From Candidatus Omnitrophota bacterium (GTDB lineage Bacteria; Omnitrophota; Gorgyraeia; 2-02-FULL-51-18): 64,000 nucleotides of DNA. The first letter of the stretch is position 1; each line of letters starts with the position of its first letter. The notes below the pieces were generated by a model. That model had not been told where the DNA came from and did not search any database. It saw only the letters and a list, made by a program, of their open reading frames with translations. The stretch is from contig CAMDWQ010000006.1 of NCBI GenBank assembly GCA_945877765.1, positions 15,046-79,045 on the forward strand, in the 5' to 3' direction. The translations under genes were made by a program, and so were the position numbers. This document shows positions 1-64,000 of the stretch, one piece after another.

Positions 1-2
1 TC

Positions 3-158
3 TTGTTTGAAGCTGGTTTTTTTGCGGCGCGCCTCAACGTTGAGATTAACCTCGCCTCCATGAAGGACAAAAAATCGGTATCAAAAATTAAAAGCCAGCT
101 GAGCACAATCGCTGGGCAGGTTGTAAAACTAAAAAAAATAATAGGATGCGCCCCATGA
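3..158 (+). CDS. possible 3' end of an upstream gene truncated by the window edge
   Basis: Reading frame open from the window edge for about 51 codons, ending with TGA at 156-158 and overlapping the folD start by 13 nt. No recognisable motif. Weak support only. Confidence 0.2.
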   Translation: MFEAGFFAARLNVEINLASMKDKKSVSKIKSQLSTIAGQVVKLKKIIGCAP

Positions 159-997
159 CGCAGGCCCAGCTTCTCAACGGAAGCCAGATAGCCCAGAAGA
201 GGCTTGCAATCGCACGTCAGAGGATCACCGATCTTCGCGTGAAAGAGCTCACTCTTGCCACTGTCATGATCGGAGAGTCCCAGGATGCGATGGTTTACTC
301 AAGATATTTAACAGGAATGCTTGGCAAGCTCGGAATACGGCTTGTGAGCAAAATATTTCCCGCGGATGCCCAGGAAAAAACAGTATTAAAACAGATTGAG
401 CGCCTCAATAAAGACAAAAAAATCACCGGAATCATGATTTTTTCTCCGATTCCTAAGCACATCAACCCCACCAACGTTTTTGATCAGATCGATATGTTGA
501 AGGATGCTGAAGGACGCACTTTTCTCAAGAGCCATTTGGGCGTTTTTTCGCCGACCGCTCATGCGGTAATCACACTTTTGGATGCGACGGGCATTGATTT
601 CTCAGGAAAAGAGGCGATTGTTGTCGGTAATAGTGATCTGGTGGGCAAACCCACAGCCGTTCTTCTGTCAGACCGTTTTGCCACCGTGACGATCTGCCAC
701 ATCAAAACGCGTGATATTGCTGAGCATATTCGCCGAGCGGACATCGTCGTGGCTGCCGCCGGAAAATCCGAAGTGATCAAGGGGGATTGGCTTAAGACTG
801 GCGCGATCGTCATCGATGTGGGGGAGAATGTTTCCGGCGGAAAGATCACTGGGGACGTAGAATTTGAAAGCGCTAAGACCCGCGCTTCGTTCATCACGCC
901 GGTTCCCGGGGGCGTCGGACCTGTCACCAACGCCATGCTGGTTGAAAATTTAATTCGCCTGTATCAACTTCAAAGGGGGCGCCGTGGAAATCGTTAA
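146..997 (+). CDS. folD: bifunctional methylenetetrahydrofolate dehydrogenase / methenyl-THF cyclohydrolase
   Basis: 283 aa. C-terminal PVPGGVGPVTNAMLVENL motif and overall length typical of FolD. ATG at 146. Confidence 0.85.
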   Translation: MRPMTQAQLLNGSQIAQKRLAIARQRITDLRVKELTLATVMIGESQDAMVYSRYLTGMLGKLGIRLVSKIFPADAQEKTVLKQIERLNKDKKITGIMIFSPIPKHINPTNVFDQIDMLKDAEGRTFLKSHLGVFSPTAHAVITLLDATGIDFSGKEAIVVGNSDLVGKPTAVLLSDRFATVTICHIKTRDIAEHIRRADIVVAAAGKSEVIKGDWLKTGAIVIDVGENVSGGKITGDVEFESAKTRASFITPVPGGVGPVTNAMLVENLIRLYQLQRGRRGNR

Positions 998-1850
998 ACT
1001 ATTAGAAAAAAACAAATTTATTATTACTGCCGAGCTCGGACCTCCCAAAGGGACGAACTTGAACAGTTTTTTTAAACAAGCCGCCTATCTCAAAGGCGTC
1101 GTCCATGCGGCGAATGTGACCGACCAACAGAGCGCTCTTATGAAATTAGGCTCGGTGGCAGCCTGTCATCTTCTGAAAGATTTTGGGATTGAGCCGATCG
1201 CGCAGATTGTTTGCCGTGATAAGAATCGCATTGCGCTTCAGTCCGAAGTGCTTTCCGCCGCGGTGTTGGGAATTCAAAACATGCTGGTTCTTACCGGCGA
1301 CCCCGTCAAGATAGGCGATCACCCCGATGCAAAACCGGTTTTCGATGTGGACGCTGCGGATCTAATGGCGCTGATTCAAAAAATGAACGGTGGAATGGAC
1401 ATGACTGATCATCCACTGGACGGGGTGCCTGGAATTTGCGTGGGAGCCGCTCTCAACCCTTGCGTTGACGATGTGGAAACAGAAATCTCCAAGACACGCC
1501 GAAAAATAGAAAAAGGTGCTCAATTTTTTCAAACGCAGGGCATTTTTGAAATTGCCCGCTTTAAACGCTTTATGGATCGCTACCAAAAAGAGGGCTTTAA
1601 AGTCCCAGTGCTAGCAGGAATCATCCCTCTCAAATCCGTAAAAATGGCCAATTTTATGAACGAGAAAATCCCCGGTATTTTTATCCCTCAAGAGATGATT
1701 GCCCGATTTGAAAATCAGCCCCAAGCCAAGAAAGAATCCATCAAAATCGCCTGCGAGATCATTGAAGCCGCCAAGCCCTATTGCCAGGGAGTTCATTTGA
1801 TGGCGATTGGGTGGGAAGAGTTGATTCCTGAGATTGTTCAAAGCATCTAG
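984..1850 (+). CDS. metF: 5,10-methylenetetrahydrofolate reductase (short MetF type)
   Basis: 288 aa. ELGPPKG ... HLL ... IAQIVCRD ... MLVLTGD pattern matches the MetF TIM-barrel. GTG start 4 nt after AAGGGGG. Overlaps the folD 3' end by 14 nt. Confidence 0.75.
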   Translation: MEIVKLLEKNKFIITAELGPPKGTNLNSFFKQAAYLKGVVHAANVTDQQSALMKLGSVAACHLLKDFGIEPIAQIVCRDKNRIALQSEVLSAAVLGIQNMLVLTGDPVKIGDHPDAKPVFDVDAADLMALIQKMNGGMDMTDHPLDGVPGICVGAALNPCVDDVETEISKTRRKIEKGAQFFQTQGIFEIARFKRFMDRYQKEGFKVPVLAGIIPLKSVKMANFMNEKIPGIFIPQEMIARFENQPQAKKESIKIACEIIEAAKPYCQGVHLMAIGWEELIPEIVQSI

Positions 1851-2233
1851 CAGCCTTAACTGCCTGATAAAAAAGGCACTTTTCCCATTTAATCAAAAAA
1901 GCTTATCTTAATAAACGTAACCCATTTAATTAGTATGGCTTATAAATCTTTACTTCTATGATAATTTGCTTTTATTGTCTTAAATCGGGAGGATTAGCGG
2001 CCTGTTAAAAAAAGTATGCAGGAGCTATTGACAATATGACAATATCGGGCATACTTCAAATATAGATTAAATAAGTTCCTATGTTTTAAGGTGTTGGGTG
2101 TCTCCAAAACGACAACCCAGTCCTCAGTCCTGCAGTCCTGGGACACGCACCTAATTCACGCATTGTTGGATAATCCTAAGGGGAAAATGCATTCAGACTA
2201 GACCGTACAAAAGTGGCAAATTTAAGGAGCTTT

Positions 2234-3055
2234 ATGAATAAATTTAAACTAGTTTCTCTCGCAGGTCTCGGCATGATTGCCCTCACTATTCCTGTTTTTG
2301 CGGCAGAGAGGTCGACTGTTGCTGACCGCCTAATGCCTGAATCGCGATCTACCCAAGCAGTTGAGGCCGAAGTATCCCAGAAACAGACGATAGAGGATAT
2401 AACTACGCAAATTGCGCATGAGGACCAGAAATTAAACGAGCAACAAAAGTCCGGTGTATCCAATACAAATCAGGCTGGTGGTGGGCTTGGAGCGAAACCA
2501 ACCGCAGAGACTAAGGTTGGTGAGTTAGCAAGCGCTCCCGATAAACCCTCCCTTGGATCTACAAGTCAAGAGCAGCAGGGAACTAATTCCAATACAGACC
2601 CCGTGGGTCTGGAGCCTGCTACCTTTGATAGCTCCCATATCATCGATGGGCAAAGACAACAGCTGCTCGGATCGCTGAGAAGAGGCTTGAGAGAAAAGGA
2701 AGCAGAGAAAAATAAAATAGAAAAGAAATTAGATATAAAAAAGAAGGCGTTGGCGGAGCTTCTTGTTGACACGGATATTGATGCGCTAAAAAAATCGGTA
2801 TATAGTGCTTTTGACGCATACGAGCAAGCCGAAGCTGAGTATGCCGCTATTGATGAAGATGACCAAGAAGGACTAGACGCGCAAAAGAAAATCGTCGAAG
2901 GGCTTCACGAGGTTTATCTCAAAAAGGCGGCTACGTATCAGGCGGCGCGTGAGCTAATAATGGCCATCTATGAATTAGATCTCCAGATTATTAATCTCCA
3001 AAATGAAATAAATAGAATTTTAGCAGATATTAAGAAGGTTGAAGAGCAGCCGTAA
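2234..3055 (+). CDS. secreted low-complexity / coiled-coil protein, function unknown
   Basis: AAGGAG RBS 4 nt before ATG at 2234. Signal-peptide-like N-terminus (LVSLAGLGMIALTIPVFAAE). C-terminal half is K/E-rich, consistent with coiled coil. Confidence 0.5.
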   Translation: MNKFKLVSLAGLGMIALTIPVFAAERSTVADRLMPESRSTQAVEAEVSQKQTIEDITTQIAHEDQKLNEQQKSGVSNTNQAGGGLGAKPTAETKVGELASAPDKPSLGSTSQEQQGTNSNTDPVGLEPATFDSSHIIDGQRQQLLGSLRRGLREKEAEKNKIEKKLDIKKKALAELLVDTDIDALKKSVYSAFDAYEQAEAEYAAIDEDDQEGLDAQKKIVEGLHEVYLKKAATYQAARELIMAIYELDLQIINLQNEINRILADIKKVEEQP

Positions 3056-3277
3056 AAAAAATCATAAGGGCTTAAATAAAGCAAAGGGGTCAAATCTCCT
3101 CTTGGCTATATTGAAATTTCTCTACCGTCCGGTAAATATAAAATTGTGTAGCTCGCCAAGATATTTGAGGCAGGACGCGAATTTTTTATAAGCTCTGCAA
3201 GAAATGTTAAGATAGGGCTCCTTGAATATGATATATCAATATGATATACTTTTGATATATAAGGGGGTGACCTATTT

Positions 3278-3508
3278 ATGCCTGTAATGACAAAAAGAAT
3301 ATTAGTAAATCTTCCCAGTAAACTATATGAGGATTTGAAGACTTTGGCCAAGGCGGAGTACAAATCTATCTCTGGTGTTATCCGAGAGTCCATTCTTGAT
3401 AAGCTAGAGGGCGGAATCTCAAAGAGCGAGACAGATTTCATTGAGAAGGGCAGATCCGAGCACCGCCAAGGCAAGGGTGTGAATTGGCGATCAGTAAAGC
3501 GTGGCTAG
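3278..3508 (+). CDS. ribbon-helix-helix (CopG-like) antitoxin
   Basis: 76 aa, AAGGGGG RBS. N-terminal KRILVNLPSKLYEDLKTLAK is RHH-like. Overlaps the downstream toxin gene by 8 nt. Confidence 0.6.
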   Translation: MPVMTKRILVNLPSKLYEDLKTLAKAEYKSISGVIRESILDKLEGGISKSETDFIEKGRSEHRQGKGVNWRSVKRG

Positions 3509-3773
3509 CTACAAAGTCATCCTCCAGTCTCAGCCTGAGAAATACTACCAAAAAACTCAGGCGAAGATCGCCAAGGCGATTGAGAAGTGTTTTGAGTTGC
3601 TTGAAGACAATCCCAGACAGCGTCTAGGAAAACTCAAAGAGCTTAAAGGTTATGACAATGTTTATCGCTACCAGGTAGGACACCTAAGAATCATCTACGA
3701 AATCCACGAGGATAAAAAAGAAGTCTCTGTCATGAGTATTTGGCCGCGAGGAGACGTTTACAAAAAACTATAG
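3501..3773 (+). CDS. RelE/ParE-family type II toxin
   Basis: 90 aa, GTG start overlapping the antitoxin stop. Basic small protein with a RelE/ParE-like C-terminus (GHLRIIYEIHEDKKEVSVMSIWPRGDVYKKL). Confidence 0.6.
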   Translation: MASYKVILQSQPEKYYQKTQAKIAKAIEKCFELLEDNPRQRLGKLKELKGYDNVYRYQVGHLRIIYEIHEDKKEVSVMSIWPRGDVYKKL

Positions 3774-3866
3774 AAAATAGGGCCTCTATTTGGATAATAC
3801 TTTTTTGAAGAAATCTAAGAGTTTGATTTGCGGGGATGTGGCAGTAGGTCGAATCGTTTCTTTAAA

Positions 3867-3996
3867 CCAACGCCCCCTAACCCCCTCTTTGAATTAAAGA
3901 GGGGGGAGCGCGCTAATTCCAGATCTTTACAAAAGACAGGGGAGCCCAGCACATTCATACCCCCTCTTTACTAAAGAGGGGGCTAGGGGGCGTTGG
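3867..3996. repeat. MITE/REP-like nested inverted-repeat element
   Basis: Perfect 13-bp terminal inverted repeats: ccaacgcccccta (3867-3879) and tagggggcgttgg (3984-3996). Each is immediately adjacent to a perfect 10-bp-stem hairpin: ccccctctttgaattaaagaggggg (3881-3905) and ccccctctttactaaagaggggg (3960-3982). Confidence 0.6.
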
Positions 3997-4118
3997 TCAA
4001 AGTAAATTTGGCATTACGTTTGCACCGGACATTGTTCAAGAAATAGGAATAGGCTCAAGCATCCCACTTAAAAAGCCCTCTACGATTCCCACCTGTTCTG
4101 TATTATAATGACAGGCTT

Positions 4119-4970
4119 ATGTTAAAAAATACCTTTTTCAAAAAATCAATCAAGCGCGGCACGAAGTATGTCATGCTCACTGCCTACGACGCCCTGACCT
4201 CCCGTGTGCTTGAAGCGGCAGGGGTTGATTTCATTTTGGTTGGGGATTCGGTAGGCATGGTGCTTTTGGGCTATCCCAACACCTCTTGCGTTACCATGGA
4301 TGAAATGATTCACCACGCCAAAGCGGTGCGGCGGGGGGCTCCCAAAAGTTGTGTGGTGGGGGATTTGCCAAAAAAAGGCGTAGAGAAGGGGCCTAAGCAA
4401 GCACTGTTATCTGCCAAGCGTTTTAGGGATGAGGCAAAAATAAATGTGGTCAAGATAGAGTGGGGAAAAGACTGTCTTCGGTCGACCGAGTCGATCGTTC
4501 GTCAAAAGATTGCCGTGCAGGGGCACGTCGGCCTGACTCCTCAGGCGGTTAAAAATGCTACTGGATTTAGGCTTCAGGGGAAAACAGCAGTCACCGCCTT
4601 AAAAATTTTTAAACAGGCGAAAGCGTTTGAAAGTGCTGGCGCATCACTCCTTCTTTTGGAGTGCATCCCCTGGCAATTAGCTAAACTGATTCAAGAAAAT
4701 GTAAGCATTCCCACAATCGGTATTGGCGCGGGGCCTTACTGTGATGGACAAGTACTTGTGTTTCAGGATTTAATCGGTATGTTTGATCAATTTAAACCAA
4801 AATTTGTCCGGCGGTATGCCGAAACTTCGGCTGAGGTTAAAAAAGCGGTGGTTGGTTACGCTCGCGATGTGCGCCAAAACCGTTTTCCTGGACTGGGCGA
4901 AAGTTTTAGCTTGGACGCTGTGGAGTTTGAAAAATTAAGGCTAGCTGTAAAAAGAGGTCAGACGCGATGA
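4119..4970 (+). CDS. panB: 3-methyl-2-oxobutanoate hydroxymethyltransferase
   Basis: 283 aa. MLTAYDA...GVDFILVGDSVGMVLLGY motif is diagnostic of PanB. TATAAT-like box at 4104-4109 just upstream. Confidence 0.85.
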   Translation: MLKNTFFKKSIKRGTKYVMLTAYDALTSRVLEAAGVDFILVGDSVGMVLLGYPNTSCVTMDEMIHHAKAVRRGAPKSCVVGDLPKKGVEKGPKQALLSAKRFRDEAKINVVKIEWGKDCLRSTESIVRQKIAVQGHVGLTPQAVKNATGFRLQGKTAVTALKIFKQAKAFESAGASLLLLECIPWQLAKLIQENVSIPTIGIGAGPYCDGQVLVFQDLIGMFDQFKPKFVRRYAETSAEVKKAVVGYARDVRQNRFPGLGESFSLDAVEFEKLRLAVKRGQTR

Positions 4971-5611
4971 ATTTTCTATTTTTTTTAGCGGCTTTTTTAT
5001 TTTATTTTGTAACCCTTGCTTTTTGTTTTACTCGTTTTGAATCGCGGCATCATCCGGCTCGCTATTTCGTCCTGTTTTCCTTACCCGTAGCAATGCTTGT
5101 TTTTCTTTTTGCTGTTATTTATCTCCACCCAATAACGCAAGACGCCGCTGATCGGGAGCCAACCCGCTGGCTATGGCTGCATTTGGGTCTGATCCTTTCG
5201 GGTTTGGCGGGCCTTCTGACAGCCGTCTCCAGCGCCATGATGTATCTTTTGCAATCCGCACAGCTTAAATCCAAACACCTGAAAAACTATTTTTTTAAAC
5301 TTCCGTCGCTGGATTCTCTGGACCGCGTGCATTTTATTTCACTGGTGTGGGGCTGTGTACTTTTTTCATTGGGAATCTTAAGCGGGATTCTCTGGGCGCA
5401 AAACTTAAAAGAGCTGGGCCAGTGGCTCGGCGACAAGAAAGTCATTCTCTCACTGGCAACTTGCCTGATGTATTGGGGAATTCTTTTTTTACGCTTTTCA
5501 TCCCTGCGCCGCGGGCAAAAAATTGCCATTGGAACTGTTTTTGTTTTTATCCTTTTATTTGTGACGATTGTCAGCTCGCACGACGTGAGTCGTTTTGCCG
5601 GGAGAGTTTGA
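4967..5611 (+). CDS. HemX/CcsA-like cytochrome c assembly family membrane protein
   Basis: 214 aa polytopic membrane protein located between panB and hemA, with ATGA overlaps on both sides. Matches the usual position of hemX (CcsA-like) in hemA operons. Confidence 0.5.
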   Translation: MNFLFFLAAFLFYFVTLAFCFTRFESRHHPARYFVLFSLPVAMLVFLFAVIYLHPITQDAADREPTRWLWLHLGLILSGLAGLLTAVSSAMMYLLQSAQLKSKHLKNYFFKLPSLDSLDRVHFISLVWGCVLFSLGILSGILWAQNLKELGQWLGDKKVILSLATCLMYWGILFLRFSSLRRGQKIAIGTVFVFILLFVTIVSSHDVSRFAGRV

Positions 5612-6660
5612 TGGAAATCCTAGTGATGGGTTTAAATCATAAAACGGCGCCGGTTGAAATTCGCGAAAAACTTAGTGTGCCTGCCAATGAGGCGATGGGC
5701 TTTCTAAAGCGTTTTGAGCAAAAGAGGATATTTGACGAGCAAGTGCTTCTTTCGACATGCAATCGCACTGAAATTTACGGTGTCGTCCAAAACCATGCCG
5801 AAGCCGTGGATGCCGCTAAAAGAATTTTGTGTGAATACTCGCATCTGGATTTAGCTTCCTTTGAAGATAAGCTTTATGTGCTTAAACAACCGGATTCGGT
5901 TAGGCATCTTTTTTCCGTGGCCTCAGGGCTTGATTCGATGGTAATCGGGGAAACTGAAATCACCGGTCAGGTGAAGGAGGCTTATCTCGCGGCTCACCAA
6001 AACCGGCACACCGGCAAGGTGCTGAATAATCTTTTTCAGCGCTCCCTGAAGGTGGCTAAGAATTTACGAACTCACACAGAGATAGGTGTTGGCCGTGTCA
6101 GCGTCGCATCGGTGGCAGTGGATCTGGCCGAAAAAATATTTGATGATTTAAAAGGGGTTCGTGTCATGGTCATTGGGACAGGCGAAATGGCGGCGCAACT
6201 TTTAAAAGCTATGACCGGTCACGGCGCACGAGCGCTAATCGTCTCCAGTCACCATGAAGAACGGGCGCGGGAACTTGTACGGGAATTTGGCGGGGAAGCG
6301 GTGCCCTACGAACTCTTTGAGAAAAAAATGGGCGAGGTGGATATTCTTTTAACTTCTACATTTTCCTCTCACTGCATCGTTACTGAAAATCAGGTTCGCT
6401 CCTGGATGAGGGCGCGCCACGACAAACCTCTCTTTCTTGTTGATATTGCTATGCCCCGAAACATAGAGGCATCCACTGAAAAAATGGACAACGTTTACCT
6501 TTACAATATCGATGACTTGAAAGAAATTGCGGATAAGAACAAAGCGCTTCGGGAAGGACAGCTTGAAACCTGCGCCCATCTGGTGCAAGCGCAAACTCAG
6601 TACTTCATGGATTGGCTTTTTAAGGAATTTAACTCAAAGATTGCGGCTTCCGGATCATGA
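5611..6660 (+). CDS. hemA: glutamyl-tRNA reductase
   Basis: Starts MEILVMGLNHKTAPVEIREKL, with catalytic-Cys region LLSTCNRTEIY. ATG at 5611 overlaps the upstream TGA. The 5347 start in the ORF track is an upstream extension and was rejected. Confidence 0.9.
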   Translation: MEILVMGLNHKTAPVEIREKLSVPANEAMGFLKRFEQKRIFDEQVLLSTCNRTEIYGVVQNHAEAVDAAKRILCEYSHLDLASFEDKLYVLKQPDSVRHLFSVASGLDSMVIGETEITGQVKEAYLAAHQNRHTGKVLNNLFQRSLKVAKNLRTHTEIGVGRVSVASVAVDLAEKIFDDLKGVRVMVIGTGEMAAQLLKAMTGHGARALIVSSHHEERARELVREFGGEAVPYELFEKKMGEVDILLTSTFSSHCIVTENQVRSWMRARHDKPLFLVDIAMPRNIEASTEKMDNVYLYNIDDLKEIADKNKALREGQLETCAHLVQAQTQYFMDWLFKEFNSKIAASGS

Positions 6661-7604
6661 AGCCAAAACTAAAAATTATCCGGATTGGCTCAAGAGGAAG
6701 TTTATTGGCTCTGACGCAAGCGCACGGGGTAATGCGAGCTCTTCAGCAAAAAAACCCCAAATATTGTTTCAAGCTTTCAGTGATTAAAACTACCGGCGAT
6801 GTGTATCAAGGGGTAGAGCTTTTTAAAAAAAATAATATCGGTGTTTTTACTAAAGAAATTGAAAAGCGCCTTCTTTCTGGCGATGTGGATATTGCCGTGC
6901 ATAGTCTAAAGGACTTACCTACCGATGTGCCGCAGGGTCTTGTGCTGGCCGCATTTCCCGCCAGACTAGACACTCGAGATGTTTTAATTTCAAAGAAAAA
7001 GTACACGCTTAAAACGCTTCCCAAAAATGCTACCGTTGCCACCGGTAGTCCGCGTCGCAAAAGGCAACTGCAAATTTTGCGTCCCGATCTACGCGTGGTT
7101 GACCTGCGGGGCAATCTCGACACGCGGGTTGGGAGAGTACTTAAAAATGATTTTCACGCGATTGTGGTGGCTCGGGCGGGCCTGTTACGCCTTAAGCGCT
7201 ATCTAAAATACGCCACGCCTATTCCGTCACATCAGATTTTACCGGCGGTGGGTCAGGCGGCGCTGGGTCTTGAGGCTAGGATCGACGATGTGACCACCTT
7301 AAAAATGCTGACTCGTCTGGACCATGCGCCGACCCGGGCGAGGGTAGGCTGTGAGAGAGCCTTTTTAAAAACTCTTCACGGCGGCTGCCGCGTGCCCGTT
7401 GGAGTTAACTCCAAAATTTACAGAGGAAAAATTGAATTACAAGCTTTCGTATTCTCAACGCTTAACAATCGATGGATTTCAGGAATTTTGAGCGGTTCGG
7501 TTAAAAAATATGAGGCCGTGGGAATAGCCCTCGCCAAAAAACTTCTCTCTCGGGGTGCGGGTAAGCTCATGCAAGAAGCGCGCGATGATGGAGCGGTATC
7601 ATGA
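6657..7604 (+). CDS. hemC: hydroxymethylbilane synthase (porphobilinogen deaminase)
   Basis: IRIGSRGSLLALTQA N-terminus, 315 aa. Start overlaps the hemA stop. Confidence 0.9.
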   Translation: MKPKLKIIRIGSRGSLLALTQAHGVMRALQQKNPKYCFKLSVIKTTGDVYQGVELFKKNNIGVFTKEIEKRLLSGDVDIAVHSLKDLPTDVPQGLVLAAFPARLDTRDVLISKKKYTLKTLPKNATVATGSPRRKRQLQILRPDLRVVDLRGNLDTRVGRVLKNDFHAIVVARAGLLRLKRYLKYATPIPSHQILPAVGQAALGLEARIDDVTTLKMLTRLDHAPTRARVGCERAFLKTLHGGCRVPVGVNSKIYRGKIELQAFVFSTLNNRWISGILSGSVKKYEAVGIALAKKLLSRGAGKLMQEARDDGAVS

Positions 7605-9148
7605 AGGGACTTGTTTCCTTGGTGGGCAGCGGGCCGGGAGATCCAGGGCTTCTAACTTTAAAAGCTCAAGAATGTTTACGCCAAGCGGATCTAATTGTGT
7701 ACGATTATTTAGCAAATCCTGATCATTTACGCCACGCCCAAAAAAATGCGGTTAAAATTGGCGTCGGGAAAGGTTTTCGACACAAACTTCTTTCTCAAGA
7801 AAAAATTAATCGTTTGATTATTTCTTCCGCTCAAAAGGGAAAGCGCGTCGTTCGGCTCAAAGGAGGCGATCCTTATCTTTTCGGCCGCGGCGGGGAGGAA
7901 GCACTGCTTCTTGAAAAAAACAAAATCCCATTTGAGGTTGTCCCCGGAGTCACAAGCGCCACGGCCTGTGCGGCATATGCTGGGATTCCTCTGACTCACC
8001 GAGATCATAATTCGTCGATTACATTTTTGACTGGGCATCGCGCTCAAGATGATAGCCTTGACTCCATCCCTTGGAAGAAAATTGCGGGCATTGGCGGCAC
8101 GCTGGTCATTTACATGGGATTGTATAATCTTCCCAAAATCGCCAAACATCTGATTCTTGCGGGAATGCCGCCTGCTACCGCCGTTGCCGTCATTCAATGG
8201 GGAACGCTTCCGCAGCAGAGAACGGTGGTAGCGCCGCTAGGAGACATTGCGCTAGCGGTTAAAAAATCCAAGCTGGGGCCTCCCTGCATCATTTTAATTG
8301 GCGACGTGGTATCGCTAAGAAACAAGCTTGGCTGGTTTGAAAAATTACCGCTTTTTGGAAAAAAAATTCTAATCACGCGGGCGCCTGACCGGGCAGGCTC
8401 GTTTCGCCAGCAATTGACTGGCTTGGGCGCCGAAGCCATCGAAATGCCTCTCATCCAGATAGAGGAGCCGCCTGATTTTAAAAAAATGGACCAGGCTATC
8501 AATGATCTCAAAAAAGGCGATTGGGCAGTTTTTGCCAGCGCTTATGGGGTGGAGGCTTTTTTTAAAAGGCTTCACTTTCTGGGGCTAGACACACGCTATC
8601 TTGCTGGGATACACATTGCCAGTGTCGGAACAAAAACAAGCGCCGCCCTTCTAAATCATGGCGTCAATACCGATTTAGAACCTGAGCAATTTGAAAGCGC
8701 TGCTATTCTACGGGCGCTAAAAAAAGGCAAAAAAGAGATTAAAAACAAAAAATTTATTTTATTTAGGACTAATATCGCACCGCCCGATCTTGAGCAAAAT
8801 TTAAAAAAAGCGGGCGCTCTGGTGAAGCCTGTGACGGCCTATTGCACAACAACCCCCAGCAAAATTTCGGCGGATCTTAAGAAAATGGTTTTGAGGGGCG
8901 AGGTCGATTTTGCAGCATTTACCAGCGCATCGACTGTAGAGGGATTTGTAAAGCACTTTGGCGCCAAGAGTGCGCGCAAAATCGCTCTTAAGACACATTT
9001 TTTAAGTATTGGCCCAGTGACTTCAAAAGCGCTAAAATCTTACGGACTGACGCCGTATTTGCAAGCCAAGACGTTTACGGTGGACGGACTGCTGGAAGCT
9101 CTGATTTTGGACCAGACCAAAAAAATGAAAAAAAAGAGAAAGCGATGA
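7601..9148 (+). CDS. cobA-hemD: uroporphyrinogen-III C-methyltransferase / uroporphyrinogen-III synthase fusion
   Basis: The N-terminal ~240 aa carry the SAM-methyltransferase motif LVGSGPGDPGLLTLKA. The C-terminal ~260 aa are HemD-like. Single 515-aa ORF. Confidence 0.8.
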   Translation: MKGLVSLVGSGPGDPGLLTLKAQECLRQADLIVYDYLANPDHLRHAQKNAVKIGVGKGFRHKLLSQEKINRLIISSAQKGKRVVRLKGGDPYLFGRGGEEALLLEKNKIPFEVVPGVTSATACAAYAGIPLTHRDHNSSITFLTGHRAQDDSLDSIPWKKIAGIGGTLVIYMGLYNLPKIAKHLILAGMPPATAVAVIQWGTLPQQRTVVAPLGDIALAVKKSKLGPPCIILIGDVVSLRNKLGWFEKLPLFGKKILITRAPDRAGSFRQQLTGLGAEAIEMPLIQIEEPPDFKKMDQAINDLKKGDWAVFASAYGVEAFFKRLHFLGLDTRYLAGIHIASVGTKTSAALLNHGVNTDLEPEQFESAAILRALKKGKKEIKNKKFILFRTNIAPPDLEQNLKKAGALVKPVTAYCTTTPSKISADLKKMVLRGEVDFAAFTSASTVEGFVKHFGAKSARKIALKTHFLSIGPVTSKALKSYGLTPYLQAKTFTVDGLLEALILDQTKKMKKKRKR

Positions 9149-10119
9149 CTCAAACCCAAATACGCCTGCGCCGTCTACGAGAAAATCCTGTACTGCGCTC
9201 AATGCTGCGCGATACCTTGCTTTCCAAAGACGACCTTGTTCAGCCCTTATTCGTCAAAGAGGGTCTTTCGAGCCCGACAGCGATTGACTCGATGCCCGGA
9301 CAGTTTCGGCATTCCCTGAAAAGTATTGTTGCCCAAGCCCAAAAAGTTCAAGATTTGGGAATTCCCGCCATCCTTCTTTTTGGAATCCCAGCTAAGAAAG
9401 ATAAGCTCGGCAAATCCGCTTTTGCCAATCACGGCATTATTCAGAGAGCTGTTTCGGCGATCAAGAAAAAGAACCCAAATCTTTTAGTGATTACCGATGT
9501 CTGCCTTTGCGAGTATCTAACTCACGGGCACTGTGGTCATGTTCAGGCGGGAAAAATTCTCAACGATACCTCGGTGGCAACACTGGCCAAAATTGCCCTT
9601 TCGCATGCGCGCTCAGGTGCCGATGTGATCGCACCCTCCGATATGATGGATGGCCGCATCGCTGCGATTAGAAAGATTTTGGATGCCAACCACTTTGAAT
9701 CAACCCCCATTCTTTCGTACGCCGTCAAATACGCCTCCGCTTTTTATTCGCCTTTTCGCGAGGCGGCGGAGAGCGCGCCTGGTTTTGGTGATCGGCAAAG
9801 CTATCAGATGAACCCAGCCAACCGCCGCGAAGCTTTGCGGGAAGCCCAGACAGATCTTGCGGAGGGTGCCGATATCTTGATGGTGAAACCCGCACTTAGC
9901 TATCTCGACATCCTTCGTGACGTCCGTGAGCGCTTTCACTGTCCACTAGCCGCTTATAGTGTCAGCGGCGAATATTCGATGATCAAGGCAGCGGCAGCGC
10001 GCGGTTGGATTGATGAGAAAAAAATTGTTTTAGAGACGCATCTGTCGATGAAAAGAGCGGGTGCTAATTTTATCCTGACGTATTGGGCGCAGGATTTGGC
10101 GCGGTGGTTAAAGTCATGA
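9145..10119 (+). CDS. hemB: porphobilinogen synthase (ALA dehydratase)
   Basis: 324 aa. Region CLCEYLTHGHCG and active-site region SYAVKYASAFYSPFR are typical of HemB. Confidence 0.9.
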   Translation: MTQTQIRLRRLRENPVLRSMLRDTLLSKDDLVQPLFVKEGLSSPTAIDSMPGQFRHSLKSIVAQAQKVQDLGIPAILLFGIPAKKDKLGKSAFANHGIIQRAVSAIKKKNPNLLVITDVCLCEYLTHGHCGHVQAGKILNDTSVATLAKIALSHARSGADVIAPSDMMDGRIAAIRKILDANHFESTPILSYAVKYASAFYSPFREAAESAPGFGDRQSYQMNPANRREALREAQTDLAEGADILMVKPALSYLDILRDVRERFHCPLAAYSVSGEYSMIKAAAARGWIDEKKIVLETHLSMKRAGANFILTYWAQDLARWLKS

Positions 10120-11378
10120 GTGCCGGGTGGAAGCAGGCACAAGAAAACTTTGCTGGAGGGGTGAATAGCCCTGTAAGAGCCTTTAGATCCGTCGGCGGCG
10201 ATCCCGTTTTGATGAAAAAAGGTCAAGGTGCTTATCTCTGGAGCACTGACAACCAAAAGTTTATTGATTTTTGCATGTCTTGGGGCGCGATGCTCCTTGG
10301 TCACGCTGAGCTCAAAACAGTGCAAGCAATCCAAGCACAGGCCGCCAACGGGACAAGTTTTGGGACATCGACGCCGTTTGAAACAAATCTTGCCGTCCTT
10401 ATCAAAAAAGCGTTTCCTGACATCGAAAAACTACGTTTTACCAGCTCGGGAACGGAAGCCGCGATGAGCGCTATCCGTTTGGCGCGGGGTGTTACTGGGC
10501 GGGATCGGATATTGAAATTTGAAGGTTGCTATCACGGACACGCGGACAGTCTGCTCGTTAAGGCTGGTAGTGGTTTGGCTACATTCGGCACTCCAGACTC
10601 GGCGGGTGTGCCAGCTGATTTGGCACGTATGACAGCAACGCTTCCTTATAATGACTCTGAAGCCGTCCGCCATTTCTTCAAAAATGAAACGAAGATCGCT
10701 TGCGTCATTGTCGAACCGATAGCAGGTAATATGGGCGTTGTTCCCGCCAAGCCCGAATTTCTTAAAGCGCTGCGCGATGAATGTTCAAAAGCGGGCACCT
10801 TACTCATATTCGATGAAGTAATTTCTGGTTTTCGTGTCGGTTATGGCGGCGCGCAGCACCTTTACCAAATCCGGCCAGATCTAACCATCCTCGGAAAAAT
10901 TATTGGCGGAGGCTTACCGGTGGGGGCGTTTGGTGGATCAACCAAGCTCATGGAGCATCTTTCTCCTTTGGGGAGAGTGTATCAAGCAGGAACACTTTCA
11001 GGAAACCCGCTTTCTATGGTCGCCGGCGCAAACACGCTATCACAACTATCAAAAATTTTTTATAAGCAGCTTAACCATAAAGCCGAACCCTTTCTTGCTC
11101 AAGTGCGTCTTATCTTTAAGAAGTATAGACAGCCGGCGTTGATTCAATCCCAAGGATCGATGTTTACTATTTTTCTGGGGAGCGAAAAAGTGGAGAATTT
11201 TTCGGATGCTAAAAAATGCGATACCAAAAAATTTGCCCGCTTTTTTCATTTGATGTTAAAAAATGGTCTGTATATTCCGCCCTCGCTTTTTGAGGCTTAT
11301 TTTATCTCCCAGGCTCACACCGAGCGGGATTTGGAACAGGCATTAAAAAAGTTGGATAAAGCAGTGAAAGCTTTATAA
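10116..11378 (+). CDS. hemL: glutamate-1-semialdehyde 2,1-aminomutase
   Basis: GGVNSPVRAF motif near the N-terminus, PLP-aminotransferase class III. ATG at 10116 overlaps the hemB stop (ATGA). Confidence 0.9.
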   Translation: MSAGWKQAQENFAGGVNSPVRAFRSVGGDPVLMKKGQGAYLWSTDNQKFIDFCMSWGAMLLGHAELKTVQAIQAQAANGTSFGTSTPFETNLAVLIKKAFPDIEKLRFTSSGTEAAMSAIRLARGVTGRDRILKFEGCYHGHADSLLVKAGSGLATFGTPDSAGVPADLARMTATLPYNDSEAVRHFFKNETKIACVIVEPIAGNMGVVPAKPEFLKALRDECSKAGTLLIFDEVISGFRVGYGGAQHLYQIRPDLTILGKIIGGGLPVGAFGGSTKLMEHLSPLGRVYQAGTLSGNPLSMVAGANTLSQLSKIFYKQLNHKAEPFLAQVRLIFKKYRQPALIQSQGSMFTIFLGSEKVENFSDAKKCDTKKFARFFHLMLKNGLYIPPSLFEAYFISQAHTERDLEQALKKLDKAVKAL

Positions 11379-11386
11379 TACCCCTT

Positions 11387-12370
11387 ATGAGTGTGACACA
11401 GCGCCCAACGCTTGACGAAATTTACGCTCCTATCGAGAGCGATTTAAGGGCTTTTTCCGACTGCCTTCGCCACGAGCTTTCGTCCAGTGACAACCTGATT
11501 CAGCAGATCCACGAGCATATTCTAAAAATGACAGGTAAGTTTTTGCGGCCGGCACTGACCATTCTCTCTTCGAAGGTGGGGGGCAAGAACCGCTCGGAGC
11601 CGATTAAGCTCGCCGCTGTCATCGAGCTTATTCACACCGCCACACTGGTGCACGATGACATCATCGATAATTCTGATTTTCGTCGCAATCAGCCGTCTGT
11701 CCACGCTCGCTGGGGACGAGACCTCTCCATCATTTCCGGGGATTATCTTTACTCAAAAGCATTTTTGCTTTTAGCGGGGCTCAACAATACGATTCTTAAT
11801 CAAGCTCTTGCCCTATGTGCGCATACGCTTTGTGAGGGCGAAATGAAGCAGGTGGAAAAACGCAACCAATTCCTGATGTCCGAGGAAGAATATCTTAAAA
11901 TCATTCACCAAAAAACAGCCTCTCTTTTTCAAGCCGCCTGCATGGGCGGGGCTTATTATTCGGGAACCAGCCAAAAAAATATAGAACAGATCGGCGATTA
12001 CGGTTTTGGTTTGGGAATGGCGTTCCAAATAGTGGATGACTGCCTGGATTTGGTGGGGGAAACCAAGAGTCTTGGGAAAACCACGGGCCTGGATTTGACA
12101 AAAAATGACGTAACCTTGCCCCTTCTGTATCTCTTGCAAGGCTTAGACCTAGCGGGCCGTGACCGGCTGATTCATCGGATGAAAAACAATGAGATTTCTT
12201 TTGATGAAATAAAAAAAATGGCTCTGGAAGAAAAAGCGGTGGATCGTGCTTTGGCGCGGGCTCGAGGCTATATTGATCAATCCCTGCAAAGTTTGAGCGG
12301 GATTGCGCCGTCTGTCTACCGGCAAAGCTTAGAACAATTGGCGCATCATTGCATTGACCGAGTGCGTTAA
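11387..12370 (+). CDS. polyprenyl diphosphate synthase (trans-isoprenyl diphosphate synthase family)
   Basis: First Asp-rich motif LVHDDIIDN and second FQIVDDCLD, 327 aa. Confidence 0.8.
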   Translation: MSVTQRPTLDEIYAPIESDLRAFSDCLRHELSSSDNLIQQIHEHILKMTGKFLRPALTILSSKVGGKNRSEPIKLAAVIELIHTATLVHDDIIDNSDFRRNQPSVHARWGRDLSIISGDYLYSKAFLLLAGLNNTILNQALALCAHTLCEGEMKQVEKRNQFLMSEEEYLKIIHQKTASLFQAACMGGAYYSGTSQKNIEQIGDYGFGLGMAFQIVDDCLDLVGETKSLGKTTGLDLTKNDVTLPLLYLLQGLDLAGRDRLIHRMKNNEISFDEIKKMALEEKAVDRALARARGYIDQSLQSLSGIAPSVYRQSLEQLAHHCIDRVR

Positions 12371-12415
12371 TTTTTGTATTATCACTATTACCGAAGTAAA
12401 ACTTAAGGAGTTTCT

Positions 12416-12604
12416 ATGTTTGGAGTAGGTCTTCCCGAACTTTTGGTCGTCTTGTTAGTGTGTCTTTTGCTTTTTGGTGCTAACCGCCTGCCGGATATCG
12501 GCAAAAGCCTGGGAGAGGGGATCCGAGAATTTAAGCGGGCCATGAAGGACGACTCCCATGAAAGCAAAAACGATTCAAAGCCCAAAGAAAACCCTAAAAG
12601 CTAA
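12416..12604 (+). CDS. tatA: twin-arginine translocase subunit TatA/E
   Basis: 62 aa. [43 protein letters not shown] is the canonical TatA transmembrane and amphipathic helix. AAGGAG RBS. Confidence 0.8.
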
Positions 12605-12624
12605 GCCCTAAAACCTACCTCTGA

Positions 12625-13734
12625 ATGAAAACTCGCGTAGTAGTCGCCATGTCTGGCGGCGTAGACAGTTCTGTGGCGGCCTATCTTCTTAAGGAGAGTG
12701 GGCATGAGGTTATTGGCGTCACGATCAAAACGTGGTCGAATGATGAATGCCGCGATGAAAAATCCAAGGGATGCTGCTCTATCCGCGACATTGATGATGC
12801 CCGCTCAGTGGCAAGAAAATTGGACATCCCTTACTACATTTTAGACTTGTCAGCTGACTTTAAAGAAAAAGTAATCGATTATTTTGTTGATGAGTATCTG
12901 GTAGGGCGCACCCCCAACCCCTGCATCGAGTGCAACAACCACATCAAGTTTGGCCTCTTGAGAAAAAAAGCAGATGAATTGGAAGCCTCTTTTATTGCGA
13001 CGGGCCATTATGCCAAAAAAGGTTTTGACGAAGCCAGTGGCCGTTATTATATCCAAGAAGGGGATGATCTTTCCAAAGACCAGTCTTATGTTTTGTCTGG
13101 ACTCAATCAGGAGCAGTTAGCGAAGACGCTTTTACCTATTGGTGACATGGAGAAAAGCCAAGTGCGCGAGATAGCGGGCAAATTGGGATTACGCGTATTT
13201 GACAAACCGGACAGCCAGGAAATATGTTTTGTCAAAACCAACTATGTGGATTTTTTAAAAAAAACCGTACCGGAGCGCTTGCCTTCGAAGGGTAATTTTA
13301 CTAACCAGAGCGGGCGGGTGATGGGAACACATGAAGGCAGTCATCTTTTTACCATCGGCCAGAGAAAGCGTATCCGGATCACCAACCTAACACCCTATTT
13401 CGTCACCGCCATTGACACCCAAAAAAATGAGGTGCAAATCGGCTCTGAAAACGAGCTTTTAGCGCAGGAAATGATTGTGCATCGAGTGAACTGGCAGTTA
13501 GGCCCCAGAACAGGGGCTATTGAGGCAAAAATCCGCTCTCGGCATGGCCGCGCTAAGGCTGTAATTCTTTCTTTTGATTCTAGCGAAGTTCGTGTAAAAT
13601 TTGAACTTCCACAGAAAGCGGTAACCCCAGGGCAGGCCGCTGTTTTCTATGATGATCGCAATCGAATTATCGGCGGGGGATGGATTAAGCGCGCATTCGC
13701 GTACCATGAAGCCTTGGAGCCTAAAACAGTTTAG
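12625..13734 (+). CDS. mnmA: tRNA-specific 2-thiouridylase
   Basis: PP-loop VVVAMSGGVDSSVAAYLL, 369 aa. Confidence 0.9.
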   Translation: MKTRVVVAMSGGVDSSVAAYLLKESGHEVIGVTIKTWSNDECRDEKSKGCCSIRDIDDARSVARKLDIPYYILDLSADFKEKVIDYFVDEYLVGRTPNPCIECNNHIKFGLLRKKADELEASFIATGHYAKKGFDEASGRYYIQEGDDLSKDQSYVLSGLNQEQLAKTLLPIGDMEKSQVREIAGKLGLRVFDKPDSQEICFVKTNYVDFLKKTVPERLPSKGNFTNQSGRVMGTHEGSHLFTIGQRKRIRITNLTPYFVTAIDTQKNEVQIGSENELLAQEMIVHRVNWQLGPRTGAIEAKIRSRHGRAKAVILSFDSSEVRVKFELPQKAVTPGQAAVFYDDRNRIIGGGWIKRAFAYHEALEPKTV

Positions 13735-13808
13735 GCGATGTAGCTCAGCCTGGTTAGAGCGAGTGCTTCATAAGCACTATGTCACTGGTTCGAATCCAGT
13801 CATCGCCA
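13734..13808 (+). tRNA. tRNA with CAT anticodon (elongator Met, or Ile2 if lysidinylated)
   Basis: Folded by hand. 7-bp acceptor stem ggcgatg/catcgcc, D arm tagctcagcctggttagagcg, anticodon stem-loop agtgc-ttCATaa-gcact, T arm actggttcgaatccagt. G1-C72 pair argues against an initiator tRNA. No encoded CCA. Confidence 0.85.
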
Positions 13809-13842
13809 TTAATTATGTTGTATTTCTTAAGGAGAGATCGCA

Positions 13843-14256
13843 ATGGATGGAAGGCTCCCGGAGGATGAACAGGAGCGCAGAAAGTTTGCCCGTATTTCCA
13901 ACCACTTTTTGGTGCGCTCTTGCAAAGCCGAACACGCTTCCATGGATCCTGAGAAAATAATCGGCATTGTTCGTGATATCAATTTTCGCGGTTTAGCGTT
14001 TCTGACGAATCAGGATTATAGAGTCAATGACAAGCTTGAATTAGAAATAGAGCTTGTTGGTTTTAAGGGCCCAGGCGGCACCGCAGGAGGCCTCTTAAAT
14101 TCAGCTGCGATCACCACACAAGCCACGGTGGCTAGGACGGAAAACTTTGGCCCGGGATTCAGTTTGGTCGCGGCTTTGTTTGATTCTCTTGAAAAGGAGG
14201 ATGAGGACTTACTGGCGCGAGCCCTCTCATATCAGCAAGCAATGGATGCGGCCTAA
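13843..14256 (+). CDS. PilZ-domain protein (c-di-GMP receptor family)
   Basis: RRKFARI (RxxxR) followed by DINFRGLAF (DxSxxG), 137 aa. AAGGAGAG RBS. Confidence 0.65.
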   Translation: MDGRLPEDEQERRKFARISNHFLVRSCKAEHASMDPEKIIGIVRDINFRGLAFLTNQDYRVNDKLELEIELVGFKGPGGTAGGLLNSAAITTQATVARTENFGPGFSLVAALFDSLEKEDEDLLARALSYQQAMDAA

Positions 14257-14290
14257 GCAGCGAAGCAAAAACCGGCATTTTTTAGCATTT

Positions 14291-14319
14291 TTGACTTTAT
14301 AAAAGTCATTAGGTATAAT
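14291..14319 (+). promoter_or_regulatory. sigma70-like promoter (TTGACT-17 nt-TATAAT) with palindrome in the spacer
   Basis: TTGACT at 14291-14296, TATAAT at 14314-14319, 17-nt spacer. Perfect palindrome gactttataaaagtc at 14293-14307. About 100 nt upstream of the 14422 CDS. Confidence 0.5.
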
Positions 14320-14421
14320 ACTCAGTATCACTTTATTTACTACTTCCGCCTTAAAGCGAATTTATCCCAAGCTTTCCGCTTATGGATAAGATCGTCAAAC
14401 GCGGCCAACACGGAGTCTAAA

Positions 14422-14925
14422 ATGAAAAAGTATATTCTAGGTTTGGTTTTGTTTTTTGGTGTGGTTAATTTGGCTTATGCAGAAATTGCTTCAGAGAACG
14501 GAACGCCCGCCGTGGAAGGTCAGACAACAGTAACTGATAAAACAACGGTTACTACGGTCAATACTGTGGTCGAAGGATCTTCCACTGCCGCAGAAACCAA
14601 AGAAGTTGCAGCGCCCGCAGAAATTGCCGCCGCGCCTGCAGAAGCAACAACCGCTTCTACCCAAGCAGATCCAACCGAGAATCTTGAGTTTATTTCTGGG
14701 GAAGTAAGCGCTATTGACGAAGCCGCCAATACAGCGACTATCAAGCTTTATGGCGAGACAGAAAATACACCGGGTGATAAATCAATCACGGTGCAAGTTG
14801 ATGCTTCAACCGATATTACCGACGGCGAGAAAGACCGGACACTTAAGTCGCTTACCAGCGGAACAGAAGTGGACGTTGAGTACGATCCGGCGTCAAGCAA
14901 GGCAACCTATATTTTCGTTTATTAA
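14422..14925 (+). CDS. secreted Thr/Ala-rich protein, function unknown
   Basis: Signal peptide MKKYILGLVLFFGVVNLAYA, T-rich low-complexity middle region. Flanked by a consensus promoter and an intrinsic terminator. Confidence 0.5.
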   Translation: MKKYILGLVLFFGVVNLAYAEIASENGTPAVEGQTTVTDKTTVTTVNTVVEGSSTAAETKEVAAPAEIAAAPAEATTASTQADPTENLEFISGEVSAIDEAANTATIKLYGETENTPGDKSITVQVDASTDITDGEKDRTLKSLTSGTEVDVEYDPASSKATYIFVY

Positions 14926-14952
14926 GCTATCGTTTTAATTTTGTTTTCACCC

Positions 14953-14998
14953 TCGGACGAACCAAGGAATTTTATCGGTTCGTCCGAGCTTTTTTTTT
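14953..14998 (+). terminator. rho-independent terminator
   Basis: Stem ctcggacgaacc / ggttcgtccgag (12 bp) followed by an 8-T run at 14990-14997. Confidence 0.65.
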
Positions 14999-15003
14999 AA
15001 GCC

Positions 15004-16014
15004 ATGCGTGAACTTCTTGAAAAAATTCAAAAAACAAACCAGCGGCATGATCTATTTCGCAAAAACGATGCTCTCGTAGTTGGTGTTTCCGGAGGACCGG
15101 ATTCAACCGCCCTGTTTCTGCTTCTAGCAAAACTTAAAAAAAAATACAATCTACGCTTGATCGCGGCGCACATAAACCACCATTTTTCAAAAAAAGAATC
15201 CATGAGATTCGAACGTTTTGCCTCGGAGTTGGCGCGTCGGCATAACGCCCCTTTTTTTAAGAAATCGATAAGTGTCCGGGTTTTGGCAAAAAAAAATAAA
15301 AAAACTGTCGAAGAGATGGGTCGCATTGCCCGCTATGATTTTTTTCGCAAAGTAGCTTCTTTGAACAACGCAAAAATTATCGCCACGGCGCACACCATGG
15401 ATGATCAAGCCGAAACCATGCTGATGCGGGTCGCGCGCGGCGCTGGCCTAAAAGGTCTTGCTGGCATTCCCGTCAAAAGGAGGGAGGGCGCCTGCACCGT
15501 TGTGCGACCGCTCATCGGAGCCTCTAAGAAACAGATTTTAACTTTTCTAAAAAAAACCCGGGAATCGTTTTGTGTGGACAAGTCTAACCAGAGCGACATT
15601 TTCACGCGCAATCGTGTCCGAAACCGCCTTTTGCCCTGGGCCAAGAAAAATTTAAATCCTCGCGTTGTGGAAAGCCTGTCTGATCTAGGCTGTATCTGTT
15701 GGGAGGCGCAGAGTTTATTGGAGAAGCTGGGCCAAAAGGCGCTTGGCTCATGCCTTCTAGAAAAAAAACCATCCAGCGTTGTCCTGTCTGCAAAAAAAAT
15801 GGCACGCTTAGATCCTGCCGTTTGCTCGGAGACTATTTTTGCGGCATTAGCGCTTTTGACCGGCGGCCGGCTTCGCTTCGGATCTACCCACATCGGCGCG
15901 GTTCGGTCAATCCTGGAATCCCCTGAAAGCAACCTGGAAACTCACCTGCCCGGGCCTATCGTTGTCGCCAAAAATGGGGGCGCTTTGAGATTCTTTGACA
16001 CCTCCAAAAAATAA
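15004..16014 (+). CDS. tilS: tRNA(Ile)-lysidine synthetase
   Basis: PP-loop LVVGVSGGPDSTALFLLL, 336 aa. Confidence 0.8.
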   Translation: MRELLEKIQKTNQRHDLFRKNDALVVGVSGGPDSTALFLLLAKLKKKYNLRLIAAHINHHFSKKESMRFERFASELARRHNAPFFKKSISVRVLAKKNKKTVEEMGRIARYDFFRKVASLNNAKIIATAHTMDDQAETMLMRVARGAGLKGLAGIPVKRREGACTVVRPLIGASKKQILTFLKKTRESFCVDKSNQSDIFTRNRVRNRLLPWAKKNLNPRVVESLSDLGCICWEAQSLLEKLGQKALGSCLLEKKPSSVVLSAKKMARLDPAVCSETIFAALALLTGGRLRFGSTHIGAVRSILESPESNLETHLPGPIVVAKNGGALRFFDTSKK

Positions 16015-16061
16015 GCTTATAATCCCTAAAATCACTAAAAAGAAGGGGGGTCTCTAATTTC

Positions 16062-16238
16062 ATGTCAAAAGTAGAAGTTGGTCCTAATGAACCGTTGGAA
16101 AAAGCACTAAGACGCTTCAAGAAAAAAATTGAGCGTGAAGGAATTTTGAAGGTTCTGAAAGCGCGTAAACACTACGAAAAGCCCAGCGAAATCAAACGCC
16201 GCAAAGCCCGCGCTTCAAAAAGCCGCAAGAAATTCTAA
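16062..16238 (+). CDS. rpsU: 30S ribosomal protein S21
   Basis: 58-aa ORF absent from the track (below 60 aa). MSKVEVGPNEPLEKALRRFKKKIEREGILKVLKARKHYEKPSEIKRRKARASKSRKKF matches the S21 pattern. GAAGGGGGG RBS. Translated by hand. Confidence 0.8.
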   Translation: MSKVEVGPNEPLEKALRRFKKKIEREGILKVLKARKHYEKPSEIKRRKARASKSRKKF

Positions 16239-16292
16239 TTAAATGACTTCTCTCTGGCGCAGCCGCCAGGGGTGAGGCCAAAGGAACTTAAA

Positions 16293-16685
16293 ATGTCAGA
16301 AGAATCCCGCCAGGAAACCCCCGGCATCATCATCAAGAAAAAAGTGGATGAATCCTGGAAAAACGCGGTTGAGAAAGAAAAAACAACCGCGTTTTCTCCT
16401 TCTGAGTCTCCACAAGCCCCAAAAGAGGCGCCACCATCAGATCCAGGATTTTTGTACTTTATCTCAGGCTTGGGCATGCAAGCGCTTGCTTCTATGGGAG
16501 AGATTCCGGATGATAGCGGTCTAACTGGTCCCATTGATCTGGACCAAGCCAAGCAACTCATTGATGTCATCGAGATGTTGTCCAAAAAAACCAAGGGAAA
16601 TCTTTCACCCGAAGAAGAGAATGCCTTCCGAGAGCTTCTTCGCCAACTACGTCTTAAATTTGTCCAAAAAAGCCGAGCTGTCTAA
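16293..16685 (+). CDS. small acidic protein, possibly DUF1844 family
   Basis: ATG at 16293 after AAAGGAA (the track begins at GTG 16272). C-terminal pattern GEIPDDSG...QAKQLIDVIEMLSKKTKGNLSPEE resembles what I recall of DUF1844. Unverified. Confidence 0.4.
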   Translation: MSEESRQETPGIIIKKKVDESWKNAVEKEKTTAFSPSESPQAPKEAPPSDPGFLYFISGLGMQALASMGEIPDDSGLTGPIDLDQAKQLIDVIEMLSKKTKGNLSPEEENAFRELLRQLRLKFVQKSRAV

Positions 16686-16691
16686 CGTATC

Positions 16692-17921
16692 ATGACTGCT
16701 ATCGTCAGTTTTGTGGCTGGCGCGCTACTGGGTATCCTCGGCGCTTTTTTGTGGGGAGCCGCCCAACAGTCAACCGCCAAAAAAATGGCGTCGGGCCTTT
16801 ACGAGGATGCTGAAAAAAGACAAAAAGAACAGATCGCCGAGATCGTCAAAAATCTTCAAGCCCAATTTGGCAGTCTCTCGCTTGACGCCCTTTCAAAACA
16901 AACCGATCAGTTTTTAGCGCTAGCCGGATCAAAATTCCAAAATGAAAGAGAGCTCAGCGGAAAAGAGCTTGAAACCAAAAAAATCTTAATTGATCATCAG
17001 CTAGAATCAATGAAGGATAAGCTCCAGAAAGTTTCAGATTTAGTCCAAAGCCTGGAAAAGGACCGCGAGAATAAGTTTGGAGAGCTGACCAGCGAACTTA
17101 AAAATACCAACCAGCAGGTAACCGCGCTTCATCAGGCAACAAGCACACTCAATGAGGCACTTGCCAATTCACGTGCCAGGGGACAATGGGGGCAGCGAAT
17201 GGCCGAGGATGTGCTTCGCTTGGCTGGCTTTGCAGAGAATATTAACTATTTAAAAGAAAAAACGATTGAGGGTATTGGCTCGCGCCCCGACATCACGTTC
17301 CTCCTGCCCAAAAATTTAAAACTCAATATGGACGTGAAATTTCCCTACGATAATTATATGCGTTTTTTGGAAGCTCCGTCGGACGCGGATAAAGAAAAAT
17401 TTAAAAGTATTTTTTTTAAAGATGTCCGCGCCAAGCTCAAAGAAATTACTTCCCGCGATTACATCAACCCCGAGCAAAACACGGTCGACTACGTCATCTT
17501 ATTTGTTCCCAACGAGCAGATATTTTCATTCATTCATGAACAAGATCGGGACCTATTGGATTTGGGTTTAAAAAATAAAGTAATTTTTTGTTCGCCCATT
17601 ACTTTGTTTGCGGTATTAGGGATCATCCGGCAATCAGTCGATAACTTTAGCCTAGAAAAAACATCGAATGAGATTTTGTCTCTCTTGGGTACGTTTAAAT
17701 CTCAGTGGGAGAAGTTTCTTCAGAAGCTGGATGTGGTGGGTAAAAAAATTGAGGACGCACAAAAAGAATACTATCTGCTTTCTACTACCCGCAAAAGCCA
17801 ACTTGAGAAACCGCTCAACAAAATCGATGCCCTAAGACAACAAAGAGGCCTTCTTGTATCACCCGAAGACCCTGTCCTTGAGATAGTTAGCGAAGAAGAC
17901 ACCTCTTCTGAGCACCCCTAA
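16692..17921 (+). CDS. rmuC: DNA recombination protein RmuC
   Basis: N-terminal transmembrane helix, long coiled-coil, C-terminal RmuC-like block (RPDITFLLPKN...VKFPYDNY), 409 aa. Confidence 0.8.
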   Translation: MTAIVSFVAGALLGILGAFLWGAAQQSTAKKMASGLYEDAEKRQKEQIAEIVKNLQAQFGSLSLDALSKQTDQFLALAGSKFQNERELSGKELETKKILIDHQLESMKDKLQKVSDLVQSLEKDRENKFGELTSELKNTNQQVTALHQATSTLNEALANSRARGQWGQRMAEDVLRLAGFAENINYLKEKTIEGIGSRPDITFLLPKNLKLNMDVKFPYDNYMRFLEAPSDADKEKFKSIFFKDVRAKLKEITSRDYINPEQNTVDYVILFVPNEQIFSFIHEQDRDLLDLGLKNKVIFCSPITLFAVLGIIRQSVDNFSLEKTSNEILSLLGTFKSQWEKFLQKLDVVGKKIEDAQKEYYLLSTTRKSQLEKPLNKIDALRQQRGLLVSPEDPVLEIVSEEDTSSEHP

Positions 17922-17950
17922 AAAACGCTTTTTTATCGCATTTCTTTTAA

Positions 17951-17991
17951 TTGCAAATCATGGAGGCGGTTTGTTATAATCCTTATAACAA
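17951..17991 (+). promoter_or_regulatory. sigma70-like promoter (TTGCAA-18 nt-TATAAT) overlapped by a 9-3-9 perfect palindrome
   Basis: TTGCAA at 17951-17956, TATAAT at 17975-17980. Palindrome ttgttataa-tcc-ttataacaa at 17971-17991 covers the -10 box. About 110 nt upstream of the 18099 operon. Confidence 0.45.
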
Positions 17992-18098
17992 GATTTAGTG
18001 GTGCTTTTCGTTTTGACCACGACTAATAGATGTTTATAGATATTTCGCAACCTTTTTTTTATGCGCAATTGCCGCCTGATAGCGGTGGAGATTAAAAA

Positions 18099-18338
18099 AT
18101 GGAGCAGCTTATAGCGAGTTTCCCAAAAAATAAATTCGAGGAAGTGCGGGTGGCAATCAAAGAATTTAAAGGTTATGATTTATTGGATATCCGGGTGTAT
18201 GCCGCTACCAAAGACGGCGAGGAAAAGGTTCCTACGGGAAAAGGAATCTCTGTCAACGTCAGTCATTTTGCTGAGCTCAAGCAAGCTTTTTTGGCAGCCG
18301 AAAAGGTTTTGAAGGAGAACAATCTTCTTCATGAGTAA
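18099..18338 (+). CDS. PC4/YdbC-like small ssDNA-binding-fold protein
   Basis: 79 aa. EVRVAIKEFKGYDLLDIRVYA...PTGKGISV resembles the bacterial YdbC / eukaryotic PC4 fold pattern. GGAG RBS. Confidence 0.5.
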   Translation: MEQLIASFPKNKFEEVRVAIKEFKGYDLLDIRVYAATKDGEEKVPTGKGISVNVSHFAELKQAFLAAEKVLKENNLLHE

Positions 18339-19167
18339 AATTATTGAAGCGCTTAAGGGCAGCCGACTATCTACAGCGGATCAGCCTACTCAAGAAAAAG
18401 AGATTCTTTTTGAGAGGACCAGCCGTGAAATGACACAGGAGCAGCTGGCTGAGATCTATTTTTCAGCCACGGGAAAACCCAAGCCCGTAGAAGCCCCGAT
18501 CATCATCCGTGTGATCGAAAAACAAAGAATTGCTTCCGTTGTGCCATGGATAATCACATCGCTGGCTTTTTTGATAACTGCTTTTAGTCTTTTTTCTACC
18601 AAACGAATCTTTGTGGATATCCGTGTCGTGGATGAAAAAACAGCTTATGCGGTCAGCCAGAGCCAACCCACGGAAACTAATGACGAAAAAGTGCTTTCAA
18701 GTGAGAGTAGCCACTTTGATGAAGATCAAGGCAATAGCATTTCTTTGCAAGAATTTATTTTTGAGGGTGCCGCCTATCTCAAAAGCTCGCGAAACAGCAA
18801 CCTCTTGACCCTCGTCAACAGCTCGGTAGCACCTTTTGCGCGAGCAACCATCAATTTTGATCGGCCGCTCAATATGCGCAGAGGAAAGATTGTGTTCTAC
18901 GCCAAAGGGGCGAAGGGCGGGGAAAATTTGGCGCTGGCCCTGAAGGATGAAGACAACAACCAAGCTTTTTTGAGGGGTAAGAGGTACCCCTATCCTCAAG
19001 GACTTACCTCTTCATGGCAAAGAACGGAAATCGCGCTAACAGATCTTTCTAGTGAATTTAATCTTAAGAGCGTGACTACGCTCCGCTTTGAATTTGGATC
19101 AAAAGACACCGCTAACCGCCCCGGTGATACCATCCTCATCCGAGACCTTCGGTGGTTTTCAAACTAA
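18331..19167 (+). CDS. membrane-anchored protein, function unknown (candidate ParA partner)
   Basis: 278 aa. Roughly 80-aa N-terminal cytoplasmic region starting MSKIIEALKGSR, one transmembrane helix (VVPWIITSLAFLITAFSLFST), and a ~190-aa exported C-terminal domain. Start overlaps the upstream stop. Confidence 0.45.
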   Translation: MSKIIEALKGSRLSTADQPTQEKEILFERTSREMTQEQLAEIYFSATGKPKPVEAPIIIRVIEKQRIASVVPWIITSLAFLITAFSLFSTKRIFVDIRVVDEKTAYAVSQSQPTETNDEKVLSSESSHFDEDQGNSISLQEFIFEGAAYLKSSRNSNLLTLVNSSVAPFARATINFDRPLNMRRGKIVFYAKGAKGGENLALALKDEDNNQAFLRGKRYPYPQGLTSSWQRTEIALTDLSSEFNLKSVTTLRFEFGSKDTANRPGDTILIRDLRWFSN

Positions 19168-19171
19168 CGTC

Positions 19172-20254
19172 ATGATAATCATTTCGGTCTCTAATCAAAA
19201 AGGGGGTTGCGGCAAGACGACCACAGCCATCAATCTGTCAGCGTCACTAGCATCCCTTGGCAAGAAGACCTTGCTAGTGGATCTGGATCCTCAGGCCCAC
19301 GCGACGTACGGCATGGGTATTCATGCAGAAAAAATCACAGGCTCCATGTACAATGTCATGACGGACCAGGCCGAAAAAAAGAAGAAATTTATCGAAGATA
19401 TCCTAGTCCCTGCCGGAGAAGGGTTGGATGTGGCGCCGTCCCACATCCTACTAAGCACAATCGAGCAGGAGTTCACCAACAAAGAAGAGTCTGTTTCCAG
19501 GCTTCATCAGATTCTTCACAGCCTATCATTTCCGTATGATTTTATAGTCATTGATTGCCCTCCAAGCCTCGGTTTTTTGACTTTCAATGCGCTGAGAACT
19601 TCTGATCTTGTAGTTGTGCCAGTCGAATTAAGTTCTTTTTCACTAATGGGTGTGGACAAGCTCCTTAGCATGGTGGAACTAATCCGTGTCAAACTTCAAC
19701 ACACACCCAAAGTATTAGCGCTGCCAACGATGGTCGATATGCGTACCAATCTTTCGCGCCACATGATGGACCAAATCCGAGAATCCTTTGGCGAACATGT
19801 GCTTTCAACCGCAATTCGTCAGACAGTCCACGTGCGCGAATCCCAGATGAAGGGGGTGCCGCTATTACGTCATTGCCCGAAATCCAAAGGAACGATTGAC
19901 TACCTAGTTTTGGCCCAGGAAATCATGGCTAAAACGCTTCCTGAGTCTGAGTTTGCAGCGCTGACGCCGCCTAAGGGACGAGAGGTGGTTACCAATTTTC
20001 TTCGAGATTTTTCCGTTAGAACTGAAAGTGCTAGCGAAGTCTACATTGTGGGCGATTTTAATCATTGGTCTGTTTCTGAACAATCAAGGCTCTGGGAGAA
20101 GGAAAAAGGCATTTGGCAAAAAAAAGTTTTTTTGGGCCCAGGAAAACACCGTTACAAATTCATCATTGATGGCAATTGGGTAACAGACCCCTCCAACGAT
20201 CACATCGAGCCAAATCCCTACGGCGGCGTTGATTCTGTGCTTGAAATTACCTGA
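19172..20254 (+). CDS. ParA/Soj-family ATPase fused to a C-terminal CBM48 / AMPK-beta glycogen-binding-like module
   Basis: ATG at 19172 (the track starts earlier, at 19088). Deviant Walker A box KGGCGKTT in MIIISVSNQKGGCGKTTTAINL. C-terminal ~90 aa (VYIVGDFNHWSV...WQKKVFLGPGKHRYKFIIDGNWVTDPSN) match the CBM48/AMPK1_CBM pattern. Confidence 0.75.
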   Translation: MIIISVSNQKGGCGKTTTAINLSASLASLGKKTLLVDLDPQAHATYGMGIHAEKITGSMYNVMTDQAEKKKKFIEDILVPAGEGLDVAPSHILLSTIEQEFTNKEESVSRLHQILHSLSFPYDFIVIDCPPSLGFLTFNALRTSDLVVVPVELSSFSLMGVDKLLSMVELIRVKLQHTPKVLALPTMVDMRTNLSRHMMDQIRESFGEHVLSTAIRQTVHVRESQMKGVPLLRHCPKSKGTIDYLVLAQEIMAKTLPESEFAALTPPKGREVVTNFLRDFSVRTESASEVYIVGDFNHWSVSEQSRLWEKEKGIWQKKVFLGPGKHRYKFIIDGNWVTDPSNDHIEPNPYGGVDSVLEIT

Positions 20255-20257
20255 TTC

Positions 20258-20803
20258 ATGCAGGCAAAACTGCCCTACCGAATCGTTGAGTCCAGGTTAA
20301 TTTATGATGGTCACATGGTCCGCCTTGTCAAAGATCGCTTTATTCTAAACAGCTTAAAAAATAAAATCATCACCCGAGAGCTTGTGCAGCACCCAGGGGC
20401 TGTGGCTATTCTTCCTTTTGCCGACAAAAAACATCTTATTCTGCTGCGGCAGTTTCGCTATTCAGCAAAGGGAGATTTATGGGAAATTCCAGCCGGAACA
20501 CTTGAAAAAAATGAAAAGCCCGCTTCCTGTGCTAGGCGAGAGCTCGAGGAAGAGACGGGTTTTCGCGCTGCCCGCTTAAAACGCCTGACTCGATTTTTAG
20601 CTGCACCGGGTATCTGCAATGAAATGATGACGCTTTACCGCGCTGACGGCCTTACGCCTGGCCAAAAGAAACTTGATCATGACGAATTCATTGAACACAA
20701 AAAAGTTTCTGTTTCTAAAGCGCTTCAAATGGTCCGGGGTGGTCAGATTCGTGACGCTAAGAGCATCATCGGCATTCTTTGGGCGGGCTATTTTCATGAT
20801 TAA
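20258..20803 (+). CDS. NUDIX hydrolase (ADP-ribose pyrophosphatase-like)
   Basis: Nudix box GTLEKNEKPASCARRELEEETGF, 181 aa. Confidence 0.8.
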   Translation: MQAKLPYRIVESRLIYDGHMVRLVKDRFILNSLKNKIITRELVQHPGAVAILPFADKKHLILLRQFRYSAKGDLWEIPAGTLEKNEKPASCARRELEEETGFRAARLKRLTRFLAAPGICNEMMTLYRADGLTPGQKKLDHDEFIEHKKVSVSKALQMVRGGQIRDAKSIIGILWAGYFHD

Positions 20804-21359
20804 AGAAGCTAAAATATCCTCCGTGGTATCGCTTTTCCCATTACCTCAGTACGTCGTGGTCTTAGAGGACCTCGAAAAAACACGTCTTGTCCCTATTTGG
20901 ATCGGAGTGCACGAGGGCACTGCCATTGCCCTTGAGATGCAAAAAGAGCGTTTTCCTCGGCCACTCACACACGATCTCTTGGTAAATATTATCCGGGCAA
21001 TGGGTGGCCAAGTGGAAAAGGTGGTTATTAGCGACTTAAAAGATAATAGTTTTTATGCCATTCTTTTTATTCGCCAGGGAGATCGCGTGTTTGAGATGGA
21101 TGCCAGGCCATCTGATTCCTTGGCGATTGCGGTACGAGTCCATTGCCCCATTTTTATCGACGAGAAAGTCCTCCAAAAGTGCCCGCCCTTGTCATCGGGC
21201 CCTATTTCCTCCGAGGACATCGAAAAATTTAAAAAAGACTTAAAAAACATGACGCCGGAAGAATTTTTTAAGGGGTTGGAGGAAGCGCCGCCCAACGAGG
21301 AGCCTAACCCAGAATCCTACGAGGATGACGAAACCTCGGAAGACGATGAAGACAAGTAA
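20796..21359 (+). CDS. bifunctional nuclease family protein (BFN / DUF151)
   Basis: ATG at 20796 overlaps the NUDIX stop. PIWIGVHEGTAIALEMQKERFPRPLTHDLL is typical of BFN. Acidic C-terminal tail. Confidence 0.65.
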   Translation: MIKEAKISSVVSLFPLPQYVVVLEDLEKTRLVPIWIGVHEGTAIALEMQKERFPRPLTHDLLVNIIRAMGGQVEKVVISDLKDNSFYAILFIRQGDRVFEMDARPSDSLAIAVRVHCPIFIDEKVLQKCPPLSSGPISSEDIEKFKKDLKNMTPEEFFKGLEEAPPNEEPNPESYEDDETSEDDEDK

Positions 21360-21441
21360 GATTAATCAGTTTTAATCCAATTTTGCTTATTAATTATCTC
21401 GTGCTAGAATTGACCGATAAAACAGAAAGGAAATACCCGCT

Positions 21442-21810
21442 ATGAAAAACATCAAGATGATCTTCGTTGCAGTTTTTTTTATTTCGACGTTGGCGGTAAC
21501 AGCGCAAGCGCAAGAGTATGCCGCTCGATCGGCAGAAAAATTGGGGCGCGGCTTAGCCGATACCACGCTTGGATGGACAGAGGTTTTTAAGAGTCAGGAA
21601 AAAATAACCGACAAGCACGGCCTAGTTGCCGGCATTTTTTGGGGAACCACGGATGGTCTTGTGAATTCCGTAAAGAGAACAGCGACGGGTCTGGGCGAAA
21701 TCGCTACTTTTGGAATTAACAACCCGGAAAGCGTTAACGAGGATGACAAGCCTGAGTTTCCGCTAACCAATAATCGTGCGGGTTACCGACCAAAAAATTA
21801 CGAGTTTTAA
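21442..21810 (+). CDS. small secreted protein, tentatively exosortase-system-associated TIGR04073-like family (paralog 1)
   Basis: Signal peptide. KLGRGLADTTLGWTEV...GTTDGLVNSVKRTATGLGEIATFG and a C-terminal YRPKNYEF tail. Paralogous to 48880..49221 and 63775..64000. The family assignment is from memory. Confidence 0.45.
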   Translation: MKNIKMIFVAVFFISTLAVTAQAQEYAARSAEKLGRGLADTTLGWTEVFKSQEKITDKHGLVAGIFWGTTDGLVNSVKRTATGLGEIATFGINNPESVNEDDKPEFPLTNNRAGYRPKNYEF

Positions 21811-21919
21811 TTTTTTCCAAACGGCTCGCCCAGTTTTTGAGATTGTGCTCAAAGGGAGAGCTTGTCCTAGATAGGAATTCTCTTTCAAGTGCCAGAATGC
21901 CTGCGGTCTTACCCAGCCT

Positions 21920-23944
21920 ATGACTAAAAAATATATCCTCAAGAGCATTCCCTCCAACGCATCGCTAAGCATTGATTACCAAAATGAACTCAATGCCTCG
22001 CAGTATGAAGTAGTGACCACCGCGGACGGACCGTGCCTGGTTCTGGCCGGTGCCGGCAGCGGTAAAACTCGCACGCTGATTTACCGCGTCGCTTATCTTT
22101 TAGAAAAGGAGGTTCGTTCGGAAGAGATACTTTTGGTGACCTTTACTAACAAGGCCGCTAATGAGATGAAAACTCGTGTGGAGGGGCTTCTTCAGGGGAA
22201 AGCCAAAAATCTTTGGTGCGGCACATTTCACCATATCGGAAACCGTCTGCTAAGAGCCTATGGAAATCTTATAGGACTTGCTCCTGACTTTGGCATTCTC
22301 GATGATGAGGACAGCCGTGACTTGGTGAAAGCCTGCATCAAGCCCTTCGAACCCAATGGACGCGATATGAAATTTCCAAAACCCGGGGTGGTGCAATCTG
22401 TTTTAAGTTTTTCTGTCAACGCCAAGCGCCCAGTGCGCGATGTGGTGCTTCAAAATTATCCTCACTTGATTTCATTCATTCCTGAATTTGAAAAAATAAA
22501 AATTCAATATGATGAAAAGAAGAAGAAAAGCAACAATTTGGATTATGACGATCTCCTGCTTAAGTGGGTTGAACTTTTAAAAAAATCAGACGTGGCCAGA
22601 GAAAAGTTGACACGCCAGTTTCGTTATTGTCTGGTGGACGAGTATCAAGATACCAATCGCATTCAGCATGAAATCATTCAAATTCTTTCCAGCCACCATA
22701 AGAATGTGCTCGTTGTCGGAGATGACGCCCAGTCGATCTATTCGTTTCGCGCTGCGGACATTAAAAACATCCTCGCGTTCCCTGAATATCACGAAAACGC
22801 AAAAATTTTTAAATTAGAAACCAACTACCGATCCACTAAGCCAATACTTGAATTGGCAAACAAAAGCATCAGCCATAACGTGCATCAGTTTCCCAAGACA
22901 TTGAAAAGCCTGCAAAAAGAGGGTTCGCTGCCACAGTTGGTAAAAGTCCGAGACGCTCGCCAGCAGGCGGCCTTTATCGGCCAGAGAATCATCGAGCTAG
23001 GCGAGACGGGGGCTGAGCTTTCAGAGATTGCGGTACTATTTCGAGCTCACTATCAAGCGGCCGAGCTGGAACTAGAGCTAACCAAGCGGGGGATTCCCTA
23101 TTTAGTAAGGGGAGGTATCCGTTTTTTTGAGCAGGCGCACATCAAAGATGTTTTGGCCTACCTAAAAATTATCTCCAATCCCGCCGATGAGTTGGCTTGG
23201 AGCCGCGCGCTCACGCAGCAGCCCGGTATAGGCGCTGGTTTCGCCGAAAAAATTTTTAAGGCGGTCGAAAATGAAAAAGGCGATCTCGTCAAGGTGTCGT
23301 CGGTTGAATTTGGTCAAAACATGCCGCCTCGTGTGCGTGACGGACTTAACGGCTTTAAGAAAATTTTGAAGAGCTTGGTGCGCGAAGGGATTCAAGATCA
23401 TCCGGACATGTTGATTGAAGAAGTGCTCGATAAGGGGTACAACAAGCATGTTTTGATGAATTTTGAAAACGCGCAGGAGCGTCTGGAGGATTTGAGAGAG
23501 CTGGTCAACTTCGCTCACACGTACAAATCTCTGAAGGATTTTCTGGCCGACGCGACACTGCGCGAGGGTTTTCGGGGTGAGAGTTTCGCCAAGGACGGTG
23601 AGCAGGGAGAGCTTTTTCAGCAATTGGTGCTTTCCACCATTCATCAGGCCAAGGGGCTTGAATGGAAGGCGGTATTTGTGATTAGCCTCTCTGAGGGTCT
23701 TTTTCCTCATGCCAAATCCATGGCTTCGGAGGAAAATTTGGAGGAAGAGCGAAGGCTTTTTTATGTGGCGGTAACCCGTGCCAAGGAAGAACTGGTGCTG
23801 ATTCACCCGATGACGCGGTTTGACTATCAAGCGGGGACTATCATCAACCGACCCTCCGTTTTTATTGCGGAACTGCCGGCCAGTGTCTATGATGAAATTG
23901 AGATCGAAGAAAGCGAAGAAGAAAAAACAATCTACCTGGAGTAA
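21920..23944 (+). CDS. UvrD/PcrA-family ATP-dependent DNA helicase
   Basis: Walker A LVLAGAGSGKTRTL, 674 aa, helicase motifs throughout. Confidence 0.85.
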   Translation: MTKKYILKSIPSNASLSIDYQNELNASQYEVVTTADGPCLVLAGAGSGKTRTLIYRVAYLLEKEVRSEEILLVTFTNKAANEMKTRVEGLLQGKAKNLWCGTFHHIGNRLLRAYGNLIGLAPDFGILDDEDSRDLVKACIKPFEPNGRDMKFPKPGVVQSVLSFSVNAKRPVRDVVLQNYPHLISFIPEFEKIKIQYDEKKKKSNNLDYDDLLLKWVELLKKSDVAREKLTRQFRYCLVDEYQDTNRIQHEIIQILSSHHKNVLVVGDDAQSIYSFRAADIKNILAFPEYHENAKIFKLETNYRSTKPILELANKSISHNVHQFPKTLKSLQKEGSLPQLVKVRDARQQAAFIGQRIIELGETGAELSEIAVLFRAHYQAAELELELTKRGIPYLVRGGIRFFEQAHIKDVLAYLKIISNPADELAWSRALTQQPGIGAGFAEKIFKAVENEKGDLVKVSSVEFGQNMPPRVRDGLNGFKKILKSLVREGIQDHPDMLIEEVLDKGYNKHVLMNFENAQERLEDLRELVNFAHTYKSLKDFLADATLREGFRGESFAKDGEQGELFQQLVLSTIHQAKGLEWKAVFVISLSEGLFPHAKSMASEENLEEERRLFYVAVTRAKEELVLIHPMTRFDYQAGTIINRPSVFIAELPASVYDEIEIEESEEEKTIYLE

Positions 23945-23945
23945 T

Positions 23946-25151
23946 ATGAATAAAAAAGCATCGCTTCTGACCGTCTTTATTGTTGTTATGATTGATTTGA
24001 TTGGTTTTGGTATCGTGCTTCCGGGTCTTGAGACCTACGCTGCCGATTTTGGGGCGTCTGCTCTTCTCACCGGACTTATTTATAGTTCTTATTCATTCGC
24101 ACAGCTTATTTTTTCCCCGATTTGGGGCTCTCTGTCGGACCGCATCGGACGACGGCCGGTGATGATGATTAGCACACTCGGCGCTTCAGCCGCCTACCTT
24201 TTATTTGCGTTCAGCCACTCGCTTTGGATGCTTTTGTTCTGCAGGATTTTTGCAGGCGTCATGGCGGGAAATATTTCAGCAGCGCAAGCCTATGTGGCAG
24301 ACGTTACCGAAGAAAAAGACCGCGCCAAGGGCATGGGGTTGATTGGCGCCGCATTTGGCATCGGCTTTGTGGTGGGTCCCGCGCTGGGCGGAATCATCCT
24401 GAAATTCTTTCCAGGCAATCCCTTTAATGTCATTGGTCTTTTAGCGGCCGGTTTGTCTTTTTTGAGCTTTTTTCTTGTCATGACGTGTTTGCCGGAATCC
24501 CGCAGCAAAACAAATCCTGAGGCAGGCAATGAGGTTGTCCGCTCGGGCGTCTTCACAAAACTTTTCTGGACCCGCCTAAAAAAAATCAATTCGGATAGCC
24601 GTGGTGTTTTTCTTGGGCTTCTCATCAATGTGTTTCTTTTGACGCTGGGACAGGCCAGTATCTACGTGGCGTTTCCAAATTTCTGCCGCACGCAGCTTCA
24701 TCTGCCGGTGTCGGCGGTCTACCGTCAGTACATCCTAATGGGCTTGGTGGCCGTGGTAATTCAAGGCGGGTTGATCCGTGTCTTAGCTAAAAAATTCCCA
24801 GAACGCAAAATTTTTTGGCTGGGCAGTCTTCTTCTGGCCCTTGGACTTGGTTCTATTCCTTTCGCTCAAAACATTACGTCCTTAACCGCAGCTATGATGA
24901 TCATGACCGTTGGCGCAAGCTTAGCCGTGCCGGTACTAACCAGCATGATTTCCAAAGAATCCTCTCCTGAGAATTACGGCATGATACTGGGCATCTCGCA
25001 AAGTTTTTCAGCGATGGCGCGAGCCGTTGGACCGACGTGGGGCAGTGTGCTATTGGGCGTATCTTTCCACGCGCCTTTTGTCATCACCGCAGTTCTAGTA
25101 CTTTTGACGTTGCGGGTAGGCTTCACCAGCAAAGCATCCGCTGTCCGTTGA
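23946..25151 (+). CDS. MFS transporter
   Basis: ATG at 23946 directly after the uvrD stop. 12 transmembrane helix pattern, MFS motif GSLSDRIGRRPV. Confidence 0.8.
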   Translation: MNKKASLLTVFIVVMIDLIGFGIVLPGLETYAADFGASALLTGLIYSSYSFAQLIFSPIWGSLSDRIGRRPVMMISTLGASAAYLLFAFSHSLWMLLFCRIFAGVMAGNISAAQAYVADVTEEKDRAKGMGLIGAAFGIGFVVGPALGGIILKFFPGNPFNVIGLLAAGLSFLSFFLVMTCLPESRSKTNPEAGNEVVRSGVFTKLFWTRLKKINSDSRGVFLGLLINVFLLTLGQASIYVAFPNFCRTQLHLPVSAVYRQYILMGLVAVVIQGGLIRVLAKKFPERKIFWLGSLLLALGLGSIPFAQNITSLTAAMMIMTVGASLAVPVLTSMISKESSPENYGMILGISQSFSAMARAVGPTWGSVLLGVSFHAPFVITAVLVLLTLRVGFTSKASAVR

Positions 25152-25188
25152 CAGCTCTCCAAAGTTTTGACATAATCTCGCTATTCCC

Positions 25189-26049
25189 ATGACAGAAAAA
25201 ATAACTAATCCTGTTCGAAAGCTTTTTTTTGGGCTGTTTATATTCCCGCTAGTGATCGCGGTGGGAATGGCAGTGCTTCTTTGCAGTGTGGTGCTGGTTA
25301 CCAATGAAAAAGAGACGCCAGAAACTCTTATCGGCGCCATCAAATCAGGCACGCCGTCCAAGCGCTGGCAAAAAGCGTTTGAACTTTCCAATGAGCTGAA
25401 TAAAACTCATGGTCAGGCACCGCTGAACGCAGGCTTACAAAAAGAAATTCTCTATATTTTAAATGATTCTAGCGGCTACGACGAAAAAACACGCAGTTAT
25501 ATGGCAATGGCACTACATCATTTTCCAGGCAATGAATCAGTGACAGCGTTACAGAAAGCACTTAAAGATTCTTCACAAGAAGTTCAGATTGGCGCGCTCT
25601 GGACGCTAGGTTCTCTTGGCGCCAAAACAGCCACTTCGGACATTGAGTCTTTTTTGACCGCTGAAAAATCAGAGCTTCGTAAAATGGCCGCTTATATTTT
25701 AGGTGTGTTAGGCGAGAAGTCATCGGTACCAAAAATACGACCTCTTTTAAATGATGTGACGCCAGACGTCCAGTGGAATGCGGCGCTTGCTTTGGCGCGC
25801 CTTGGTGACATTTCAGGCTACAAGGTGCTAACGGGAATGCTGGATCGCCGCCAATTTTCTGAAGCAGGAACACAAGAAGCTCAGATTGAAGCGGCGATGA
25901 TCAACGCTATCAAAGGATTGACCTTGATTCAAAACCCCGAATCGATTAAAATCTTTGAATCTATTTCGCGTGAAGATAAGAATATGAAAGTGCGTCAAGC
26001 CGCGATTGATGCGCTTAACTATCAAAAAAAAATGAATAAGAATCTATGA
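25189..26049 (+). CDS. HEAT-repeat (PBS-lyase type) protein with N-terminal transmembrane helix
   Basis: Repeated ...VQ..A..ALG.LG... HEAT-like units, 286 aa. Stop overlaps the Rieske start (ATGA). Confidence 0.6.
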   Translation: MTEKITNPVRKLFFGLFIFPLVIAVGMAVLLCSVVLVTNEKETPETLIGAIKSGTPSKRWQKAFELSNELNKTHGQAPLNAGLQKEILYILNDSSGYDEKTRSYMAMALHHFPGNESVTALQKALKDSSQEVQIGALWTLGSLGAKTATSDIESFLTAEKSELRKMAAYILGVLGEKSSVPKIRPLLNDVTPDVQWNAALALARLGDISGYKVLTGMLDRRQFSEAGTQEAQIEAAMINAIKGLTLIQNPESIKIFESISREDKNMKVRQAAIDALNYQKKMNKNL

Positions 26050-26648
26050 GCGACGGCACTACTCAACCAGCAACAACAGGTCCCACAGCGATTCCGCCGC
26101 AAACTCCATCTACCGTCAAACCAGCGCCATCCAATCCCGCCAATACCGTTATGGGACCTGATAAAATTGATCGGCGTACGTTTATCTCGTGGGCAGGGGT
26201 GGCGTGGGTAAGTTTTGCCGCGGCCACCGGAGGGGCGCTTTCCATTGTTCTACGTTTTCTTTTCCCGAATGTTTTATTTGAACCCCCGACCGCGTTCAAG
26301 GCCGGCTTACCCAGTGATTACGAAGTGGGTGTGGTGGATGAGCGTTGGAAAGAAAAGTTTGGCGTATGGATGGTCCGCACAGCCGAAGGAATCTATGCCT
26401 TGTCGACCACTTGCACTCATCTAGGCTGCACACCCAATTGGCTCCCGGGTGAAGCAAAGTTTAAATGCCCCTGCCACGGAAGCGGTTTTTATAAAACCGG
26501 AATTAATTTTGAGGGACCTGCGCCACGACCTTTAGAAAGATACCGTATTTCTTACTCAGAAGACGGACAGATCGCGATTGATATGAGCAAAAAATTTCAA
26601 CAGGAAAAAGGGGAATGGAACAACCCCGAATCCTTCCTGACGGTCTAA
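26046..26648 (+). CDS. Rieske [2Fe-2S] protein of a cytochrome bc-type complex
   Basis: Rieske boxes CTHLGC and CPCHGS. Tat-like N-terminus RRTFISWAGVAW. Confidence 0.85.
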   Translation: MSDGTTQPATTGPTAIPPQTPSTVKPAPSNPANTVMGPDKIDRRTFISWAGVAWVSFAAATGGALSIVLRFLFPNVLFEPPTAFKAGLPSDYEVGVVDERWKEKFGVWMVRTAEGIYALSTTCTHLGCTPNWLPGEAKFKCPCHGSGFYKTGINFEGPAPRPLERYRISYSEDGQIAIDMSKKFQQEKGEWNNPESFLTV

Positions 26649-26677
26649 GACGGTTACACCCTATATAAGGAAGCGCT

Positions 26678-27478
26678 ATGGCAGATCCCGCACCAAAACC
26701 AAAATTTGACCTCGGAAAATACATCACTGAGACGCAGCTTTACAAATCCATGTTCCGCCATGGCTACACCACGTCGGACCGTGATCGCGCGCTGTCGGTC
26801 ATGACCAATGTCTTTTTCCATCTGCACCCGGTAAAAGTCCGAAAGTCGGGGGCACGTTTTGGATTTACTTGGTGTGCCGGCGGGCTTTCTTTTTTTGTGT
26901 TCCTGACACTGGTCGTCAGCGGCATTCTTTTGATGTTCTACTACCGGCCGACCGTGGAGCATGCGTATAATGATATCTTAGCGCTTCGCGAACACGTCCC
27001 CTTTGGAATTATGCGCGAACTTCACCGCTGGGGCGCCCACGCCATGATTATCACGGTGTGGCTGCACATGTTTCGTGTGTTTATGACGGGATCTTACAAA
27101 CCTCCGCGCGAATTTAATTGGGTGATCGGTGTGCTTCTTTTGGTTTTAACAATGCTTTTGAGTTTTACCGGTTATTTGCTTCCATGGGATCAGCTGGCGA
27201 TGTGGGCAATCACCGTCGGTAGCAACATGGCGCGCGCGACGCCCTTTTTGGGGCATGAGGGGCCCGGGGCTGCGCTTTTAGCGATCGGCGATATACAACT
27301 GGTCACGTCCGGCAGCGATGTACGCTTTGCTTTGCTGGGTGGACGCTTTGTGGGAGCGGGCGCTTTGCTTCGTTTTTATATTTTACACTGCGTGGCCATT
27401 CCGACCATTCTCGTTGTCTTAATGTCTGTCCATTTCTGGAGAATTCGCAAGGACGGCGGAATCAGCGGGCCCTTATAA
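26678..27478 (+). CDS. cytochrome b (b6-like N-terminal heme-binding subunit)
   Basis: 266 aa. Conserved His in transmembrane helices ([18 protein letters not shown]) and the PWDQLAMWA motif. Confidence 0.85.
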
Positions 27479-27481
27479 TCT

Positions 27482-28561
27482 ATGGAAGCGCTCAAACACT
27501 TTATTGACTCCGTTTCGTCTCCCGTTACCATTTTTACATTAGCCACGGTTCTTTTCGTCCTGTTTGTCAGCTTTCCCCGCATTTCTACCTCAAAACCCGT
27601 AAGTCTGCTGCTTCTTGCTTTGTTCCTTGCTTTCTTTGGATTGGGGCTCACCGATGAGCATTTTCGCGGCATCGTAACCACCCCCGACAATGTGCCGATC
27701 GTCGGTCTTATCGTGGTGTTTGGCTATTTCACATGGTACGCCATGAGAAAAGCCGTGATCAATGACATGCGAATGGAAAAAGGGGAGCCCACGGTCGAAC
27801 AAACCGAGACCAACGAAAAAGTCCTCGTGTTTCCCTATCTTATTTTTATCGAATTTGTAGTGGCGCTGGCTTATGGAGCAGGGCTTGTTCTGTGGTCGAT
27901 TTTTCTAAAAGCGCCGTTGGAGGAACCTGCCAATCCCATGGTTTCGCCCAATCCCAGCAAAGCGCCCTGGTATTTCTTGGGCTTGCAGGAGATGCTAGTT
28001 TATTTTGACCCCTGGATTGCCGGCGTGCTCCTGCCGACATTTATCATCATCGGCCTCTGCGCAATTCCTTATATCGATAGAGACACTTCGGGTTCAGGTT
28101 TTTACTCGTTTAAAAACCGCCGCTGGGTCATCACGACTTATCTTTTTGGCTTCTGGATTCTATGGATTCTCTTGATCGTCATGGGCACTTTCCTGCGCGG
28201 GCCCAACTGGAACTTCTTTGGGCCTTTTGAAGTATGGGATGTTCATAAGGTGGTGCCCTTGTTAAACGTCAATCTTTCCGAACTCATCTGGATCAAGTGG
28301 CTTGGCATCGGTTTGCCGAAAATGTGGTTTGTCCGAGAATTACCGGGAATTCTTATAGTTCTAGGCTTTCTTTTTATCACGCCCGTGATTTTGGCGAAGA
28401 CTGTGCTGAAGTCAGCTTTTAAAAAATTGGATCCGATTCGTTTTGGCATCCTGGTCCTGTTGGCGCTCATGATGCTTTCGCTCCCCATTAAAATGTATCT
28501 ACGGTGGGGCTTTAATTTAAAATACATCGTCGCCATTCCTGAGTTTTTCTTTAATATTTAA
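27482..28561 (+). CDS. cytochrome bc complex subunit IV-like (cytochrome b C-terminal domain) membrane protein, extended
   Basis: PWYFLGLQEMLVYFDPWIAGVLLP matches the PetD / cytochrome b C-terminal motif. 359 aa with extra transmembrane helices. Confidence 0.65.
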   Translation: MEALKHFIDSVSSPVTIFTLATVLFVLFVSFPRISTSKPVSLLLLALFLAFFGLGLTDEHFRGIVTTPDNVPIVGLIVVFGYFTWYAMRKAVINDMRMEKGEPTVEQTETNEKVLVFPYLIFIEFVVALAYGAGLVLWSIFLKAPLEEPANPMVSPNPSKAPWYFLGLQEMLVYFDPWIAGVLLPTFIIIGLCAIPYIDRDTSGSGFYSFKNRRWVITTYLFGFWILWILLIVMGTFLRGPNWNFFGPFEVWDVHKVVPLLNVNLSELIWIKWLGIGLPKMWFVRELPGILIVLGFLFITPVILAKTVLKSAFKKLDPIRFGILVLLALMMLSLPIKMYLRWGFNLKYIVAIPEFFFNI

Positions 28562-28562
28562 C

Positions 28563-31418
28563 ATGGCCAAACAATCCCCGACCCTCTACAGCGTTGCCAA
28601 GACATTTATTTGGTTTGCGGTGGTTAGCCTCGTTCTGACAGGCTGCCTGGTTGGCATCGTCATGACCGACTACAACCGCGAGTGGAAAAATTACCAGAAA
28701 AAATTTACTCAGCTCAAGATTGAAAAGGCCCGGGAAGAACTGAAGCTGGCAGCGCAGGGAATTGACAGCACCGAACTTGCCAGGTTTGAGACGGAGCTCA
28801 AAGCCGCTAAAATAGAGACCGCTTCTCGTCGGGCAGAGTCCGCCAGCCTGCAAAAAGAAAGCGCTGTCTTGGATACGAAAATTGCAAAAGCCAAAGCCAA
28901 GCACCAGGACCTTAAACAATTTTTAGATTCCGACCGCTATTACTTTGAAGAGTACCGCGAAAAAAAAGATACTCGCTCGGCGGATTACGAGAAAAAAGTA
29001 AATGGCTGGCTTCCGCGCGTGGCGGCGGCCAAATTGGATTTGGATGAGCTTCAAAAAGAAAAAGATGCCAAAGACGCCAAAATTGAAAGCTTTAGCGCCA
29101 AAGAAAAAGAAATTGAGCGCTCTATTGACAAATTGCTGGCGGATAAAACCCGCTTAGAAAAACGTATCAAAAATATTCAGCCAAGCCTAGCCAAAGATAT
29201 TTTGAACGCGCCTATGCTGGATTTCGTAGCGCCCACGATTAAAGTTCAGCAGATCGTTTTGGACAACCTTCAAGACGACTATCATTTTGCCAAGGTTCAA
29301 AAAGTCGACCGCTGCACCACTTGCCATCAAGGGATCGACCAAAAAGGCTTTGAAGACGCACCTCAGCCTTTCCGCACGCACTCCAAAATTGAACTTTATC
29401 TCGGATCCGCTTCTCCTCACCCGATGGAAACAATCGGCTGTACGGTTTGCCATAGCGGTAGCGGTCATTCGGTTGACTTTACCAATGCCGCACACACGCC
29501 ACGTGACGAAAATCAGGCGAAGGAGTGGAAGAAAAAATACAATTGGCACGAGCTTGAAAAATGGGAACATAAAATGCTTCCCGCGGGCACCACCCAGTCT
29601 TCCTGTGTTAAATGCCATAGCGGCGTAATAAAAGTGCCTCAGGCCGATCAATTAAATCGCGGCAGGAGGCTGGCCGAAACATTAGGCTGTTTCAATTGTC
29701 ATAAAATTAAAGGTTTTTCGACGGCGGGCGGCTCAGTTGCTGGGGGCGAAAATCTATGGAAGGTGGGGCCCGACCTTCAGTCTGTCGGCAGTAAGCTTTC
29801 AGAGGAATGGATCGCCAAATGGCTCGAGGACCCGGCAAACTTTAGACACTCCACCAAAATGCCCAAGGTTTTCAATCTTTCCAATACTTCTTCACCCGAG
29901 GATATGCAAAAGAATGCCGCGGCGATTCAGTCCATTGCTTCCTATCTCATTCATAATTCTGAGCCCGTCAATCTTTTGACGCCGCCCGTTCCAGGCAATG
30001 CGGCTAACGGCGAAAAACTGGTTAAGACGCTAGGCTGCCTTGGCTGCCACACGGGCGCAGGCAAGAATGCCGCTGATTTTGGGCCCGAGCTCACGGGGAT
30101 GGGAAGCAAAACCAGCGCAGCATGGATTTATACCTGGGTGAAAAACCCTAAACATATTTCTCCGGAGACCCGCATGCCGGACTTGCGCTTGTCCGACGAA
30201 GAAGCTTCGGATATCACGTCCTATTTAATAAGCTTACGCAATGAGCCGTTTGAAAACAAAACCGCGATGCCGGTAAAGCCGGAAGTTGTCGAGGAGATGA
30301 TCCTAACGAATCTTCAGGGAACCTTGAGTTCCGCCGAAGCGCGGGCAGAGCTTGAAAAAATGTCCGCTCGGGACAAGCTTCAGTATTTAGGCAAAAAATC
30401 GATTGTTCACCAAGGCTGCTTCACCTGCCACGCCATCAAGGGTTTTGAGGACGTAAAACCGATCGGCGCCGAACTTACCAATGAGGGCCAAAAAAATATT
30501 CACCAATTTGATTTTGGTTTTAGCGATATTCCTCGCACGCGGCATGACTTTATACGTCAAAAACTTAAAGATCCGCGCCTCTACGACCATGGCAAAGAAA
30601 AAGCTTATTACGATAAGCTTCGTATGCCGCAATTCCAATTGACGGATGAGGAGATTGACGCGCTCACCGTGTTTATCTTAAGCTTGACAGAAGAGCAGAT
30701 TCCTTTAGAAATGCAAAAAAGGCTAAACACCGCTGAGACAGAAATAGAGCACGGTCGGCTCCTTGTGAGTAAATTAAATTGTCATGGCTGTCACACGCTT
30801 GACGGCCAAACGGGCGTTATCCGTGAAATCACCGAAGACGCGGGCCAAATGCCGCCGATTCTTGAGGGGGAGGGTGGTAAAGTCCAGGAGAAGTGGCTAC
30901 GGCAATTTTTGGCGGATCCAAAACCAATACGGCCCTGGATTCAGTACCGCATGCCTACTTTCCATTTTTCGGGTGAGGAATTGACGGTGCTCAACAAATA
31001 CTTTAATCACTTATCTCACCAGGAGCTTTCGTACGAGGGCATCCAGATTCCCGAAACATCGGTAGAAAATCTAGCCGCAGGCAAACAGCTATTTGATACT
31101 TTTCAGTGTATCAAGTGCCATCAAATCAGCCAGGAAAGTGCCGCGATGGGCTCATCGTTTCTCGCTCCTGATCTGGCAATGACCAAGAGCCGTTTAAAAC
31201 CAGGCTGGGTCCATACTTGGCTGGAGGATCCCCAGCAGCTTGAACCTGGGACCATGATGCCCACTTACTTTAGTGACGGCCAGAGCCCTGTGGCTGATTT
31301 ACTAGAAGGGGATGCCAAAAAGCAGATTGATGCTATTCGCGCCTATCTGTATCGGTACGAACCCTCATCTACTCCCGCCGACTCCAAAATTACCCCAAAA
31401 GAAGCCAGCGAAAAATAA
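28563..31418 (+). CDS. membrane-anchored octaheme cytochrome c
   Basis: Eight CxxCH motifs: CTTCH, CTVCH, CVKCH, CFNCH, CLGCH, CFTCH, CHGCH, CIKCH. N-terminal transmembrane helix then ~200 aa of K/E-rich coiled coil. 951 aa. Confidence 0.85.
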   Translation: MAKQSPTLYSVAKTFIWFAVVSLVLTGCLVGIVMTDYNREWKNYQKKFTQLKIEKAREELKLAAQGIDSTELARFETELKAAKIETASRRAESASLQKESAVLDTKIAKAKAKHQDLKQFLDSDRYYFEEYREKKDTRSADYEKKVNGWLPRVAAAKLDLDELQKEKDAKDAKIESFSAKEKEIERSIDKLLADKTRLEKRIKNIQPSLAKDILNAPMLDFVAPTIKVQQIVLDNLQDDYHFAKVQKVDRCTTCHQGIDQKGFEDAPQPFRTHSKIELYLGSASPHPMETIGCTVCHSGSGHSVDFTNAAHTPRDENQAKEWKKKYNWHELEKWEHKMLPAGTTQSSCVKCHSGVIKVPQADQLNRGRRLAETLGCFNCHKIKGFSTAGGSVAGGENLWKVGPDLQSVGSKLSEEWIAKWLEDPANFRHSTKMPKVFNLSNTSSPEDMQKNAAAIQSIASYLIHNSEPVNLLTPPVPGNAANGEKLVKTLGCLGCHTGAGKNAADFGPELTGMGSKTSAAWIYTWVKNPKHISPETRMPDLRLSDEEASDITSYLISLRNEPFENKTAMPVKPEVVEEMILTNLQGTLSSAEARAELEKMSARDKLQYLGKKSIVHQGCFTCHAIKGFEDVKPIGAELTNEGQKNIHQFDFGFSDIPRTRHDFIRQKLKDPRLYDHGKEKAYYDKLRMPQFQLTDEEIDALTVFILSLTEEQIPLEMQKRLNTAETEIEHGRLLVSKLNCHGCHTLDGQTGVIREITEDAGQMPPILEGEGGKVQEKWLRQFLADPKPIRPWIQYRMPTFHFSGEELTVLNKYFNHLSHQELSYEGIQIPETSVENLAAGKQLFDTFQCIKCHQISQESAAMGSSFLAPDLAMTKSRLKPGWVHTWLEDPQQLEPGTMMPTYFSDGQSPVADLLEGDAKKQIDAIRAYLYRYEPSSTPADSKITPKEASEK

Positions 31419-31507
31419 AATTTTATTGCTAAAGAACCCCATTCGGCGCTAGAATGAGGTTGTCTTTTTAGCTCAATACACCCTCAATCCAATTATCGGG
31501 AGCAACA

Positions 31508-32212
31508 ATGAAGAATCGTTTTTTTCTGCCTTTTTTAACACTTTTAGCTGTTTTTTTAGCGTTCCAGTCGTCCGCAGATGCCTCCGTTGTGACCGTGAAA
31601 GCTGATTTTTCGGGTACGGCGCCGGCAGCGGACAAACTTAAATTGGACGCGGATCCAAAATGCAAGATGATGCACGCAGATGGGCTTATGTCAGACGAGG
31701 TTCTTGTCAACCCGAATGGCACCTTAAAGAATGTGTTTATTTATGTCAAGTCCGGCCTTGAGGGTAAAAAGTTTGACAGTCCCAAAACCCCCGTCATTTT
31801 TGATCAAATTGGCTGCCATTATACGCCGAAAGTTTTCGGCGTCATGGTGAATCAGCCCGTTGAGATCCGAAACAGCGATGACACGCTTCACAACGTCCAT
31901 GCGCTGCCCGCCAATAGCAGCCAATTTAATCTTGGCATGCCTATCAAGGGGATGAAGCTTACCAAAACCTTCGCCAAGCCTGAAGTCATGGTCAAAATTA
32001 AGTGCGAGGTTCATTCATGGATGAAAGCCTATGCCGGCGTTGTCAGCAATCCATTTTACGGGGTTACCTCGGACGAGGGAACCGTCATGTTAAAAGATCT
32101 TCCTCCTGGTGACTATGTGATTGAATCATGGCATGAAAAATACGGCACCCAGGAACAAAAGGTGACAGTGTCCGACAGCGACCAAGCGGTCGATTTTAAA
32201 TTTTCAGCCTAA
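31508..32212 (+). CDS. secreted cupredoxin-like (type-1 copper) protein with C-terminal Ig-like domain
   Basis: Signal peptide. Candidate copper ligands are His in TLHNVHA and the amicyanin-like loop CEVHSWM (C-x2-H-x2-M). Assignment is tentative. Confidence 0.45.
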   Translation: MKNRFFLPFLTLLAVFLAFQSSADASVVTVKADFSGTAPAADKLKLDADPKCKMMHADGLMSDEVLVNPNGTLKNVFIYVKSGLEGKKFDSPKTPVIFDQIGCHYTPKVFGVMVNQPVEIRNSDDTLHNVHALPANSSQFNLGMPIKGMKLTKTFAKPEVMVKIKCEVHSWMKAYAGVVSNPFYGVTSDEGTVMLKDLPPGDYVIESWHEKYGTQEQKVTVSDSDQAVDFKFSA

Positions 32213-32267
32213 GGCTGATCCGCCTTGAGGCGGGAGCGCTGATTCTGAATTCCAAGTTTTAATCTAT

Positions 32268-32312
32268 CCGCCCATTCGAACGGAAAACCGCGCCGAATGG
32301 GCGGATTTATTT
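32268..32312 (+). terminator. rho-independent terminator
   Basis: ccgcccattcgaa / ccgaatgggcgg stem followed by atttatttt. The ATG at 32297 used by the ORF track lies inside this hairpin. Confidence 0.55.
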
Positions 32313-32323
32313 TAAGGGGTTTT

Positions 32324-34057
32324 ATGTTTAACCAGAGGCTTCATTTTTTTTCTTGTTTTGTGGCGGCGTCGACACTCGTCTTAATCATCGCCGGGGGGCT
32401 TGTCACAAGCACCGGCTCAGGGCTTTCGGTGCCGGATTGGCCGCTTTCCTACGGCCAATTTTTTCCCCCCATGATCGGCGGGATCCGCTTTGAGCATACC
32501 CACCGAGTCATTGCTGCCACGGTTGGTATCTTGACGCTTATTTTGACCTGTTTTTTTCTTTACAGTGAAAAGAGGGTTTGGGTAAAGTCTTTGAGCGTTG
32601 TTGCTTTATTCATGGTTGTGGCCCAGGCCTTACTAGGAGCCGCAACGGTAATCTATCTATTGCCGGACCCGATTTCAGTTTCGCACGCCTGCCTGGGACA
32701 AACCTTCTTTGTGCTTCTGTGCTTGTTGGCGCTATTTACTTCGCGCCAGTGGCTCCAAAAACCAACTTTTGCCGTCAAGCGCGCCGGAACCATTCAACGC
32801 CTGTTCCTAACAACCACTTTTTTTATTTTTCTGCAGTTGATCTTTGGAGCGATGGTCCGTCACACGGAAGATCATCGCGGGCTCAACTATCATTTTGCCA
32901 CCGCTTTTTTAATCCTTGTGCACGTCATCTTCATCGTACCTAAAGTGACTAAAGAAAAAGAGGCACAAGTCGTTTTCTTAAAACCTCTTATGTTTTTGGC
33001 AACCCTCGTGGCATCCCAAATTTTTCTCGGCTTAGGTTCCTACATTTATAAAATTGTGATGGCTCCCGCCGCGATGCCCCGAACGGCCGAAGTGCTCATG
33101 ACGACCGCCCATCAAACCAATGGAGCCCTCATTTTGGCCGTCACGACAGTTCTGACCGTCAGCTCTTTTCGATATCTTACCAATTTAAAAAAGGATAAAA
33201 CTACGTCGCTAGTGGGGGACTACATCTCCCTGACAAAGCCCCGCCTGACTCTACTGGTATTAGCGAGCACTTCTTTAGGATTTTTGATGGCGGGGACAGG
33301 ATCATTGCCGACGGCGCTTCTTTTTCATACTCTTCTGGGTTGCGCGCTCATCGGCGGGGGAATTAACGCCCTCAATCAATACCTGGAGAGATTTATTGAT
33401 GCCAAGATGAAGCGCACCGCCAATCGCCCCATTCCCAGTGGCCGGCTAGAGGCTCAGCACGGACTTATTTTTGGCTGCATCCTCACCATCATCGGAGTTG
33501 TCTACTTATTTGCCCTTACCAACGCGCTGGCGGGCTTTTTAGGTGTCTTAACCGTCATAAGCTACGTCTTCTTGTACACGCCGCTGAAACAAAAAACTTC
33601 CTTGAACACTTTCGTTGGGGCCGTCGCCGGCGCTTTGCCTTGTATCATTGGGTGGGTGGCCAGGGAGAATGCGCTGCCTGTGGGCGCGTGGGTTATATTT
33701 CTAATCCTCTTTTTTTGGCAATTACCTCACTTTTTTGCGATTGCCTGGGTTTACAAGGAGGATTATGACGGCAGCGGGCTTAAAATGTTGACGCGGCAAG
33801 ATCCTGACGGCCGCGCCACAGGCCTTAAAATTATCCTCAGCTCAATTCTGCTTTTTCCGTTCACATTGCTTCCTGTTTGGGCGGGGATTGGCCAGCAACT
33901 CTATTCGGTGGCAGCCATTCTAGCGGGAACTTTTTTTATTTTTGCCGCCCTCTTGCTTTACAGGCGGCGCATGGTCCACGCCAAAAAGTTTGTCAGCCTG
34001 TCCATTTATTACCTTCTTATCCTGATTCTTGCCATGGTAGCCGATAAAATTTTATGA
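32324..34057 (+). CDS. ctaA-ctaB: heme A synthase (CtaA/COX15) fused to protoheme IX farnesyltransferase (CtaB/CyoE)
   Basis: ATG at 32324 after AAGGGG. The N-terminal ~300 aa are a polytopic His-rich CtaA-like domain. The C-terminal ~290 aa are a UbiA prenyltransferase domain (FLYTPLKQKTSLNTFVGAVAGALPCIIGW). Confidence 0.75.
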   Translation: MFNQRLHFFSCFVAASTLVLIIAGGLVTSTGSGLSVPDWPLSYGQFFPPMIGGIRFEHTHRVIAATVGILTLILTCFFLYSEKRVWVKSLSVVALFMVVAQALLGAATVIYLLPDPISVSHACLGQTFFVLLCLLALFTSRQWLQKPTFAVKRAGTIQRLFLTTTFFIFLQLIFGAMVRHTEDHRGLNYHFATAFLILVHVIFIVPKVTKEKEAQVVFLKPLMFLATLVASQIFLGLGSYIYKIVMAPAAMPRTAEVLMTTAHQTNGALILAVTTVLTVSSFRYLTNLKKDKTTSLVGDYISLTKPRLTLLVLASTSLGFLMAGTGSLPTALLFHTLLGCALIGGGINALNQYLERFIDAKMKRTANRPIPSGRLEAQHGLIFGCILTIIGVVYLFALTNALAGFLGVLTVISYVFLYTPLKQKTSLNTFVGAVAGALPCIIGWVARENALPVGAWVIFLILFFWQLPHFFAIAWVYKEDYDGSGLKMLTRQDPDGRATGLKIILSSILLFPFTLLPVWAGIGQQLYSVAAILAGTFFIFAALLLYRRRMVHAKKFVSLSIYYLLILILAMVADKIL

Positions 34058-34665
34058 CTTTTGAAAAAATTTCTTTTAAAAAAAGGCACGTCTACTTTAT
34101 TATTTTTAATTTAATCGCTCTTCCGGCACTCTTTTTTTTAAGCAGGCAGGTTATTGCTTTGCGGGAAAAAACCCCCGAAAAACCGCTGACCGTTTACGGC
34201 ACTTTAAGGCCTTTCGAACTCACCAGTCATACCGGCAAGAGGTTCGGCCTTGAACACATGAAAAATAGAGTTTGGGTGGCCAACTTCATGTTCAGCCACT
34301 GCCCGAATGAATGCCCTGCGATGAATTTTAAAATCGGGCTCTTACAGGAGTCTCTTGGCAAAGAGGCTGGTTTTCTTTCTTTTAGCGTAGATCCGGAAAA
34401 AGATACGCCTGCTGTTTTACAGGATTATGCCAAACGATTTAATGCCAAGGAAGACGTCTGGTTTTTTCTCACGGGCCCCAAAACCGTCATCAGTCGGATT
34501 TTGGAGGATTGTCATTTTGCCGATGCGGAAGACCCGCTTTTGCACGGGCTTCGCCTTGTCCTTTTGGACGACAAAGGCCAGGTCCGCGGATATCATGATT
34601 ACTCCGACCCATTTTTAATAAAAAATTTAACCCACGCCATTCAGCTGCTTAAAGAAAAAGGATAA
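34054..34665 (+). CDS. SCO1/SenC copper chaperone
   Basis: Thioredoxin-like fold with the HCPNECP (CxxxCP) copper-binding motif and an N-terminal membrane anchor. Confidence 0.75.
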   Translation: MTFEKISFKKRHVYFIIFNLIALPALFFLSRQVIALREKTPEKPLTVYGTLRPFELTSHTGKRFGLEHMKNRVWVANFMFSHCPNECPAMNFKIGLLQESLGKEAGFLSFSVDPEKDTPAVLQDYAKRFNAKEDVWFFLTGPKTVISRILEDCHFADAEDPLLHGLRLVLLDDKGQVRGYHDYSDPFLIKNLTHAIQLLKEKG

Positions 34666-34669
34666 ATCG

Positions 34670-35278
34670 ATGACTCAAGCTTCTGCAAAAAAAGAAAATA
34701 CGATTCTCTGGTGGATTGGCTGGATTGTGCTAACCATCGTCTCTTTTTTCATTGCCTGTTATTTTTGGACCGGCTTCATCGCAAAACACGTCGGCAATAT
34801 CAATCAGCCCGGAGTTTCGGTTCTGTGGGTGGCGGCTGTTTTTGGCTCCTGGATGGTTCTTTTGGTGCCGCTCATCATCGTCATGTACAACAAAGTAGAC
34901 CGCGCTTACGAAGATACAAGAATACAGCGCGAGTCCGACACGCTTAAGAAAAATCTAAAAGGGGCGCTCCTCCGCAGCGTTTTGGTGCCCGAAACCGACC
35001 GATTGCTTCCCAAAAAATTCTCAGATGAGCTGCGAAAAGTGCCGCGCTCCATTCACCGGGGCCATCTGGTAACCGTTATTTTAAAAAATGGTAAGAATTT
35101 TGAGCATGTTTTTGTTTTGGATCGCCGGGAAATTTTAGGGATTTATGATGCCCAAACGCTTCCTTTTAGGGTGGAAGATATCGCCGCCCTAAAGCCGGCC
35201 GATTTAAATCATTTACCGGTTTTTGAAACAAAAAAATGGCTGCGTTTGGACGGCGCGGGGAGCCCTTTGGCGGCATGA
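34670..35278 (+). CDS. membrane protein, function unknown
   Basis: Two N-terminal transmembrane helices then a ~120-aa soluble domain. No motif recognised. Sits in the respiratory cluster. Confidence 0.4.
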   Translation: MTQASAKKENTILWWIGWIVLTIVSFFIACYFWTGFIAKHVGNINQPGVSVLWVAAVFGSWMVLLVPLIIVMYNKVDRAYEDTRIQRESDTLKKNLKGALLRSVLVPETDRLLPKKFSDELRKVPRSIHRGHLVTVILKNGKNFEHVFVLDRREILGIYDAQTLPFRVEDIAALKPADLNHLPVFETKKWLRLDGAGSPLAA

Positions 35279-35457
35279 AACCAACTCTTTTCTGGCTGGG
35301 ACGCTCGTTCCAACTTTTATCGCTTCTGGTGCTGCCTTCGGCAATTTGGGCCGCCGAATTCTATCACAGCGAAGTGCTTTCGGTAGGTATTCTTGTAGCG
35401 GCGCTTTTAGCTTTTGCGGCGGGTTATTTCTTGACTCAAATGGCTGTCAAGTTATAA
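35275..35457 (+). CDS. small two-transmembrane-helix membrane protein
   Basis: ATG at 35275 overlaps the upstream TGA (ATGA). 60 aa, two hydrophobic helices. Confidence 0.35.
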   Translation: MKPTLFWLGRSFQLLSLLVLPSAIWAAEFYHSEVLSVGILVAALLAFAAGYFLTQMAVKL

Positions 35458-35461
35458 TTAA

Positions 35462-35845
35462 ATGATGCTTGAATCCTACTTCCAAAACGAAGAAACACTC
35501 CACAAAGCCCAAGAGCGCGCTGCCGAAAGAATCGCCAAACCACCCCGCAAAAAGGCGCCGCCAAAACTTGCCGTGATTAATCAAAACGGCTGCACCGGCT
35601 GTGAAGTTTGCATTGTTTTTTGTCCGGTGGATTGCATTGAGATTGTGCCCGGCATGCAGCATACCCAGCTTCAGCAAGTCGTCGAAGTGGACTTGGCGCG
35701 CTGCATTGGTTGTTCTCTTTGCGCCAAAAATTGCCCCTGGGACACGATCGACATGATCTCCCACGATGAGGCGGTCCGCAGCGCACCTTCCGTGACTCTG
35801 CAAAGCGTCTGCGGCCAAAAAACGATCAATGACGCTGCCGCTTAA
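35462..35845 (+). CDS. 4Fe-4S dicluster ferredoxin-domain protein
   Basis: CTGCEVCIVFCPVDC and CIGCSLCAKNCP cluster motifs, with a ~45-aa basic N-terminal extension. Confidence 0.7.
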   Translation: MMLESYFQNEETLHKAQERAAERIAKPPRKKAPPKLAVINQNGCTGCEVCIVFCPVDCIEIVPGMQHTQLQQVVEVDLARCIGCSLCAKNCPWDTIDMISHDEAVRSAPSVTLQSVCGQKTINDAAA

Positions 35846-35851
35846 AGCGCT

Positions 35852-36787
35852 TTAAATCTTCGATTCAATAAAATCCGCCACACTTTCCTGGATTTTTTTC
35901 CGATAAAGGAAATTAATTTCGGGGATGCCGGAAGGACTGGTTACGTTGATTTCAGTCAAATAGCGCCCCATCACATCCACCCCCGTAAAATACAGACCAT
36001 TTTCTTCGAGGAATGGGCTGATACGGCGGACAATCTTAAGATCATCAGCGCCCAAGGTAGTGCGGTGCATCGATCCCCCGACGCTTAAGTTGGAGCGAAA
36101 GTCGCCGCCGGATGGCTTTCTGGCAAAAACACCCAACACATTGCCATTTAAAATTAAGATTCGCCGATCGGCCATTCCCGGAGATTCAATAAAGCGCTGC
36201 ACCATAATGTTTTTTTTAGAAAATCCAGTAGCGATATCGAGAAGGGAGGAGAGGTTGGAGTCGCCAACGCCGGTTGCCAGAATTCCAGAGCCCGCTTTTT
36301 GATCTAATGGCTTGACGACAACACGTTTCTTAAGTTTCTGGATGAAATTTTTAGCTTCCGCGGCGTTTTGCGTCACCAACGTTTCGGGAATCAGTTCGTC
36401 AAAATTCAGAATGGCCAGCTTCTCGTTGACAAGCATGATGCCGCGTGGCTGGTTCAGCAGAAAAACCCGACCTCTCAAAAGATCCAGGATTTGCATGGCA
36501 TACAGATAGCCGCTGTCAAATGGGGGCTCCTTGCGAATAAAAATGGCATCAAAATTGGTCAAAGCCACCGCTGCCTTGGAGAGGGGGGAAGCCAAGAAAC
36601 CTTTGCGAGAGTCCAGCCGAGAAGTGTACAGGTAAGCCTTAGGAGACCCTTTTTCAGCCACCAGGTGCTGGCTTTCAAAGTGGCTAACCGCATGCCCGCG
36701 CCTTAACAGCTCGTGCATGATCCAAAAAGAGCTGTCTTCGTCAACTTTTACGCCCACCGTGGGGTAGAGTAGAAAAGCGATTCTCAT
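35852..36787 (-). CDS. gshB: glutathione synthetase (ATP-grasp)
   Basis: Starts MRIAFLLYP. The track's longer ORF to 36838 adds 17 residues that I rejected. Prokaryotic GshB N-terminal domain and ATP-grasp. Confidence 0.75.
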   Translation of the reverse strand: MRIAFLLYPTVGVKVDEDSSFWIMHELLRRGHAVSHFESQHLVAEKGSPKAYLYTSRLDSRKGFLASPLSKAAVALTNFDAIFIRKEPPFDSGYLYAMQILDLLRGRVFLLNQPRGIMLVNEKLAILNFDELIPETLVTQNAAEAKNFIQKLKKRVVVKPLDQKAGSGILATGVGDSNLSSLLDIATGFSKKNIMVQRFIESPGMADRRILILNGNVLGVFARKPSGGDFRSNLSVGGSMHRTTLGADDLKIVRRISPFLEENGLYFTGVDVMGRYLTEINVTSPSGIPEINFLYRKKIQESVADFIESKI

Positions 36788-36832
36788 AATTCGTTTGCAC
36801 CCCTTTGAAATATTACTTATTATAACATAGCG

Positions 36833-38131
36833 ATGCATACCACCCTTACGTTTAACGATCTATATGACTACTTTCTCCGCGGCTGTAAAAAAACAACGGA
36901 CTTTCAAATCGGTGTTGAGTGGGAAAAGATTGGCGTCTACCGTGATTCCGGCAAAGCGATTACCTATTCGGGAGAGCGCGGAGTGGAGGCTATTTTTCGT
37001 AATCTGATTCAAAAACACGGTTGGAAATCCGCTTTTTCCCACCACCCTGTTATCGCTCTAACAAAGGGCAGCGGCTCAATCACGCTCGAACCGGGAGGCC
37101 AAATTGAGCTCTCAGGCCAAAAGGCGCATCTAATCCAGGACAATGCGCGCGAACTTTACATGCACCTGGAAGAAATTCGCTCGATCTCAGAAAGTTTGGG
37201 CATCGTTTGGCTGGGAATTGGCGCCCAGCCCTACAGTGTAGCCGAAGACATTGACTGGGTTCCTAAAGAGCGCTACAAGATTATGCGTGAAAATTTGAAA
37301 GATTCCGGCGCGCTGACTTTTTTGATGATGAAAGAAACGGCGTCCGTTCAAGTGTCGCTGGATTATGGCAGTGAAAAAGACGCTATTCACAAGCTCAAAT
37401 TAGCGATGGGGTTATCTCCTTTTTTAACCGCAATGTTTGCTAATTCACCGTTAAGAGACGGCAAGCCCAGCGGCTATCTTTCACGAAGGGCTCACATCTG
37501 GGAGCACACAGCCCCGGAAAGATCGGGAATTTTGTGGGAGGAGCTGGATCCCGCCGCAGGTTTTAAAAATTATATCGAGTATGCCCTGGATGTCCCGATG
37601 CTTTTTCTCATGCGAAAAAACCAGTGGGTGGGTGTCCGCGGAATTAACTTTAGAGGTTTTATGAAAAAGGGTTATGAGGGCATGAGCCCTACGATCGAGG
37701 ATTGGGAGATGCACTTAAGTGGTATTTTTACGGAAGCGAGGCTAAAAAATTATATCGAGATACGCAGCATTGATTGCCAAAAAACGCCCATGGGCTTGGC
37801 CGCCGTCGCCTTCATCAAGGGCCTTTTTTATTCCGAAGATTCCCTAAAAAAAGCCGGCCAAATGCTGTCAGGTTTTACCGGCAAAGATCTAAAAAAACTT
37901 CACAGCGAAGCTTCAATTCAAGGCCTGAAAGCCACGCTCCCTGACGGCCAAAGTATCACGGAAATCTGCGCCGAGTTGATTCGTTTGGCGGAAGACGGCC
38001 TTGGGGATGAAAAAAAATATCTTGAACCCTTAAAATTGAATATCGAAAAAAAAATAACGCCGGCGGAGATAATTTTGAATTGTTTTGATGCCAACAAGCC
38101 CATCTTAAGCTGTGCCGCCATCGAAGGCTGA
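36833..38131 (+). CDS. gshA: glutamate--cysteine ligase (GCS2 family)
   Basis: 432 aa. N-terminal FQIGVEWEKIGV pattern of the GCS2/plant-type gamma-glutamylcysteine synthetase. Divergent from gshB. Confidence 0.7.
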   Translation: MHTTLTFNDLYDYFLRGCKKTTDFQIGVEWEKIGVYRDSGKAITYSGERGVEAIFRNLIQKHGWKSAFSHHPVIALTKGSGSITLEPGGQIELSGQKAHLIQDNARELYMHLEEIRSISESLGIVWLGIGAQPYSVAEDIDWVPKERYKIMRENLKDSGALTFLMMKETASVQVSLDYGSEKDAIHKLKLAMGLSPFLTAMFANSPLRDGKPSGYLSRRAHIWEHTAPERSGILWEELDPAAGFKNYIEYALDVPMLFLMRKNQWVGVRGINFRGFMKKGYEGMSPTIEDWEMHLSGIFTEARLKNYIEIRSIDCQKTPMGLAAVAFIKGLFYSEDSLKKAGQMLSGFTGKDLKKLHSEASIQGLKATLPDGQSITEICAELIRLAEDGLGDEKKYLEPLKLNIEKKITPAEIILNCFDANKPILSCAAIEG

Positions 38132-38134
38132 TAG

Positions 38135-38908
38135 TTAGCTGCGAAGTTTATAGCCAATCCGGAATAAATGGACCACCAAGCAGAACAAAGCGACGGCCAT
38201 CACCGCCGCCAAAATCATACAAACACGCACATCGACATCACTCACACCAATCATGCCGTATCGCAGGCCGCTCACCAGATAGAAAATGGGGTTTGCTCGT
38301 CCAGCGGCTTTCAGCCATGGTGGCATCATTTGAATGCTGTGGAAAACACCCCCAAAATAAACCAGCGGCGTAATCACAAAAGTGCTCCAGAGCGACAATT
38401 TCTCGAAACCCTCCGCCCATAGGCCTGCCAAAATTCCCAAGCACGAAAAAATAAAAGTGACAGTGATAAAAAAATACAACACAATCCAAACACTGTGAAA
38501 TGAAAATTGAACGAAAAAAAGAGAGATGGCGTAGACTCCGCCGCCAACGATCAAGCCGCGCACAATCCCGCCGATTAAAAGACCCAGGACCATCTCCAAG
38601 TAAGAGAGGGGGGAGAGCAAAAGCTCCTGGATTAGGTTGTGCCAGCGCGACATAAAAAGGGAAGACGAGGTATTGGCGTAAGGCGCTTCGATCAGATGCA
38701 TCATCACCAGGCCCGGCACCAAATATTGCAAATAAGACTGGCCCTGAATTTGAATGTTTAAGTTGCGCCCGATGGAATAACCGAAAACAAAAATAAAAAG
38801 GGCTGCGGAGATTAAGGATGGCAAAATCGTCTGCGTGAACACAACAAAAAAGCGCATGATTTCGCGCTTGATCAGTGTACGAAAGCCAACGGGGTTGGAA
38901 ATAATCAT
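38135..38908 (-). CDS. ABC-2 type transporter permease
   Basis: 257 aa, six transmembrane helices, overlaps the ATPase gene stop. Confidence 0.75.
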   Translation of the reverse strand: MIISNPVGFRTLIKREIMRFFVVFTQTILPSLISAALFIFVFGYSIGRNLNIQIQGQSYLQYLVPGLVMMHLIEAPYANTSSSLFMSRWHNLIQELLLSPLSYLEMVLGLLIGGIVRGLIVGGGVYAISLFFVQFSFHSVWIVLYFFITVTFIFSCLGILAGLWAEGFEKLSLWSTFVITPLVYFGGVFHSIQMMPPWLKAAGRANPIFYLVSGLRYGMIGVSDVDVRVCMILAAVMAVALFCLVVHLFRIGYKLRS

Positions 38909-39636
38909 ACCGCGGGAGCCTTTCTTGTCATTTCAAGAAATTTTTGCTCGAGGGTGTGATTTTTAAGCAGCACCTCTTTGTTGCCGCTAAGAACAATTCT
39001 TCCTTGGTCGACAATGACGACTGTTTTAGATAGTTTTTCGGCTTCTTCCATGTAATGCGTGGTCAAAAAAATTGTTTTGCCCTCCTCGTTGATCTTTTGG
39101 AGATAGGCCCAGATCTGATATTTGAGCTCCAGATCCGTGCCAGCAGTGGGCTCATCTAAAATCAGGATTTTGGGATCATGCACTAACGCGCGGCACAACA
39201 AGAGGCGCCGCTTCATCCCGCCAGAAAGCTTTCGAAAATCTTGTTTTCTTTTATCGTAAATGCCAAAAAAACGCAGAAGTTCATGCGCTTTGACAATGGC
39301 TTTTTGCTTGGGAACCCCAAAATAGCCCGCCTGATAGATCAACACGCCCTCAATGGACAAAAAGGGATCCAGATTTACTTCCTGAGGACAAAGCCCAATC
39401 ATCGGGCGCGTTTTCCGGTACTCTGAGACCACGTCATGGCCAAAAATCTTAACCGAACCGGCGTTGAAATTGCAAAGACCGGTAATCGAGTGGATGGTGG
39501 TCGTCTTTCCCGCGCCGTTGGGGCCCAGAAATGCCACAAAATCACCCTCGTAGACCGTGAGAGAGAGGTTATCAACCGCCTTGAGCTGCCCGTAGGACTT
39601 GGTGAGATTTTGAATCGTGATGGCTTCATTCGGCAT
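38905..39636 (-). CDS. ABC transporter ATP-binding protein
   Basis: Walker A GPNGAGKTT, signature LSGGMKRRL, Walker B ILILDEPT. Confidence 0.85.
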   Translation of the reverse strand: MPNEAITIQNLTKSYGQLKAVDNLSLTVYEGDFVAFLGPNGAGKTTTIHSITGLCNFNAGSVKIFGHDVVSEYRKTRPMIGLCPQEVNLDPFLSIEGVLIYQAGYFGVPKQKAIVKAHELLRFFGIYDKRKQDFRKLSGGMKRRLLLCRALVHDPKILILDEPTAGTDLELKYQIWAYLQKINEEGKTIFLTTHYMEEAEKLSKTVVIVDQGRIVLSGNKEVLLKNHTLEQKFLEMTRKAPAV

Positions 39637-39664
39637 GCGGACATCTTATGTTATAATATGCGCC

Positions 39665-40294
39665 ATGTCAAAGCCGCCCGCAGCAAAAAAAGTGAAAGCA
39701 GTTCTTTTTGATCTCGGAAAAGTCCTTTTACATTTCAATTTTGAACACGCCTTCAAACGGCTTTCAAAATCAAGCGGCCGGCCGGTGATGGAGGTTGAAG
39801 ATTACTTTGTGAGCTCGGGCATCGAGGTTCTTTATGACGGCGGAAAAATTTCATCGCTAGAGTTTTACCGTCAAATCAAAAAAGCGCTGGGGCTTCAAAT
39901 TAGTTTCATGAGTTTTAAAAAAATTTGGAACCATATTTTTACTCCCAAAAAAGACATGATCAGCCTTCTACGCAAGCTTTCCACCAGCTATCGGCTTGTT
40001 TTAATTTCCAACACCAATGCCATGCACTTTGAATACATCCAGAAAAAATACGCGTTTATGGGAGTTTTTGACAGAAAAATTATTTCCTATCGCGAGAAAA
40101 ATAGAAAACCTGATGAGCGCATCTATCGAAAAGCCGCCAAAGCCTGTTTAGCGCATCCCCGTGAAATTTATTATATTGATGACCGCGCCGATTTGACAGC
40201 CGCCGCCAAAGAGCTTGGTTTTCATGTATTTACTTATCGAAATAATTTTAAAGATCTTCTGCTGGACCTAAAAGCAAAGGGGGTTTCATTTTGA
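39665..40294 (+). CDS. HAD-family hydrolase (subfamily IA)
   Basis: ATG at 39665. Motif I VLFDLGKVL, motif III/IV region. 209 aa. Confidence 0.7.
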   Translation: MSKPPAAKKVKAVLFDLGKVLLHFNFEHAFKRLSKSSGRPVMEVEDYFVSSGIEVLYDGGKISSLEFYRQIKKALGLQISFMSFKKIWNHIFTPKKDMISLLRKLSTSYRLVLISNTNAMHFEYIQKKYAFMGVFDRKIISYREKNRKPDERIYRKAAKACLAHPREIYYIDDRADLTAAAKELGFHVFTYRNNFKDLLLDLKAKGVSF

Positions 40295-41109
40295 AAGAAA
40301 GCAGCCAGAATTATTTGAAAGTTGCCAAGAAGGCGGCGCTCGAGGCCGGGTCGCTTCTCTTGCGTTCCTACGGAAAACTAAAAAATTCTCAGATTCACAC
40401 CAAATCCAAAAATGATTTTGTTACTGAGCTTGATAAAAAATCCGAGAAGCTGATCATTTCGATTATCCGCCGCAGCTTTCCAGGACATTCAATCCAGGGC
40501 GAAGAAGGCGGGCTGGCCAAGGGCAGTCCGGTGTTATGGATCATTGATCCGCTGGACGGCACCACCAACTACATCCACCAATTCCCGATGTTTTCGGTTT
40601 CTATAGGTATTTCCGTCAACGGTGTCCTGGAAGCGGGTGTGGTTTATGATCCTCTCCATCAAGAACTTTTTTTTGCCCGCAAGGGTGCGGGGGCTTTTCT
40701 GAATAAGAAAAAAATTCGCGTCTCAGCCGTCAACCGTCTTGCGGACGCTCTCATGACGACCGGAATTCCCTTTAAAGGAAGGTACCGTTTTGATGAATAT
40801 ATGAGTTCGTTTCGGCAAATTTCACTGGGTAGCTCCGGTATGCGGCGCGGCGGCTCCGCAGCACTCGACCTGGCTTACGTCGCTTGCGGGCGTCTGGATG
40901 GCTTCTGGGAAATCAATCTTTCGGCCTGGGATATTGCTGCTGGCGCGCTCCTTGTTAAGGAGGCGGGTGGCCGTATAAGCGATCTTTGGGGTAAAGCCGG
41001 GTACCTTCAAAACGGAGATGTCCTTGCCTCCAACCGCAGGATTCACGCTCAGATTCAAGCCATTACGTCCGCCGCCCTGTCACCCAAAAAGCCAAGCAGA
41101 AAACCTTGA
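40291..41109 (+). CDS. inositol monophosphatase family protein
   Basis: WIIDPLDGTTNYIHQFP and WDIAAG motifs. Confidence 0.85.
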   Translation: MKESSQNYLKVAKKAALEAGSLLLRSYGKLKNSQIHTKSKNDFVTELDKKSEKLIISIIRRSFPGHSIQGEEGGLAKGSPVLWIIDPLDGTTNYIHQFPMFSVSIGISVNGVLEAGVVYDPLHQELFFARKGAGAFLNKKKIRVSAVNRLADALMTTGIPFKGRYRFDEYMSSFRQISLGSSGMRRGGSAALDLAYVACGRLDGFWEINLSAWDIAAGALLVKEAGGRISDLWGKAGYLQNGDVLASNRRIHAQIQAITSAALSPKKPSRKP

Positions 41110-41140
41110 ACACCTAAACTGGCAGGAGTACAATAAAACC

Positions 41141-41320
41141 ATGCCTTACATCAACCTAAAGCTTGTAGGCAAGCTCACCCAGGACCAAAAACAAAAAATT
41201 GCGCATGAGTTTGCAGAAACTCTAGAGCGTGTTGCCGGCAAACCCAAAAATGCCACCTATTTAGTGATTGACGAGGTGGAGGGCCAGAATTGGGCGCAAG
41301 GCGAGAAATTTTTCGGATAA
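41141..41320 (+). CDS. 4-oxalocrotonate tautomerase family protein
   Basis: 59 aa beginning MPYINLKL. Pro1 directly after Met is the hallmark of this family. GGAG RBS. Confidence 0.6.
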   Translation: MPYINLKLVGKLTQDQKQKIAHEFAETLERVAGKPKNATYLVIDEVEGQNWAQGEKFFG

Positions 41321-41327
41321 ATCCTTT

Positions 41328-41723
41328 ATGCCAATCGAAAAACAACTCTCAATCTTCATGGAAAACAAGCCAGGTAACCTTTCTCGAATTTGTTCCACGC
41401 TCGCGGAAAACAACATCAACATCCATGCGATGTCAGTCCACGATACCGTGGATCATGCGATTGTCCGTCTTTTGGTCGATTACCCCACAAAGGCATTGTT
41501 GATCCTTGAGCAGGAGGGGGTCTACACCATTCCTCAAGAAGTGGTGGTGCTGGGCATAGACAATAAACCCGGCATCATTTCGACGGTTGCCAAAAAACTT
41601 TTTCGCGCCGATATTAATATCGAATACGCTTATTGCACCGCCACTACCAATCAAGACCACGGCTGTCTTGTCATCAAAACAAAAGATCCTGAACAAACCC
41701 TCGAGATTCTTGAGTCCTTCTAA
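41328..41723 (+). CDS. ACT-domain protein
   Basis: Two tandem ACT-like units (LSIFMENKPGNLSRICSTLAENNINI... and LGIDNKPGIISTVAKKLFRADINI). Confidence 0.6.
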   Translation: MPIEKQLSIFMENKPGNLSRICSTLAENNINIHAMSVHDTVDHAIVRLLVDYPTKALLILEQEGVYTIPQEVVVLGIDNKPGIISTVAKKLFRADINIEYAYCTATTNQDHGCLVIKTKDPEQTLEILESF

Positions 41724-42390
41724 AAATATTTTTCTTTCGCTGGTAGCGATTTTTTTTCTTTCCCAAACCTCTCTGGGGTTTACGGCAGATCGCCAGCAAG
41801 CTTTTGTTGAAGAAGTCTTAAGCGGCGATACCGTCCGGCTGAAGGGCGGGAAAACTCTAAAGTATACCGGTGTTGAAGCGCCCCCGCTGCAGCATCGAAT
41901 CCCCCTGGTCCGCACTTATGGAGAAAGTGCAAAGGCGTATAATGAACAGCTGGTCCTGCATAAAAAAATTTGGATTGACTGGGGACGGCGCCTGCGGGAT
42001 CGGCATAATAATTTATTGGGGTATGTTTACTTAGAAGACAACACATTTGTTAACCTTGAGTTATTGAGAGCTGGTCAAGCCAAACCCAATCTTTATGCGC
42101 CGGATCTTGTATTTGCTGATCTGTTTCATCAAACCGCCTGGGATGCCGAAAAAAATAGGCGAGGGCTGTGGAAAGAAGAACCTAAAAATCCCTATGCTAA
42201 AGAAGCGTACGTCGGCGAAAAGAATACAAAGATTTATTACCTCCCCAACTCCTCCGAATTGGAGCGAATCCCGCAAGCCAACCTCGTTACTTTCCGTTCC
42301 CGTGTGGAGGCTACCGCAGCAGGCTATCGCGCGTGCAATACCTGCAAAGAGACGACGCGCTACAACAGCGAGCCCGACACACTTTATTAA
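41710..42390 (+). CDS. secreted thermonuclease (SNase-like) family protein
   Basis: SNase-like pattern DTVRLKGGKTLKYTGVEAPP...LLGYVYL...NLELLRAGQA. No in-frame ATG. TTG at 41710 would give a signal peptide M-SPSKNIFLSLVAIFFLSQTSLG. Start uncertain. Confidence 0.55.
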   Translation: MSPSKNIFLSLVAIFFLSQTSLGFTADRQQAFVEEVLSGDTVRLKGGKTLKYTGVEAPPLQHRIPLVRTYGESAKAYNEQLVLHKKIWIDWGRRLRDRHNNLLGYVYLEDNTFVNLELLRAGQAKPNLYAPDLVFADLFHQTAWDAEKNRRGLWKEEPKNPYAKEAYVGEKNTKIYYLPNSSELERIPQANLVTFRSRVEATAAGYRACNTCKETTRYNSEPDTLY

Positions 42391-42625
42391 GCGATTGAGC
42401 GCTTCTTTACTTCTGAGGACTTTTATGTTAGGGTTAATGTAATTATAGCTTTATTTAATCAATACTAAATCAATGAACATGGGTTTATCTCTTAATGCAA
42501 ATCGCAAAACTTTTTCCGAGTTATTCGGATTAAGTGTTTGCTTTTTTTTATTTTGCCAACCATTGAACGGGTAAGAGCGGGTAATGCGTTGTTACGGAAC
42601 ACAAGGTAAACAAGGAGAATAGGGT

Positions 42626-42829
42626 ATGACAAAAGGCGTTGTGAAGTGGTTTTCCAATCAAAAAGGTTACGGTTTTATCACCCCCGAAGGCGGCGGAAAA
42701 GACGTGTTCGTTCATCACAGCGCGATAACCGGGGATGGCTATAAGACGCTAGATGAAGGCCAGGCGGTGGAATTTGATATCACCCAAGGGCCCAAGGGCG
42801 AACAGGCTGCCAACGTCAAGAAACACTAA
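42626..42829 (+). CDS. cspA: cold-shock protein
   Basis: [12 protein letters not shown] and [11 protein letters not shown] motifs, 67 aa. AAGGAG RBS. Long upstream leader. Confidence 0.9.
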
Positions 42830-42958
42830 AACAACCTATACTCAAAAACTAAGCATCTGCGCACTACAGCCATCTTTTCAGCCTTCTTGATATAAAAGAA
42901 GGGGGAAGGGTGGTTTTTTTATGCTATACTTTGGAAAATAATCTCAATGGAGGTGTGT

Positions 42959-43351
42959 ATGACGCAAAGCGACCGAATCGTTGAAAAGCGTGAATTTTTT
43001 CGTTTGGATTTTACTGCTGGTCTTGAATTTAAAAGCTACCAACCTGAGGAAGGTTTAGAATCAAAAGCCATGGTCCAGAACGTTAGTCAGTCCGGCGTGC
43101 TCTTTAGCACCCAAAGCAGCCCTCCGGCTATTTCGAGCATTCTTTGGATGAATATGGATATCCGAACGCTTAAGATTTGTCAGGAAATTGAGAATAGAGC
43201 CCTGATATTCAATAAAGGCTTGCTTGGAAAGGTGGTTCGTGTTGAAGAAGATGCGCGCACAGGCAAATCTTATGATGTCGGTGTTTGCTTCCTAACTCGT
43301 GATCAACAAAACTCGCGCGACGTCCAGGCTATCCTAAACCGCGTTAACTAA
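42959..43351 (+). CDS. PilZ-domain protein
   Basis: ATG at 42959. RREFFRLDF then VQNVSQSGVLF (DxSxxG-like). Confidence 0.6.
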   Translation: MTQSDRIVEKREFFRLDFTAGLEFKSYQPEEGLESKAMVQNVSQSGVLFSTQSSPPAISSILWMNMDIRTLKICQEIENRALIFNKGLLGKVVRVEEDARTGKSYDVGVCFLTRDQQNSRDVQAILNRVN

Positions 43352-43387
43352 AAGCGCGAACAGCCCGACTAAAAATTAATTGGTTCA

Positions 43388-43423
43388 ACCCCCGACTCAT
43401 TAGAAATGGGCGGGGGGTTTTTG
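43388..43423 (+). terminator. putative rho-independent terminator
   Basis: cccccg / cggggg stem with a 16-nt loop followed by TTTTT at 43418-43422. Confidence 0.35.
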
Positions 43424-43583
43424 TTTGCCTGACTAAAGCATCTGCCTTTTGTTTGATTTTTTACCAAAACCATCGATTAACTTTACTCTCCGTAACATCC
43501 TGTGGACAACCGCACTTTTCCCACTCAATGTCTTATAATGTATATTATGTTAGGTATTGTAGAGTGAGGCCGCCCACTACACG

Positions 43584-43622
43584 AAAAAACCCTGGCAAGG
43601 TGTGACCCCTGCCAGGGTTTTT
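43584..43622. terminator. bidirectional rho-independent terminator
   Basis: aaaaaa - ccctggca / tgccaggg (8-bp stem) - ttttt. Lies directly downstream of the minus-strand porin-like gene. Confidence 0.55.
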
Positions 43623-43644
43623 ACTTACTCAAAGCCTCTCTAAG

Positions 43645-45054
43645 TTAGAAAGTAACCTTGACCTCTTGAATCAACTGCGTAGCCATCGCATCATTCGGCG
43701 AGCTAAACATGTCCCCCGGGATAAAGAAATCCGCGTAGGTGTTGAACGTGACGTCTGCTGTGTAATTGTAGGTCAACAGCAAATCGATCTCGTCGCCAAT
43801 GTGCTCTGAAAGCGAAGCTGAGCTAGGGCTGGTAATTGTTGAATGAGCGGTTTCAGTGGTCCAGAAATGGTAATACTGGGCTGATAGCTGCATATCATCC
43901 AACGGTTTGATTGAGCCGTAGATAGCCACATGCTGTTGGTTCTGTCCTGCGACTTGATCGCTGGAAGACCCTGTCGCAAAATAACCTTCACGGTAGTCGT
44001 GAATCCAACCATAAACAGGCAGGCGGAATGAACCATTCCAAGCGCCATATTCACCGCTAGAGGTCGTGCTCAGGTCTTCTTCGCCAGACAAGTAAACATA
44101 TTCAATTCCAAGCATGGGTTTCCAGTTGCTATCCCAGCGGTATTCGCCGAAAATATCCAGCGCCCAAGCAGAACGATCCCTGCTAGATGTAGCGGTGCTT
44201 GAAAAATAGTCGCCAAATTGGTACGCCAGTTCACCGCCTAGGGTTATCTGTGAGATCGGATCAAATTGAACGCGTCCGCCAACCGTGTGAGTCGAATTGC
44301 TTCTGCTGCCAGTAGCTGCGCCTACACGATTTACTTCGCCAAAATAATAACCTTCGGCAACCGCGTTGTATTCGGCAAATTTGTAATTCATATTAGCCAA
44401 ATAAAGATCGCGATCATCTTCGGGGTTCAACGAGCCTTCAGTGATTTTGGAATAAACGAAATCCAGCGTCCAAGGATTAAAATCCAAGGTGGCGCGGATC
44501 GCATCAAACGACAACAGCTGGCTGAATTCGTCCGCCTGTGTGTTGGAGTTGGGGTCTTGAGGATTCCAACCAATGACAAAACCGCGACCGAACACAAGGT
44601 CCTGACGACCAATGGTCAATGTCAGAGGCGAATAAAAAATCTCCTTCATCTGTACATAAGCCAGGTCCAAAAGAACGTCGAATTCGTGAGAAGCGCCGGA
44701 AGTGGCACCGCCGTACTCATTCGCATTCCAATCACGTTGATTCACGAGATTGATGACAGTAGAGACGTTATCCGTCAAATCTGCCGCAATCTGTATCTGC
44801 GTGATCGTCATGAAAAACTCGTCCGCCTCAGACTGCTGAGCGGTCGAATCCGTCCCCGAGTGAACTGCGCCAGGCACCGTGCCTGTCGAAGGCACCGAAC
44901 CCGCATCGTTGTTCTTGGTTAAGTCAAAGTTATTGCGGTAAAACGCATACGCGTCAATAGAACCGCTAACTTTAACGTTTTGAGTCTCGGCAAACGCGGG
45001 AGCGGCCACAAGCACCGCTAGCGCTACCAGAAAAAACGCTTTAATTTTATTCAT
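43645..45054 (-). CDS. outer-membrane beta-barrel porin-like protein
   Basis: Signal peptide MNKIKAFFLVALAVLVAAPAFA. Alternating amphipathic beta-strand pattern, C-terminal VKVTF (terminal Phe). Strong AGGAGA RBS. Confidence 0.55.
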   Translation of the reverse strand: MNKIKAFFLVALAVLVAAPAFAETQNVKVSGSIDAYAFYRNNFDLTKNNDAGSVPSTGTVPGAVHSGTDSTAQQSEADEFFMTITQIQIAADLTDNVSTVINLVNQRDWNANEYGGATSGASHEFDVLLDLAYVQMKEIFYSPLTLTIGRQDLVFGRGFVIGWNPQDPNSNTQADEFSQLLSFDAIRATLDFNPWTLDFVYSKITEGSLNPEDDRDLYLANMNYKFAEYNAVAEGYYFGEVNRVGAATGSRSNSTHTVGGRVQFDPISQITLGGELAYQFGDYFSSTATSSRDRSAWALDIFGEYRWDSNWKPMLGIEYVYLSGEEDLSTTSSGEYGAWNGSFRLPVYGWIHDYREGYFATGSSSDQVAGQNQQHVAIYGSIKPLDDMQLSAQYYHFWTTETAHSTITSPSSASLSEHIGDEIDLLLTYNYTADVTFNTYADFFIPGDMFSSPNDAMATQLIQEVKVTF

Positions 45055-45287
45055 TTGATTCTCCTGTTAGGAAGACAATTTATTTTCGATTTTAGGGTAT
45101 TCATTTTTATGCGGTTGCCCGCCCGACAGCCTTAAGAACGCGCCTTTAGGTTGCTCACCCCTTTCTTCGGCAAATTTAGGTTGTCTATTCATTAGTTGAT
45201 ACTCGTTATTCTAGATTTTAAATGTTAAATCCAGGTAACGATGGGGTTAATTATATAGAGCGGCGGGTATTTTGAAAAGTCTTAAAA

Positions 45288-46235
45288 TTAAACCTTGGTG
45301 CGGGCATAAACAAACTGGGCGAAATGAATATCCAGAGCCCCTAGGCCGGTGGAATCAAAGATGGTGATTTCATTTTCAGCATGCCTGCCATTTTTGGCTT
45401 GGGATACCACCTCGGATAACTCGGCATGTACATTTGCTTTCAAAAAAGAGCCTTGAGAAAATGGCACATTGATTTCTCCGCTATGCGATGCCTGCTCCCA
45501 TTCATCTACGACCACTCGAGCGCGCATCAAAAGGGCTGGGTCCAACTCCTCTTTTCCCTTCGCGTCGGCTCCAATGGCATTGATATGAGCCCCCGGCTTC
45601 ACCCATTCCTTCTGGACCAAGGGTTTACGCGAAGAAGTGCAGGTAACGATAACGTCTGCTGACTCAACGCAGCTTTTAATGTCGGTAACCGGCCGAAGCC
45701 TTTTAAAACTTGAATGCTTTTTGCAAAAAAATTCGGCTTCGTTTGGCTCGAATCCCCAAACCCTTATCTGGTCAAAATCAAATAGATCGGCGTGGGCCGC
45801 TAGTTGGTAAGCCGCCTGAATTCCCGCACCCACCAACGCCATGATTTTTGGTTTAGGATTGGCCATGAGTGTTGCCGCCAGAACAGCCGTTGCTGCGGTT
45901 CTCATTGCGGTAATGTTATTAGCTTCCATGATTGCCAGAAGGCGCCCGTCATCGGCAGAGCTTAATAAAATTGTCCCATTAACCGTTGGTTGGCCTTTGC
46001 CGGCATTTTTGGGAAAAACGCTGATCCACTTGATGCCGCATTCACTGCCGCCGGGAGCCTCCAAAAAAGAAGGCATCGCCCGAAAATCATTAGAAGCCGG
46101 CAAGACCAGGTACATTTTTGGCGGCATGAAAACTTTTTTTTGTGCGATTAATTGAAACGTTTCTCTGGCTAGCACGAGTGAGTTTTTCTCGTTTAAAATT
46201 TTTCTGGTCTGATCTTCCGTTATAAAAGGAACCAC
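45288..46235 (-). CDS. ornithine cyclodeaminase / mu-crystallin family protein
   Basis: 315 aa. Rossmann motif ALVGAGIQA and family-typical N-terminal region. Confidence 0.75.
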   Translation of the reverse strand: MVPFITEDQTRKILNEKNSLVLARETFQLIAQKKVFMPPKMYLVLPASNDFRAMPSFLEAPGGSECGIKWISVFPKNAGKGQPTVNGTILLSSADDGRLLAIMEANNITAMRTAATAVLAATLMANPKPKIMALVGAGIQAAYQLAAHADLFDFDQIRVWGFEPNEAEFFCKKHSSFKRLRPVTDIKSCVESADVIVTCTSSRKPLVQKEWVKPGAHINAIGADAKGKEELDPALLMRARVVVDEWEQASHSGEINVPFSQGSFLKANVHAELSEVVSQAKNGRHAENEITIFDSTGLGALDIHFAQFVYARTKV

Positions 46236-46242
46236 GGAGAAA

Positions 46243-47901
46243 CTACCTCTTCTCTAAAAAACGGTTGGTGATGGGCATCCGCCGGTCGCGGCCAAAAGCG
46301 CGCGGCGTAATCTTGATTCCCGGAGGTGCCTGACGGCGTTTGTACTCATTGGTATCGATTAGGCGGACCATGCGAATGACTTCACTCTCCCCCACACCCA
46401 GATTCAGGAGCTTCTCAATCGAAGCATCCTTTTCTACATAAGCATCAATTAGCTGATCCAAAAATTTATAGGCTGGCAATGAATCCTGATCTTTCTGATT
46501 GGGACGAAGCTCAGCGCTGGGGGCTCGGTCAATAATGCTGCGGGGGATCAAAGCAAGACCGGCGTGTTTATTGCGCCAATCAGCCAACTGGAACACCATT
46601 GTCTTGGGAACGTCTTTAATCACCGCAAACCCGCCCGCCATATCCCCATAGAGGGTGCAATAGCCGGTCGCCATTTCGCTCTTATTACCCGTTGTTAAAA
46701 CCAAGTACCCAAATTTATTAGACAAAGCCATTAGCAGAGTGCCGCGAATACGCGCCTGAAGATTTTCCTCCGTGCTATTCGCCTCCAAATCCGCAAAAAC
46801 ACTTTTCAATACTTTCTGGAACTCAGAAAATAACGAATCGATGCGAAACTCAAGGCAACGGATACCCAACTTAGCCGCCAAAGCCTTGGAATCGGCATAG
46901 GTTTCTGTGGAGGTATAGGGAGACGGCATGGTAACACCGATCACATTTTCTGCGCCGAGCGCGTCGACTGCCAGCGCTGCGACTAGCGCTGAGTCAATTC
47001 CTCCGCTTAAACCAATCACCGCCTTTTTAAAACCATTCTTTGTCACGTAATCACCAAGCCCGAGCGTAAGCGCCTTATAGATTTCCTCTTCTTCCACCAT
47101 CACCTTGTTTTTGATATAAGCTTTTCTTTTGGCTCCCTTAAATGCCAACTCTACCACACGAAGATCTTCCTTAAACTGAGGAGATTCGGCTGCCAGTTTC
47201 CCGCTGGGATCCACTAAGAGGCTGCCTCCGTCAAACACCAGCTCATCCTGACCGCCCACAAGATTTAGATAGAGGACCCAAGATTTTGTGGAGCCCGTTA
47301 GCTTCTTCATTAAATCAATTCTTGTTTTTTGCTTGCCGCGGCAGTAAGGAGAGGCGGAAATATTGATCAGGCAATCGATCTTACGCGAATATTCCCGGCG
47401 ATACACAAAGCTTTCCTTATCCCAGATATCCTCACAAATCGAAATGCCCCACCGCGCGCCAAACGCTTTAAAAATCAGCGGTTTTTTACCCTCCGAAAAA
47501 TATCTTTTTTCATCAAAGACGCCGTAATTAGGTAGTTTGTTTTTTCGGTAAATTGCGGCTAGCTTGCCATCAAAAAAAACGGCTGCCGAATTATAAAGAG
47601 CCTTACTTTTGGGATCCCTTTCAACAAAACCCACCACCGCAAGTAATCCGCGGGTATGTGCAGTTAATGAATGCAGGACTTTATAATTTTGATCAACAAA
47701 ACTTTGCTTAAAAAGCAGATCTTCGGGTGGGTAGCCTGGTATCGTCATTTCAGGAAAAACAACAACCTGGCATTTTTGGGTCTTAGCGAACACGAGAGCG
47801 TCTATCACTTTTTTTTGATTAAAAGCAAAATCGCCAACGGTTGTATTCACTTGTGCCATGCAGACACGTACAAGTCCTGGCGTTGGCTTTAAATTTGTCA
47901 T
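46243..47901 (-). CDS. nadE: glutamine-dependent NAD+ synthetase
   Basis: N-terminal CN-hydrolase domain (ICEDIW region) and C-terminal PP-loop LSGGIDSALVAALAVDALG. Start MTNLKP at 47901. The track's longer start would overlap queD. Confidence 0.85.
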   Translation of the reverse strand: MTNLKPTPGLVRVCMAQVNTTVGDFAFNQKKVIDALVFAKTQKCQVVVFPEMTIPGYPPEDLLFKQSFVDQNYKVLHSLTAHTRGLLAVVGFVERDPKSKALYNSAAVFFDGKLAAIYRKNKLPNYGVFDEKRYFSEGKKPLIFKAFGARWGISICEDIWDKESFVYRREYSRKIDCLINISASPYCRGKQKTRIDLMKKLTGSTKSWVLYLNLVGGQDELVFDGGSLLVDPSGKLAAESPQFKEDLRVVELAFKGAKRKAYIKNKVMVEEEEIYKALTLGLGDYVTKNGFKKAVIGLSGGIDSALVAALAVDALGAENVIGVTMPSPYTSTETYADSKALAAKLGIRCLEFRIDSLFSEFQKVLKSVFADLEANSTEENLQARIRGTLLMALSNKFGYLVLTTGNKSEMATGYCTLYGDMAGGFAVIKDVPKTMVFQLADWRNKHAGLALIPRSIIDRAPSAELRPNQKDQDSLPAYKFLDQLIDAYVEKDASIEKLLNLGVGESEVIRMVRLIDTNEYKRRQAPPGIKITPRAFGRDRRMPITNRFLEKR

Positions 47902-47905
47902 TCGA

Positions 47906-48247
47906 TTAACTCCGCGATATTGAAAAAAAAGTACCCCTGCCTCTTTCCAGAGACAGCTCAACCAGTTTGTTGGGTTTTATCTCGCGTTGAATAATCTTAA
48001 AAAAAATACGCAGCAGATTCAGTTCTGTTATTTTTATTTTTTTTAAAAAATCAACGTCTCTTCCTAAGTCGCGCGAATGGATCTTTTGAATGATTGAATC
48101 GTGGATCTTTTTCTCAATATAATTCTCATCCGTCTTCTCGGAAAAAGGGACTCTGACTAGAAGTGTGTAATTATAACCATGGACTTCAGACTTACGGGAA
48201 AAGCTGGCGCTAAAATAAAAAAGCTTGGTCAGAAAAACTTTTTTCAT
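47906..48247 (-). CDS. queD: 6-carboxytetrahydropterin synthase / 6-pyruvoyl-tetrahydropterin synthase family
   Basis: 113 aa. HGYNY motif (PTPS HGHNY-like). ATG overlaps the folE stop. Confidence 0.6.
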
Positions 48248-48837
48248 TTACGGCCGATAAGGTTCATGAACTCCATGCGAGTGCTGCGGTCCGTACGAAA
48301 AACTCCCAGCATGGAACTGGTGACACAAGTGGCATTTTGCTTTTCAACTCCGCGCATCGCCATGCATAAATGAAAAGCCTCAATAACGACAGCGACGCCG
48401 TGCGGGTTTAAAGCCTCGCGCAGGCAATCAGCGATTTGATGTGTAAGTCTCTCTTGGACCTGCAAACGACGGGCAAACACATCGACAATACGGGGCATTT
48501 TACTTAAGCCCACGATGCGCCCATTCGGAATATAAGCCACGTGGCATTTGCCATAAAACGGAAGTAAGTGATGCTCGCATAAACTGTAGATATCCAAATC
48601 CTTCATCACCACCATCTCGTCGTACTCTTCGTCAAAAAGCGCTGAGTTGAGAACTTGCTTAATATTTTTTTTGTACCCGCTAGTCAGGTACTGGTAGGAA
48701 GCTTCCACCCGCTTGGGAGTTTTGAGAAGGCCTTGACGGCTCGGATTTTCACCGATACTTTGAAGAAGTTCGCGAGTAATTTGCTGAATATTTTTTTTGG
48801 GCATTTTAATCTTTGGGTAAAAAAGAACCCCGCCCAC
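48244..48837 (-). CDS. folE: GTP cyclohydrolase I
   Basis: [19 protein letters not shown], the canonical FolE active-site block. GTG start at 48837 after GAGGG. ATG alternative at 48804. Confidence 0.85.
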
Positions 48838-48879
48838 TCAAACCCTCTTTGAAGAGGTCTTAAGTGAGCGGGGAATAAA

Positions 48880-49221
48880 CTATTCTAAGCGAGCTTTCTC
48901 GGGAGTGATGAGAGGCTGCTTTTTGGGAATCCAGAACGTCAGAAGATCAATCGCGCCTGCGCCAATGCGATGAATCCCCTTACGAACGCCAATAGCACCG
49001 CCGGCAACAACTCCGGTAATGTTTTCAGCAGTGTTCTTGCCTTTAGAGGCTTCTGCATGTGTCGCGTCAAGTATTTCGACCCAGCCTGTAGAAGCATTGC
49101 GGGCACCCGTCCGGACATTCTTAATTTGCGCCTGTCCGTTATCAGCGCCTGAATCCGCGAATGCGGGGGCAGATGTGAACGCAACCATGACAAGCAACAT
49201 CAATGAGACTAATTTCTTCAC
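48880..49221 (-). CDS. small secreted protein, TIGR04073-like family (paralog 2)
   Basis: GTG start at 49221, 7 nt after AGGAGG. Signal peptide KKLVSLMLLVMVAFTSAPAFA. NASTGWVEILD...GVVAGGAIGVRKGIHRIGAGAIDLLTFWIP aligns by eye with paralog 1. Confidence 0.45.
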   Translation of the reverse strand: MKKLVSLMLLVMVAFTSAPAFADSGADNGQAQIKNVRTGARNASTGWVEILDATHAEASKGKNTAENITGVVAGGAIGVRKGIHRIGAGAIDLLTFWIPKKQPLITPEKARLE

Positions 49222-49339
49222 TAGGTAATCCTCCTGATTTAGTTTAGTACAACTTATGAATTCTACCACGGTGACGCATTTAATACAAGCAAAAATTAAC
49301 AAAAGTGCTTAGTTGTAATACCTGGCATAAAAAAAGATA

Positions 49340-49843
49340 CTAACGAAAGTTAATAAACTGTAAATCTACATCAAAGCTTTTTTGCCTTAGGGCCGCTATC
49401 AATGCCTGCAAATCATCAATTTTTACCGCCTGGACACGAATTTGTTCTGACTGGATTTGTGGCTGCACTTTCATCTTGAGCTCTTTGATGTATTTAACAA
49501 CATCCTTGGCCTTGTCGGAAGGAATGCCGCTTTGAATTTTAATGATCTGCTTTACCGAACCGCCGACCATGCCGCTTTCAACTTTTTCATACACAAGAGA
49601 CTTGAGTGAGACGCCCCGCTTCACGCACTTGGTTTGGATAAGATCTACAAGCGTTTTGAGCCGGTACTCGCTCTCTGTCTTAAGCGTGATCGTTTTCTCA
49701 CTCTTATCTAACTCCATCGAGCTATTGGAGCCCTTAAAATCAAAGCGCTGGTCCAGCTCTTTTTTAGCCTGGATAACAGCATTGTCAACTTCCTGCATAT
49801 TCACTTCAGAAACGATATCAAATGAATGATCTTTGGATCCCAT
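49340..49843 (-). CDS. yajQ: YajQ-family (UPF0234) nucleotide / c-di-GMP-binding protein
   Basis: 167 aa. SFDIVSEV...RFDFKG...IQTKCVKRGV pattern of YajQ. Confidence 0.8.
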   Translation of the reverse strand: MGSKDHSFDIVSEVNMQEVDNAVIQAKKELDQRFDFKGSNSSMELDKSEKTITLKTESEYRLKTLVDLIQTKCVKRGVSLKSLVYEKVESGMVGGSVKQIIKIQSGIPSDKAKDVVKYIKELKMKVQPQIQSEQIRVQAVKIDDLQALIAALRQKSFDVDLQFINFR

Positions 49844-49854
49844 CGGTTTCTCCG

Positions 49855-50721
49855 TTAGAAAATTTTTTTAAATGTGTTCCCAATTTCTGAAAGATCGCGA
49901 ATCACCGTGATGCCTTTTTGCTCAAGCGTTGCTATTTTTTCCTGAGCGCTTCCTCGAACCCCTGAAACAATCGCTCCCGCATGCCCCATCCGCTTACCCT
50001 TAGGAGCTGTCGTCCCAGCAATAAAAGACAAAACTTTCTTTTTCATATTTTTTTCGATGTAGGCCGCTGCCTCTTCTTCTTGGCTGCCGCCAATTTCACC
50101 GATGAGAAGCACGGCCTCTGTTTCGGGGTCTTTCTCAAAAAGTTCTAGTAAATCGATAAATCCGGTCCCAATGACGGGATCACCGCCTATGCCAATGCAA
50201 GTCGTTTGCCCCAAACCAGCCTGCGTCAACTGCCACACCGCTTCATAAGTCAGCGTTCCACTCCTAGAAATCACGCCCACTCGCCCCTTCTTGTGTATGT
50301 AGCCGGGCATGATCCCTATTTTACACTCTTCCGAGGTAATAATGCCCGGGCAATTGGGACCAATGATTCTGACCTGTTTTGACTTGGCATAAGCAACAGC
50401 GCGAACCATATCCAGCGTCGGAATACCTTCCGTGATACAAACAATCAGCTTAATGTCATTGTCTACGGCCTCTAAAATTGCCGCCAGGGCAAAGGGGGCT
50501 GGGACATAAATCATCGAAGCAGTAGCGCCTGTTTTGGTAACAGCTTCACTGACCGTATTAAAAACCGGGATAGGCCCTACCATCTCCCCACCCTTCTTGG
50601 GCGTCACCCCACCTACCAATTGAGTGCCGTACTCATGGCATTTTAAAGAATGGAAGCTTCCCGCCTTGCCGGTAATGCCCTGACAAATAACCTTGGTGGC
50701 GCGATTAACGAGAATGGACAT
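49855..50721 (-). CDS. sucD: succinate--CoA ligase subunit alpha
   Basis: CoA-binding region [13 protein letters not shown] and phospho-His loop region, 288 aa. Confidence 0.9.
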
Positions 50722-51895
50722 GTTGGGCTCTATATTCGGCAGCTTTTTGAACGGATACCTGGGCCGCTTCCTTAATCGTGCGGCAAGAAATAATTTGTAA
50801 ACCTGAATTTTTTAAAAGGTCACGACCCTCATCCACACGCGTACCCTCTAAGCGGACTACCAGAGGCACCTTTAAGTCAATCTCTCGCGAAGCTTGGATG
50901 ACACCCTCGGCAATCACATCACACTTCATGATGCCGCCAAAAATATTTACTAAAATAGCCTCCACACGCGGATCCTGAAGAATAATTTTAAATCCCTCGC
51001 GCACTTGATCAGCGGTAGCGCCACCGCCCACATCCAGAAAATTGGAAGGCTCACCACCAGCCATCTTGATCATATCCATCGTCGCCATCGCCAGTCCCGC
51101 GCCATTGACAAGACAGCCGACATTCCCCCCCATTGACACATAATTCAAACCAACTTCTTTTGCTTTTCTTTCCCGCTCATCCTCTTCATCGGGATCTTTC
51201 ATTGCTGCCACATCCAAGTGGCGAAATAGCGCATTATCATCAAATACAATTTTTGCATCCAATGCAATAATAGTCGAGCCCCCACAAAGCGCTAGCGGGT
51301 TGATTTCGCACAGCGAAACATCCTTTTCCATAAAAAGCAAAGCAAGTTTTGCCGCAATATCCGCGATTTGAGAAGGGATTTTATCTTCCGAAAACTGTTT
51401 CCTGATTTGGCTAAAAATCTGCTCTTTGGTGGGCAAGTTGGTGTAAGAAAAATAAATCCTTGTGATCGCCTCGGGTTTTGCGATGGCCACTTCCTCGATC
51501 TCGACTCCGCCCTCACGTGAAAAAAGAATTACCGGTTGATCATGGGCTCGGTCAATCGCTATGCCCAAGTAATATTCTTCATCAATCCTGCGGTCTTCGC
51601 TGATAAGAACTGCGTGAACGATTTTAGACTCGCCTGCGGATTGGTAGGTTGAAAAGGGTTTTCCTAAGAATCGACTGCAAAACGCCTCTGCTTCTTCGGC
51701 GGTGTGCACATGAATCACGCCCCCTGCTTTTCCACGACCCCCCATCAACACCTGAACCTTCGCAACACAAGAGGGATTTGCAAATTTCTTAAAAGCGCCA
51801 GCCGCCTCGGCGGTGCTGAAAACCACTTGCCCCAAAGCAATGGGGATGCCGTATTTTTCTAGCAAGTCCCTGGATTGGTATTCGTGTATCTTCAT
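50705..51895 (-). CDS. sucC: succinate--CoA ligase (ADP-forming) subunit beta
   Basis: [19 protein letters not shown]-terminus, ATP-grasp, 396 aa. Overlaps sucD by 17 nt. Confidence 0.9.
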
Positions 51896-52842
51896 GAGGC
51901 GATGGCTATCCGGTCGACTTCCTCAATCCCCTGCTTGACCTTCGCTGCGGATTGGGTTAACGCTTTTTTTTCTTCGTCGGTCAAAGGAATTTCCACCACC
52001 CGCTCAATCCCGTTTTTACCCAGCTCGGCAGGCACACCGAAGTACATATTTTTTAAACCGTATTCACCGGATAAAAAAGCGCAAACTGGCAGTACTTGCT
52101 TTTCATCCCGCAATACCACTCGCACCATTTCACAGACGGAGCTTGCCGGAGCATAAAAAGCACTCCCTGTTTTTAATAAAGCTACGATTTCGGCGCCGCC
52201 ATCTCGCGTCCTCTGCTCAATTTTTGAAAGTTCCTCTGTTGGAATAGCGCCGGATGGGGATTTTCCATTGACCAGCGTATGGCTTGAAACGGGAACCATG
52301 AGATCTCCGTGGCCGCCCAAAACAATCGCTTTCACCTCTTGAGGCACACAGCCTAAGCGGTCCGCGATAAAATAGCGCATACGCGCTGTATCCAAGACTC
52401 CCGCCATGCCGAACACTCTATTTTTGGAAAATCCTGTCACTTTGGCCGCCAAATGCGTCATCACATCCAGCGGATTAGTGACAATGATAAGCTTTGAATC
52501 AGGCGCAAATTTTTTAATGTTTCCGCAAACATCAGTAATAATTTTTGCATTTAATGCCAACAGATCCTCACGCGTCATCCCCGGTTTACGAGGCAAGCCC
52601 GCGGTGACGACGACAATTTCTGCCCCGGCAATATCCTCATAGCGGTTAGTGCCGACAATGCGGCGGTCGTGACCCTCAATTGGCGCTGCTTCCATCAAAT
52701 CCAAAGCCTTGCCTTGAGGCATGCCCTCGACGACATCAAAAAGAACCACGTCTGAAATCCCTTTTTCAAGGATTCTCTGCGCGGTGGTTGCTCCGACCTG
52801 ACCCGCCCCAATCACTGCCACAAAAGGTTTGCGAACACCCAT
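51892..52842 (-). CDS. mdh: malate dehydrogenase (LDH-like family)
   Basis: NAD-binding VAVIGAGQVG, 316 aa. Overlaps the sucC start. Confidence 0.85.
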   Translation of the reverse strand: MGVRKPFVAVIGAGQVGATTAQRILEKGISDVVLFDVVEGMPQGKALDLMEAAPIEGHDRRIVGTNRYEDIAGAEIVVVTAGLPRKPGMTREDLLALNAKIITDVCGNIKKFAPDSKLIIVTNPLDVMTHLAAKVTGFSKNRVFGMAGVLDTARMRYFIADRLGCVPQEVKAIVLGGHGDLMVPVSSHTLVNGKSPSGAIPTEELSKIEQRTRDGGAEIVALLKTGSAFYAPASSVCEMVRVVLRDEKQVLPVCAFLSGEYGLKNMYFGVPAELGKNGIERVVEIPLTDEEKKALTQSAAKVKQGIEEVDRIAIAS

Positions 52843-52867
52843 AAAATTGCCTCTTTCTATATTTTAA

Positions 52868-53314
52868 TTACTGCAAATATTTGCCTAAAAATTCGCTGAT
52901 GCGGCGAGAATCGGCCTGTCCGGCTAATTTTTCCGTCAAAACTTTCATTACCTTGCCAAATTCTTTTTTAGAGGTAGCCCCTTGAGCTTTGATTTCAGAC
53001 TGCACGAGCGCCTCAAGATCGGCATCCGCCATCTGTTGGGGCAGATAGGATTCAAGAATAAGCGCTTCTTTAGATTCTTTGTCGGCAAGGTCCGCGCGGC
53101 CGCCTTTGGTGAACTGGTCAATGGATTCGCGGCGTTGCTTGATTTGGCGCTGAATCACTTGCTGAGCCTCAGCGTCAGAAACCGCCTCCACCTTCTTTTC
53201 AATCGCGGCATATTTTAAAGCGGATTTAAGAAAGCGTACTACGGAGAGACGCACTTCGTCCCTGGCAATCATCGCACTTTTTATATCCTGTTCAATTTTT
53301 GTTACTAAGGACAT
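52868..53314 (-). CDS. GatB/YqeY-domain protein
   Basis: Starts MSLVTKIEQDIKSAM (YqeY N-terminal pattern). ATG at 53314 after GAGGC is preferred over 53332. Confidence 0.7.
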   Translation of the reverse strand: MSLVTKIEQDIKSAMIARDEVRLSVVRFLKSALKYAAIEKKVEAVSDAEAQQVIQRQIKQRRESIDQFTKGGRADLADKESKEALILESYLPQQMADADLEALVQSEIKAQGATSKKEFGKVMKVLTEKLAGQADSRRISEFLGKYLQ

Positions 53315-53375
53315 GGATGCCTCAAGTGTCATTTTCTAGGTTTGATCCCCGATTAAAACATTCGGGGATGACAGT

Positions 53376-53416
53376 CAAAAAGGGGTTTGTGATTTTTGGT
53401 CACAAACCCCTTTTTT
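53376..53416. terminator. bidirectional rho-independent terminator
   Basis: aaaaa - ggggtttgtga / tcacaaacccc (11-bp stem, 7-nt loop) - tttttt. Lies downstream of the minus-strand 53443..53793 gene. Confidence 0.55.
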
Positions 53417-53442
53417 AAAAATCTAGCTTTTGCTTTTTATGC

Positions 53443-53793
53443 TTAGCTTTTTGCTTCGTCAGCCGACTTGACAGGAATTTGTACCGTCTCTGAAACTGCC
53501 TGGCCCGTTGTTTCAGCCACGCCCGTTACGTTGTCCGTCACCAGATTCGTTGTTTTGGCAACATCGCCCTTTACAATCGCCTCGGTGTTTTCACCGGTTT
53601 TAGACACGACCTTTTCGCCGGTGTTCTGCAGCACATTGGAAGTCATGCTACCGGTTTCCTTGACGGCTTTGACAGGGGCATTAAAAAGTCTCCTAAAAAA
53701 ACCAGTCACGCTGTTTTCGCCTTCGGCAAACGATACTGAAACCATTGAAACGGAAAATAATGCCATTAACGCTACTACGGAAATTTTCTTCAT
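53443..53793 (-). CDS. small secreted repeat protein
   Basis: Signal peptide MKKISVVALMALFSVSMVSVSFA. Imperfect ~11-aa repeats (TGEKVVSK / TGENTEAIVKG / TGQAVSETV). Confidence 0.45.
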   Translation of the reverse strand: MKKISVVALMALFSVSMVSVSFAEGENSVTGFFRRLFNAPVKAVKETGSMTSNVLQNTGEKVVSKTGENTEAIVKGDVAKTTNLVTDNVTGVAETTGQAVSETVQIPVKSADEAKS

Positions 53794-53850
53794 TGAAACT
53801 GCCTCCTGGTTGAATTTAAGAGCGTATTATATGAACCTCGTTGATTGAAG

Positions 53851-55737
53851 TCAAGAAATTTTAGAACTAGTTGAAATAATTTCGTAATTACTGCTTTTGT
53901 ACGCGTCAAGGTTAGTCACCAAAATGAAAATTTTCTCAATATCCTCTGCCGCCAAGCCCTCTTGGGCGGCTAGGGACTCAAGATCAACGCCGCTAGTCGT
54001 CCCATCGGCGCGCTCATCCCAATCATGGGTTATCATCGAACCTCCCCGTGTCCGCAATAGCAACTGAATCATCAATCCAACGCCCGGTCCTTCTGCCTTA
54101 ATTTTTAAAACGGGCAAGTTTTTTTCCTTTGGCGCAACAGCAATTTCATAATAATCCGTTGCCCAGGCGGATACATCGCAGGCATTGGTATTGTCGCCAC
54201 CAACCGGAAGCTCCTCTAGATGCGCCTTAAATCCGGCCCACTCCCCAACCCAATCAGTGCCGCAAGCAGGCCCAAGTTTTTTTTGGTCGCCGTAGCCGTC
54301 CAAAAGATAGAACGATTTTTCCTTAAAGAGCAGTTTTGTTCTAGCAACTTCTCTTAGGTAGACCGCGTCTTCCTTTAATCCAAAATCATTCAATAAGCAA
54401 GCCTTGGAAAATTTTTTCAAAAGAGATCTGCTGGGTGTGTTGGTTGCGGATTCGAGGGACTGCTTAAAGTTTAATGGGTCTGCCTGGCGAAGAGCCCGGC
54501 TCAGGGTTTCGATGGTTTTCATGCCAAATTGATAATCAATAAATCTCCAAAAAAGGGCATTTTCATAACGCAGCTCGGTAAAGGGCTGATCCGGGTAGCG
54601 CATAAAATAGTTGGAACCCCCGCGCGAGAAACGGATTTTATTCGGAAGTGTTTCTCTGAATCCCTGCGAATAAAAGTCGTGGCGTGCACCGGCAAAAGTT
54701 TCAAAGTAGCGTGCCAAACCCTCCACGTACCAATCCAAGCTTTTCTTGGATGTGGTGCGCTCTATAGCCTCTGGCGATATATCGTTGGATTCGCGATTCA
54801 AGTTCTTGTTGTAATAAAACAGTACGACATGGAGCATTTCGTGAATCAAAGTTCCTCGCAGGTCAACGTTGATGTTACGAGGGCCTAAAGAGGAGGGATT
54901 CATTTGTTCCCAGTTTTTTATATATTCTCGATAATTAACGGGCAGAAGAATGAGAGCGCCATAAGCGCGCGCCGAAAATTTAACCGTATCAAAACAAGGT
55001 GCGTCACGGTAGGCAGCACTGGTAAAACCATGAAACTTAAATCCGTTGTCCGCATTTGAATTGCCCAGGTAGATGTCGATTGTTTTATCAGGGTCGTAGA
55101 CATAAGTTTTGTCGGGGTCTGAAAATGAATAGCCTGAGGTGCCAAATCCCTCAAGACGGGTGATCGTCTGATAGGCTGTGACCGCGGCCTCTAGCACCTG
55201 CTGGGGGAATGAGACTGCAACTCCCACCTCCTCAAGAATCTGGTCTGTGTAATGAACTTTTACCGCCGCGCCGTCCTCCAAACGACCCTCGCATACTTTT
55301 TCGAGCGTCTGCACTTGCTCTTCCGGAGCGTTGGGTGTTGGCGCCGACAACACTTTTTCGTTTCCAAGGAAAGTCAGCCGGCCCGTGTAATTATTCAACG
55401 CGGGAATAACTGAAATGGACCCCGAAAGATCATCTTTGACCATCAGATTCCAAGCGCGCTGTCCCTGGGTATCACGTATAAAATGCTTGGCGTTTTTTTT
55501 ATCTTCTACGTATATCTGCACACGAATCAGCTGACCTGCTTGCCAGTGGTAGGACAGCACCTGTTCGCGGCTGACCTTGACAGTGATCGGTGATGTTGAA
55601 GAAGAAAAATTCTGATTAAGATCGATGTAGTTGGGTAGGCTCAATGCCGGCGCATCCGCTGCGCCGCTTGACATTGCAGGCAGCATAAGAGCTGTCGCAA
55701 AGAAAAATACAATAAGGTTATGTTTTGGTTTTATCAT
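53851..55737 (-). CDS. large secreted protein with HExxH zincin-like motif, function unknown
   Basis: 628 aa, signal peptide. Single HEMLH motif in GTLIHEMLHVV. No other recognisable domain. Confidence 0.5.
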   Translation of the reverse strand: MIKPKHNLIVFFFATALMLPAMSSGAADAPALSLPNYIDLNQNFSSSTSPITVKVSREQVLSYHWQAGQLIRVQIYVEDKKNAKHFIRDTQGQRAWNLMVKDDLSGSISVIPALNNYTGRLTFLGNEKVLSAPTPNAPEEQVQTLEKVCEGRLEDGAAVKVHYTDQILEEVGVAVSFPQQVLEAAVTAYQTITRLEGFGTSGYSFSDPDKTYVYDPDKTIDIYLGNSNADNGFKFHGFTSAAYRDAPCFDTVKFSARAYGALILLPVNYREYIKNWEQMNPSSLGPRNINVDLRGTLIHEMLHVVLFYYNKNLNRESNDISPEAIERTTSKKSLDWYVEGLARYFETFAGARHDFYSQGFRETLPNKIRFSRGGSNYFMRYPDQPFTELRYENALFWRFIDYQFGMKTIETLSRALRQADPLNFKQSLESATNTPSRSLLKKFSKACLLNDFGLKEDAVYLREVARTKLLFKEKSFYLLDGYGDQKKLGPACGTDWVGEWAGFKAHLEELPVGGDNTNACDVSAWATDYYEIAVAPKEKNLPVLKIKAEGPGVGLMIQLLLRTRGGSMITHDWDERADGTTSGVDLESLAAQEGLAAEDIEKIFILVTNLDAYKSSNYEIISTSSKIS

Positions 55738-55930
55738 TGTCAGCGATCCGGCTGCCCTATCTCTGCTTTTTAGCAGAACTTAGGCCCGTGATTTTGCGTC
55801 CTACCGTTTCCAGTAGTTTGCCTTTTTTAACAATCATGCATTACAAAAAGAGCTTAATCTGATCTTATTAAATATCTAGTGGAAGTATATATGACAATAT
55901 TTGTTATTTCAATGGGGTGATCAAAAAAGT

Positions 55931-56488
55931 CTAGGTTTTTCTAATGAGGATCTGTGGGTCCAGAAGCCCTGTGCTCGGATTTAAGGCTCCGTAAAGAGTG
56001 ATGATTTCAAAATGGACGTGGGGTTGAATGCCTGCGGCTGAGGCATTCCCTGTTTTTCCACAAGTCCCAATGATGTCGCCACGAGCCACCCAGTCCCCCT
56101 GGCGCCCATAGAGCCTAGAAAGATGTGCGTAGCGCGTGCGCAGTCCATCAAAGTGTCCAATTTCAGCGTACAAACCATATCCTTTTTCCTGGCCAGCAAA
56201 TACAATCCTGCCTGACTTCGAAGCCAAAACCGGCTCTCCCAATCGCGCCAAGACATCAATCCCCTTGTGCCTGCGCTTGCCATTGCGAGAAGCTCCGAAA
56301 TAACCCTTTCCATAGGGGTCGTTTCTTAGACGAATGCTTTGGGATTCTGGCTTTATAGGACTTGAAAAATATGTCTCTTGTTTGTGAAGCTTATCATCGG
56401 CGCTACGCCAAACTAAGATTAGAGAGGAAAATAGAGCGCAGCCCGCAAGGAAGAACAGCGTGGGTGCACAGGCGGAAAATTTCCGCAC
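55931..56488 (-). CDS. M23-family metallopeptidase
   Basis: HxxxD / HxH-type pattern: KGIDVLARLGEPVLAS...GYGLYAEIGH...GTCGKTGNASAAGIQPHVHFEI. Confidence 0.75.
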   Translation of the reverse strand: MRKFSACAPTLFFLAGCALFSSLILVWRSADDKLHKQETYFSSPIKPESQSIRLRNDPYGKGYFGASRNGKRRHKGIDVLARLGEPVLASKSGRIVFAGQEKGYGLYAEIGHFDGLRTRYAHLSRLYGRQGDWVARGDIIGTCGKTGNASAAGIQPHVHFEIITLYGALNPSTGLLDPQILIRKT

Positions 56489-56633
56489 AAACTAAAACCC
56501 GAAACGCGCCCGGACCAACGCAACCATCACGATACCAATCATGATGCCAACGAACGTGTAGCGGTTTAGATTAAAATCAAAGGGGGCTTGAAACATGCGT
56601 TCATTGTAACAATCCAACCGTAAAACGCAATAC

Positions 56634-56680
56634 AAAAAACCCCACCCATACAAACCCTACGATTTGTATGGGTGGGGGTT
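56634..56680 (-). terminator. rho-independent terminator (minus strand)
   Basis: ccccacccatacaaa / tttgtatgggtgggg 15-bp stem. The plus-strand A-run 56634-56640 gives a T-run on the minus strand. Confidence 0.55.
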
Positions 56681-56696
56681 TATCCTCGGTCCTGAA

Positions 56697-56837
56697 TTAT
56701 TTCAGGCTAAACAGTTTGGTGCCGAATACGACAGCCAAAATGACGATGACGCCGAGGTGGGGTGCGAGCGGTGTCGTAAACACCAGACCCACAACAATAC
56801 CAATCAACATCCCCGCAAGAATATCGGATTTAATCAT
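56697..56837 (-). CDS. small membrane protein (46 aa)
   Basis: ATG at 56837 is 8 nt after AAGGGGG. Two hydrophobic segments. Terminator immediately downstream. Confidence 0.35.
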   Translation of the reverse strand: MIKSDILAGMLIGIVVGLVFTTPLAPHLGVIVILAVVFGTKLFSLK

Positions 56838-56999
56838 CTGAATCACCCCCTTCAAGGAGCAAAGCTTTGATGACTCTGTTTCGATAGGCATCCCTCCTTT
56901 TTGTCATGAACCACTATAGAAAGTATAGTGTTGCGCCTAGGAAATACAATGGCAAGATGAGATTTGCTTAAGAGTTTATAGGGTTTAAGTAACTTTTGC

Positions 57000-57887
57000 T
57001 TAGATGTGCTTAATCAACCAGCCGGAAATTTTCTCGAAAACAGCCTGCCTCTGAACCTCATTCAAGAGTTCGTGGTACCAACCATCATAAAAATGAAGCT
57101 CCTTATCAGCGCTGGAAAGCCTTTGGTAAAAAAGCTGAGTTTTTGGCTTAGAAACAATGCGATCGTCCCCCGCCTGAAGAATAAGCATGGGGGTTTGAAT
57201 CTGCGGGGCTGTCTTGAAAGCCTCAGTAATTCCTTGCAAAAATTCGGTGTATAAACGGGCTGATATTTTAGAATGAATCAGAGGATCCTGCTCGCGCAAC
57301 AACCGCATATCGGGGTCGTGTGTCAGAAACTCTGTCTTCACACCGCTATTTTGTGTGAGCGTCGGCAGCAGGAGCGAGGCCGTTTTGGCGAGTAGAGACT
57401 GCCAGATGGGGATCGGCAAAGCAACGCCAAGGAGAGGTGAAGATAAAATAAGACCCTTGAGATGAACAGGCCGGCACTGCTTTAAAAAAAGCACCGTTAG
57501 GAGACCGCCAAAACTGTGGCCCATTAAAAAAATAGGGACTCCCGCATGAGCTCTTTCTGCTAGCCCATACAAAACCTTAAAATCTGCTTTATACTCCCAC
57601 AGACCGTCGGTGTATCCCCGCTTGCCCCCACTCTCTCCAAACCCACGCAAGTCGGGAATCCAGCATTCAATGCCCAGGGAAGAAAAAAAACAAGCCGACG
57701 GAAGATAGCGGCCTCCATGCTCCCCCAATCCATGAATCAAAAATAAAATGGCTTTTGGCTGCCCCTGAGAAGCAACCTTTCGATAAAAAATAACGTTTTT
57801 ATCATACGCAATAAAACGATGCTCAGAAAAAGTCTCGCCGCTGGAGGCTGCTTGGTCCATTTCAGGATCGACCGGACGACGCATCAA
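57000..57887 (-). CDS. alpha/beta hydrolase (lysophospholipase / monoacylglycerol lipase-like)
   Basis: HGLGEHGGRY oxyanion region and GHSFGG nucleophile elbow. Confidence 0.8.
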   Translation of the reverse strand: MMRRPVDPEMDQAASSGETFSEHRFIAYDKNVIFYRKVASQGQPKAILFLIHGLGEHGGRYLPSACFFSSLGIECWIPDLRGFGESGGKRGYTDGLWEYKADFKVLYGLAERAHAGVPIFLMGHSFGGLLTVLFLKQCRPVHLKGLILSSPLLGVALPIPIWQSLLAKTASLLLPTLTQNSGVKTEFLTHDPDMRLLREQDPLIHSKISARLYTEFLQGITEAFKTAPQIQTPMLILQAGDDRIVSKPKTQLFYQRLSSADKELHFYDGWYHELLNEVQRQAVFEKISGWLIKHI

Positions 57888-59680
57888 TCTCTTGAATAGG
57901 TACCAGAATAGAAAGGCAGAAGACGATCTTTATAACGAGAATAGACTACCTCACGACGTACTTTAAGCGTCGGCGTAAGCTCGCCCGATTCTTGACTAAA
58001 GTCGTTCGGTTCTAGGGCGAAGTATTTAATTTTTTCATAAGATGAAAAATCCGTCATGGCAGCCTGAACTCGAGAGTCCATGAATTCATAAATTTTCTGG
58101 TCCTTAAGAAGCTCTTCGTAGGTGGTATAAGCCATTTTTTGAGTCTTGGCGTAATCGAGCAATTCCTGCTTGTTGGGTACAAGAATGGCGGTGATAAACT
58201 TCATCCCCTCTCCAAAAAGAACACAGCGCAGAATATAAAGATCTTTTGACAGAGCTTCTTCGATGGGCTGGGGTGATACTTTTTTGCCGCCCGAGGTTAC
58301 GATGAGGTCTTTTTTTCTGCCGGTGATCGATAGAAAACCATCGCGGTCAATTTTGCCCAGGTCGCCGGTATAAAACCAGCCGTTTTTCAAAACCGCTTCT
58401 GTTTCCTCGGGCTTTTGATAATAACCTTTCATGACGCATTCACTTTTGGTCAAAATCTCCCCGTCTTCGGCAATCTTAACCTCCACTCCCTCTAAAGGGA
58501 CGCCAACGGTTCCAAAGCGCCACTGATTCTCCCGGTTGACGCTGATCACCGGCGAAGTCTCCGTCAACCCGTATCCCTCATAAATCATCACTCCTAGATC
58601 ATGAAAAAATTCGGCAATCTCTTTGGCTATCGCCGCTCCACCCGAGACACAAAAACGTAGACGCCCGCCCAAGCGCCGACGAAAAGTTTTGTAAACTAGC
58701 TTCTCCGCTAAACGTTCTTCCCAGACTGAAAATAGATTCTTTTTCCGGCTTCCCATTCGCTTGGCTTCGCCAATTTCTTTTGCCCAGAAAAAAAGAGCTT
58801 TTCGGACGGGGCTTGCTTTTTTAACAGCTTCCAAGACTCGGTGTTGAATTTTTTCATAAAAACGCGGCACGCCCAAAAGAAACGTCGGATTCACTTCTAA
58901 AATATTTTTTGAGACAGAGTCAAGATCTTCGGCGTAAGCAATCGTCGCCCCCAGATAGACCATCAGATAATAACCGGCCGTTCGTTCAAACACGTGGCAA
59001 AGAGGCAAAAAAGAAAGGTGCAAATCGTTCTCAGTCATACGCAACGTATCGCGGCAGGCAACTACATTGGCAATAAAATTACGGTGCGTCAACAAAACTC
59101 CTTTGGGCGAGCCTGTGGTGCCCGAGGTATAAATAATACTGGCAATAGCATCCCCAGTCACGGCTTGGGCCAACGCGTCAAGCGCTGTATTCAATTTTGT
59201 TTTGACCAGGTCCCGCCACAAAAAAAGAGGTGTCAAGCTGTCTGGCTTAGAGGCCAAGAGAGAAGAATCAAACGCAATAACGCCTTTGAGATTCGGCAGA
59301 TCTTTCTGGATGGGGAGGATTTTTTCAAATTGCGTCTTATTGGATAACACCAGAAGCGCCGCGCCCGAGTCCGATAAAATATAGGCGGCTTCGGCGGACG
59401 TTAGTGACGGGTAAATAGGAACCGTGGCGATGCCTACCAGTTGCGCGGCCAAATCTGCCATCGCCCATTCGGGCCTATTTTCTGAATAAATAGCAATGCG
59501 ATCCCCTGTCTTAATTCCCATAGACAAATAAGCCGAGGCCATGGCGCGGATATCTTTAGCGGCCTCTTCCCAGACGATCGGTTCAAACTGACCGTCAACT
59601 TTACTCAAGAAAGCGGCTTTTTTGGGCAGTCTTTGGGCTGAATCTAAAAACAAACGGCCAAGATTAAGTGGTTTTTGCAT
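57884..59680 (-). CDS. long-chain fatty acid--CoA ligase (AMP-binding)
   Basis: YTSGTTGSPKGV AMP-binding motif, 598 aa. Confidence 0.85.
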   Translation of the reverse strand: MQKPLNLGRLFLDSAQRLPKKAAFLSKVDGQFEPIVWEEAAKDIRAMASAYLSMGIKTGDRIAIYSENRPEWAMADLAAQLVGIATVPIYPSLTSAEAAYILSDSGAALLVLSNKTQFEKILPIQKDLPNLKGVIAFDSSLLASKPDSLTPLFLWRDLVKTKLNTALDALAQAVTGDAIASIIYTSGTTGSPKGVLLTHRNFIANVVACRDTLRMTENDLHLSFLPLCHVFERTAGYYLMVYLGATIAYAEDLDSVSKNILEVNPTFLLGVPRFYEKIQHRVLEAVKKASPVRKALFFWAKEIGEAKRMGSRKKNLFSVWEERLAEKLVYKTFRRRLGGRLRFCVSGGAAIAKEIAEFFHDLGVMIYEGYGLTETSPVISVNRENQWRFGTVGVPLEGVEVKIAEDGEILTKSECVMKGYYQKPEETEAVLKNGWFYTGDLGKIDRDGFLSITGRKKDLIVTSGGKKVSPQPIEEALSKDLYILRCVLFGEGMKFITAILVPNKQELLDYAKTQKMAYTTYEELLKDQKIYEFMDSRVQAAMTDFSSYEKIKYFALEPNDFSQESGELTPTLKVRREVVYSRYKDRLLPFYSGTYSRD

Positions 59681-59694
59681 CGACCCCTCCTTTT

Positions 59695-61782
59695 CTAGGC
59701 ATTCTGTTGGGCGACCAACGCCTTGATTTTGGGAAGAAGCTTCATCGTCTCTTCTTCCCCCCTTTTGATAAACGGAGCCGGCTTGTAAAATTCAATCCAG
59801 CTGGCACTGGCAAGAATCGGCCGAATTAAAACATCAGCCTCTTCCCCTTTAATTTCTGCAATCTCAGATTCCATGTACTGTATCGTATTCATTAGAATAT
59901 CAACCACATTGGGAACAAACAAACGGTGCAAGCGTTTTTTGATGCGATAGATAAGGCGAATAAAAAAGTTTTTACGACGAACGGCTTGCTCTTGTCTTTG
60001 AGCTAAGTCCTCCAAATAAAGGCGCTGTTCCAGCGTGTCTTTAATCGTGGGGAATACATTCACCGCAATGACCTTGTGCACACCCGCGTCATGCAGAGCT
60101 TTAATGGGTAGTGGATTTAGGATGCCGCCGTCAACAATCGTATCCCCACCAATAAAGACCGGTTTAAAAACAGCGGGGATGGCAATTGAAGCGCGGACGG
60201 CCTCCTCGATCATCCCCGAATCAAAAATAATGGAGTCTCGAGTCGAAAGGTTCGTGCCTGTAATTTTTAAGGGGATGCGACAACTCTCAAATGTTTTATT
60301 TTCCAAATGCCGGCTTAAATGCCTCATGATTCCGCGGCCATTCAAAAAACCACGCACAGGATAAAGGCTGATATCCAGCAATCGAGTCAGCAGTAACCGC
60401 GGGGTAATCCCCATAGCAATTTTTTCAATTTCGGAGGCATCCTGGCTAACCGCGTAAACCGATCCAATCAGAGCGCCGACGCTCGAACCCGCAATGACAT
60501 CAATGGGTATTTTTTCTCTTTCAAGCACTTTGAGCACGCCGATATGAGCCAATCCAAACGCCGCTCCACTGCCAAGCACAAGACCCACCAGATTGTTACT
60601 GACAAAACGAGCGATATGACGAACCACTCGCGAATACTCAGCCTCTGGCGAATACACTACCACCGGCTCTTTGGGCGGATCCTCATCGCTAAAGAATGGC
60701 GGAGCCGCGAGAGAGAAGCATCTCTTTTTTGAAAAAAGTTCTTGGCGGACGAGATTGGTTGTACGGACGCCAAAAAAAATTTCTCTCATCACAACCGCCG
60801 TGCAACCTTCGGAAGCAGGAATTAATTTTTCGACATCCGCCATCGCTTCCTGCGTCTGCCGGATATTGTTCATGTGGCTGTCTGTTACAAAAAAAATGAA
60901 GTCCGATTGAGTAAGCGTTTTCAAAACCAAAGAGTTCATTTCGCTTGGCAGGTCAATCAGGATAAACCGATACTCAATTGCTAGATGATTGAGGATAGCG
61001 ATCATCGCTTTTTCGGACTGGCCCTCTACTTCCTCCACCGAAAGACTTAAAACATCAAACTCCGCTTCATGCCGGATGCGGTGAGGCGCAATTGAATCTG
61101 ATTCGGAATGCCCAAAATTATCAAATCCTGTCAGCGGTGCCTTCTTGATGGTCTCAAAACCGGGCATACTATCCGACTCGTCAGATCCCAAATCAATCAA
61201 AATTGTTTTCTGATGAGTTTCGTGAAAAAGGCTGGCTGCTAGATTGACAGAAAAGTGAGCGCGCTCATTTTTGGGCTGGTGGCTATAAACAGAAAAAACA
61301 TCACTTCGAAAAAGAGTTTTAGCGCGCGAATTGTCGCCGCGTAGACGATGGCTTAAGCGACGGCTAAGTTCTAGGGAAATCGTGGCGTTATGTTCGATCG
61401 TGCGCTCGAAATCGTCTTTTTTGAGCTCTAGAACCAAGGAGTCCGAAAGAGCTCTAAGAGTCGCCGAATGCGGCTGGCGCGTTAAAAGCGACATCTCCCC
61501 AAAGTGATCTCCCCGCCGCAAATAAGCCAGAATTTTCTTTTTTTCCAGCGAAGCCACAAAAGCCTCAAACCGTCCGGATACGACCACATAGAAGCTATCC
61601 GCCGGGTTTCCCTCACGGTAGACGGTTTCATCCCGCTTAAACTCTACCAAACGCATCAGCTGGCTGATGGATTTTAACTCCCACTGGCTTAAACCAGCAA
61701 ATAGAGGGCACTGCCCCAAGATTGAAACTTTATCAATTTTTTGAAACGGTGAGTGGGACTCCTGAGCGTGGGTTGAGTCCAT
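59695..61782 (-). CDS. cyclic-nucleotide-binding domain + patatin-like phospholipase (NTE-like architecture)
   Basis: N-terminal CAP_ED (FYVVVSGRFEAF...GDHFGEMSLL). C-terminal patatin GSGAAFG...GSSVGAL (GxSxG) and DGG motif in IVDGGILNP. Roughly 220-aa middle region unassigned. Confidence 0.8.
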   Translation of the reverse strand: MDSTHAQESHSPFQKIDKVSILGQCPLFAGLSQWELKSISQLMRLVEFKRDETVYREGNPADSFYVVVSGRFEAFVASLEKKKILAYLRRGDHFGEMSLLTRQPHSATLRALSDSLVLELKKDDFERTIEHNATISLELSRRLSHRLRGDNSRAKTLFRSDVFSVYSHQPKNERAHFSVNLAASLFHETHQKTILIDLGSDESDSMPGFETIKKAPLTGFDNFGHSESDSIAPHRIRHEAEFDVLSLSVEEVEGQSEKAMIAILNHLAIEYRFILIDLPSEMNSLVLKTLTQSDFIFFVTDSHMNNIRQTQEAMADVEKLIPASEGCTAVVMREIFFGVRTTNLVRQELFSKKRCFSLAAPPFFSDEDPPKEPVVVYSPEAEYSRVVRHIARFVSNNLVGLVLGSGAAFGLAHIGVLKVLEREKIPIDVIAGSSVGALIGSVYAVSQDASEIEKIAMGITPRLLLTRLLDISLYPVRGFLNGRGIMRHLSRHLENKTFESCRIPLKITGTNLSTRDSIIFDSGMIEEAVRASIAIPAVFKPVFIGGDTIVDGGILNPLPIKALHDAGVHKVIAVNVFPTIKDTLEQRLYLEDLAQRQEQAVRRKNFFIRLIYRIKKRLHRLFVPNVVDILMNTIQYMESEIAEIKGEEADVLIRPILASASWIEFYKPAPFIKRGEEETMKLLPKIKALVAQQNA

Positions 61783-61788
61783 GCAGAC

Positions 61789-62151
61789 TTACGAGTTTTT
61801 GAGGTAACGCCCGATAAACTGTTCCAAACGCTTTTGATCGGCTGGTTTGGTGTTGGAAAAATAAATAGCCACAAGATACCGCCCGGTACGCAAATCTTTG
61901 TCTTTGCGCACCAAAACACCCTTCATATGTACCGATTGACGCTTCCCCGAGCTGCCAGCCGGTAATTCAAGCCCAATGGCCAACTGACTCATCATAGGGA
62001 TATCCTTGTCGACGACACACATCGCGCCACTGCAGGAAATATTGATGGTAATGGCTTGGATATCGTAACCCCGGTGCCCGATCTTAAAAAGAAGAGGCTC
62101 TGATATGCGTACTGAGCGGCGTCTTTCTGCGACCCGCTTGGGGAGACTCAT
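61789..62151 (-). CDS. PilZ-domain protein
   Basis: ERRRSVRISEP then NISCSGAM, 120 aa. 6 nt upstream of the patatin gene. Confidence 0.65.
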   Translation of the reverse strand: MSLPKRVAERRRSVRISEPLLFKIGHRGYDIQAITINISCSGAMCVVDKDIPMMSQLAIGLELPAGSSGKRQSVHMKGVLVRKDKDLRTGRYLVAIYFSNTKPADQKRLEQFIGRYLKNS

Positions 62152-62155
62152 GAGG

Positions 62156-62416
62156 TCATCCTGCTGCTTTTTCAGTCGAGGCGGATGAAGCGACGGTGGC
62201 GGCAGCTGCCGCTTCCTTGGCTTTTAGTGCTTTTTCCGCGTTGGTCGCGACAAACAACCGATGAGCCTGTTTGTTAGCAAAATATTTTCCGTCCCGGTAG
62301 TACCAGTCTTTACGGCGAATTCTTTTATTACTTTGTGCACAGTTGGTGGGCTTAACCTTCTTAATCTTACCCTTTGCTTCAACCGCTGCTTCCTGCTTCT
62401 TAACTTCGTCTGCCAT
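62156..62416 (-). CDS. small basic hypothetical protein
   Basis: Start MADEVKK. Lys/Ala-rich, no motif recognised. Confidence 0.3.
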   Translation of the reverse strand: MADEVKKQEAAVEAKGKIKKVKPTNCAQSNKRIRRKDWYYRDGKYFANKQAHRLFVATNAEKALKAKEAAAAATVASSASTEKAAG

Positions 62417-62584
62417 TGCGCTACACTCCATTTCTAAACATTTAAGGGGTTAACCTCCTCACCCGGACCCCAAATCGAACACGCCAGGGAAACCGAAAGG
62501 AGGTTTTTCACACCATATTAAACACTTGCCCCCCAAAATCAAGACTAATCTTTGCTCTCACAGAAACCACCGACCGCCCAAAAA

Positions 62585-62935
62585 TTAGCCGATAGCCACC
62601 GAGTAGACATAATCTAAAATTTTATTTAAATCGGAAGGGTCTACATTTTGAAAACGGACACCCGCTTCACGCGCAGGATTATGCTTATCTTTAGTAGCAG
62701 AAGCCCAAACGACATCCCCCACCACACAAACCGCATCCTCCAGATAAGGGACTTGAATCTGAATGCGAATCAACTCGCCTACACGGACCGGCTCCTTGAC
62801 AATCAGGCTCAATCCACCAATGCTAATGTTTTTTATGCACGAGCTAAAAGCTCTTTGCTTTTTATGCTTCTTGATTAGACTGTATTCAACTGGCAGCGGA
62901 GCCCGCAACCGTATAAATTTTCGATTTTCAATCAT
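62585..62935 (-). CDS. PilZ-domain protein
   Basis: NRKFIRLRAP then NISIGGLSL. Confidence 0.65.
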   Translation of the reverse strand: MIENRKFIRLRAPLPVEYSLIKKHKKQRAFSSCIKNISIGGLSLIVKEPVRVGELIRIQIQVPYLEDAVCVVGDVVWASATKDKHNPAREAGVRFQNVDPSDLNKILDYVYSVAIG

Positions 62936-63359
62936 GCGTATGTTTTTTTTCGGCAGCTGTTTTTTTGGTAGTTTTGAGCCACTCGCGGTAGACGTACTCC
63001 AGCACCCGCATACGATCCGCCTGGTTGATCTTGGTCAAGCGCACACCAGTGTCAAAGCCATCCGCCCAGGCCACCTTACCCGTTGCAAATACTGGCAGGT
63101 TATCGCCAGGGACATTCATTTGGATTTCAAGCGCGGTTCCCACTGGAACTTGGTCCTTCATACCAATCCTTAGCCCTTCCTTGCTCAAGTCCTTCGCCAG
63201 AGCCTTGCCAAAAAGAGGGTTTAATGTCAGGGTTTTATACTGGATATCAACTGGCGTGTTAAAGCGCAGATACTTTCGCCGCTCGTTCATCTGCTCCTGA
63301 TGAGTTGGTTTTTTATTTATCTCTGAGTGGGGCCCGGCCTCTGCAGGATGTTTGGTCAT
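62928..63359 (-). CDS. PilZ-domain protein
   Basis: ERRKYLRFNTP then DLSKEGLRI. Alternative ATG at 63290 after AGGAG would remove a 23-aa N-terminal extension. Confidence 0.6.
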   Translation of the reverse strand: MTKHPAEAGPHSEINKKPTHQEQMNERRKYLRFNTPVDIQYKTLTLNPLFGKALAKDLSKEGLRIGMKDQVPVGTALEIQMNVPGDNLPVFATGKVAWADGFDTGVRLTKINQADRMRVLEYVYREWLKTTKKTAAEKKHTHD

Positions 63360-63367
63360 CGTCAGCT

Positions 63368-63559
63368 CTAATCGTTTTTAAAATAGTGAATCAGGTCGCT
63401 CTTTAAAAAACGGTAGTTGTCGCCCACTTTGCGCCCCGGTATTTTCTTTGCCTTTACCAGTTTGTATAGAGTTTGACGGCTAATGCTTAAAAAATCACAA
63501 GCATCCTCAGTTGTAAGAGCCTTGTCACTACCCCTATCCAACAAAACATTTTTACTCAT
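63368..63559 (-). CDS. helix-turn-helix (excisionase/MerR-like) DNA-binding protein
   Basis: LTTEDACDFLSISRQTLYKLVKAKKIPGRKVG, 63 aa from MSKNV. Confidence 0.55.
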   Translation of the reverse strand: MSKNVLLDRGSDKALTTEDACDFLSISRQTLYKLVKAKKIPGRKVGDNYRFLKSDLIHYFKND

Positions 63560-63720
63560 TTTTTTGTCCCCTAATTCTTTCTGTATCAACGAAGATCCAT
63601 TAGAGCAAAACCCGAAATCATTGTCAATAGATTATTATATTAGTTAATTAAGGTTAATCTTAGTAAACAAAAATGGTTTAATTGTGCGGGAGTCAAAAAG
63701 AAGCTAGAATGCAGCCGCTC

Positions 63721-63760
63721 AAAAAAAACCCCACGGGCGAATTGATGCCCGCAGGATTAT
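63721..63760 (-). terminator. putative rho-independent terminator (minus strand)
   Basis: cgggc / gcccg GC stem. The plus-strand 8-A run 63721-63728 gives a T-run on the minus strand. Lies directly after the stop of the partial paralog-3 gene. Confidence 0.35.
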
Positions 63761-63774
63761 TAAAACTGCTTTAT

Positions 63775-64000
63775 TTAGAACACATATTCAGGTTGGAGGA
63801 TGGGCTGGTAATCTTGTGGCAGGGGAAACGGAAAAGTCACGATTTCATAAAGACCTCCCCCCGTACGAACGATGGACATTCCCACGCCCCTTGCCAAACC
63901 TAGCGTGAGTCCGGAGAAGGCATTATCCTCTACGCTGGTATTATAAATATTCTTCGGCAGTTCAACCCAGCCAGTAAGGGTGTTGGCAACTCCGCGGCCC
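63775..64000 (-). CDS. small secreted protein, TIGR04073-like family (paralog 3), 5'-truncated by the window edge
   Basis: Hand translation of the minus strand: ...GVANTLTGWVELPKNIYNTSVEDNAFSGLTLGLARGVGMSIVRTGGGLYEIVTFPFPLPQDYQPILQPEYVF*. Shares the TLGW and G-rich blocks plus the aromatic tail with paralogs 1 and 2. Confidence 0.45.
   Translation of the reverse strand, partial: GRGVANTLTGWVELPKNIYNTSVEDNAFSGLTLGLARGVGMSIVRTGGGLYEIVTFPFPLPQDYQPILQPEYVF

Follow-up and report, generated by a model that had tools for sequence, protein, structure and literature searches.

A ParA ATPase fused to a CBM48 module, together with its membrane partner, may position or tether granules of storage sugar in Omnitrophota

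ParA/MinD ATPases are a general bacterial means of placing large objects, and new research has grown out of every cargo identified so far. Within the 64,000-nucleotide stretch of DNA analysed here (the window), a Soj-like ParA ATPase carries an AMPK-beta-type carbohydrate-binding module (CBM48) at its C-terminus, and its gene lies directly behind that of a single-pass membrane protein. The question raised by this locus is what cargo such an ATPase would hold and what would switch it. We know of no positioning machinery for bacterial glycogen, and a ParA clade with such a module built in and well conserved would suggest that bacteria handle glycogen actively. Judging from the features described below, the fusion and its membrane partner may serve to position granules of storage sugar or to anchor them.

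The three co-directional, overlapping or near-abutting genes that had been read from the sequence were verified on the plus strand, these being a PC4-like gene, the membrane-protein gene, which overlaps the PC4 stop by 8 nt, and the ParA gene (19172–20254, 360 aa), whose ATG stands 4 nt past the membrane-gene stop. That reading had the string of genes end at ParA, but a gene for a NUDIX hydrolase of the YffH/AdpP (ADP-sugar pyrophosphatase-like) group (20258–20803, plus strand; Pfam NUDIX) begins 3 nt beyond the stop of ParA. It is followed by a gene for a bifunctional-nuclease-domain (BFN) protein (20796–21359, plus strand; BFN_dom, E 3.9e-39), the ATG of which, at 20796, gives an overlap of 8 nt with the NUDIX stop. 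Against TIGR00052 the NUDIX protein scored 79.1 bits (cut-off 79.55). Many core-clade loci have the NUDIX gene downstream of ParA, and in this clade the downstream position of the BFN gene is also conserved. The operon thus probably extends past ParA into both of these genes, with the NUDIX gene probably co-transcribed with ParA and the BFN gene probably the last of the series.

The first gene (18099–18338, plus strand) encodes a 79-aa PC4/YdbC-like protein, presumed to bind single-stranded DNA, with a Pfam PC4 match of E 1.4e-12 (47.4 bits, cut-off 25) and no match in NCBIfam. This domain call was correct from the outset, but the gene proved facultative and confined to a single clade, linked to RmuC, in most loci of which it lies upstream of the membrane gene. 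Five loci (L003, L017, L018, L028, and L030) lack it, as does every divergent clade. About 119 nt ahead of the PC4 start codon there is a promoter-like TTGCAA-18 nt-TATAAT sequence with an upstream TG (17951–17980, plus strand), and seven related loci (L001, L005, L006, L007, L008, L027, and L029) have an equivalent TTGCxx-N17/18-TGTTATAAT ahead of their PC4 gene; promoter-like matches are not in excess in the region, six being found against 6.4 expected from shuffles. The -10 box is covered by a perfect 9-3-9 palindrome, TTGTTATAA-TCC-TTATAACAA (17971–17991, no strand assigned), which occurs once in the window, with 0.02 chance matches expected. Both elements of the earlier description are therefore present and the promoter is conserved in the seven loci, but the palindrome is particular to this genome, its right arm being found in none of 13 related upstream regions examined. 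As it is missing from the closest relatives, the palindrome was rejected as a conserved operator and the tight regulation that had been proposed from it is without comparative support.

The ATPase domain (aa 1–255; 19172–19936, plus strand) matched AAA_31 with an E-value of 1e-52, in agreement with the canonical ParA/Soj assignment made from its KGGCGKTT Walker A. Its best solved relative is ParA of M. xanthus (8RAY, 170 bits), followed by Soj of Thermus and H. pylori, and TM-scores to the chromosomal ParA/Soj structures 8RAY, 1WCV, and 6IUB range from 0.81 to 0.87. The Walker A signature lysine, D-x-D, and Walker B residues (K10, K15, D37, D39, D128) are invariant in 81 loci, and the invariant signatures KGGCGKT, PQAHAT, and LGFLTFNAL mark the fusion as a distinct ParA clade. 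Departures from Soj at functional positions are likewise invariant. The motif-2 Asn (N64 in M. xanthus; PQGNAT) is a His (PQAHAT) in 81 of 81, L152 and L155 are both replaced by Phe, E82 by Asn, and E176 by Met. The hydrophobic pocket for the ParB peptide is kept (I/L97, L133, F135, F138, L170, L/I175), as are Y60 and E98 (the Y81/E117 site), which are invariant, with D110 replaced by His or Asn. Of the DNA-binding arginines, R191 (R189 in B. subtilis, R209 in M. xanthus) is retained in 80 of 81 sequences, and where M. xanthus has R238 the family has Ala, Thr, or Ser and never a basic residue, with R216 and K/R222 conserved nearby; on these residues, nucleoid binding by the fusion is doubtful.

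A linker of variable alignment columns (~aa 256–276; 19937–19999, plus strand), predicted as disordered with pLDDT values below 50 for residues 258–274, leads to the CBM48 (aa 277–360 with the stop codon; 20000–20254, plus strand). The C-terminal ~90 aa had been described as CBM48-like, and the profile search bears this out: AMPK1_CBM was matched over aa 285–359 with an E-value of 7.5e-12 (45.7 bits, cut-off 26.8) and CBM_48 with 25.4 bits (cut-off 22.4), so that the domain does fit a carbohydrate-binding fold. It also matches the CBM structures of AMPK beta1 and beta2 (E 1.5e-8), with a model pLDDT of 85–91. The sugar contacts of AMPK beta1 are taken by us to be W100, K126, W133, L146, and N150 (rat beta1 numbering). 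The first three are identical in the fusion (W299, K329, W336), and this triad is kept in 79–80 of the 80 family members reaching that region, including those with no membrane partner. The L146 counterpart is Tyr or Phe at position 350 and that of N150 is Asp354, the aromatic residue and the Asp being retained in essentially all members. A search of 1.8 billion representatives with the CBM alone says little on the range of the fusion, as proteins with 3–18 tandem CBM48 repeats fill the top of the list.

The second protein of the locus (278 aa; 18331–19167, plus strand) consists of a cytoplasmic N-terminus, one membrane helix, and an external beta-sandwich, and its 176 homologs are all unnamed. 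The sequence-only reading had given it a basic cytoplasmic N-terminus of ~80 aa and an exported domain of ~190 aa. The N-terminus was found to span ~69 aa with 11 K/R against 10 D/E, and is thus not basic, while the region beyond the helix divides in the predicted model into a disordered linker of ~45 aa and a beta-sandwich of ~140 aa. The helix lies at ~aa 70–92 (18538–18606, plus strand; 71–88 in the predicted model), and because a K/R-rich stretch precedes it in divergent members of the family the N-terminus is placed inside the cell, the protein being predicted to be anchored in the membrane. The external domain (~aa 140–278; 18748–19164, plus strand) was found to have the beta-jelly-roll fold of carbohydrate-binding modules; against a CBM30-like profile it scored 23.8 bits, below the cut-off of 27, and a distant homolog scored 26.2 bits.

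At the very tip of this protein is the motif MSKIIEALK (aa 1–9; 18331–18357, plus strand), which has the ParB-like pattern hydrophobic-x-K/R-x-hydrophobic-x-x-hydrophobic, so that M1-x-K3-x-I5-x-x-L8 aligns with L11-x-R13-x-L15-x-x-L18 of the ParB motif. Motifs of this type (M-x-K/R-x-hydrophobic-x-x-hydrophobic) are present in ~40 of 53 complete partner proteins, distant ones included. The ParA-activating motif of ParB has been defined by experiment (PMC12462528), and by its fit to that motif the N-terminus is a credible ParA-activating peptide. A second cytoplasmic motif, TQEQLAEIYF (aa 35–44; 18433–18462, plus strand), is also conserved, with T35, Q36, L39, Y43, and F44 invariant in the alignment of homologs and some form of it in at least 41 of the 53 proteins. 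The role of ATPase-stimulating partner that had been suggested for the membrane protein is credible from its tip and its conservation as a neighbor, but not from a basic N-terminus, and the protein is missing in some lineages. A reading of the membrane protein and P-loop ATPase as a BY-kinase of the CapA/CapB type was rejected, as tyrosine-kinase models gave 35–37 bits against cut-offs of 108–231 and the C-terminal tyrosine cluster is absent.

Using the family peptides SNQKGGCG and LGFLTFNAL, the fusion was identified in at least 194 species-level genomes, mostly of Omnitrophota, and the family forms hundreds of 90%-identity clusters labeled in databases as "AAA family ATPase" or "chromosome partitioning protein." Identity across Omnitrophota is 60–79% over the full length. 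A Desulfobacterota branch is very conserved (80–93% identity over 120 clusters), with the CBM present in all. The fusion had been thought undescribed, and the literature search indeed found no publication on it, but it is not rare in databases. One metagenome-assembled genome has two paralogs (L062, L080), and a paralog adjoins a bactofilin.

The survey of neighborhoods showed the same membrane partner directly upstream of the fusion, at a spacing of at most 4 nt or overlapping, in 57 of 81 distinct loci. This pair is the conserved core in Omnitrophota and occurs in three gene contexts. One is the region tilS, rpsU, DUF1844, rmuC ... NUDIX, BFN, uvrD, and the pair is also tightly abutted in two unrelated ones, purL-purQ- and STAS/PilZ-M23-helicase-; in a divergent clade an M23 peptidase gene and one for a STAS-PilZ protein come before it. 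That the three genes are adjacent by inherited order only, with no joint function, would agree with the synteny of the whole region in one Omnitrophota clade, within which adjacency proves little for that reason, and with the facultative PC4 gene; the persistence of the abutted pair in the two other contexts argues for a functional pair and makes such an explanation very improbable. For the PC4 gene alone, it is quite possible that inherited gene order made it a neighbor. The Desulfobacterota branch lacks the membrane partner, as do some of the Omnitrophota loci. In Desulfobacterota a different protein, of 145 aa, is conserved downstream of the fusion, the gene of which stands in unrelated contexts.

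No parB was found in the window or in the 10-kb flanks of 85 loci (1.24 Mb in total) using phmmer with a B. subtilis Spo0J query and the GERRxRA motif, nor did a scan for the parS consensus, with up to 2–3 mismatches, find any site with 2 mismatches or fewer in the same DNA. The flanks also have no second parA. The fusion is common, but in these loci it is never beside parB or parS. The neighborhood survey for glycogen genes that had been proposed gave none of the glgA/B/C/P type within 10 kb of the 85 loci or in the 64-kb window; this search used signature motifs of GlgA, GlgC, GlgP, and GH13 in open reading frames and Pfam on 48 window ORFs, and divergent glycogen enzymes could escape it because the motifs were regular expressions. 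Genes for cellulose or exopolysaccharide synthases and bcs genes were likewise not found adjacent or in the flanks.

From these observations the reading that we favor, tentatively and at somewhat less than an even chance, is that of an orphan, non-chromosomal ParA module in which the CBM48 holds alpha-glucan and the membrane partner acts as the switch; we infer a function in glycogen-granule positioning. On ATP binding the ParA, catalytically intact by its sequence, would dimerize, as has been shown for the ParA family and as its invariant catalytic residues suggest here. The dimer would present two CBM48 modules, each on a flexible linker of ~20 aa, and their Trp/Lys/Trp contacts could grip cytoplasmic alpha-glucan (glycogen). 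It may also sit on the nucleoid, which is uncertain with one DNA-binding Arg kept and one lost. The partner in the inner membrane, with its ParB-like ParA-binding tip inside and its CBM-like beta-sandwich outside, would switch the ATPase, so that ParA bound to a granule would let go or be reset close to the membrane. As a result, glycogen particles would be spaced, anchored, or shared out between daughter cells. The PC4-like gene would be a clade-specific accessory, with the NUDIX and BFN genes riding on the same transcript. Several points tell against this glycogen module, namely the lack of glycogen-metabolism genes in the surveyed flanks and window, the doubt over nucleoid binding when the R238 equivalent is never basic, the invariant His in place of the catalytic-motif Asn, and the absence of the partner in Desulfobacterota and some Omnitrophota loci. 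Its geometry also differs from the standard ratchet, in which the activating partner is carried by the cargo, because here ParA itself has the domain for the cargo and the activator is a membrane protein. In favor of the module, most of the Omnitrophota genomes analysed in one study encode glycogen synthesis; against it, some appear to be without this pathway (PMC8542988).

An explanation which we consider unlikely, if not strongly so, is that the membrane protein is the cargo and not the regulator. The ParA would then localize or distribute an envelope protein and whatever its external CBM-like domain holds, such as cell wall or an exported polysaccharide apparatus, in a manner resembling BcsQ or MinD/MipZ-type regulators, with the CBM48 a sensor of alpha-glucan status as in AMPK. 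It would account for the partner being the most conserved neighbor, for the carbohydrate-binding-module fold outside the membrane, for the M23 peptidase and STAS-PilZ genes ahead of the divergent-clade pair, and for the bactofilin beside a paralog. The ATPase also passes the cut-off of the BcsQ model in Pfam (37.3 bits, cut-off 21.3), but falls far under that of NCBIfam BcsQ TIGR03371 (67.5 against 157.85 bits) and is far nearer to Soj (170 bits) than to BcsQ or MinD (~60 bits or less). Furthermore, lineages with no membrane partner conserve the CBM48 and its sugar contacts just as well, and the fusion has no adjacent genes for cellulose or exopolysaccharide synthases.

The same conservation bears on a distinctly improbable proposal, that the CBM48 fold has no sugar-binding role and serves as a protein-interaction module (e.g., for TQEQLAEIYF) or as a dimerization or regulatory surface. 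The AMPK CBM makes protein contacts as well, the partner does have this second strongly conserved cytoplasmic motif, and linkage to glg genes was not found; such a role is nevertheless hard to sustain with the sugar contacts kept in lineages that lack the membrane protein, the exact sugar-stacking Trp/Lys/Trp triad, aromatic 350, and Asp354 being present in essentially all members. It is also improbable, if a little less so, that the protein is an ordinary chromosome-partition ParA (Soj) with an extra C-terminal domain and with ParB/parS elsewhere, the membrane protein being an extra regulator or an unrelated neighbor. The closest structures are indeed chromosomal ParA/Soj, the "chromosome partitioning protein" label is that of the source, and most hydrophobic residues of the ParB pocket are retained along with R191. 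Against this stand the 85 loci without parB or parS, the invariant departures from Soj and the non-basic R238 position, the two paralogs in one genome, the variable gene contexts in Desulfobacterota, a phylum that generally carries canonical parAB, and an adjacent partner of the fusion's own with a ParB-like motif.

A larger claim, which we regard as doubtful at present, is that this would be the first ParA/MinD-type system for a polysaccharide storage body, with an ATPase that grips glycogen by its own CBM48 and a membrane protein that switches it by a ParB-mimicking tip, so that very small cells would space or share out their glycogen granules. Were this so, glycogen would be a further actively positioned cargo besides chromosomes, plasmids, carboxysomes, and chemoreceptor arrays, and the layout, with the cargo domain on ParA and the activator in the membrane, would be new. 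The clade spans hundreds of uncultured Omnitrophota and one Desulfobacterota branch, and with its ParB-peptide pocket kept but re-lined and a ParB-like peptide on a membrane protein it offers a natural experiment on partner specificity. The two proteins are of a small size and either soluble or open to truncation, which brings the main claims within reach of in vitro work with no need for cultures.

Compared to known systems, the fusion shares with chromosomal ParA/Soj (M. xanthus 8RAY, T. thermophilus 1WCV/2BEJ, H. pylori 6IUB) the same short (type Ib) fold, the deviant Walker A with its signature lysine, the D-x-D motif, and Walker B, with ~37–40% identity in the fold comparison and 130–170 bits by sequence. 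It differs in having no adjacent parB/parS, in its CBM48, in an invariant Cys in Walker A, in His for the motif-2 Asn and Phe for two pocket leucines, and in an acidic ParB-arginine site that is partly neutralized and the loss of the R238-type Arg. BcsQ-BcsR, which localizes the cellulose secretion machinery, likewise joins an ATPase of the ParA/MinD fold (TM-score ~0.8) to a polysaccharide and membrane apparatus, but BcsQ has only ~17% identity to the fusion and no CBM, and there are no bcs genes near the fusion. AMPK beta and plant PTST have the same Pfam AMPK1_CBM, the W100/K126/W133 contacts of AMPK beta1 being conserved in the fusion (L146 is Tyr/Phe and N150 is Asp), and in them too the CBM48 is used for targeting or sensing on a protein that is not itself an enzyme, which it brings to glycogen or starch; there it is joined to a kinase scaffold or coiled coil, whereas here it is on a bacterial, cytoplasmic P-loop ATPase. 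PhaM/PhaF-type proteins tether polyhydroxyalkanoate granules to the nucleoid, so that a storage granule is inherited by the daughters; conceptually this is the same task, carried out by proteins that are not ATPases and have no sequence or fold relation to the fusion. In McdA/McdB, PomXYZ, PpfA-TlpT, and ParC-ParP, a ParA-family ATPase is similarly encoded beside a lineage-specific partner and the cargo is not DNA. McdA itself has low sequence similarity to the fusion (~46 bits). As in these McdAB-like orphan systems, an N-terminal peptide of the partner would be expected here to stimulate ATP hydrolysis, but there the cargo bears the partner and ParA is without a domain for it, whereas here the presumed cargo domain is on ParA and the partner is anchored in the membrane.

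A distinct and widespread clade of Soj-like ParA ATPases carries a C-terminal CBM48 with intact sugar contacts, and in Omnitrophota this clade is paired with a membrane protein possessing a ParB-like tip and an external domain resembling carbohydrate-binding modules. In the window, the gene for this fusion (ParA-CBM48, 360 aa) is located at 19172–20254 (+), with ATG 19172 taken as the start common to all homologues; a mechanically listed longer ORF begins at a TTG further upstream, within the preceding gene. Upstream are genes for a 79-aa PC4-like protein (18099–18338, +; Pfam PC4, E 1.4e-12) and a 278-aa membrane protein (18331–19167, +), the latter giving a sub-threshold CBM30 match alone in Pfam, and downstream is a gene for a 181-aa protein with a Pfam NUDIX match (20258–20803, +). 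These four genes share a strand with next to no spacing between them, and the ATG of a fifth (20796, +; Pfam BFN_dom) creates an 8-nt overlap with the stop of the NUDIX gene. ParA-CBM48 itself was matched by AAA_31 (E 1e-52), AMPK1_CBM (E 7.5e-12, aa 285–359) and CBM_48, each of these, as with PC4, being above the curated Pfam cut-off. The sequence-only reading had described three co-directional genes, for a PC4-like protein, a membrane protein and a ParA with CBM48. ORF layout and Pfam assignments agree in bearing this out, but the transcription unit probably consists of five genes, the NUDIX and BFN_dom genes being added to the three.

A TTGCAA-18-TATAAT element with an upstream TG at 17951–17980 is probably the promoter of this operon, as counterparts (TTGCxx-N17/18-TGTTATAAT) occur 5′ of PC4 in seven related loci. 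The perfect palindrome covering its -10 box, from which tight regulation had been proposed, has a single occurrence within the window and was not found in any relative examined, even where the proteins are 76–79% identical, so that a conserved operator is unsupported.

Relatives of ParA-CBM48 in the databases number in the thousands. The best 120 of these are all full-length (355–373 aa), 60–79% identical and possess both domains, and those with names belong to Candidatus Omnitrophota. When one genome per species was scanned with the family's two best-conserved peptides (SNQKGGCG and LGFLTFNAL), at least 194 species-level genomes were found to encode a relative, GCA_022072175.1, with a 1.59-Mb contig, and GCA_964606485.1 being examples. 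Among the best 80 of these 194, approximately 45 carry an Omnitrophota label, six are from Desulfobacterota-type lineages or Binatia (41–44% identical, full length retained) and 28 were deposited as 'uncultured Planctomycetia' (record titles among the relatives' loci L005–L078). The proteins of the last group are 45–79% identical, and many of its loci have the Omnitrophota gene order, for which reason the label is probably wrong. The Desulfobacterota branch comprises 120 clusters at 80–93% identity, with the CBM present in every one. Given the large set of relatives and the extreme conservation of this branch, the fusion is a widespread and strongly constrained family and not a one-off, existing annotation of it being generic only. 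In agreement with the claim that it was undescribed, the literature searched yielded no account of ParA fused to CBM48, nor of any ParA system acting on glycogen, an absence which is not proof.

AlphaFold models the C-terminal part as an all-beta domain (pLDDT 85–91), joined to the ATPase by a variable linker of low confidence (aa 258–274). Searched alone, this domain had as its top matches the carbohydrate-binding modules of AMPK beta1 and beta2 (E 1.5e-8), followed by modules of pullulanase, SEX4 and GlgB, which together with the Pfam matches upholds its earlier identification as a CBM48/AMPK-beta fold. Residues W299, K329 and W336 align with W100, K126 and W133 of AMPK beta1, which are glycogen contacts in that protein; L146 of AMPK beta1 is replaced by Tyr/Phe at position 350 and N150 by Asp354. 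The sugar-contact positions are kept in 79–80 of the 80 sequences reaching the CBM region, including lineages without the membrane partner, which speaks more strongly than anything else for continued alpha-glucan binding by the module. The nearest non-fusion relatives of the CBM48 (P0241–P0390, from a CBM-only search) are bacterial proteins, all unnamed, with 3–18 tandem module copies; many have four copies in ~480 aa, and an Epulopiscium protein reaches 1812 aa.

The N-terminal 255 aa are nearest to chromosomal ParA/Soj in both sequence and predicted fold, scoring 170 bits with M. xanthus ParA (8RAY), 143 with Thermus Soj and 134 with H. pylori Soj, with Foldseek TM-scores of 0.81–0.87 against ParA/Soj targets; MinD, ParF and McdA reached at most 60 bits. 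Using as reference the residues of M. xanthus ParA that have been studied experimentally (PMC12462528), positions were mapped onto 81 non-redundant family members. The catalytic Lys and Asp residues are invariant, and Walker A carries an invariant Cys (KGGCGKT). Judged by this mapping, the hydrophobic pocket for the ParB N-terminal helix is retained but re-lined (M. xanthus numbering), with V116 becoming I/L, L152 and L155 an invariant Phe and L192 L/I, and with L150 and L187 remaining Leu. Numbered by the fusion itself, the pocket lining is I97, L133, F135, F138, L170 and L175, and Y60 and E98 stand for Y81 and E117. The four residues surrounding the ParB arginine comprise Y81 and E117, both invariant, E82, replaced by Asn, and D110, replaced by His/Asn; the motif-2 asparagine N64 has given way to His in every member. 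With its catalytic residues invariant and its pocket re-lined, ParA-CBM48 should dimerise and be active as a ParA, and the specificity of its partner pocket should be altered. Nucleoid binding is uncertain: the B. subtilis R189-type DNA-binding position is kept as R191 in 80 of the 81 members, and the M. xanthus R238 position is basic in none of them.

Only 176 homologues of the membrane protein could be detected, none of them named and all Omnitrophota-type. In alignment and model, the protein begins with a conserved tip (MSKIIEALK), which a variable stretch separates from a further conserved motif (TQEQLA(D/E)IYF); then come a single membrane helix (~aa 70–92), a disordered linker and a beta-sandwich modelled with confidence; this external sandwich resembles carbohydrate-binding modules (Foldseek, CBM30, E about 1e-7). 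The N-terminus is placed in the cytoplasm because distant members have a strongly K/R-rich segment ahead of the helix; the description of it as basic is incorrect, given 11 K/R versus 10 D/E in the cytoplasmic part. M1, K3, I5 and L8 occupy the corresponding places of the ParB motif L11-x-R13-x-L15-x-x-L18 (PMC12462528), a match at sequence level that makes the tip a candidate ParA-activating peptide. This pattern is present in some form in ~40 of 53 complete partner proteins, and the second motif in at least 41 of the 53.

ORFs were called in all 85 loci of fusion relatives (81 distinct) and searched with profiles of the window proteins. In 57 of the 81, the membrane gene immediately precedes ParA-CBM48, and it does so in three different surroundings, namely tilS-rpsU-DUF1844-rmuC-(PC4)-partner-ParA-NUDIX-...-BFN-...-uvrD (that of the window), purL-purQ-partner-ParA, and STAS/PilZ-M23 peptidase-(large helicase)-partner-ParA-HhH-GPD. 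The persistence of this adjacency across all three argues for a functional pair. PC4 is an accessory gene, being confined to the tilS-rpsU-rmuC arrangement and missing from five loci of that clade. The pair lies in a conserved DNA-handling string of rmuC, PC4, NUDIX, SNase, BFN nuclease and uvrD (window 15004–23944; L001–L036) and, in another clade, has a large UvrD-like helicase and an HhH-GPD glycosylase as neighbours, a context which could be relevant to nucleoid association or else be inherited gene order. In one divergent Omnitrophota clade (L050 4928–6150; L057, L062, L071), the pair comes after genes for a STAS-PilZ protein and for an M23 peptidase, which hints at c-di-GMP or cell-wall links.

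The membrane gene is missing from some purQ-linked loci and from all Desulfobacterota loci. In the latter, where surroundings vary between genomes, a conserved 145–190-aa protein (MPLIHKRRIWWEPV...) is encoded after ParA-CBM48 (L077 11285–11722; equivalents in L079, L082, L083, L084 and L086). It had no meaningful Pfam match, the sole one (18.7 bits) being below cut-off, and is a candidate lineage-specific partner. One metagenome-assembled genome, BS750m-G14, encodes ParA-CBM48 twice: one copy is accompanied by the membrane partner, and the other paralogue (L080 2813–3895) lies directly behind a bactofilin gene (L080 2405–2800; PF04519, E 3e-23) instead. A bactofilin–ParA link is known in Myxococcus, and the L080 arrangement recalls it.

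The rest of the window encodes housekeeping and respiratory functions. A gene for a small secreted protein of the exosortase-system-associated family TIGR04073 (21442–21810, +; 56.1 bits, cut-off 50) lies between the BFN and uvrD genes. Downstream of genes for a Rieske protein and a split cytochrome b (26046–28561) comes a 951-aa multi-haem cytochrome c (28563–31418, +), and further downstream are genes for haem-copper oxidase assembly (a CtaA/CtaB fusion and SCO1), a gene content pointing to aerobic or microaerobic respiration by this member of the Omnitrophota. Directly upstream of a 628-aa ORF without Pfam match (53851–55737, −) is a c-di-GMP-I riboswitch (GGC variant; 55738–55831, −; 62.3 bits, gathering score 59), and the ORF product is predicted to be c-di-GMP-controlled.

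The ParA-CBM48 locus is not a ParABS locus. No ParB-like ORF, GERRxRA motif, parS site (≤2 mismatches) or second ParA was found in the window or in the 1.24 Mb of flanks of the 85 loci, so the fusion is not one always located next to parB/parS, the arrangement that the sequence-only reading had named as counting against it. The linkage to glg genes for which it had suggested looking was not found either, signatures of GlgA, GlgC, GlgP and GH13 being absent from the same window and flanks. Glycogen synthesis is encoded by most, not all, of the Omnitrophota genomes analysed in PMC8542988, a set that includes trehalose-only genomes.

We tentatively favor a role in glycogen handling, in which the CBM48 would bind cytoplasmic glycogen and the partner tip would dock in the re-lined pocket and trigger ATP hydrolysis, with glycogen particles being spaced, anchored or partitioned as the outcome. 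This is possible rather than probable, since the layout is unlike that of known ParA systems and lacks gene linkage to glycogen metabolism. It is rather unlikely that the membrane protein is itself the cargo and the CBM48 a sensor; the two genes do form an apparent pair, and the module is also kept in lineages without that partner. That the fusion is simply the chromosomal ParA bearing an additional domain is distinctly unlikely; for it stands the closeness of the ATPase to chromosomal Soj, against it the lack of parB or parS at the locus. Least likely of these three is a CBM48 turned protein-binding module, given how uniformly the sugar contacts are kept.

Compared with known ParA systems, the glycogen-handling arrangement would be a departure, as here the cargo domain is on the ParA and the activator in the membrane. 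Its interest lies in a possible new cargo and a transplanted ParB-like peptide; otherwise it is a variation on the ParA–partner theme and not a new type of machine.

Follow-up and report, generated by a model that had tools for sequence, protein, structure and literature searches.

A Rieske/cytochrome b gene cluster with an octaheme cytochrome c in an Omnitrophota bacterium: a putative oxidase-less derivative of a bc-aa3-type operon

Anammox bacteria such as Kuenenia possess Rieske/cytochrome b complexes with multihaem c-type subunits, an HAO-like octaheme protein and an NAD(P)-binding flavoprotein. Another group, the uncharacterised APWY clade, is described by Kao & Hunte (2014, PMC4122944) as complexes with a split cytochrome b, the motif APWY and a CxGG cysteine for haem ci, occurring in delta-proteobacteria, Nitrospirales, Planctomycetes, Chloroflexi and other lineages. 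Further systems available for comparison are cytochrome b6f and the Bacillus-type QcrABC, the actinobacterial CIII2CIV2 (QcrCAB + CtaCDEF), and the rus/pet system of Acidithiobacillus ferrooxidans with rusticyanin, an aa3 oxidase and a bc1 complex carrying PPWY. The gene cluster analysed here lies at positions 25189-35845 of the window, the whole 64-kb stretch of Omnitrophota DNA that was examined, and is confirmed as a real respiratory gene cluster. All eleven ORFs of the co-directional run reported in a preliminary description are present on the + strand, and its gene inventory was upheld by Pfam and NCBIfam and, for the cupredoxin, by an AlphaFold model. The source genome and related genomes come mostly from groundwater or soil, with no sign of an acidic habitat. 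The features of the locus, in order, are:

25148..25176, +, sigma-70-like promoter match, TTGACA-17-CATAAT with extended -10 TG, 12 nt upstream of the HEAT gene
25189..26049, +, HEAT/PBS-lyase-like repeat protein, 286 aa (Pfam HEAT_2, E=3.6e-25), first gene of the module
26046..26648, +, Rieske [2Fe-2S] subunit, 200 aa, with twin-arginine signal (Pfam Rieske, E=4e-9)
26678..27478, +, cytochrome b6-type subunit, 266 aa (Pfam Cytochrome_B, N-terminal, b6-like)
27482..28561, +, extended subunit-IV-like protein, 359 aa, about 7-8 TM helices (Pfam Cytochrom_B_C)
28563..31418, +, membrane-anchored octaheme cytochrome c, 951 aa, exactly eight CxxCH (Pfam FixO, Cytochrom_C, c3/c7)
31508..32212, +, predicted secreted type-1 (blue) copper cupredoxin, 234 aa (AF2 model, Foldseek, copper-ligand residues)
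32297..34057, +, fused CtaA (residues about 1-300) and CtaB (about 300-586), 586 aa (Pfam COX15-CtaA and UbiA)
34054..34665, +, SCO1/SenC copper chaperone, 203 aa, membrane-anchored, CPNEC (Pfam SCO1-SenC, 74 bits against 22.8)
34670..35278, +, two-TM membrane protein, 202 aa, no Pfam or NCBIfam family match
35236..35457, +, small hydrophobic protein, 73 aa, annotated as a gene in public assemblies
35462..35845, +, 2x[4Fe-4S] ferredoxin, 127 aa, cytoplasmic (Pfam Fer4 families, two CxxCxxCxxxCP motifs)

The intergenic distances, in gene order from the HEAT gene, are -4, 29, 3, 1, 89, 84, -4 and 4 nt, with start and stop codons overlapping at the HEAT-Rieske and ctaAB-sco boundaries; the 73-aa ORF overlaps the 3' end of the 202-aa gene and stops 4 nt ahead of the ferredoxin gene. 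The candidate promoter upstream of the HEAT gene agrees with the consensus at 11 of 12 positions, the best match of the region, and a second promoter-like site (35431-35458) is a candidate for the ferredoxin gene's own. A terminator proposed 3' of the cupredoxin gene did not hold up, as the hairpin has no T-run and terminator-like sites in the region are no commoner than in shuffled sequence. The 89- and 84-nt gaps that flank the cupredoxin gene and the separate promoter-like site of the ferredoxin gene could suggest that the eleven genes are chance neighbours on unrelated transcripts. However, this is extremely improbable, given that dozens of species, from more than one phylum, repeat this gene order, that HEAT and Rieske, like ctaAB and sco, have overlapping start and stop codons, and that no convincing terminators were found in the region.

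The first five genes (HEAT, Rieske, cytochrome b, subunit IV and octaheme) form a module whose order and orientation are kept in 80 loci, which belong to six phyla or more; Omnitrophota, Acidobacteriota, Bacteriovoracales, Binatia and other lineages have it. The HEAT protein, with a single N-terminal TM helix (residues 18-36) and weak NblB/CpcE-like NCBIfam matches, had been regarded as a non-standard part of a bc complex; its homologues lie directly upstream of the Rieske gene in 47 loci, Acidobacteriota and Bacteriovoracales among them, and it is rather the conserved first gene of the module across phyla. The Rieske subunit carries both cluster-binding boxes, CxHxGC (CTHLGC at residue 123) and CxCH (CPCH at 141), as well as RRTF at residue 43, and its nearest NCBIfam models are of the PetC type, with scores under their cut-offs. 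The alignment of cytochrome b with solved cytochrome b6 runs from end to end (E about 2e-40), and its haem-ligand residues His116, His130, His237 and His252 fall opposite those of haems bL and bH in the b6 of 2zt9 and 7r0w. Cys66 lies in a CxGG motif at the attachment position of haem ci/cn (WCAGG, from residue 65, opposite YCLGG) and is kept in at least 90% of 53 homologues; haem ci is thus probably present, as predicted from this cysteine. In the extended subunit IV, APWY at residue 161 is found opposite the PEWY Qo motif of b6f subunit IV, and both the N- and C-terminal extensions are strongly conserved among 62 homologues of about 360 aa. Together, motifs and conserved synteny suggest that the Rieske protein, cytochrome b and subunit IV form a complex of the bc1/b6f superfamily.

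With b6f and the Bacillus-type QcrABC, the locus shares this end-to-end b6 alignment, the haem ci cysteine, a separate subunit IV bearing the Qo loop and a PetC-like Rieske protein. In contrast to them, it has neither a cytochrome f nor a cytochrome c domain fused to subunit IV, its subunit IV exceeds theirs more than twofold in length, proline stands in place of the Qo glutamate, and the c subunit has eight haems. Scores also fall below the NCBIfam equivalog cut-offs of b6f proper (PetC 65.7 against 250, cytochrome b6 194 against 325, subunit IV 20 against 127). The best NCBIfam model of cytochrome b is ExtP of Geobacter, and here too the equivalog cut-offs lie higher than the scores (266.5 bits against 290 for ExtP, 53 against 150 for ExtQ). 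The complex matches the features of the APWY clade, a membership suggested by motifs: the division into b6-like and subunit-IV-like proteins, APWY, the CxGG cysteine, the spread over several phyla, and a Geobacter protein as the nearest curated cytochrome b model. What distinguishes its sub-family from the clade at large are the fixed partners, namely the HEAT protein, a 360-aa subunit IV and a coiled-coil octaheme cytochrome of 930-950 aa, together with an ancestral association with an A-type oxidase. The HEAT protein, the 360-aa subunit IV and the octaheme partner are not mentioned in the APWY-clade sections of Kao & Hunte (PMC4122944).

The octaheme cytochrome takes the position of cytochrome c1/f, as had been proposed, and no cytochrome f is encoded in the locus. 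It consists, in order, of a TM helix, a coiled coil of about 170 aa, three haems that are probably bis-His, a CcoO/FixO-like haem domain and four class-I haem domains. Five (K/R/M)MP methionines are invariant, as are the additional His273, His286 and His311. The coiled coil is predicted confidently in the AF2 model (pLDDT 74), and no solved structure with this architecture was found. The search returned 932 homologues, the majority from Omnitrophota, and the protein is encoded by 270 species-level genomes. Like the anammox complexes of Kuenenia, the locus combines a Rieske/cytochrome b core with multihaem c subunits in an organism of the PVC superphylum. However, its octaheme protein is assembled from c3/c7-like, CcoO-like and class-I domains, and neither HAO-like octaheme nor NAD(P)H-binding flavoprotein domains were detected in the eleven proteins by Pfam or NCBIfam. 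The earlier comparison with a Planctomycetes/Nitrospira style is roughly right in view of the multi-phylum APWY-clade features.

The cupredoxin has no Pfam or NCBIfam match. Its AlphaFold model (pLDDT 87) bears out the earlier suggestion of a cupredoxin-like protein, since Foldseek matches it with probability 1.0 to amicyanin, pseudoazurin and plastocyanin (E down to 2e-6) and further matches the cupredoxin domain of a NirK; the C-terminal part is a CarboxypepD_reg-like beta-sandwich. The predicted copper ligands His128/His131 (HNVH), Cys166, His169 and Met172 do not vary among 59 sequences taken from the loci and 30 from databases, and their order His, Cys, His, Met, with the spacing C166-x2-H169-x2-M172, is canonical for type 1. 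Fold and ligand residues together point to a type-1 blue copper protein, with copper binding predicted from the model. Some homologues bear the label "plastocyanin" at JGI.

A cupredoxin next to a quinol-oxidising complex recalls A. ferrooxidans, with which the locus shares this protein, the A-type oxidase (in its relatives) and a proline at the second Qo position. The two differ in the cytochrome b clade, a point made by Kao & Hunte (PMC4122944), and the locus has no Cyc2-type outer-membrane cytochrome and shows no sign of an acidic habitat. Modelled on this bc1 complex with its proline at the second Qo position and its rusticyanin partner, and on proposals for the APWY-type complex of Geobacter metallireducens, the complex could run backwards: a periplasmic or extracellular donor would supply electrons that pass through the cupredoxin and the octaheme cytochrome to quinone, uphill and at the expense of the proton-motive force. 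A reversed Q cycle has been proposed for one APWY-clade complex, as cited within Kao & Hunte (PMC4122944), and the blue-copper gene adjoins the genes of the complex. We nevertheless regard this direction as very unlikely, because the presence of an oxidase in the operon of relatives agrees with normal downhill flow, the locus encodes no outer-membrane cytochrome, porin or known donor-oxidising enzyme, and the genomes come mostly from groundwater or soil.

Many relatives carry COX2 and COX1 in the same locus, often with COX3/COX4 and DUF420. The structural genes COX1/COX2 were found in L051, L044, L047, L067 and L087; L051, L044 and L047 encode, in this order, the cupredoxin, a COX2 fusion, COX1, CtaA, CtaB, COX3, COX4, SCO1 and DUF420, while L087 and L088 have the same arrangement with an ABC-transporter pair in place of COX3/COX4. 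In Bacteriovorax, COX3, DUF420, CtaAB, COX2 and COX1 follow downstream of the module. The COX2 of the relatives includes a fused copy of the cupredoxin's copper domain. These oxidase-bearing loci look like a design analogous to the actinobacterial CIII2CIV2, where bc and aa3 genes are likewise closely associated and a multi-haem c subunit on complex III replaces soluble cytochrome c. They differ from it in that the c subunit carries eight haems rather than two, a blue-copper domain is interposed between cytochrome and CuA, and cytochrome b is split; the locus of the window differs further in having no oxidase genes. The earlier proposal that the maturation genes imply an A-type haem-copper oxidase is backed by relatives, whose operon itself includes COX2-COX1(-COX3-COX4).

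The oxidase subunits are indeed missing here. The annotated ORFs of 150 aa or more across the 64-kb window include no COX1, COX2 or COX3, nor were oxidase genes present in the few kb recovered past either end. The same holds for the whole clade of the window, 26 species-level loci, all of which (26/26) are without COX2, COX1, COX3/4 and DUF420 and have the remaining genes and the flanking synteny in common. The absence of oxidase genes from the clade and their presence in the same locus of relatives argue that the locus is a derivative of a bc-aa3-type operon, as read from gene content, in which the haem A and copper cofactor genes have been retained. The preliminary description thus stands with respect to the inventory, the replacement of c1/f and the missing oxidase, whereas the terminator, the oddity of the HEAT protein and ferredoxin, and the "unusual" stand-alone design do not; the locus derives rather, by removal of the structural oxidase genes, from a bc-oxidase operon that is widely conserved.

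Gene identities, motifs and synteny are shown, as is the fact that the locus has lost its oxidase genes, and the explanation that we favour with moderate confidence is built on them: an APWY-type bc-octaheme-cupredoxin chain, from an oxidase-stripped operon, that feeds a terminal enzyme encoded elsewhere. The b6f-like complex would oxidise quinol at a Qo site to which cytochrome b6 and the extended subunit IV both contribute. One electron would pass through the Rieske cluster to the membrane-anchored eight-haem cytochrome that stands in for c1/f, and the other through haems bL and bH, and probably covalent haem ci, to the Qi site, with a proton-motive Q cycle as the presumed net result. From the octaheme wire, electrons would most likely reach the secreted blue-copper protein of the neighbouring gene. 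Ancestrally, in an arrangement that relatives still have, this copper protein and the COX2 with its fused copper domain would feed the A-type haem-copper oxidase of the same operon. The lineage of the window has had COX2, COX1, COX3/4 and DUF420 removed from the locus, leaving CtaA-CtaB for haem O/A and SCO1 for copper, and the chain would most likely still supply an unlinked terminal enzyme, probably one of the haem-copper oxidase superfamily that contains haem A.

The state of the maturation genes bears on this last step. The CtaB half matches the NCBIfam cyoE_ctaB haem O synthase equivalog (264 bits against a cut-off of 210), Glu66, His69, His130, His189 and His272 of CtaA are kept in at least 97% of 37 homologues, and the CxxxC motif of SCO1 lies at residue 83. 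Within the clade, ctaA is full-length in 26/26 loci and ctaB in 25/25 assessable ones, at 42-75% identity, while SCO1 is present in 14 of 24 assessable loci. The retention of full-length genes with their catalytic residues argues that haem O/A is still needed. The maturation genes could instead be non-functional relics of a lost oxidase, with only the five bc genes of importance, and both the loss of SCO1 in about 45% of the clade and the slightly faster change of CtaA and CtaB relative to the octaheme protein (distance ratios of 1.20-1.31 in the clade and 1.06-1.10 in oxidase-bearing loci) would fit such decay. The probability of this is very small, lower than that of a reversed complex: the catalytic Glu/His residues are conserved at 97% or more, and the ORFs are intact in 26 (ctaA) and 25 (ctaB) species-level lineages at 42-75% identity, which is not neutral evolution, since neutral sequence would not remain open.

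None of the clade's large contigs, about 4 Mb in all (1.59 Mb and 399, 295, 242, 241, 221, 193, 170 and 162 kb from octaheme hits, and 204 and 159 kb for loci L016 and L015), had the same length as the contig of any of the best 120 COX1 hits (at least 65% identity), an indirect comparison that did recover oxidase-bearing relatives and would miss a divergent oxidase or NOR. The lineage may have no haem-copper oxidase at all. Its chain would then reduce a non-oxygen periplasmic or extracellular acceptor (candidates are a Cu-nitrite reductase, N2O reductase, metals or a partner cell), and the haem O/A from CtaA-CtaB would serve a non-oxidase protein, possibly the complex's own cytochrome b. The genes ctaA/ctaB stay beside the bc genes in every assessable clade locus with no linked oxidase, SCO1 and DUF420 are dispensable, and Seymour et al. 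(2023) report a cytochrome c oxidase for no more than 18 species in the respiratory classes of Omnitrophota, a minority. The oxidase-free window, the missing COX1 on these contigs, the loss of SCO1 and DUF420, the faster CtaA/CtaB and the few species with an oxidase leave real room for such genomes. However, a divergent oxidase or NOR would escape a comparison with the best 120 hits, ctaAB are plainly members of oxidase operons in relatives, and no sequence feature ties haem A to the cytochrome b of the complex, and we consider this alternative unlikely. The more specific claim, that at least 26 Omnitrophota lineages without a haem-copper oxidase keep haem O/A synthesis for a non-oxidase protein while the octaheme and blue-copper proteins lead to a non-oxygen or extracellular acceptor, is judged somewhat less likely still. 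To our knowledge, there is no bacterial precedent for haem A in a non-oxidase protein, and the claim, if true, would make this the first case of bacteria using haem A other than in haem-copper oxidases. The most attractive target may be the b6-type cytochrome of the complex, by analogy with the archaeal SoxC/"ba" complexes with A-type haems, which serve as precedent; haem a in archaeal quinol-oxidising "ba" complexes is mentioned in the abstract of PMC12808453.

Downstream of SCO1, both membrane proteins of the preliminary description (34670-35278 and 35236-35457) are real conserved genes. The 202-aa protein is a conserved neighbour downstream of SCO1/DUF420, whether or not a locus has oxidase genes, and tblastn detects the 73-aa ORF in this position in 20 further loci; L051 and L043, which bear oxidase genes, are among them. 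In relatives, the 202-aa protein adjoins oxidase-assembly genes. The ferredoxin, also once considered a non-standard part, recurs in relatives that retain oxidase genes: it ends the locus across the clade and in oxidase-bearing L088, and in a Bacteroidota locus it lies directly upstream of the Rieske gene.

The locus at 25189-35845 consists of eleven ORFs, all on the + strand and with tight or overlapping junctions: the successive intergenic gaps are -4, 29, 3, 1, 89, 84, -4 and 4 nt, and an ORF of 73 aa overlaps the 3' end of the gene for a 202-aa membrane protein and stops 4 nt ahead of the ferredoxin gene. Scans with Pfam and NCBIfam identified a HEAT-repeat protein, a Rieske protein, an N-terminal (b6-type) cytochrome b, a 359-aa cytochrome b C-terminal/PetD protein, a 951-aa multi-domain c-type cytochrome, SCO1/SenC and a dicluster ferredoxin, as well as a 586-aa CtaA-CtaB fusion that reaches the haem O synthase equivalog above its cut-off (NCBIfam). 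These scans, together with the count of eight CxxCH motifs in the large cytochrome, bear out the gene inventory of the preliminary description. The terminator that it placed after the sixth gene did not hold up, being a hairpin without a T-run; the region has 21 terminator-like sites, no excess over shuffled sequence (16.9 +/- 3.9). Promoter-like sites stand 12 nt 5' of the HEAT gene, where the region's best one is, and just 5' of the ferredoxin gene. By the positive-inside rule, applied to the sequence and its transmembrane helix, the HEAT domain would be periplasmic. The ferredoxin is cytoplasmic and recurs near the module in oxidase-bearing relatives; the parts played by the two proteins are inferred.

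Both cluster-binding boxes (CTHLGC, CPCH) and a twin-arginine motif (RRTF) are present in the Rieske protein. Over its full length, cytochrome b aligns with solved cytochrome b6 (E ~2e-40), with all four haem-ligand histidines opposite their b6 counterparts, and its Cys66 (WCAGG), kept in at least 90% of 53 cytochrome b homologues, stands opposite b6 Cys35, the covalent attachment site of haem ci/cn; a haem ci may well occupy this site. Over the Qo loop the 359-aa protein can be aligned with subunit IV of b6f, APWY taking the place of PEWY; it has conserved N- and C-terminal extensions and ~7-8 membrane helices. Kao & Hunte (PMC4122944) describe an APWY clade with a split cytochrome b, APWY and CxGG, found in delta-proteobacteria, Nitrospirales, Planctomycetes, Chloroflexi and others, of which, by their 2014 account, no member had been characterised. 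The window's complex has these features, its membership of the clade being assigned by motifs, and its core is related to both b6f and the Bacillus bc complex. The nearest curated model to cytochrome b is that of Geobacter ExtP, at 266 bits just below the cut-off of 290, and the b6f equivalog cut-offs are far from reached (NCBIfam). Two other assignments were ruled out, ExtPQ by score cut-offs and an anammox-type complex by domain content. A literature search found no report of this complex in Omnitrophota.

The 951-aa cytochrome contains exactly eight CxxCH motifs. One N-terminal membrane helix is followed by ~170 residues of confidently predicted coiled coil and then, in order, by three CxxCH motifs in a c3/c7-like region, one CcoO/FixO-like haem domain and four class-I cytochrome domains. 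Extra invariant histidines in the c3/c7-like region suggest bis-His ligation of the first three haems, and five invariant (K/R/M)MP methionines match the five His/Met-type sites of the protein. No solved structure with this architecture was found by sequence and fold searches of the PDB: the former returned only CcoO-like and class-I cytochrome fragments, and the latter, made with a model of the octaheme protein, only coiled coils, none of them significant. Its gene lies directly 3' of that for subunit IV, with a 1-nt gap, and this position is kept in all loci, so that the protein is, by its place in the gene order, the functional counterpart of cytochrome c1/f, as proposed when it was first seen to take the place of a monoheme subunit. 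It has 932 database homologues, the named ones almost all from Candidatus Omnitrophota/Omnitrophica, and, with one genome scanned per species, relatives proved to be encoded in 270 species-level genomes.

For the 234-aa copper protein encoded next, the sole family match is a weak one to CarboxypepD_reg. Its AlphaFold model (30 homologues, pLDDT 87) matches amicyanin, pseudoazurin, plastocyanin and the cupredoxin domain of Thermus NirK, and His128/His131, Cys166, His169 and Met172 are invariant among 59 locus-derived cupredoxin sequences; the fold match and these ligand residues substantiate the earlier cupredoxin-like call. Since a signal peptide accompanies the cupredoxin fold and the ligands, the protein is best read as a putative periplasmic type-1 copper electron carrier. 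Comparison with related loci from other genomes (L-numbers) showed that COX2 in oxidase-bearing relatives bears, fused to its N-terminus, a copy of the type-1-copper cupredoxin/CarboxypepD_reg module that stands free in the window, with copper ligands that do not vary among the fused copies.

Cupredoxin-COX2 fusions in related loci
L051, 7839-9329: cupredoxin-COX2 fusion
L087, 13559-15442: cupredoxin-COX2 fusion
L044, L047 and L049: cupredoxin-COX2 fusion also present

A cupredoxin on COX2 is an unusual blue-copper entry domain for an A-type oxidase. In a neighbour-joining tree of the cupredoxin family, descent of the window's free cupredoxin from a free or from a COX2-fused copy was not separated. 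A further homologue forms the end of a 1496-aa protein in a Planctomycetota MAG (L078, 8504-12994), with 40% identity over ~200 residues.

The ORFs of 80 related loci were called and labelled by BLAST against the window proteins and against the Pfam-verified oxidase genes of two relatives. The order HEAT, Rieske, cytochrome b, subunit IV, octaheme is kept in Omnitrophota, in Acidobacteriota (Vicinamibacteria and others), in Bacteriovoracales and in one Planctomycetales-labelled genome; the core also occurs, with no detectable HEAT gene, in one locus of Binatia and one of Bacteroidota. The possibility that the eleven genes are chance neighbours is contradicted by this conserved synteny. Many relatives carry A-type oxidase genes in the same locus, with COX1 at most 10 kb away in at least 20 of the 80 loci.

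Gene orders in oxidase-bearing relatives
L051, L044 and L047 (Omnitrophota): octaheme, cupredoxin, COX2 fusion, COX1, CtaA, CtaB, COX3, COX4, epimerase, SCO1, DUF420
L087 and L088: resB, ccsA, HEAT ... cupredoxin, COX2 fusion, COX1, CtaA, CtaB, ABC, ABC, SCO1, DUF420, a gene like that for the 202-aa membrane protein ... ferredoxin
Bacteriovorax locus: COX3, DUF420, CtaAB, COX2 and COX1 downstream

The window's clade comprises 26 species-level loci (octaheme identity ~54-76%) and takes in Omnitrophus fodinae and the genome after which class 2-02-FULL-51-18 is named. Its members have common flanks and the order cupredoxin, CtaA, CtaB, (SCO1), 202-aa membrane protein, small ORF, ferredoxin, and neither oxidase structural genes nor DUF420 were found in any of the 26 loci. 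Because the clade shares the synteny without the oxidase genes that its relatives carry, the window's locus derives, on this comparison of gene orders, from a conserved bc-oxidase operon and is without its oxidase genes. The missing genes are non-contiguous in the ancestral order (COX2-COX1; COX3-COX4 or the ABC pair; DUF420), so their removal looks like selective loss and not the relocation of a single block.

Further differences were observed around the core. The system II cytochrome c biogenesis genes ResB and CcsA lie directly 5' of the HEAT gene in L087 (2917-6338), a place occupied by UvrD and an MFS transporter in the window's clade; ORFs that match ResB/CcsA in size only (~560-610 aa) are found 5' of HEAT in L034, L036, L037, L041, L042, L046 and L057. 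In the Bacteroidota MAG (L082), 1241-1757 encodes a 2x[4Fe-4S] ferredoxin, 53% identical to the window's, directly 5' of Rieske, the usual place of the HEAT gene.

The haem maturation genes have been retained throughout the clade. Searches with tblastn found ctaA at full length in 26 of 26 loci and ctaB in 25 of 25, one further contig ending early, while SCO1 was found in only 14 of 24. An apparent absence of ctaA/ctaB from four loci (L009, L011, L016 and L022) was refuted by the same searches as an artefact of the ORF filter. CtaA keeps its catalytic Glu and four His at ≥97%, and the distances of CtaA and CtaB relative to the octaheme protein are 1.20-1.31 in oxidase-less loci against 1.06-1.10 in oxidase-bearing ones, i.e. 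slightly faster. Intact genes, conserved residues and near-equal rates together indicate that haem O/A synthesis is, to judge from these sequences, under continued selection in a clade without a linked oxidase. The reading of the maturation genes as relics is contradicted by intact ORFs in 26 lineages.

Oxidase subunits had been reported absent from the locus, and a wider search agreed: no COX1, COX2 or COX3 was found by Pfam in the 64-kb window, where nearly every ORF ≥150 aa was annotated, nor in the few kb recovered past either end on short contigs (left, IMPDH/FTHFS/FTCD_C; right, PilZ/HTH). As a proxy for an unlinked oxidase, the best 120 matches of a search with the COX1 of L051 (all ≥65% identical) were paired with octaheme matches by longest-contig size, a procedure that does not reach divergent HCO/NOR enzymes or other contigs of the same genomes. 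Among these 120 matches, pairing was found only for oxidase-bearing relatives (145,201, 44,113, 35,353 and 101,058 bp); the proxy was validated by the pair P0071/P0155, on the same 145,201-bp contig with the genes adjacent. None of the clade's large contigs (1.59 Mb; 399, 295, 242, 241, 221, 193, 170 and 162 kb; 204 kb, L016; 159 kb, L015) was among the best 120 COX1 matches at ≥65% identity. Within the three respiratory classes of Omnitrophota, only 18 species have a cytochrome c oxidase according to Seymour et al. (2023), who do not discuss the bc complex. The contig pairing and this report are suggestive, not conclusive, of clade genomes without an oxidase elsewhere.

The best-supported mechanism, based on sequence, would be that of a proton-motive Q-cycle enzyme of the b6f type. 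Quinol would be oxidised at the APWY Qo site, with electrons split between a branch from Rieske to octaheme and a branch through bL, bH, (ci) and Qi, and the octaheme protein would reduce the blue-copper protein for onward transfer. In relatives, the blue-copper protein would pass electrons to the cupredoxin-COX2 fusion and the A-type oxidase; in the window it would serve a terminal enzyme encoded elsewhere, most probably an oxidase with haem A; this would account for the kept CtaA, CtaB and SCO1. Reverse, uphill operation, as proposed for other bc complexes with a Qo-site proline (Kao & Hunte, PMC4122944), is disfavoured by the oxidase that shares the operon in relatives. A less likely reading, though compatible with every observation, would be that there is no oxidase at all and that haem A is made for another protein, possibly this cytochrome b; archaeal SoxC/'ba' complexes (cited in PMC12808453) offer a precedent.

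If an oxidase is found elsewhere, as the reading with an unlinked haem-A oxidase predicts, the locus is no more than a split bc-aa3 system. If complete genomes have none, the fact that every member retains the synthesis of haem A would indicate a bacterial use of haem A not yet known, and the reading of ctaA, ctaB and SCO1 as 'aerobic' markers in metagenome-based metabolic reconstructions would have to change. We take the entries K02257 and K02259 to be COX10/CtaB and COX15/CtaA. Both are included in M00154, the KEGG module for 'cytochrome c oxidase' in Seymour et al. (supplementary module list, PMC10066038), so oxidase-less genomes like the window's could score partly 'aerobic' in module-based reconstructions. 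The oxidase-less derivative is a natural experiment. A Rieske/cytochrome b complex with APWY-clade features is of an already known kind; new are a coherent, widespread sub-family (~270 species-level genomes in at least six phyla) defined by its HEAT protein, long subunit IV, coiled-coil octaheme and type-1 copper partner, the link that this sub-family ancestrally had to an A-type oxidase via the cupredoxin-COX2 fusion, and the oxidase-less, haem-A-competent derivative in the window. Bacteriovorax is a genus with cultured members, and since Bacteriovorax-labelled MAGs (L066-L070 and L076) carry the sub-family, the complex may be open to experiment.

The locus is flanked by housekeeping genes, with UvrD and an MFS transporter 5' and glutathione synthetase, GCS2 ligase and ABC transporter genes 3'; farther out lie a haem biosynthesis cluster, folate genes, succinyl-CoA synthetase and malate dehydrogenase.

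Features around the locus (positions in the window unless stated)
L083, 224-3626, just 5' of the window: formate-THF ligase, FTCD_C cyclodeaminase-like gene, IMPDH
146-1850, window start: FolD, MTHFR
4967-11378, 14 kb 5' of the respiratory locus: haem biosynthesis cluster in hemAXCDBL-like order, with CcsA/HemX-like 'Cytochrom_C_asm', glutamyl-tRNA reductase, porphobilinogen deaminase, uroporphyrinogen methyltransferase/HemD fusion, ALA dehydratase and class-III aminotransferase (HemL-like)
2213-3055, 14422-14925 and 18331-19167: ORFs with no Pfam match at E <= 1e-5
35852-38131, directly 3' of the locus: glutathione synthetase (minus strand), then GCS2-type glutamate-cysteine ligase
53851-55737, minus strand: 628-aa ORF with no Pfam match at E <= 1e-5
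59695-61782: cNMP-binding patatin-like phospholipase gene
61789-63359: three consecutive small PilZ-domain genes

FolD-MTHFR and the upstream L083 genes form a folate or methyl-branch-like run. ORFs of the size and strand of the glutathione pair lie 3' of the locus throughout the oxidase-less clade, annotated in L001 only, and the three PilZ-domain genes adjoin the phospholipase gene.

Follow-up and report, generated by a model that had tools for sequence, protein, structure and literature searches.

What is the purpose of a gene block that joins PilZ genes to a lipase with a cyclic-nucleotide-binding-type sensor, an acyl-CoA synthetase and an alpha/beta hydrolase? The block lies in a 64-kb stretch of DNA from a Candidatus Omnitrophota bacterium (the window, i.e. 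the whole stretch that was analysed), and the original prediction saw in it a membrane-lipid remodelling system governed by second messengers. We analysed the genes and compared their context in 80 Omnitrophota loci from 80 different genomes, contrasting the close clade with distant clades (49 distant loci). The gene block as read from the sequence is confirmed; its earlier interpretation as a whole is partly supported. With a probability of about 60%, we regard the locus as a streamlined glycerolipid-breakdown cluster that is conserved across Candidatus Omnitrophota, is located on the core chromosome and adjoins second-messenger receptor genes.

Gene order and predicted transcription units

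On the minus strand the block comprises, in this order, genes for an HTH protein, two PilZ proteins (PilZ-C and PilZ-B), a small basic protein (sb), a third PilZ protein (PilZ-A), the 695-aa cNMP/patatin protein, an acyl-CoA synthetase and an alpha/beta hydrolase. All ORFs of the original gene set were recovered in place on this strand, and their domains score above the Pfam cut-offs. The 8-nt overlap of PilZ-B and PilZ-C and the 6-nt gap between PilZ-A and the gene for the 695-aa protein could be reproduced from the coordinates, as could the overlap of the synthetase and hydrolase genes (4 nt with a TTG start, 1 nt with an ATG start). The patatin and synthetase genes, for which a stop/start overlap had been claimed, are actually separated by 14 nt. 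Between PilZ-B and sb there is a gap of 153 nt; from sb through the hydrolase gene, the intergenic distances span from a 4-nt overlap to the 14-nt gap. The three enzyme genes are real and tightly packed, and their co-transcription is plausible. Since the order recurs in 28 of the 28 close-clade loci with enough upstream sequence, the arrangement is not due to chance.

The leading gene (63368..63589, minus strand), which heads the block in 24 loci, codes for a small DNA-binding protein of the excisionase/MerR-like HTH_17 type (Pfam HTH_17, E=2.1e-15; TIGR01764 above cut-off). Its start is likely the ATG at 63559, giving 63 aa, and independent gene calls on the source contigs agree. The three PilZ proteins, all stand-alone and coded on the minus strand, are PilZ-C (62928..63359, 143 aa; Pfam PilZ E=2.8e-10), PilZ-B (62585..62935, 116 aa; E=5.5e-14) and PilZ-A (61789..62151, 120 aa; E=1.6e-9), the last being located 4 nt 3' of sb. 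In each of them the c-di-GMP-binding motifs RxxxR and (D/N)xSxxG are intact and lie 26-31 residues apart. They read R28KYLR and D57LSKEG in PilZ-C (both kept in 25 of 26 orthologues), R11RSVR and N37ISCSG in PilZ-A (both kept in 27 of 29), and R5KFIR and N36ISIGG in PilZ-B, where 9 of 15 orthologues have the strict form and the remaining ones an S-to-G exchange in the second motif. Some close relatives lack the PilZ-B gene. The sb gene (62156..62431, minus strand), with orthologues in 39 loci, encodes a small basic conserved protein, probably of 86 aa from the second ATG (62416), as the gene callers have it. Distant orthologues show a CxxC...CxxxC pattern, with FCS-type zinc-finger matches below threshold; in the clade of the window, three of the four cysteines are lost.

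Two conserved promoter-like elements are predicted to divide the block into an HTH-PilZ-PilZ unit and an sb-PilZ-patatin-synthetase-hydrolase unit. The first element, P1 (63599..63658, minus strand), was read from the sequence. It consists of an ATTAAC direct repeat (63658-63653 and 63648-63643), a -35 hexamer TTGACA (63627-63622), a 17-nt spacer and a -10 hexamer TCTAAT (63604-63599), and most close-clade loci show the layout ATTAAC-N4-ATTAAC ... TTGACA-N17-TnTAAT 5' of their HTH gene. The second element, P2 (-35 TTGATT at 62542-62537, 16-nt spacer, -10 TAATAT at 62520-62515), is contained in a 45-nt relic (62508..62552, minus strand) of a gene of the Minf_1886 family (TIGR04138), which codes for K-I-S-L-D-F-G-G-Q-V-F-N-M-V-stop. 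In other loci where the Minf_1886-family gene is deleted, the P2-bearing segment alone remains. In 12 loci with the intact gene this segment is nearly invariant, synonymous sites included, the fraction of identical codons being 0.76 within it versus 0.43 elsewhere in the gene, and Minf_1886-family orthologues that do not adjoin sb lack it. From their sequences we infer that P1 and P2 act as promoters. A strong intrinsic terminator (56640..56677, minus strand; 17-bp stem with 9 GC pairs, then TTTTTTGT) closes the unit, and no terminator or promoter-like site was found between PilZ-A and the patatin start. On the other side, the intrinsic terminator of the upstream 108-aa gene (63727..63758, minus strand; 12-bp stem with 7 GC pairs, then a T-run) forms the upstream boundary of the block.

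The lipase had been described as physically coupled to three PilZ proteins. This applies to PilZ-A, which is part of the predicted lipase unit, but not to PilZ-B and PilZ-C, which lie behind a separate conserved promoter-like element. Adjacency of PilZ and patatin is specific to the close clade: PilZ-A is found immediately 5' of patatin in all 28 close loci, but in only 2 of 47 distant ones. It is conceivable that the PilZ and HTH genes have no functional relation to their neighbours, i.e. that a streamlined genome has merely inherited their order and c-di-GMP plays no role in lipase control. The conserved promoter predicted for HTH-PilZC-PilZB would fit such a scenario, as would the density of PilZ genes (5 ORFs in the window, roughly one per 10 kb across the loci) and the situation in distant clades, where SAM hydroxide adenosyltransferase, macro, receiver or GDPD genes intervene between sb-(HIT)-PilZ-A and patatin; in other loci this module is located 3' of patatin, or none is present within 10 kb. 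Since the conserved block of the relatives also holds clearly unrelated genes (HIT, SAM hydroxide adenosyltransferase, macro, Minf_1886, M23 peptidase and HExxH protein), part of the linkage is plain inherited gene order. However, the uninterrupted distance of 6 nt from PilZ-A to the patatin start, the persistence of this juxtaposition in all close loci down to 43% patatin identity (L028), and the retention of sb-PilZ-A within about 2.5 kb 5' of patatin in some 13 distant loci despite rearrangements make a complete lack of functional connection possible rather than probable.

The sensor-lipase protein and its partner enzymes

According to its Pfam domains and further searches, the 695-aa protein (59695..61782, minus strand) combines a cyclic-nucleotide-type sensor, a disabled MinD/ParA-type ATPase domain and a lipase, an architecture that is new although the chemistry is ordinary. 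The full-length model is compact (pLDDT 82, pTM 0.81). Since no signal peptide or membrane segment is recognisable by eye, the protein is probably cytoplasmic. The sensor domain (residues 46-132; 61387..61647, minus strand) matches Pfam cNMP_binding with 88 bits. In its phosphate-binding cassette (PBC), F94-G-E-M-S-L-L-T-R-Q-P-H105-S-A-T, H105 takes the place that the canonical PBC Arg has in the aligned PKG and PKA. This residue is invariant in 21 sequences, and His occurs in 98 of 98 scorable homologues, Arg in none. The view that the enzymes stand under a cyclic-nucleotide sensor is thereby weakened, and because of the Arg-to-His replacement, control by cAMP or cGMP is not to be assumed.

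The middle region of about 220 aa, formerly left unassigned, could be identified as a MinD/ParA-fold domain (residues ~160-395; 60598..61305, minus strand) by profile searches, by Pfam searches on family members and by structure modelling. Its profile matches ParA 8ray (E=1.6e-12) and 3ea0 (E=2.7e-11) in the PDB, AAA_31 is matched in 12 of 15 family members, and the AF2 model (pLDDT 81, pTM 0.85) appears similar to MinD, 3ea0, FlhG, FleN and BcsQ in Foldseek (TM 0.72-0.76). The P-loop is degenerate, with H168-Q-P-K-N-E-R174-A175 in place of G-x-x-x-x-G-K-[ST], and the Walker A lysine is lost; across the family, most members have Arg at this position and about 8 of 117 have Lys. A Walker-B-like FILID and the post-P-loop helix (NLAAS) are retained. 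Judging from these motifs, the domain is not expected to hydrolyse ATP, and that of the window protein probably does not bind it either.

Residues 399-691 (59710..60588, minus strand) form an RssA/PlpD-type patatin lipase domain with a C-terminal helical extension, in which Pfam Patatin is matched at residues 401-563 (111 bits). In the alignment, the catalytic dyad of the nucleophile S434 (60481-60483, minus strand) and D551 (60130-60132, minus strand) is intact, and the G-x-G-x-x-G loop, G432-x-S434-x-G436 and D551-G-G are invariant among 21 homologues. The NCBIfam RssA model is covered in full (E=8e-42) with 143 bits, which is below its equivalog cut-off of 272 bits, and the nearest solved fold is PlpD (5fya; target TM 0.84, identity 28-29%).

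A sensor-bearing phospholipase might also be an anti-phage abortive-infection effector like CBASS CapV/CapE or Pycsar, where a cyclic nucleotide made upon infection triggers membrane destruction. In PADLOC, the sensor matches Pycsar TIR effectors at the domain level (E=2.4e-16) and the patatin domain likewise matches phospholipase effectors (E=6e-6); CapV and CapE are among the weaker Foldseek matches of the patatin domain. Nevertheless, the nearest patatin fold is of the PlpD/RssA type rather than CapV, the NCBIfam model for CBASS lipases gives 16.7 bits where its cut-off demands 200, and a cyclase (CD-NTase or PycC) was not found beside the gene, in the window or in the relatives. The gene has a fixed place in a conserved core block near metabolic genes in 80 loci from 80 genomes, quite the reverse of a defence island; the locus belongs to the core chromosome and is no island. 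A defence function is therefore highly improbable.

The gene 3' of the lipase (57884..59680, minus strand) encodes a long-chain-type acyl-CoA synthetase of 598 aa (Pfam AMP-binding, E=5.9e-79, and AMP-binding_C_3). It is FadD11-like along its full length (E=3.4e-96), with a score below the model cut-off. The last enzyme (57000..57887, minus strand; 294-295 aa) is an alpha/beta hydrolase of the monoacylglycerol-lipase/lysophospholipase type (Pfam Hydrolase_4, E=9.8e-67, 225 bits) with the motifs HG-x-GEH-x-GRY and G-H-S125-F-G. It had been called lysophospholipase-like. The alpha/beta hydrolase assignment is correct, but its nearest solved relatives are not lysophospholipase L2; every one of the top PDB matches is a monoacylglycerol lipase (M. 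tuberculosis 6eic, 1.9e-35; human MGLL, ~1e-32). A small hydrophobic ORF of 64 aa (56697..56891, minus strand), for which two membrane helices were predicted by eye, starts 108 nt 3' of the hydrolase gene. Its orthologues sit between the hydrolase and M23 peptidase genes in 23 loci, and a family search gave no match. The length of this ORF differs among gene callers.

Gene neighbourhood in relatives and proposed function

In the Omnitrophota relatives, the patatin gene is usually followed by genes for thiolase, 3-hydroxyacyl-CoA dehydrogenase and enoyl-CoA hydratase, identities that Pfam confirms, and then by the synthetase and hydrolase genes. Some loci contain acyl-CoA dehydrogenase, ETF alpha/beta and an ETF-QO-like protein between enoyl-CoA hydratase and synthetase. 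A beta-oxidation gene is located immediately 3' of patatin in 15 of 24 close and 35 of 42 distant loci, and where the flank is sufficient, the synthetase is found 3' of patatin in 15 of 15 close and 23 of 26 distant loci. The gene immediately 5' of patatin codes for GDPD in 16 of the 49 distant loci, for GlpK in 9 and for GlpD in 1. In the 64-kb window there are no beta-oxidation, GDPD, GlpK or GlpD genes. Since a beta-oxidation set and a glycerophosphodiesterase flank patatin in the relatives, the theme of the family is glycerolipid catabolism and not the deacylation/reacylation cycle that had been proposed: patatin on one side and synthetase and hydrolase on the other bracket the beta-oxidation genes, and GDPD or glycerol kinase is located 5' in many distant loci. 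It is important to note that the catabolic reading applies to the window locus by descent, not by content.

According to a neighbour-joining tree without support values, the locus has lost its beta-oxidation trio on at least six independent occasions, i.e. in the window lineage and at least five others, and patatin, synthetase and hydrolase were kept every time. Of the genome, 64 kb and about 8 kb of flanking DNA were visible, and statements on loss apply to the locus. Because of this repeated pattern, a salvage or re-use role is possible in the window lineage. The losses in the close clade suggest a role independent of beta-oxidation and speak for the reading as a second-messenger-controlled module for membrane-lipid remodelling or salvage, in which patatin and hydrolase would deacylate membrane phospholipids, the synthetase would re-activate the fatty acids for re-incorporation, and cNMP and c-di-GMP, the latter via the PilZ proteins, would jointly time the activity at a lifestyle switch. 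The lack of beta-oxidation genes in the window, the c-di-GMP-binding motifs retained in all three PilZ proteins and the position of PilZ-A directly 5' of patatin, apparently in a shared transcription unit, are in line with this reading. However, neither an acyltransferase nor any other enzyme for reacylation turned up in the cluster, among 40 scanned ORFs of the window or in the conserved neighbourhoods, and the catabolic context is the ancestral and majority state. Moreover, PilZ genes are common in these genomes and rarely adjoin patatin outside the close clade, PilZ-B and PilZ-C have a predicted promoter of their own, and the cNMP cassette is non-canonical. We consider remodelling unlikely.

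For the favoured breakdown cluster, the working unit would extend from sb and PilZ-A through the 695-aa lipase and the synthetase to the monoacylglycerol-lipase-type hydrolase, and perhaps to the small membrane ORF, transcribed from P2 and ended by the strong terminator. Binding of a small ligand by the sensor domain would be relayed via the rigid MinD-like module, a presumed pseudo-ATPase serving as scaffold, dimerisation or partner-docking surface, and would switch on the patatin domain. This domain would strip acyl chains from glycerolipids, the hydrolase would take the last acyl chain off lyso- or monoacyl intermediates, and the synthetase would convert the free fatty acids into acyl-CoA. 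In this scheme, we infer the ligand and the substrate, the direction in which regulation works and any contribution of PilZ-A or c-di-GMP. The enzymes coded between lipase and synthetase would, in most relatives, then oxidise the acyl-CoA, and the backbone would be handled by the glycerophosphodiesterase and glycerol kinase coded just upstream. Since the beta-oxidation, glycerophosphodiesterase and glycerol kinase genes are gone from the locus in the window lineage, acyl-CoA would there be oxidised by enzymes coded elsewhere or re-used in lipid synthesis.

Comparison with known systems

As had been pointed out originally, the architecture recalls the NTE family (PNPLA6/NTE, PNPLA7, Drosophila SWS and yeast Nte1), which shares with the 695-aa protein N-terminal cyclic-nucleotide-binding-type domain(s) and a C-terminal patatin (lyso)phospholipase of the RssA/YchK-related subtype. 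Homologues of the 695-aa protein are labelled 'NTE family protein' by JGI, and the NTE pathway from phosphatidylcholine via glycerophosphocholine to glycerophosphodiesterase is mirrored by GDPD 5' of patatin in the 16 distant loci. Whereas NTE has three sensor domains, the 695-aa protein has one; it also lacks an evident N-terminal membrane anchor, carries a MinD/ParA-fold domain between sensor and lipase, has His in place of the PBC Arg, and is encoded in a bacterial operon with genes for fatty-acid activation and, ancestrally, beta-oxidation. A bacterial counterpart in domain content is Rv2565 of M. tuberculosis, which comprises a cNMP-binding domain and an NTE-like esterase domain; to our knowledge, neither a MinD/ParA-fold insert nor a beta-oxidation operon context has been reported for it. 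One report (PMC10865251) lists Rv2565 among those esterases of M. tuberculosis that play a part in phosphatidylcholine metabolism, and cites it alongside literature on mycobacterial cAMP signalling. For NTE, the cNMP-binding role itself is supported only indirectly (PMC9025805).

With RssA/YchK, whose model aligns end to end with the C-terminal 300 residues, and with the patatin domain of Pseudomonas aeruginosa PlpD, which gives the best superposition for this part, the protein shares the Ser-Asp dyad and oxyanion loop. RssA, however, consists of a single domain and PlpD is secreted as a type V autotransporter, whereas the 695-aa protein has two N-terminal regulatory domains. The modelled middle domain has the fold of FleN, BcsQ and FlhG (TM 0.65-0.76), and according to PDB entry titles and two papers (PMC7439463, PMC3424551), a tie of the MinD/ParA family to c-di-GMP pathways is established for FleN/FleQ and BcsQ/BcsE. 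Those proteins are free-standing ATPases, whereas here the MinD-like part is a domain within an enzyme and lacks the deviant Walker A signature lysine; its P-loop reads E-R-A instead of G-K-T in the window protein. With CBASS CapV/CapE and Pycsar effectors the protein has the concept in common that a nucleotide messenger activates a patatin phospholipase or that a CNB domain gates an effector; it differs in having no cyclase partner, in its fixed core metabolic context and in scoring far below the cut-offs of defence models, and CapV, unlike the 695-aa protein, has no CNB domain.

Finally, the co-directional array of the relatives resembles bacterial fad clusters with their FadD-like synthetase, thiolase, 3-hydroxyacyl-CoA dehydrogenase, enoyl-CoA hydratase, acyl-CoA dehydrogenase and ETF, of which the window locus retains the synthetase as the only fad-type gene. 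Unlike in fad clusters, lipid hydrolysis is built into the array, since a sensor-gated lipase stands at its head and a monoacylglycerol-lipase-type hydrolase closes it.

Gene block and its catabolic family context

On the minus strand between 56.6 and 63.8 kb the gene list of the original prediction is confirmed, and the domains it named all score above the Pfam cut-offs: an HTH_17 gene (HTH, 63368-63589), three stand-alone PilZ genes (PilZ-C, 62928-63359; PilZ-B, 62585-62935; PilZ-A, 61789-62151), a 695-aa protein with cNMP_binding and Patatin domains (59695-61782, encoded by what we call the patatin gene), an AMP-binding acyl-CoA synthetase (57884-59680) and a Hydrolase_4 alpha/beta hydrolase (57000-57887). 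A small basic ORF, sb (62156-62431), sits between PilZ-B and PilZ-A. Independent gene calls on the source contigs put the HTH protein at 63 aa, sb at 86 aa and the hydrolase at 294 aa. As for the junctions, the 8-nt overlap of PilZ-C and PilZ-B and the 6-nt gap between PilZ-A and the patatin gene are correct as predicted, and the gap from PilZ-B to sb, put at 150 nt, measures 153 nt; the presumed stop/start overlap of the patatin and synthetase genes is actually a 14-nt gap. A strong terminator lies ahead of the block (63758-63727, minus strand), and a second one closes it after a small hydrophobic ORF (56677-56640, minus strand).

The remaining window genes encode haem biosynthesis, respiratory cytochromes, UvrD, glutathione synthesis, malate dehydrogenase, succinyl-CoA synthetase and similar functions; the region is core chromosome. 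A multihaem cytochrome c of 951 aa with a FixO-like part (28563-31418, plus strand), a COX15/CtaA-UbiA/CtaB fusion protein (32297-34057, plus strand) and the haem-synthesis operon together indicate a respiratory lifestyle. Another plus-strand gene (41587-42390) joins a staphylococcal-nuclease-like domain and an Ada-type zinc-binding domain in one protein.

The comparative sample comprised 80 Omnitrophota loci with flanks of up to 10 kb, onto whose ORFs the window proteins and further families were mapped; a patatin identity of 53% or more defined the close clade, as opposed to the distant clades. The close-clade order, all on one strand, is HTH, PilZ-C, (PilZ-B), (Minf_1886), sb, (HIT), PilZ-A, patatin, (trio), synthetase, hydrolase, followed by a small membrane ORF, an M23 peptidase and a HExxH protein. 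The last two are conserved 3' of the cluster throughout this clade, and in the window they correspond to an M23 peptidase gene (55931-56488, minus strand) adjoining that of a 628-aa HExxH-motif protein (53851-55737, minus strand), which has no Pfam match and a weak MXAN_6640-like metalloprotease match.

The trio consists of a thiolase, a 3-hydroxyacyl-CoA dehydrogenase and an enoyl-CoA hydratase, as identified by Pfam and NCBIfam. A beta-oxidation gene lies directly 3' of the patatin gene in 15 of 24 close-clade and 35 of 42 distant loci, whereas the synthetase takes this position in 9/24 and 0/42, respectively; within 10 kb downstream, the synthetase is found in 15/15 close-clade and 23/26 distant loci. 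The interval between hydratase and synthetase in distant loci holds an acyl-CoA dehydrogenase (including VLCAD/ACAD9-type enzymes), ETF alpha and beta, and an ETF-QO-like oxidoreductase. Furthermore, a glycerophosphodiesterase (GDPD) gene is located directly upstream of the patatin gene in 16 loci, and glycerol kinase (9 loci) or glycerol-3-phosphate dehydrogenase (1 locus) is adjacent. The hydrolase groups with the monoacylglycerol lipase family; an assignment as lysophospholipase L2 had to be discarded, as the NCBIfam match is weak and partial (52.6 bits versus a cut-off of 362) and the solved relatives are all monoacylglycerol lipases. Taken together, the trio, the acyl-CoA dehydrogenase/ETF genes, the GDPD and glycerol genes and the monoacylglycerol-lipase-type hydrolase argue for a complete glycerolipid catabolic pathway as the conserved family context.

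No beta-oxidation, ETF, GDPD or glycerol genes occur in the window's 64 kb, and the arrangement of trio plus acyl-CoA dehydrogenase beside the synthetase, present in most relatives, is absent there. The window locus is a derived, incomplete remnant of a beta-oxidation cluster. In a neighbour-joining tree of the patatin proteins, calculated without support values, the loci without the trio form six or more separate groups, each amid trio-bearing relatives, which suggests repeated loss of the oxidation genes, with patatin, synthetase and hydrolase retained in every case. Each time the trio has been excised between patatin and synthetase, with the flanking genes juxtaposed (close-clade loci L001-L033 and L062). 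The original prediction had proposed membrane lipid remodelling by deacylation and reacylation. As the conserved logic of the family this does not hold, and no reacylation enzyme turned up in the cluster, in the 40 window ORFs scanned or in the conserved neighbourhoods. That beta-oxidation was lost several times over and the three enzymes were kept nevertheless makes a salvage or re-use role possible in the window lineage.

Three domains of the 695-aa protein

A homology search with the 695-aa protein returned 579 sequences at E <= 1e-5, the named ones nearly all from Candidatus Omnitrophota MAGs, and the architecture of about 690 aa persists down to 36% identity. Database names are 'patatin-like phospholipase family protein', 'cyclic nucleotide-binding domain-containing protein' and 'NTE family protein'; the literature searched contained no account of this family or of Omnitrophota patatin enzymes.

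The patatin domain (PF01734, residues 401-563) scores 110.9 bits against a cut-off of 27.7. The catalytic Ser/Asp dyad, on which the original prediction hinged, is intact in an alignment of 21 homologues, where the oxyanion loop G404-S-G-A-A-F-G410, the elbow G432-S-S434-V-G436 and the catalytic D551-G-G are invariant or nearly so. Among 117 homologues, GxSxG is present in 114 and DG[GA] in 115. The domain is therefore predicted to be catalytically intact. Its best structural superposition is with the patatin domain of PlpD, and an end-to-end alignment with the RssA model extends over the C-terminal 300 residues (E=8e-42). The model of the whole protein is compact and confident (pLDDT 82, pTM 0.81), pointing to a fixed arrangement of its three domains.

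A profile search of the middle region, left unassigned in the original prediction, revealed a MinD/ParA-fold domain. The profile of residues 152-398 matches ParA, Soj, VpsO and MinD structures (best E = 1.6e-12, ParA), and 12 of 15 family members give a Pfam AAA_31 match. The AlphaFold model of this domain (pLDDT 81, pTM 0.85) superimposes in Foldseek on MinD, the ParA-family structure 3ea0, FlhG, FleN and BcsQ with TM scores of 0.72-0.76. In place of the P-loop G-x-x-x-x-G-K-[ST], the window protein has H-Q-P-K-N-E-R-A; across the family the P-loop mostly reads G-R-[TS], with G-K-[ST] kept in about 8 of 117 sequences. The K-G-G signature of the deviant Walker A motif, K-G-G-x-x-G-K-[ST], is lacking in the middle domain. 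The Walker B strand F-I-L-I-D-L-P is present, its Asp being found in most, not all, of 21 sequences. In view of the degenerate P-loop, the domain is best seen as a putative pseudo-ATPase module. A separate, bona fide ParA-type ATPase (AAA_31, E=1.3e-52) is encoded at 19088-20254 on the plus strand and carries a C-terminal AMPK1_CBM glycogen-binding module, an unusual combination.

The N-terminal sensor domain (cNMP_binding, PF00027; 88.1 bits versus a cut-off of 27.5) finds its best PDB matches in PKG and PKA regulatory domains, with which its phosphate-binding cassette (PBC), F-G-E-M-S-L-L-T-R-Q-P-H-S-A-T, can be aligned position by position. The Gly-Glu and Ser-Ala-Thr elements within it are retained; His105, however, occupies the position of the PBC Arg (R209 of PKA RI-alpha, the contact to the cyclic phosphate). 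All 98 scorable homologues have His at this position, and none has Arg. The PBC Arg is the key phosphate contact in CNB domains; PDZ-GEF has Met or His there, with consequences that are not known, and in CooA the structurally analogous His serves haem (PMC2246266). Trypanosomatid PKA regulatory subunits without this Arg bind nucleosides instead of cAMP (PMC10959531). By this replacement the sensor is non-canonical, and in view of these precedents its ligand may be cAMP, cGMP or another molecule.

A cNMP-type sensor joined to a patatin lipase also raises the question of a defence effector of the CBASS/Pycsar kind. PADLOC gave matches at the domain level only, and the NCBIfam CBASS lipase model scores 16.7 bits against a cut-off of 200, far below threshold. 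No nucleotide cyclase occurs among the neighbours of the patatin gene, nor were cyclases or GGDEF/EAL proteins found among the 40 window ORFs scanned. Lacking a partner cyclase and set in a fixed core metabolic context across the 80 loci, the lipase was rejected as a defence effector.

Predicted transcription units and the PilZ genes

Two predicted promoters divide the block. P1 (63599-63658, minus strand) reads TTGACA-N17-TCTAAT upstream of HTH and follows an ATTAAC-N4-ATTAAC direct repeat whose two copies lie one helical turn apart. This layout, with TTGACA-N17-TnTAAT, recurs at the same position in the alignment of most close-clade loci. The direct repeat is a possible operator, which the HTH_17 protein itself might recognise. 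P2 (TTGATT-N16-TAATAT) is located within 62508-62552 (minus strand), inside the 153-nt gap between PilZ-B and sb. A consensus promoter scan returned 8 sites versus 10.3 in shuffled sequences and missed both predicted promoters because of its strict -10 rule; they were recognised through comparative alignment.

The 45-nt segment containing P2 is what remains of a deleted Minf_1886-family gene (TIGR04138), which relatives carry at this position, and encodes KISLDFGGQVFNMV-stop. Where the intact gene stands beside sb, the segment is near-invariant even at synonymous sites, with an identical-codon fraction of 0.76 versus 0.43 elsewhere in the gene. Several lineages have lost the gene and kept only this segment; besides the window, it is found upstream of sb in loci L014, L006, L010, L017, L009, L022 and L002. 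In Minf_1886 orthologues away from sb, on the other hand, the P2 motif is absent. The combination of synonymous-site constraint, survival as a relic and absence away from sb is characteristic of a cis-element, in the simplest case a sigma-70-type promoter predicted to serve sb, PilZ-A, patatin, synthetase and hydrolase. A promoter-like element inside a coding sequence that persists as a relic after gene deletion would be a clear case of DNA-level selection overriding protein-level selection. An RNA element in the gap was also considered; an Rfam search of 56000-64000 at permissive thresholds yielded chance matches to a terminator hairpin only, and the gap folds no better than shuffled sequences (z = -0.8).

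By this evidence, only PilZ-A among the PilZ genes would belong to the lipase transcription unit. The claim that three PilZ genes feed into the lipase operon is therefore to be narrowed to PilZ-A, behind P2, with PilZ-B and PilZ-C in a separate unit under P1. No terminator was found between PilZ-B and P2, so that read-through is possible.

All three PilZ proteins score above the PF07238 cut-off of 22.5 bits (38.4, 52.8 and 40.9 bits) and, as was to be checked, have both RxxxR and (D/N)xSxxG intact and in canonical spacing: RRSVR and NISCSG in PilZ-A, RKFIR and NISIGG in PilZ-B, RKYLR and DLSKEG in PilZ-C. Both motifs are kept in 27 of 29 PilZ-A, 25 of 26 PilZ-C and, strictly, 9 of 15 PilZ-B orthologues; in the latter the Ser of the second motif is often Gly. 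By profile and motifs, the window proteins are predicted c-di-GMP receptors.

Association of PilZ with the patatin gene depends on the clade. A PilZ gene lies directly upstream in 28/28 close loci but in only 2/47 distant ones. In about 13 distant loci an sb-(HIT)-PilZ-A module is located 0.5-2.5 kb upstream of the patatin gene, with SAM hydroxide adenosyltransferase, macro, receiver or GDPD genes in between; in other loci, PilZ and HIT genes are found downstream of the cluster. PilZ genes are frequent in this family of loci. The window has five, including two further stand-alone proteins (42947-43351 and 13843-14256, plus strand), which marks its genome as rich in PilZ receptors; across the loci there is about 1 per 10 kb, a density at which a statistical test of PilZ proximity in the distant clades has little power. 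Any action of c-di-GMP on the lipase via PilZ-A is inferred only from their adjacency.

Orthologues of sb, found in 39 loci, show a CxxC...CxxxC pattern in the distant clades, with sub-threshold FCS-type zinc-finger matches. In the window clade 3 of the 4 Cys are lost, and the WYYR-x-G-K-YF core and lysine-rich tails are kept. Placement of sb in a zinc-ribbon family was not adopted, as the matches (zf-FLZ/FCS, LIM, PP0621) are sub-threshold and confined to distant orthologues, the window protein giving none.

Two other genes touch on c-di-GMP. About 7 kb downstream of the cluster, 49340-49843 (minus strand) encodes a DUF520/YajQ-family protein; members of this family have been reported to bind nucleotides and c-di-GMP. 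In L081, some 5-7 kb past the window's right edge and upstream of the HTH-PilZ genes, a GAF + HD_5/HD protein (1373-2875, plus strand) with an HD + HD_assoc protein as neighbour is a candidate HD-GYP-type c-di-GMP phosphodiesterase.

Overall reading and known systems

The best-supported reading of the locus is a putative sensor-gated operon for glycerolipid deacylation and fatty-acid activation with catabolic ancestry, from which the window lineage has shed the oxidation genes, the Minf_1886 gene and HIT. A more far-reaching proposal, to which we assign a chance of roughly one in eight, is that the 695-aa enzyme integrates two messengers. Its non-canonical CNB domain would respond to a nucleotide or nucleoside distinct from cAMP and cGMP, a co-transcribed PilZ-A would dock on the disabled MinD/ParA-fold domain in a c-di-GMP-dependent manner, and both inputs would gate deacylation, the module having been re-purposed to scavenging or recycling of acyl chains where beta-oxidation was discarded. 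The docking idea, part of this unlikely joint reading, is modelled on free-standing MinD-family proteins that partner c-di-GMP effectors. If true, acyl-chain scavenging or recycling would be a plausible trait for very small cells dependent on other organisms.

The genomic context is unusually explicit about the use of the products, with glycerophosphodiesterase, glycerol kinase, beta-oxidation, acyl-CoA synthetase and a monoacylglycerol-lipase-type enzyme. Moreover, the many lineages that lost the oxidation genes yet retained lipase, synthetase and hydrolase amount to a natural experiment, which bears on lipid acquisition and recycling by the uncultured, small-celled Omnitrophota. Current understanding is not overturned; what the family offers is a testable model system and improved annotation.

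Sensor-gated patatin lipases are known chiefly from eukaryotes (NTE/PNPLA6-7) and from phage-defence effectors, and in both the sensor control is poorly understood. NTE/PNPLA6-7 have an N-terminal membrane anchor and three tandem cNMP domains straight before the patatin domain, whereas the 695-aa protein has one cNMP_binding domain, a MinD/ParA-fold domain between sensor and patatin, and, by inspection of the sequence, no visible hydrophobic N-terminal segment. Its catalytic part, which aligns with the RssA model over the full length, may be of the RssA/YchK-related subtype found in NTE; its 143 bits stay below the RssA equivalog cut-off of 272 bits. With a confident three-domain model and a built-in putative pseudo-ATPase module, the 695-aa family would represent a compact, soluble-looking bacterial version of these enzymes.
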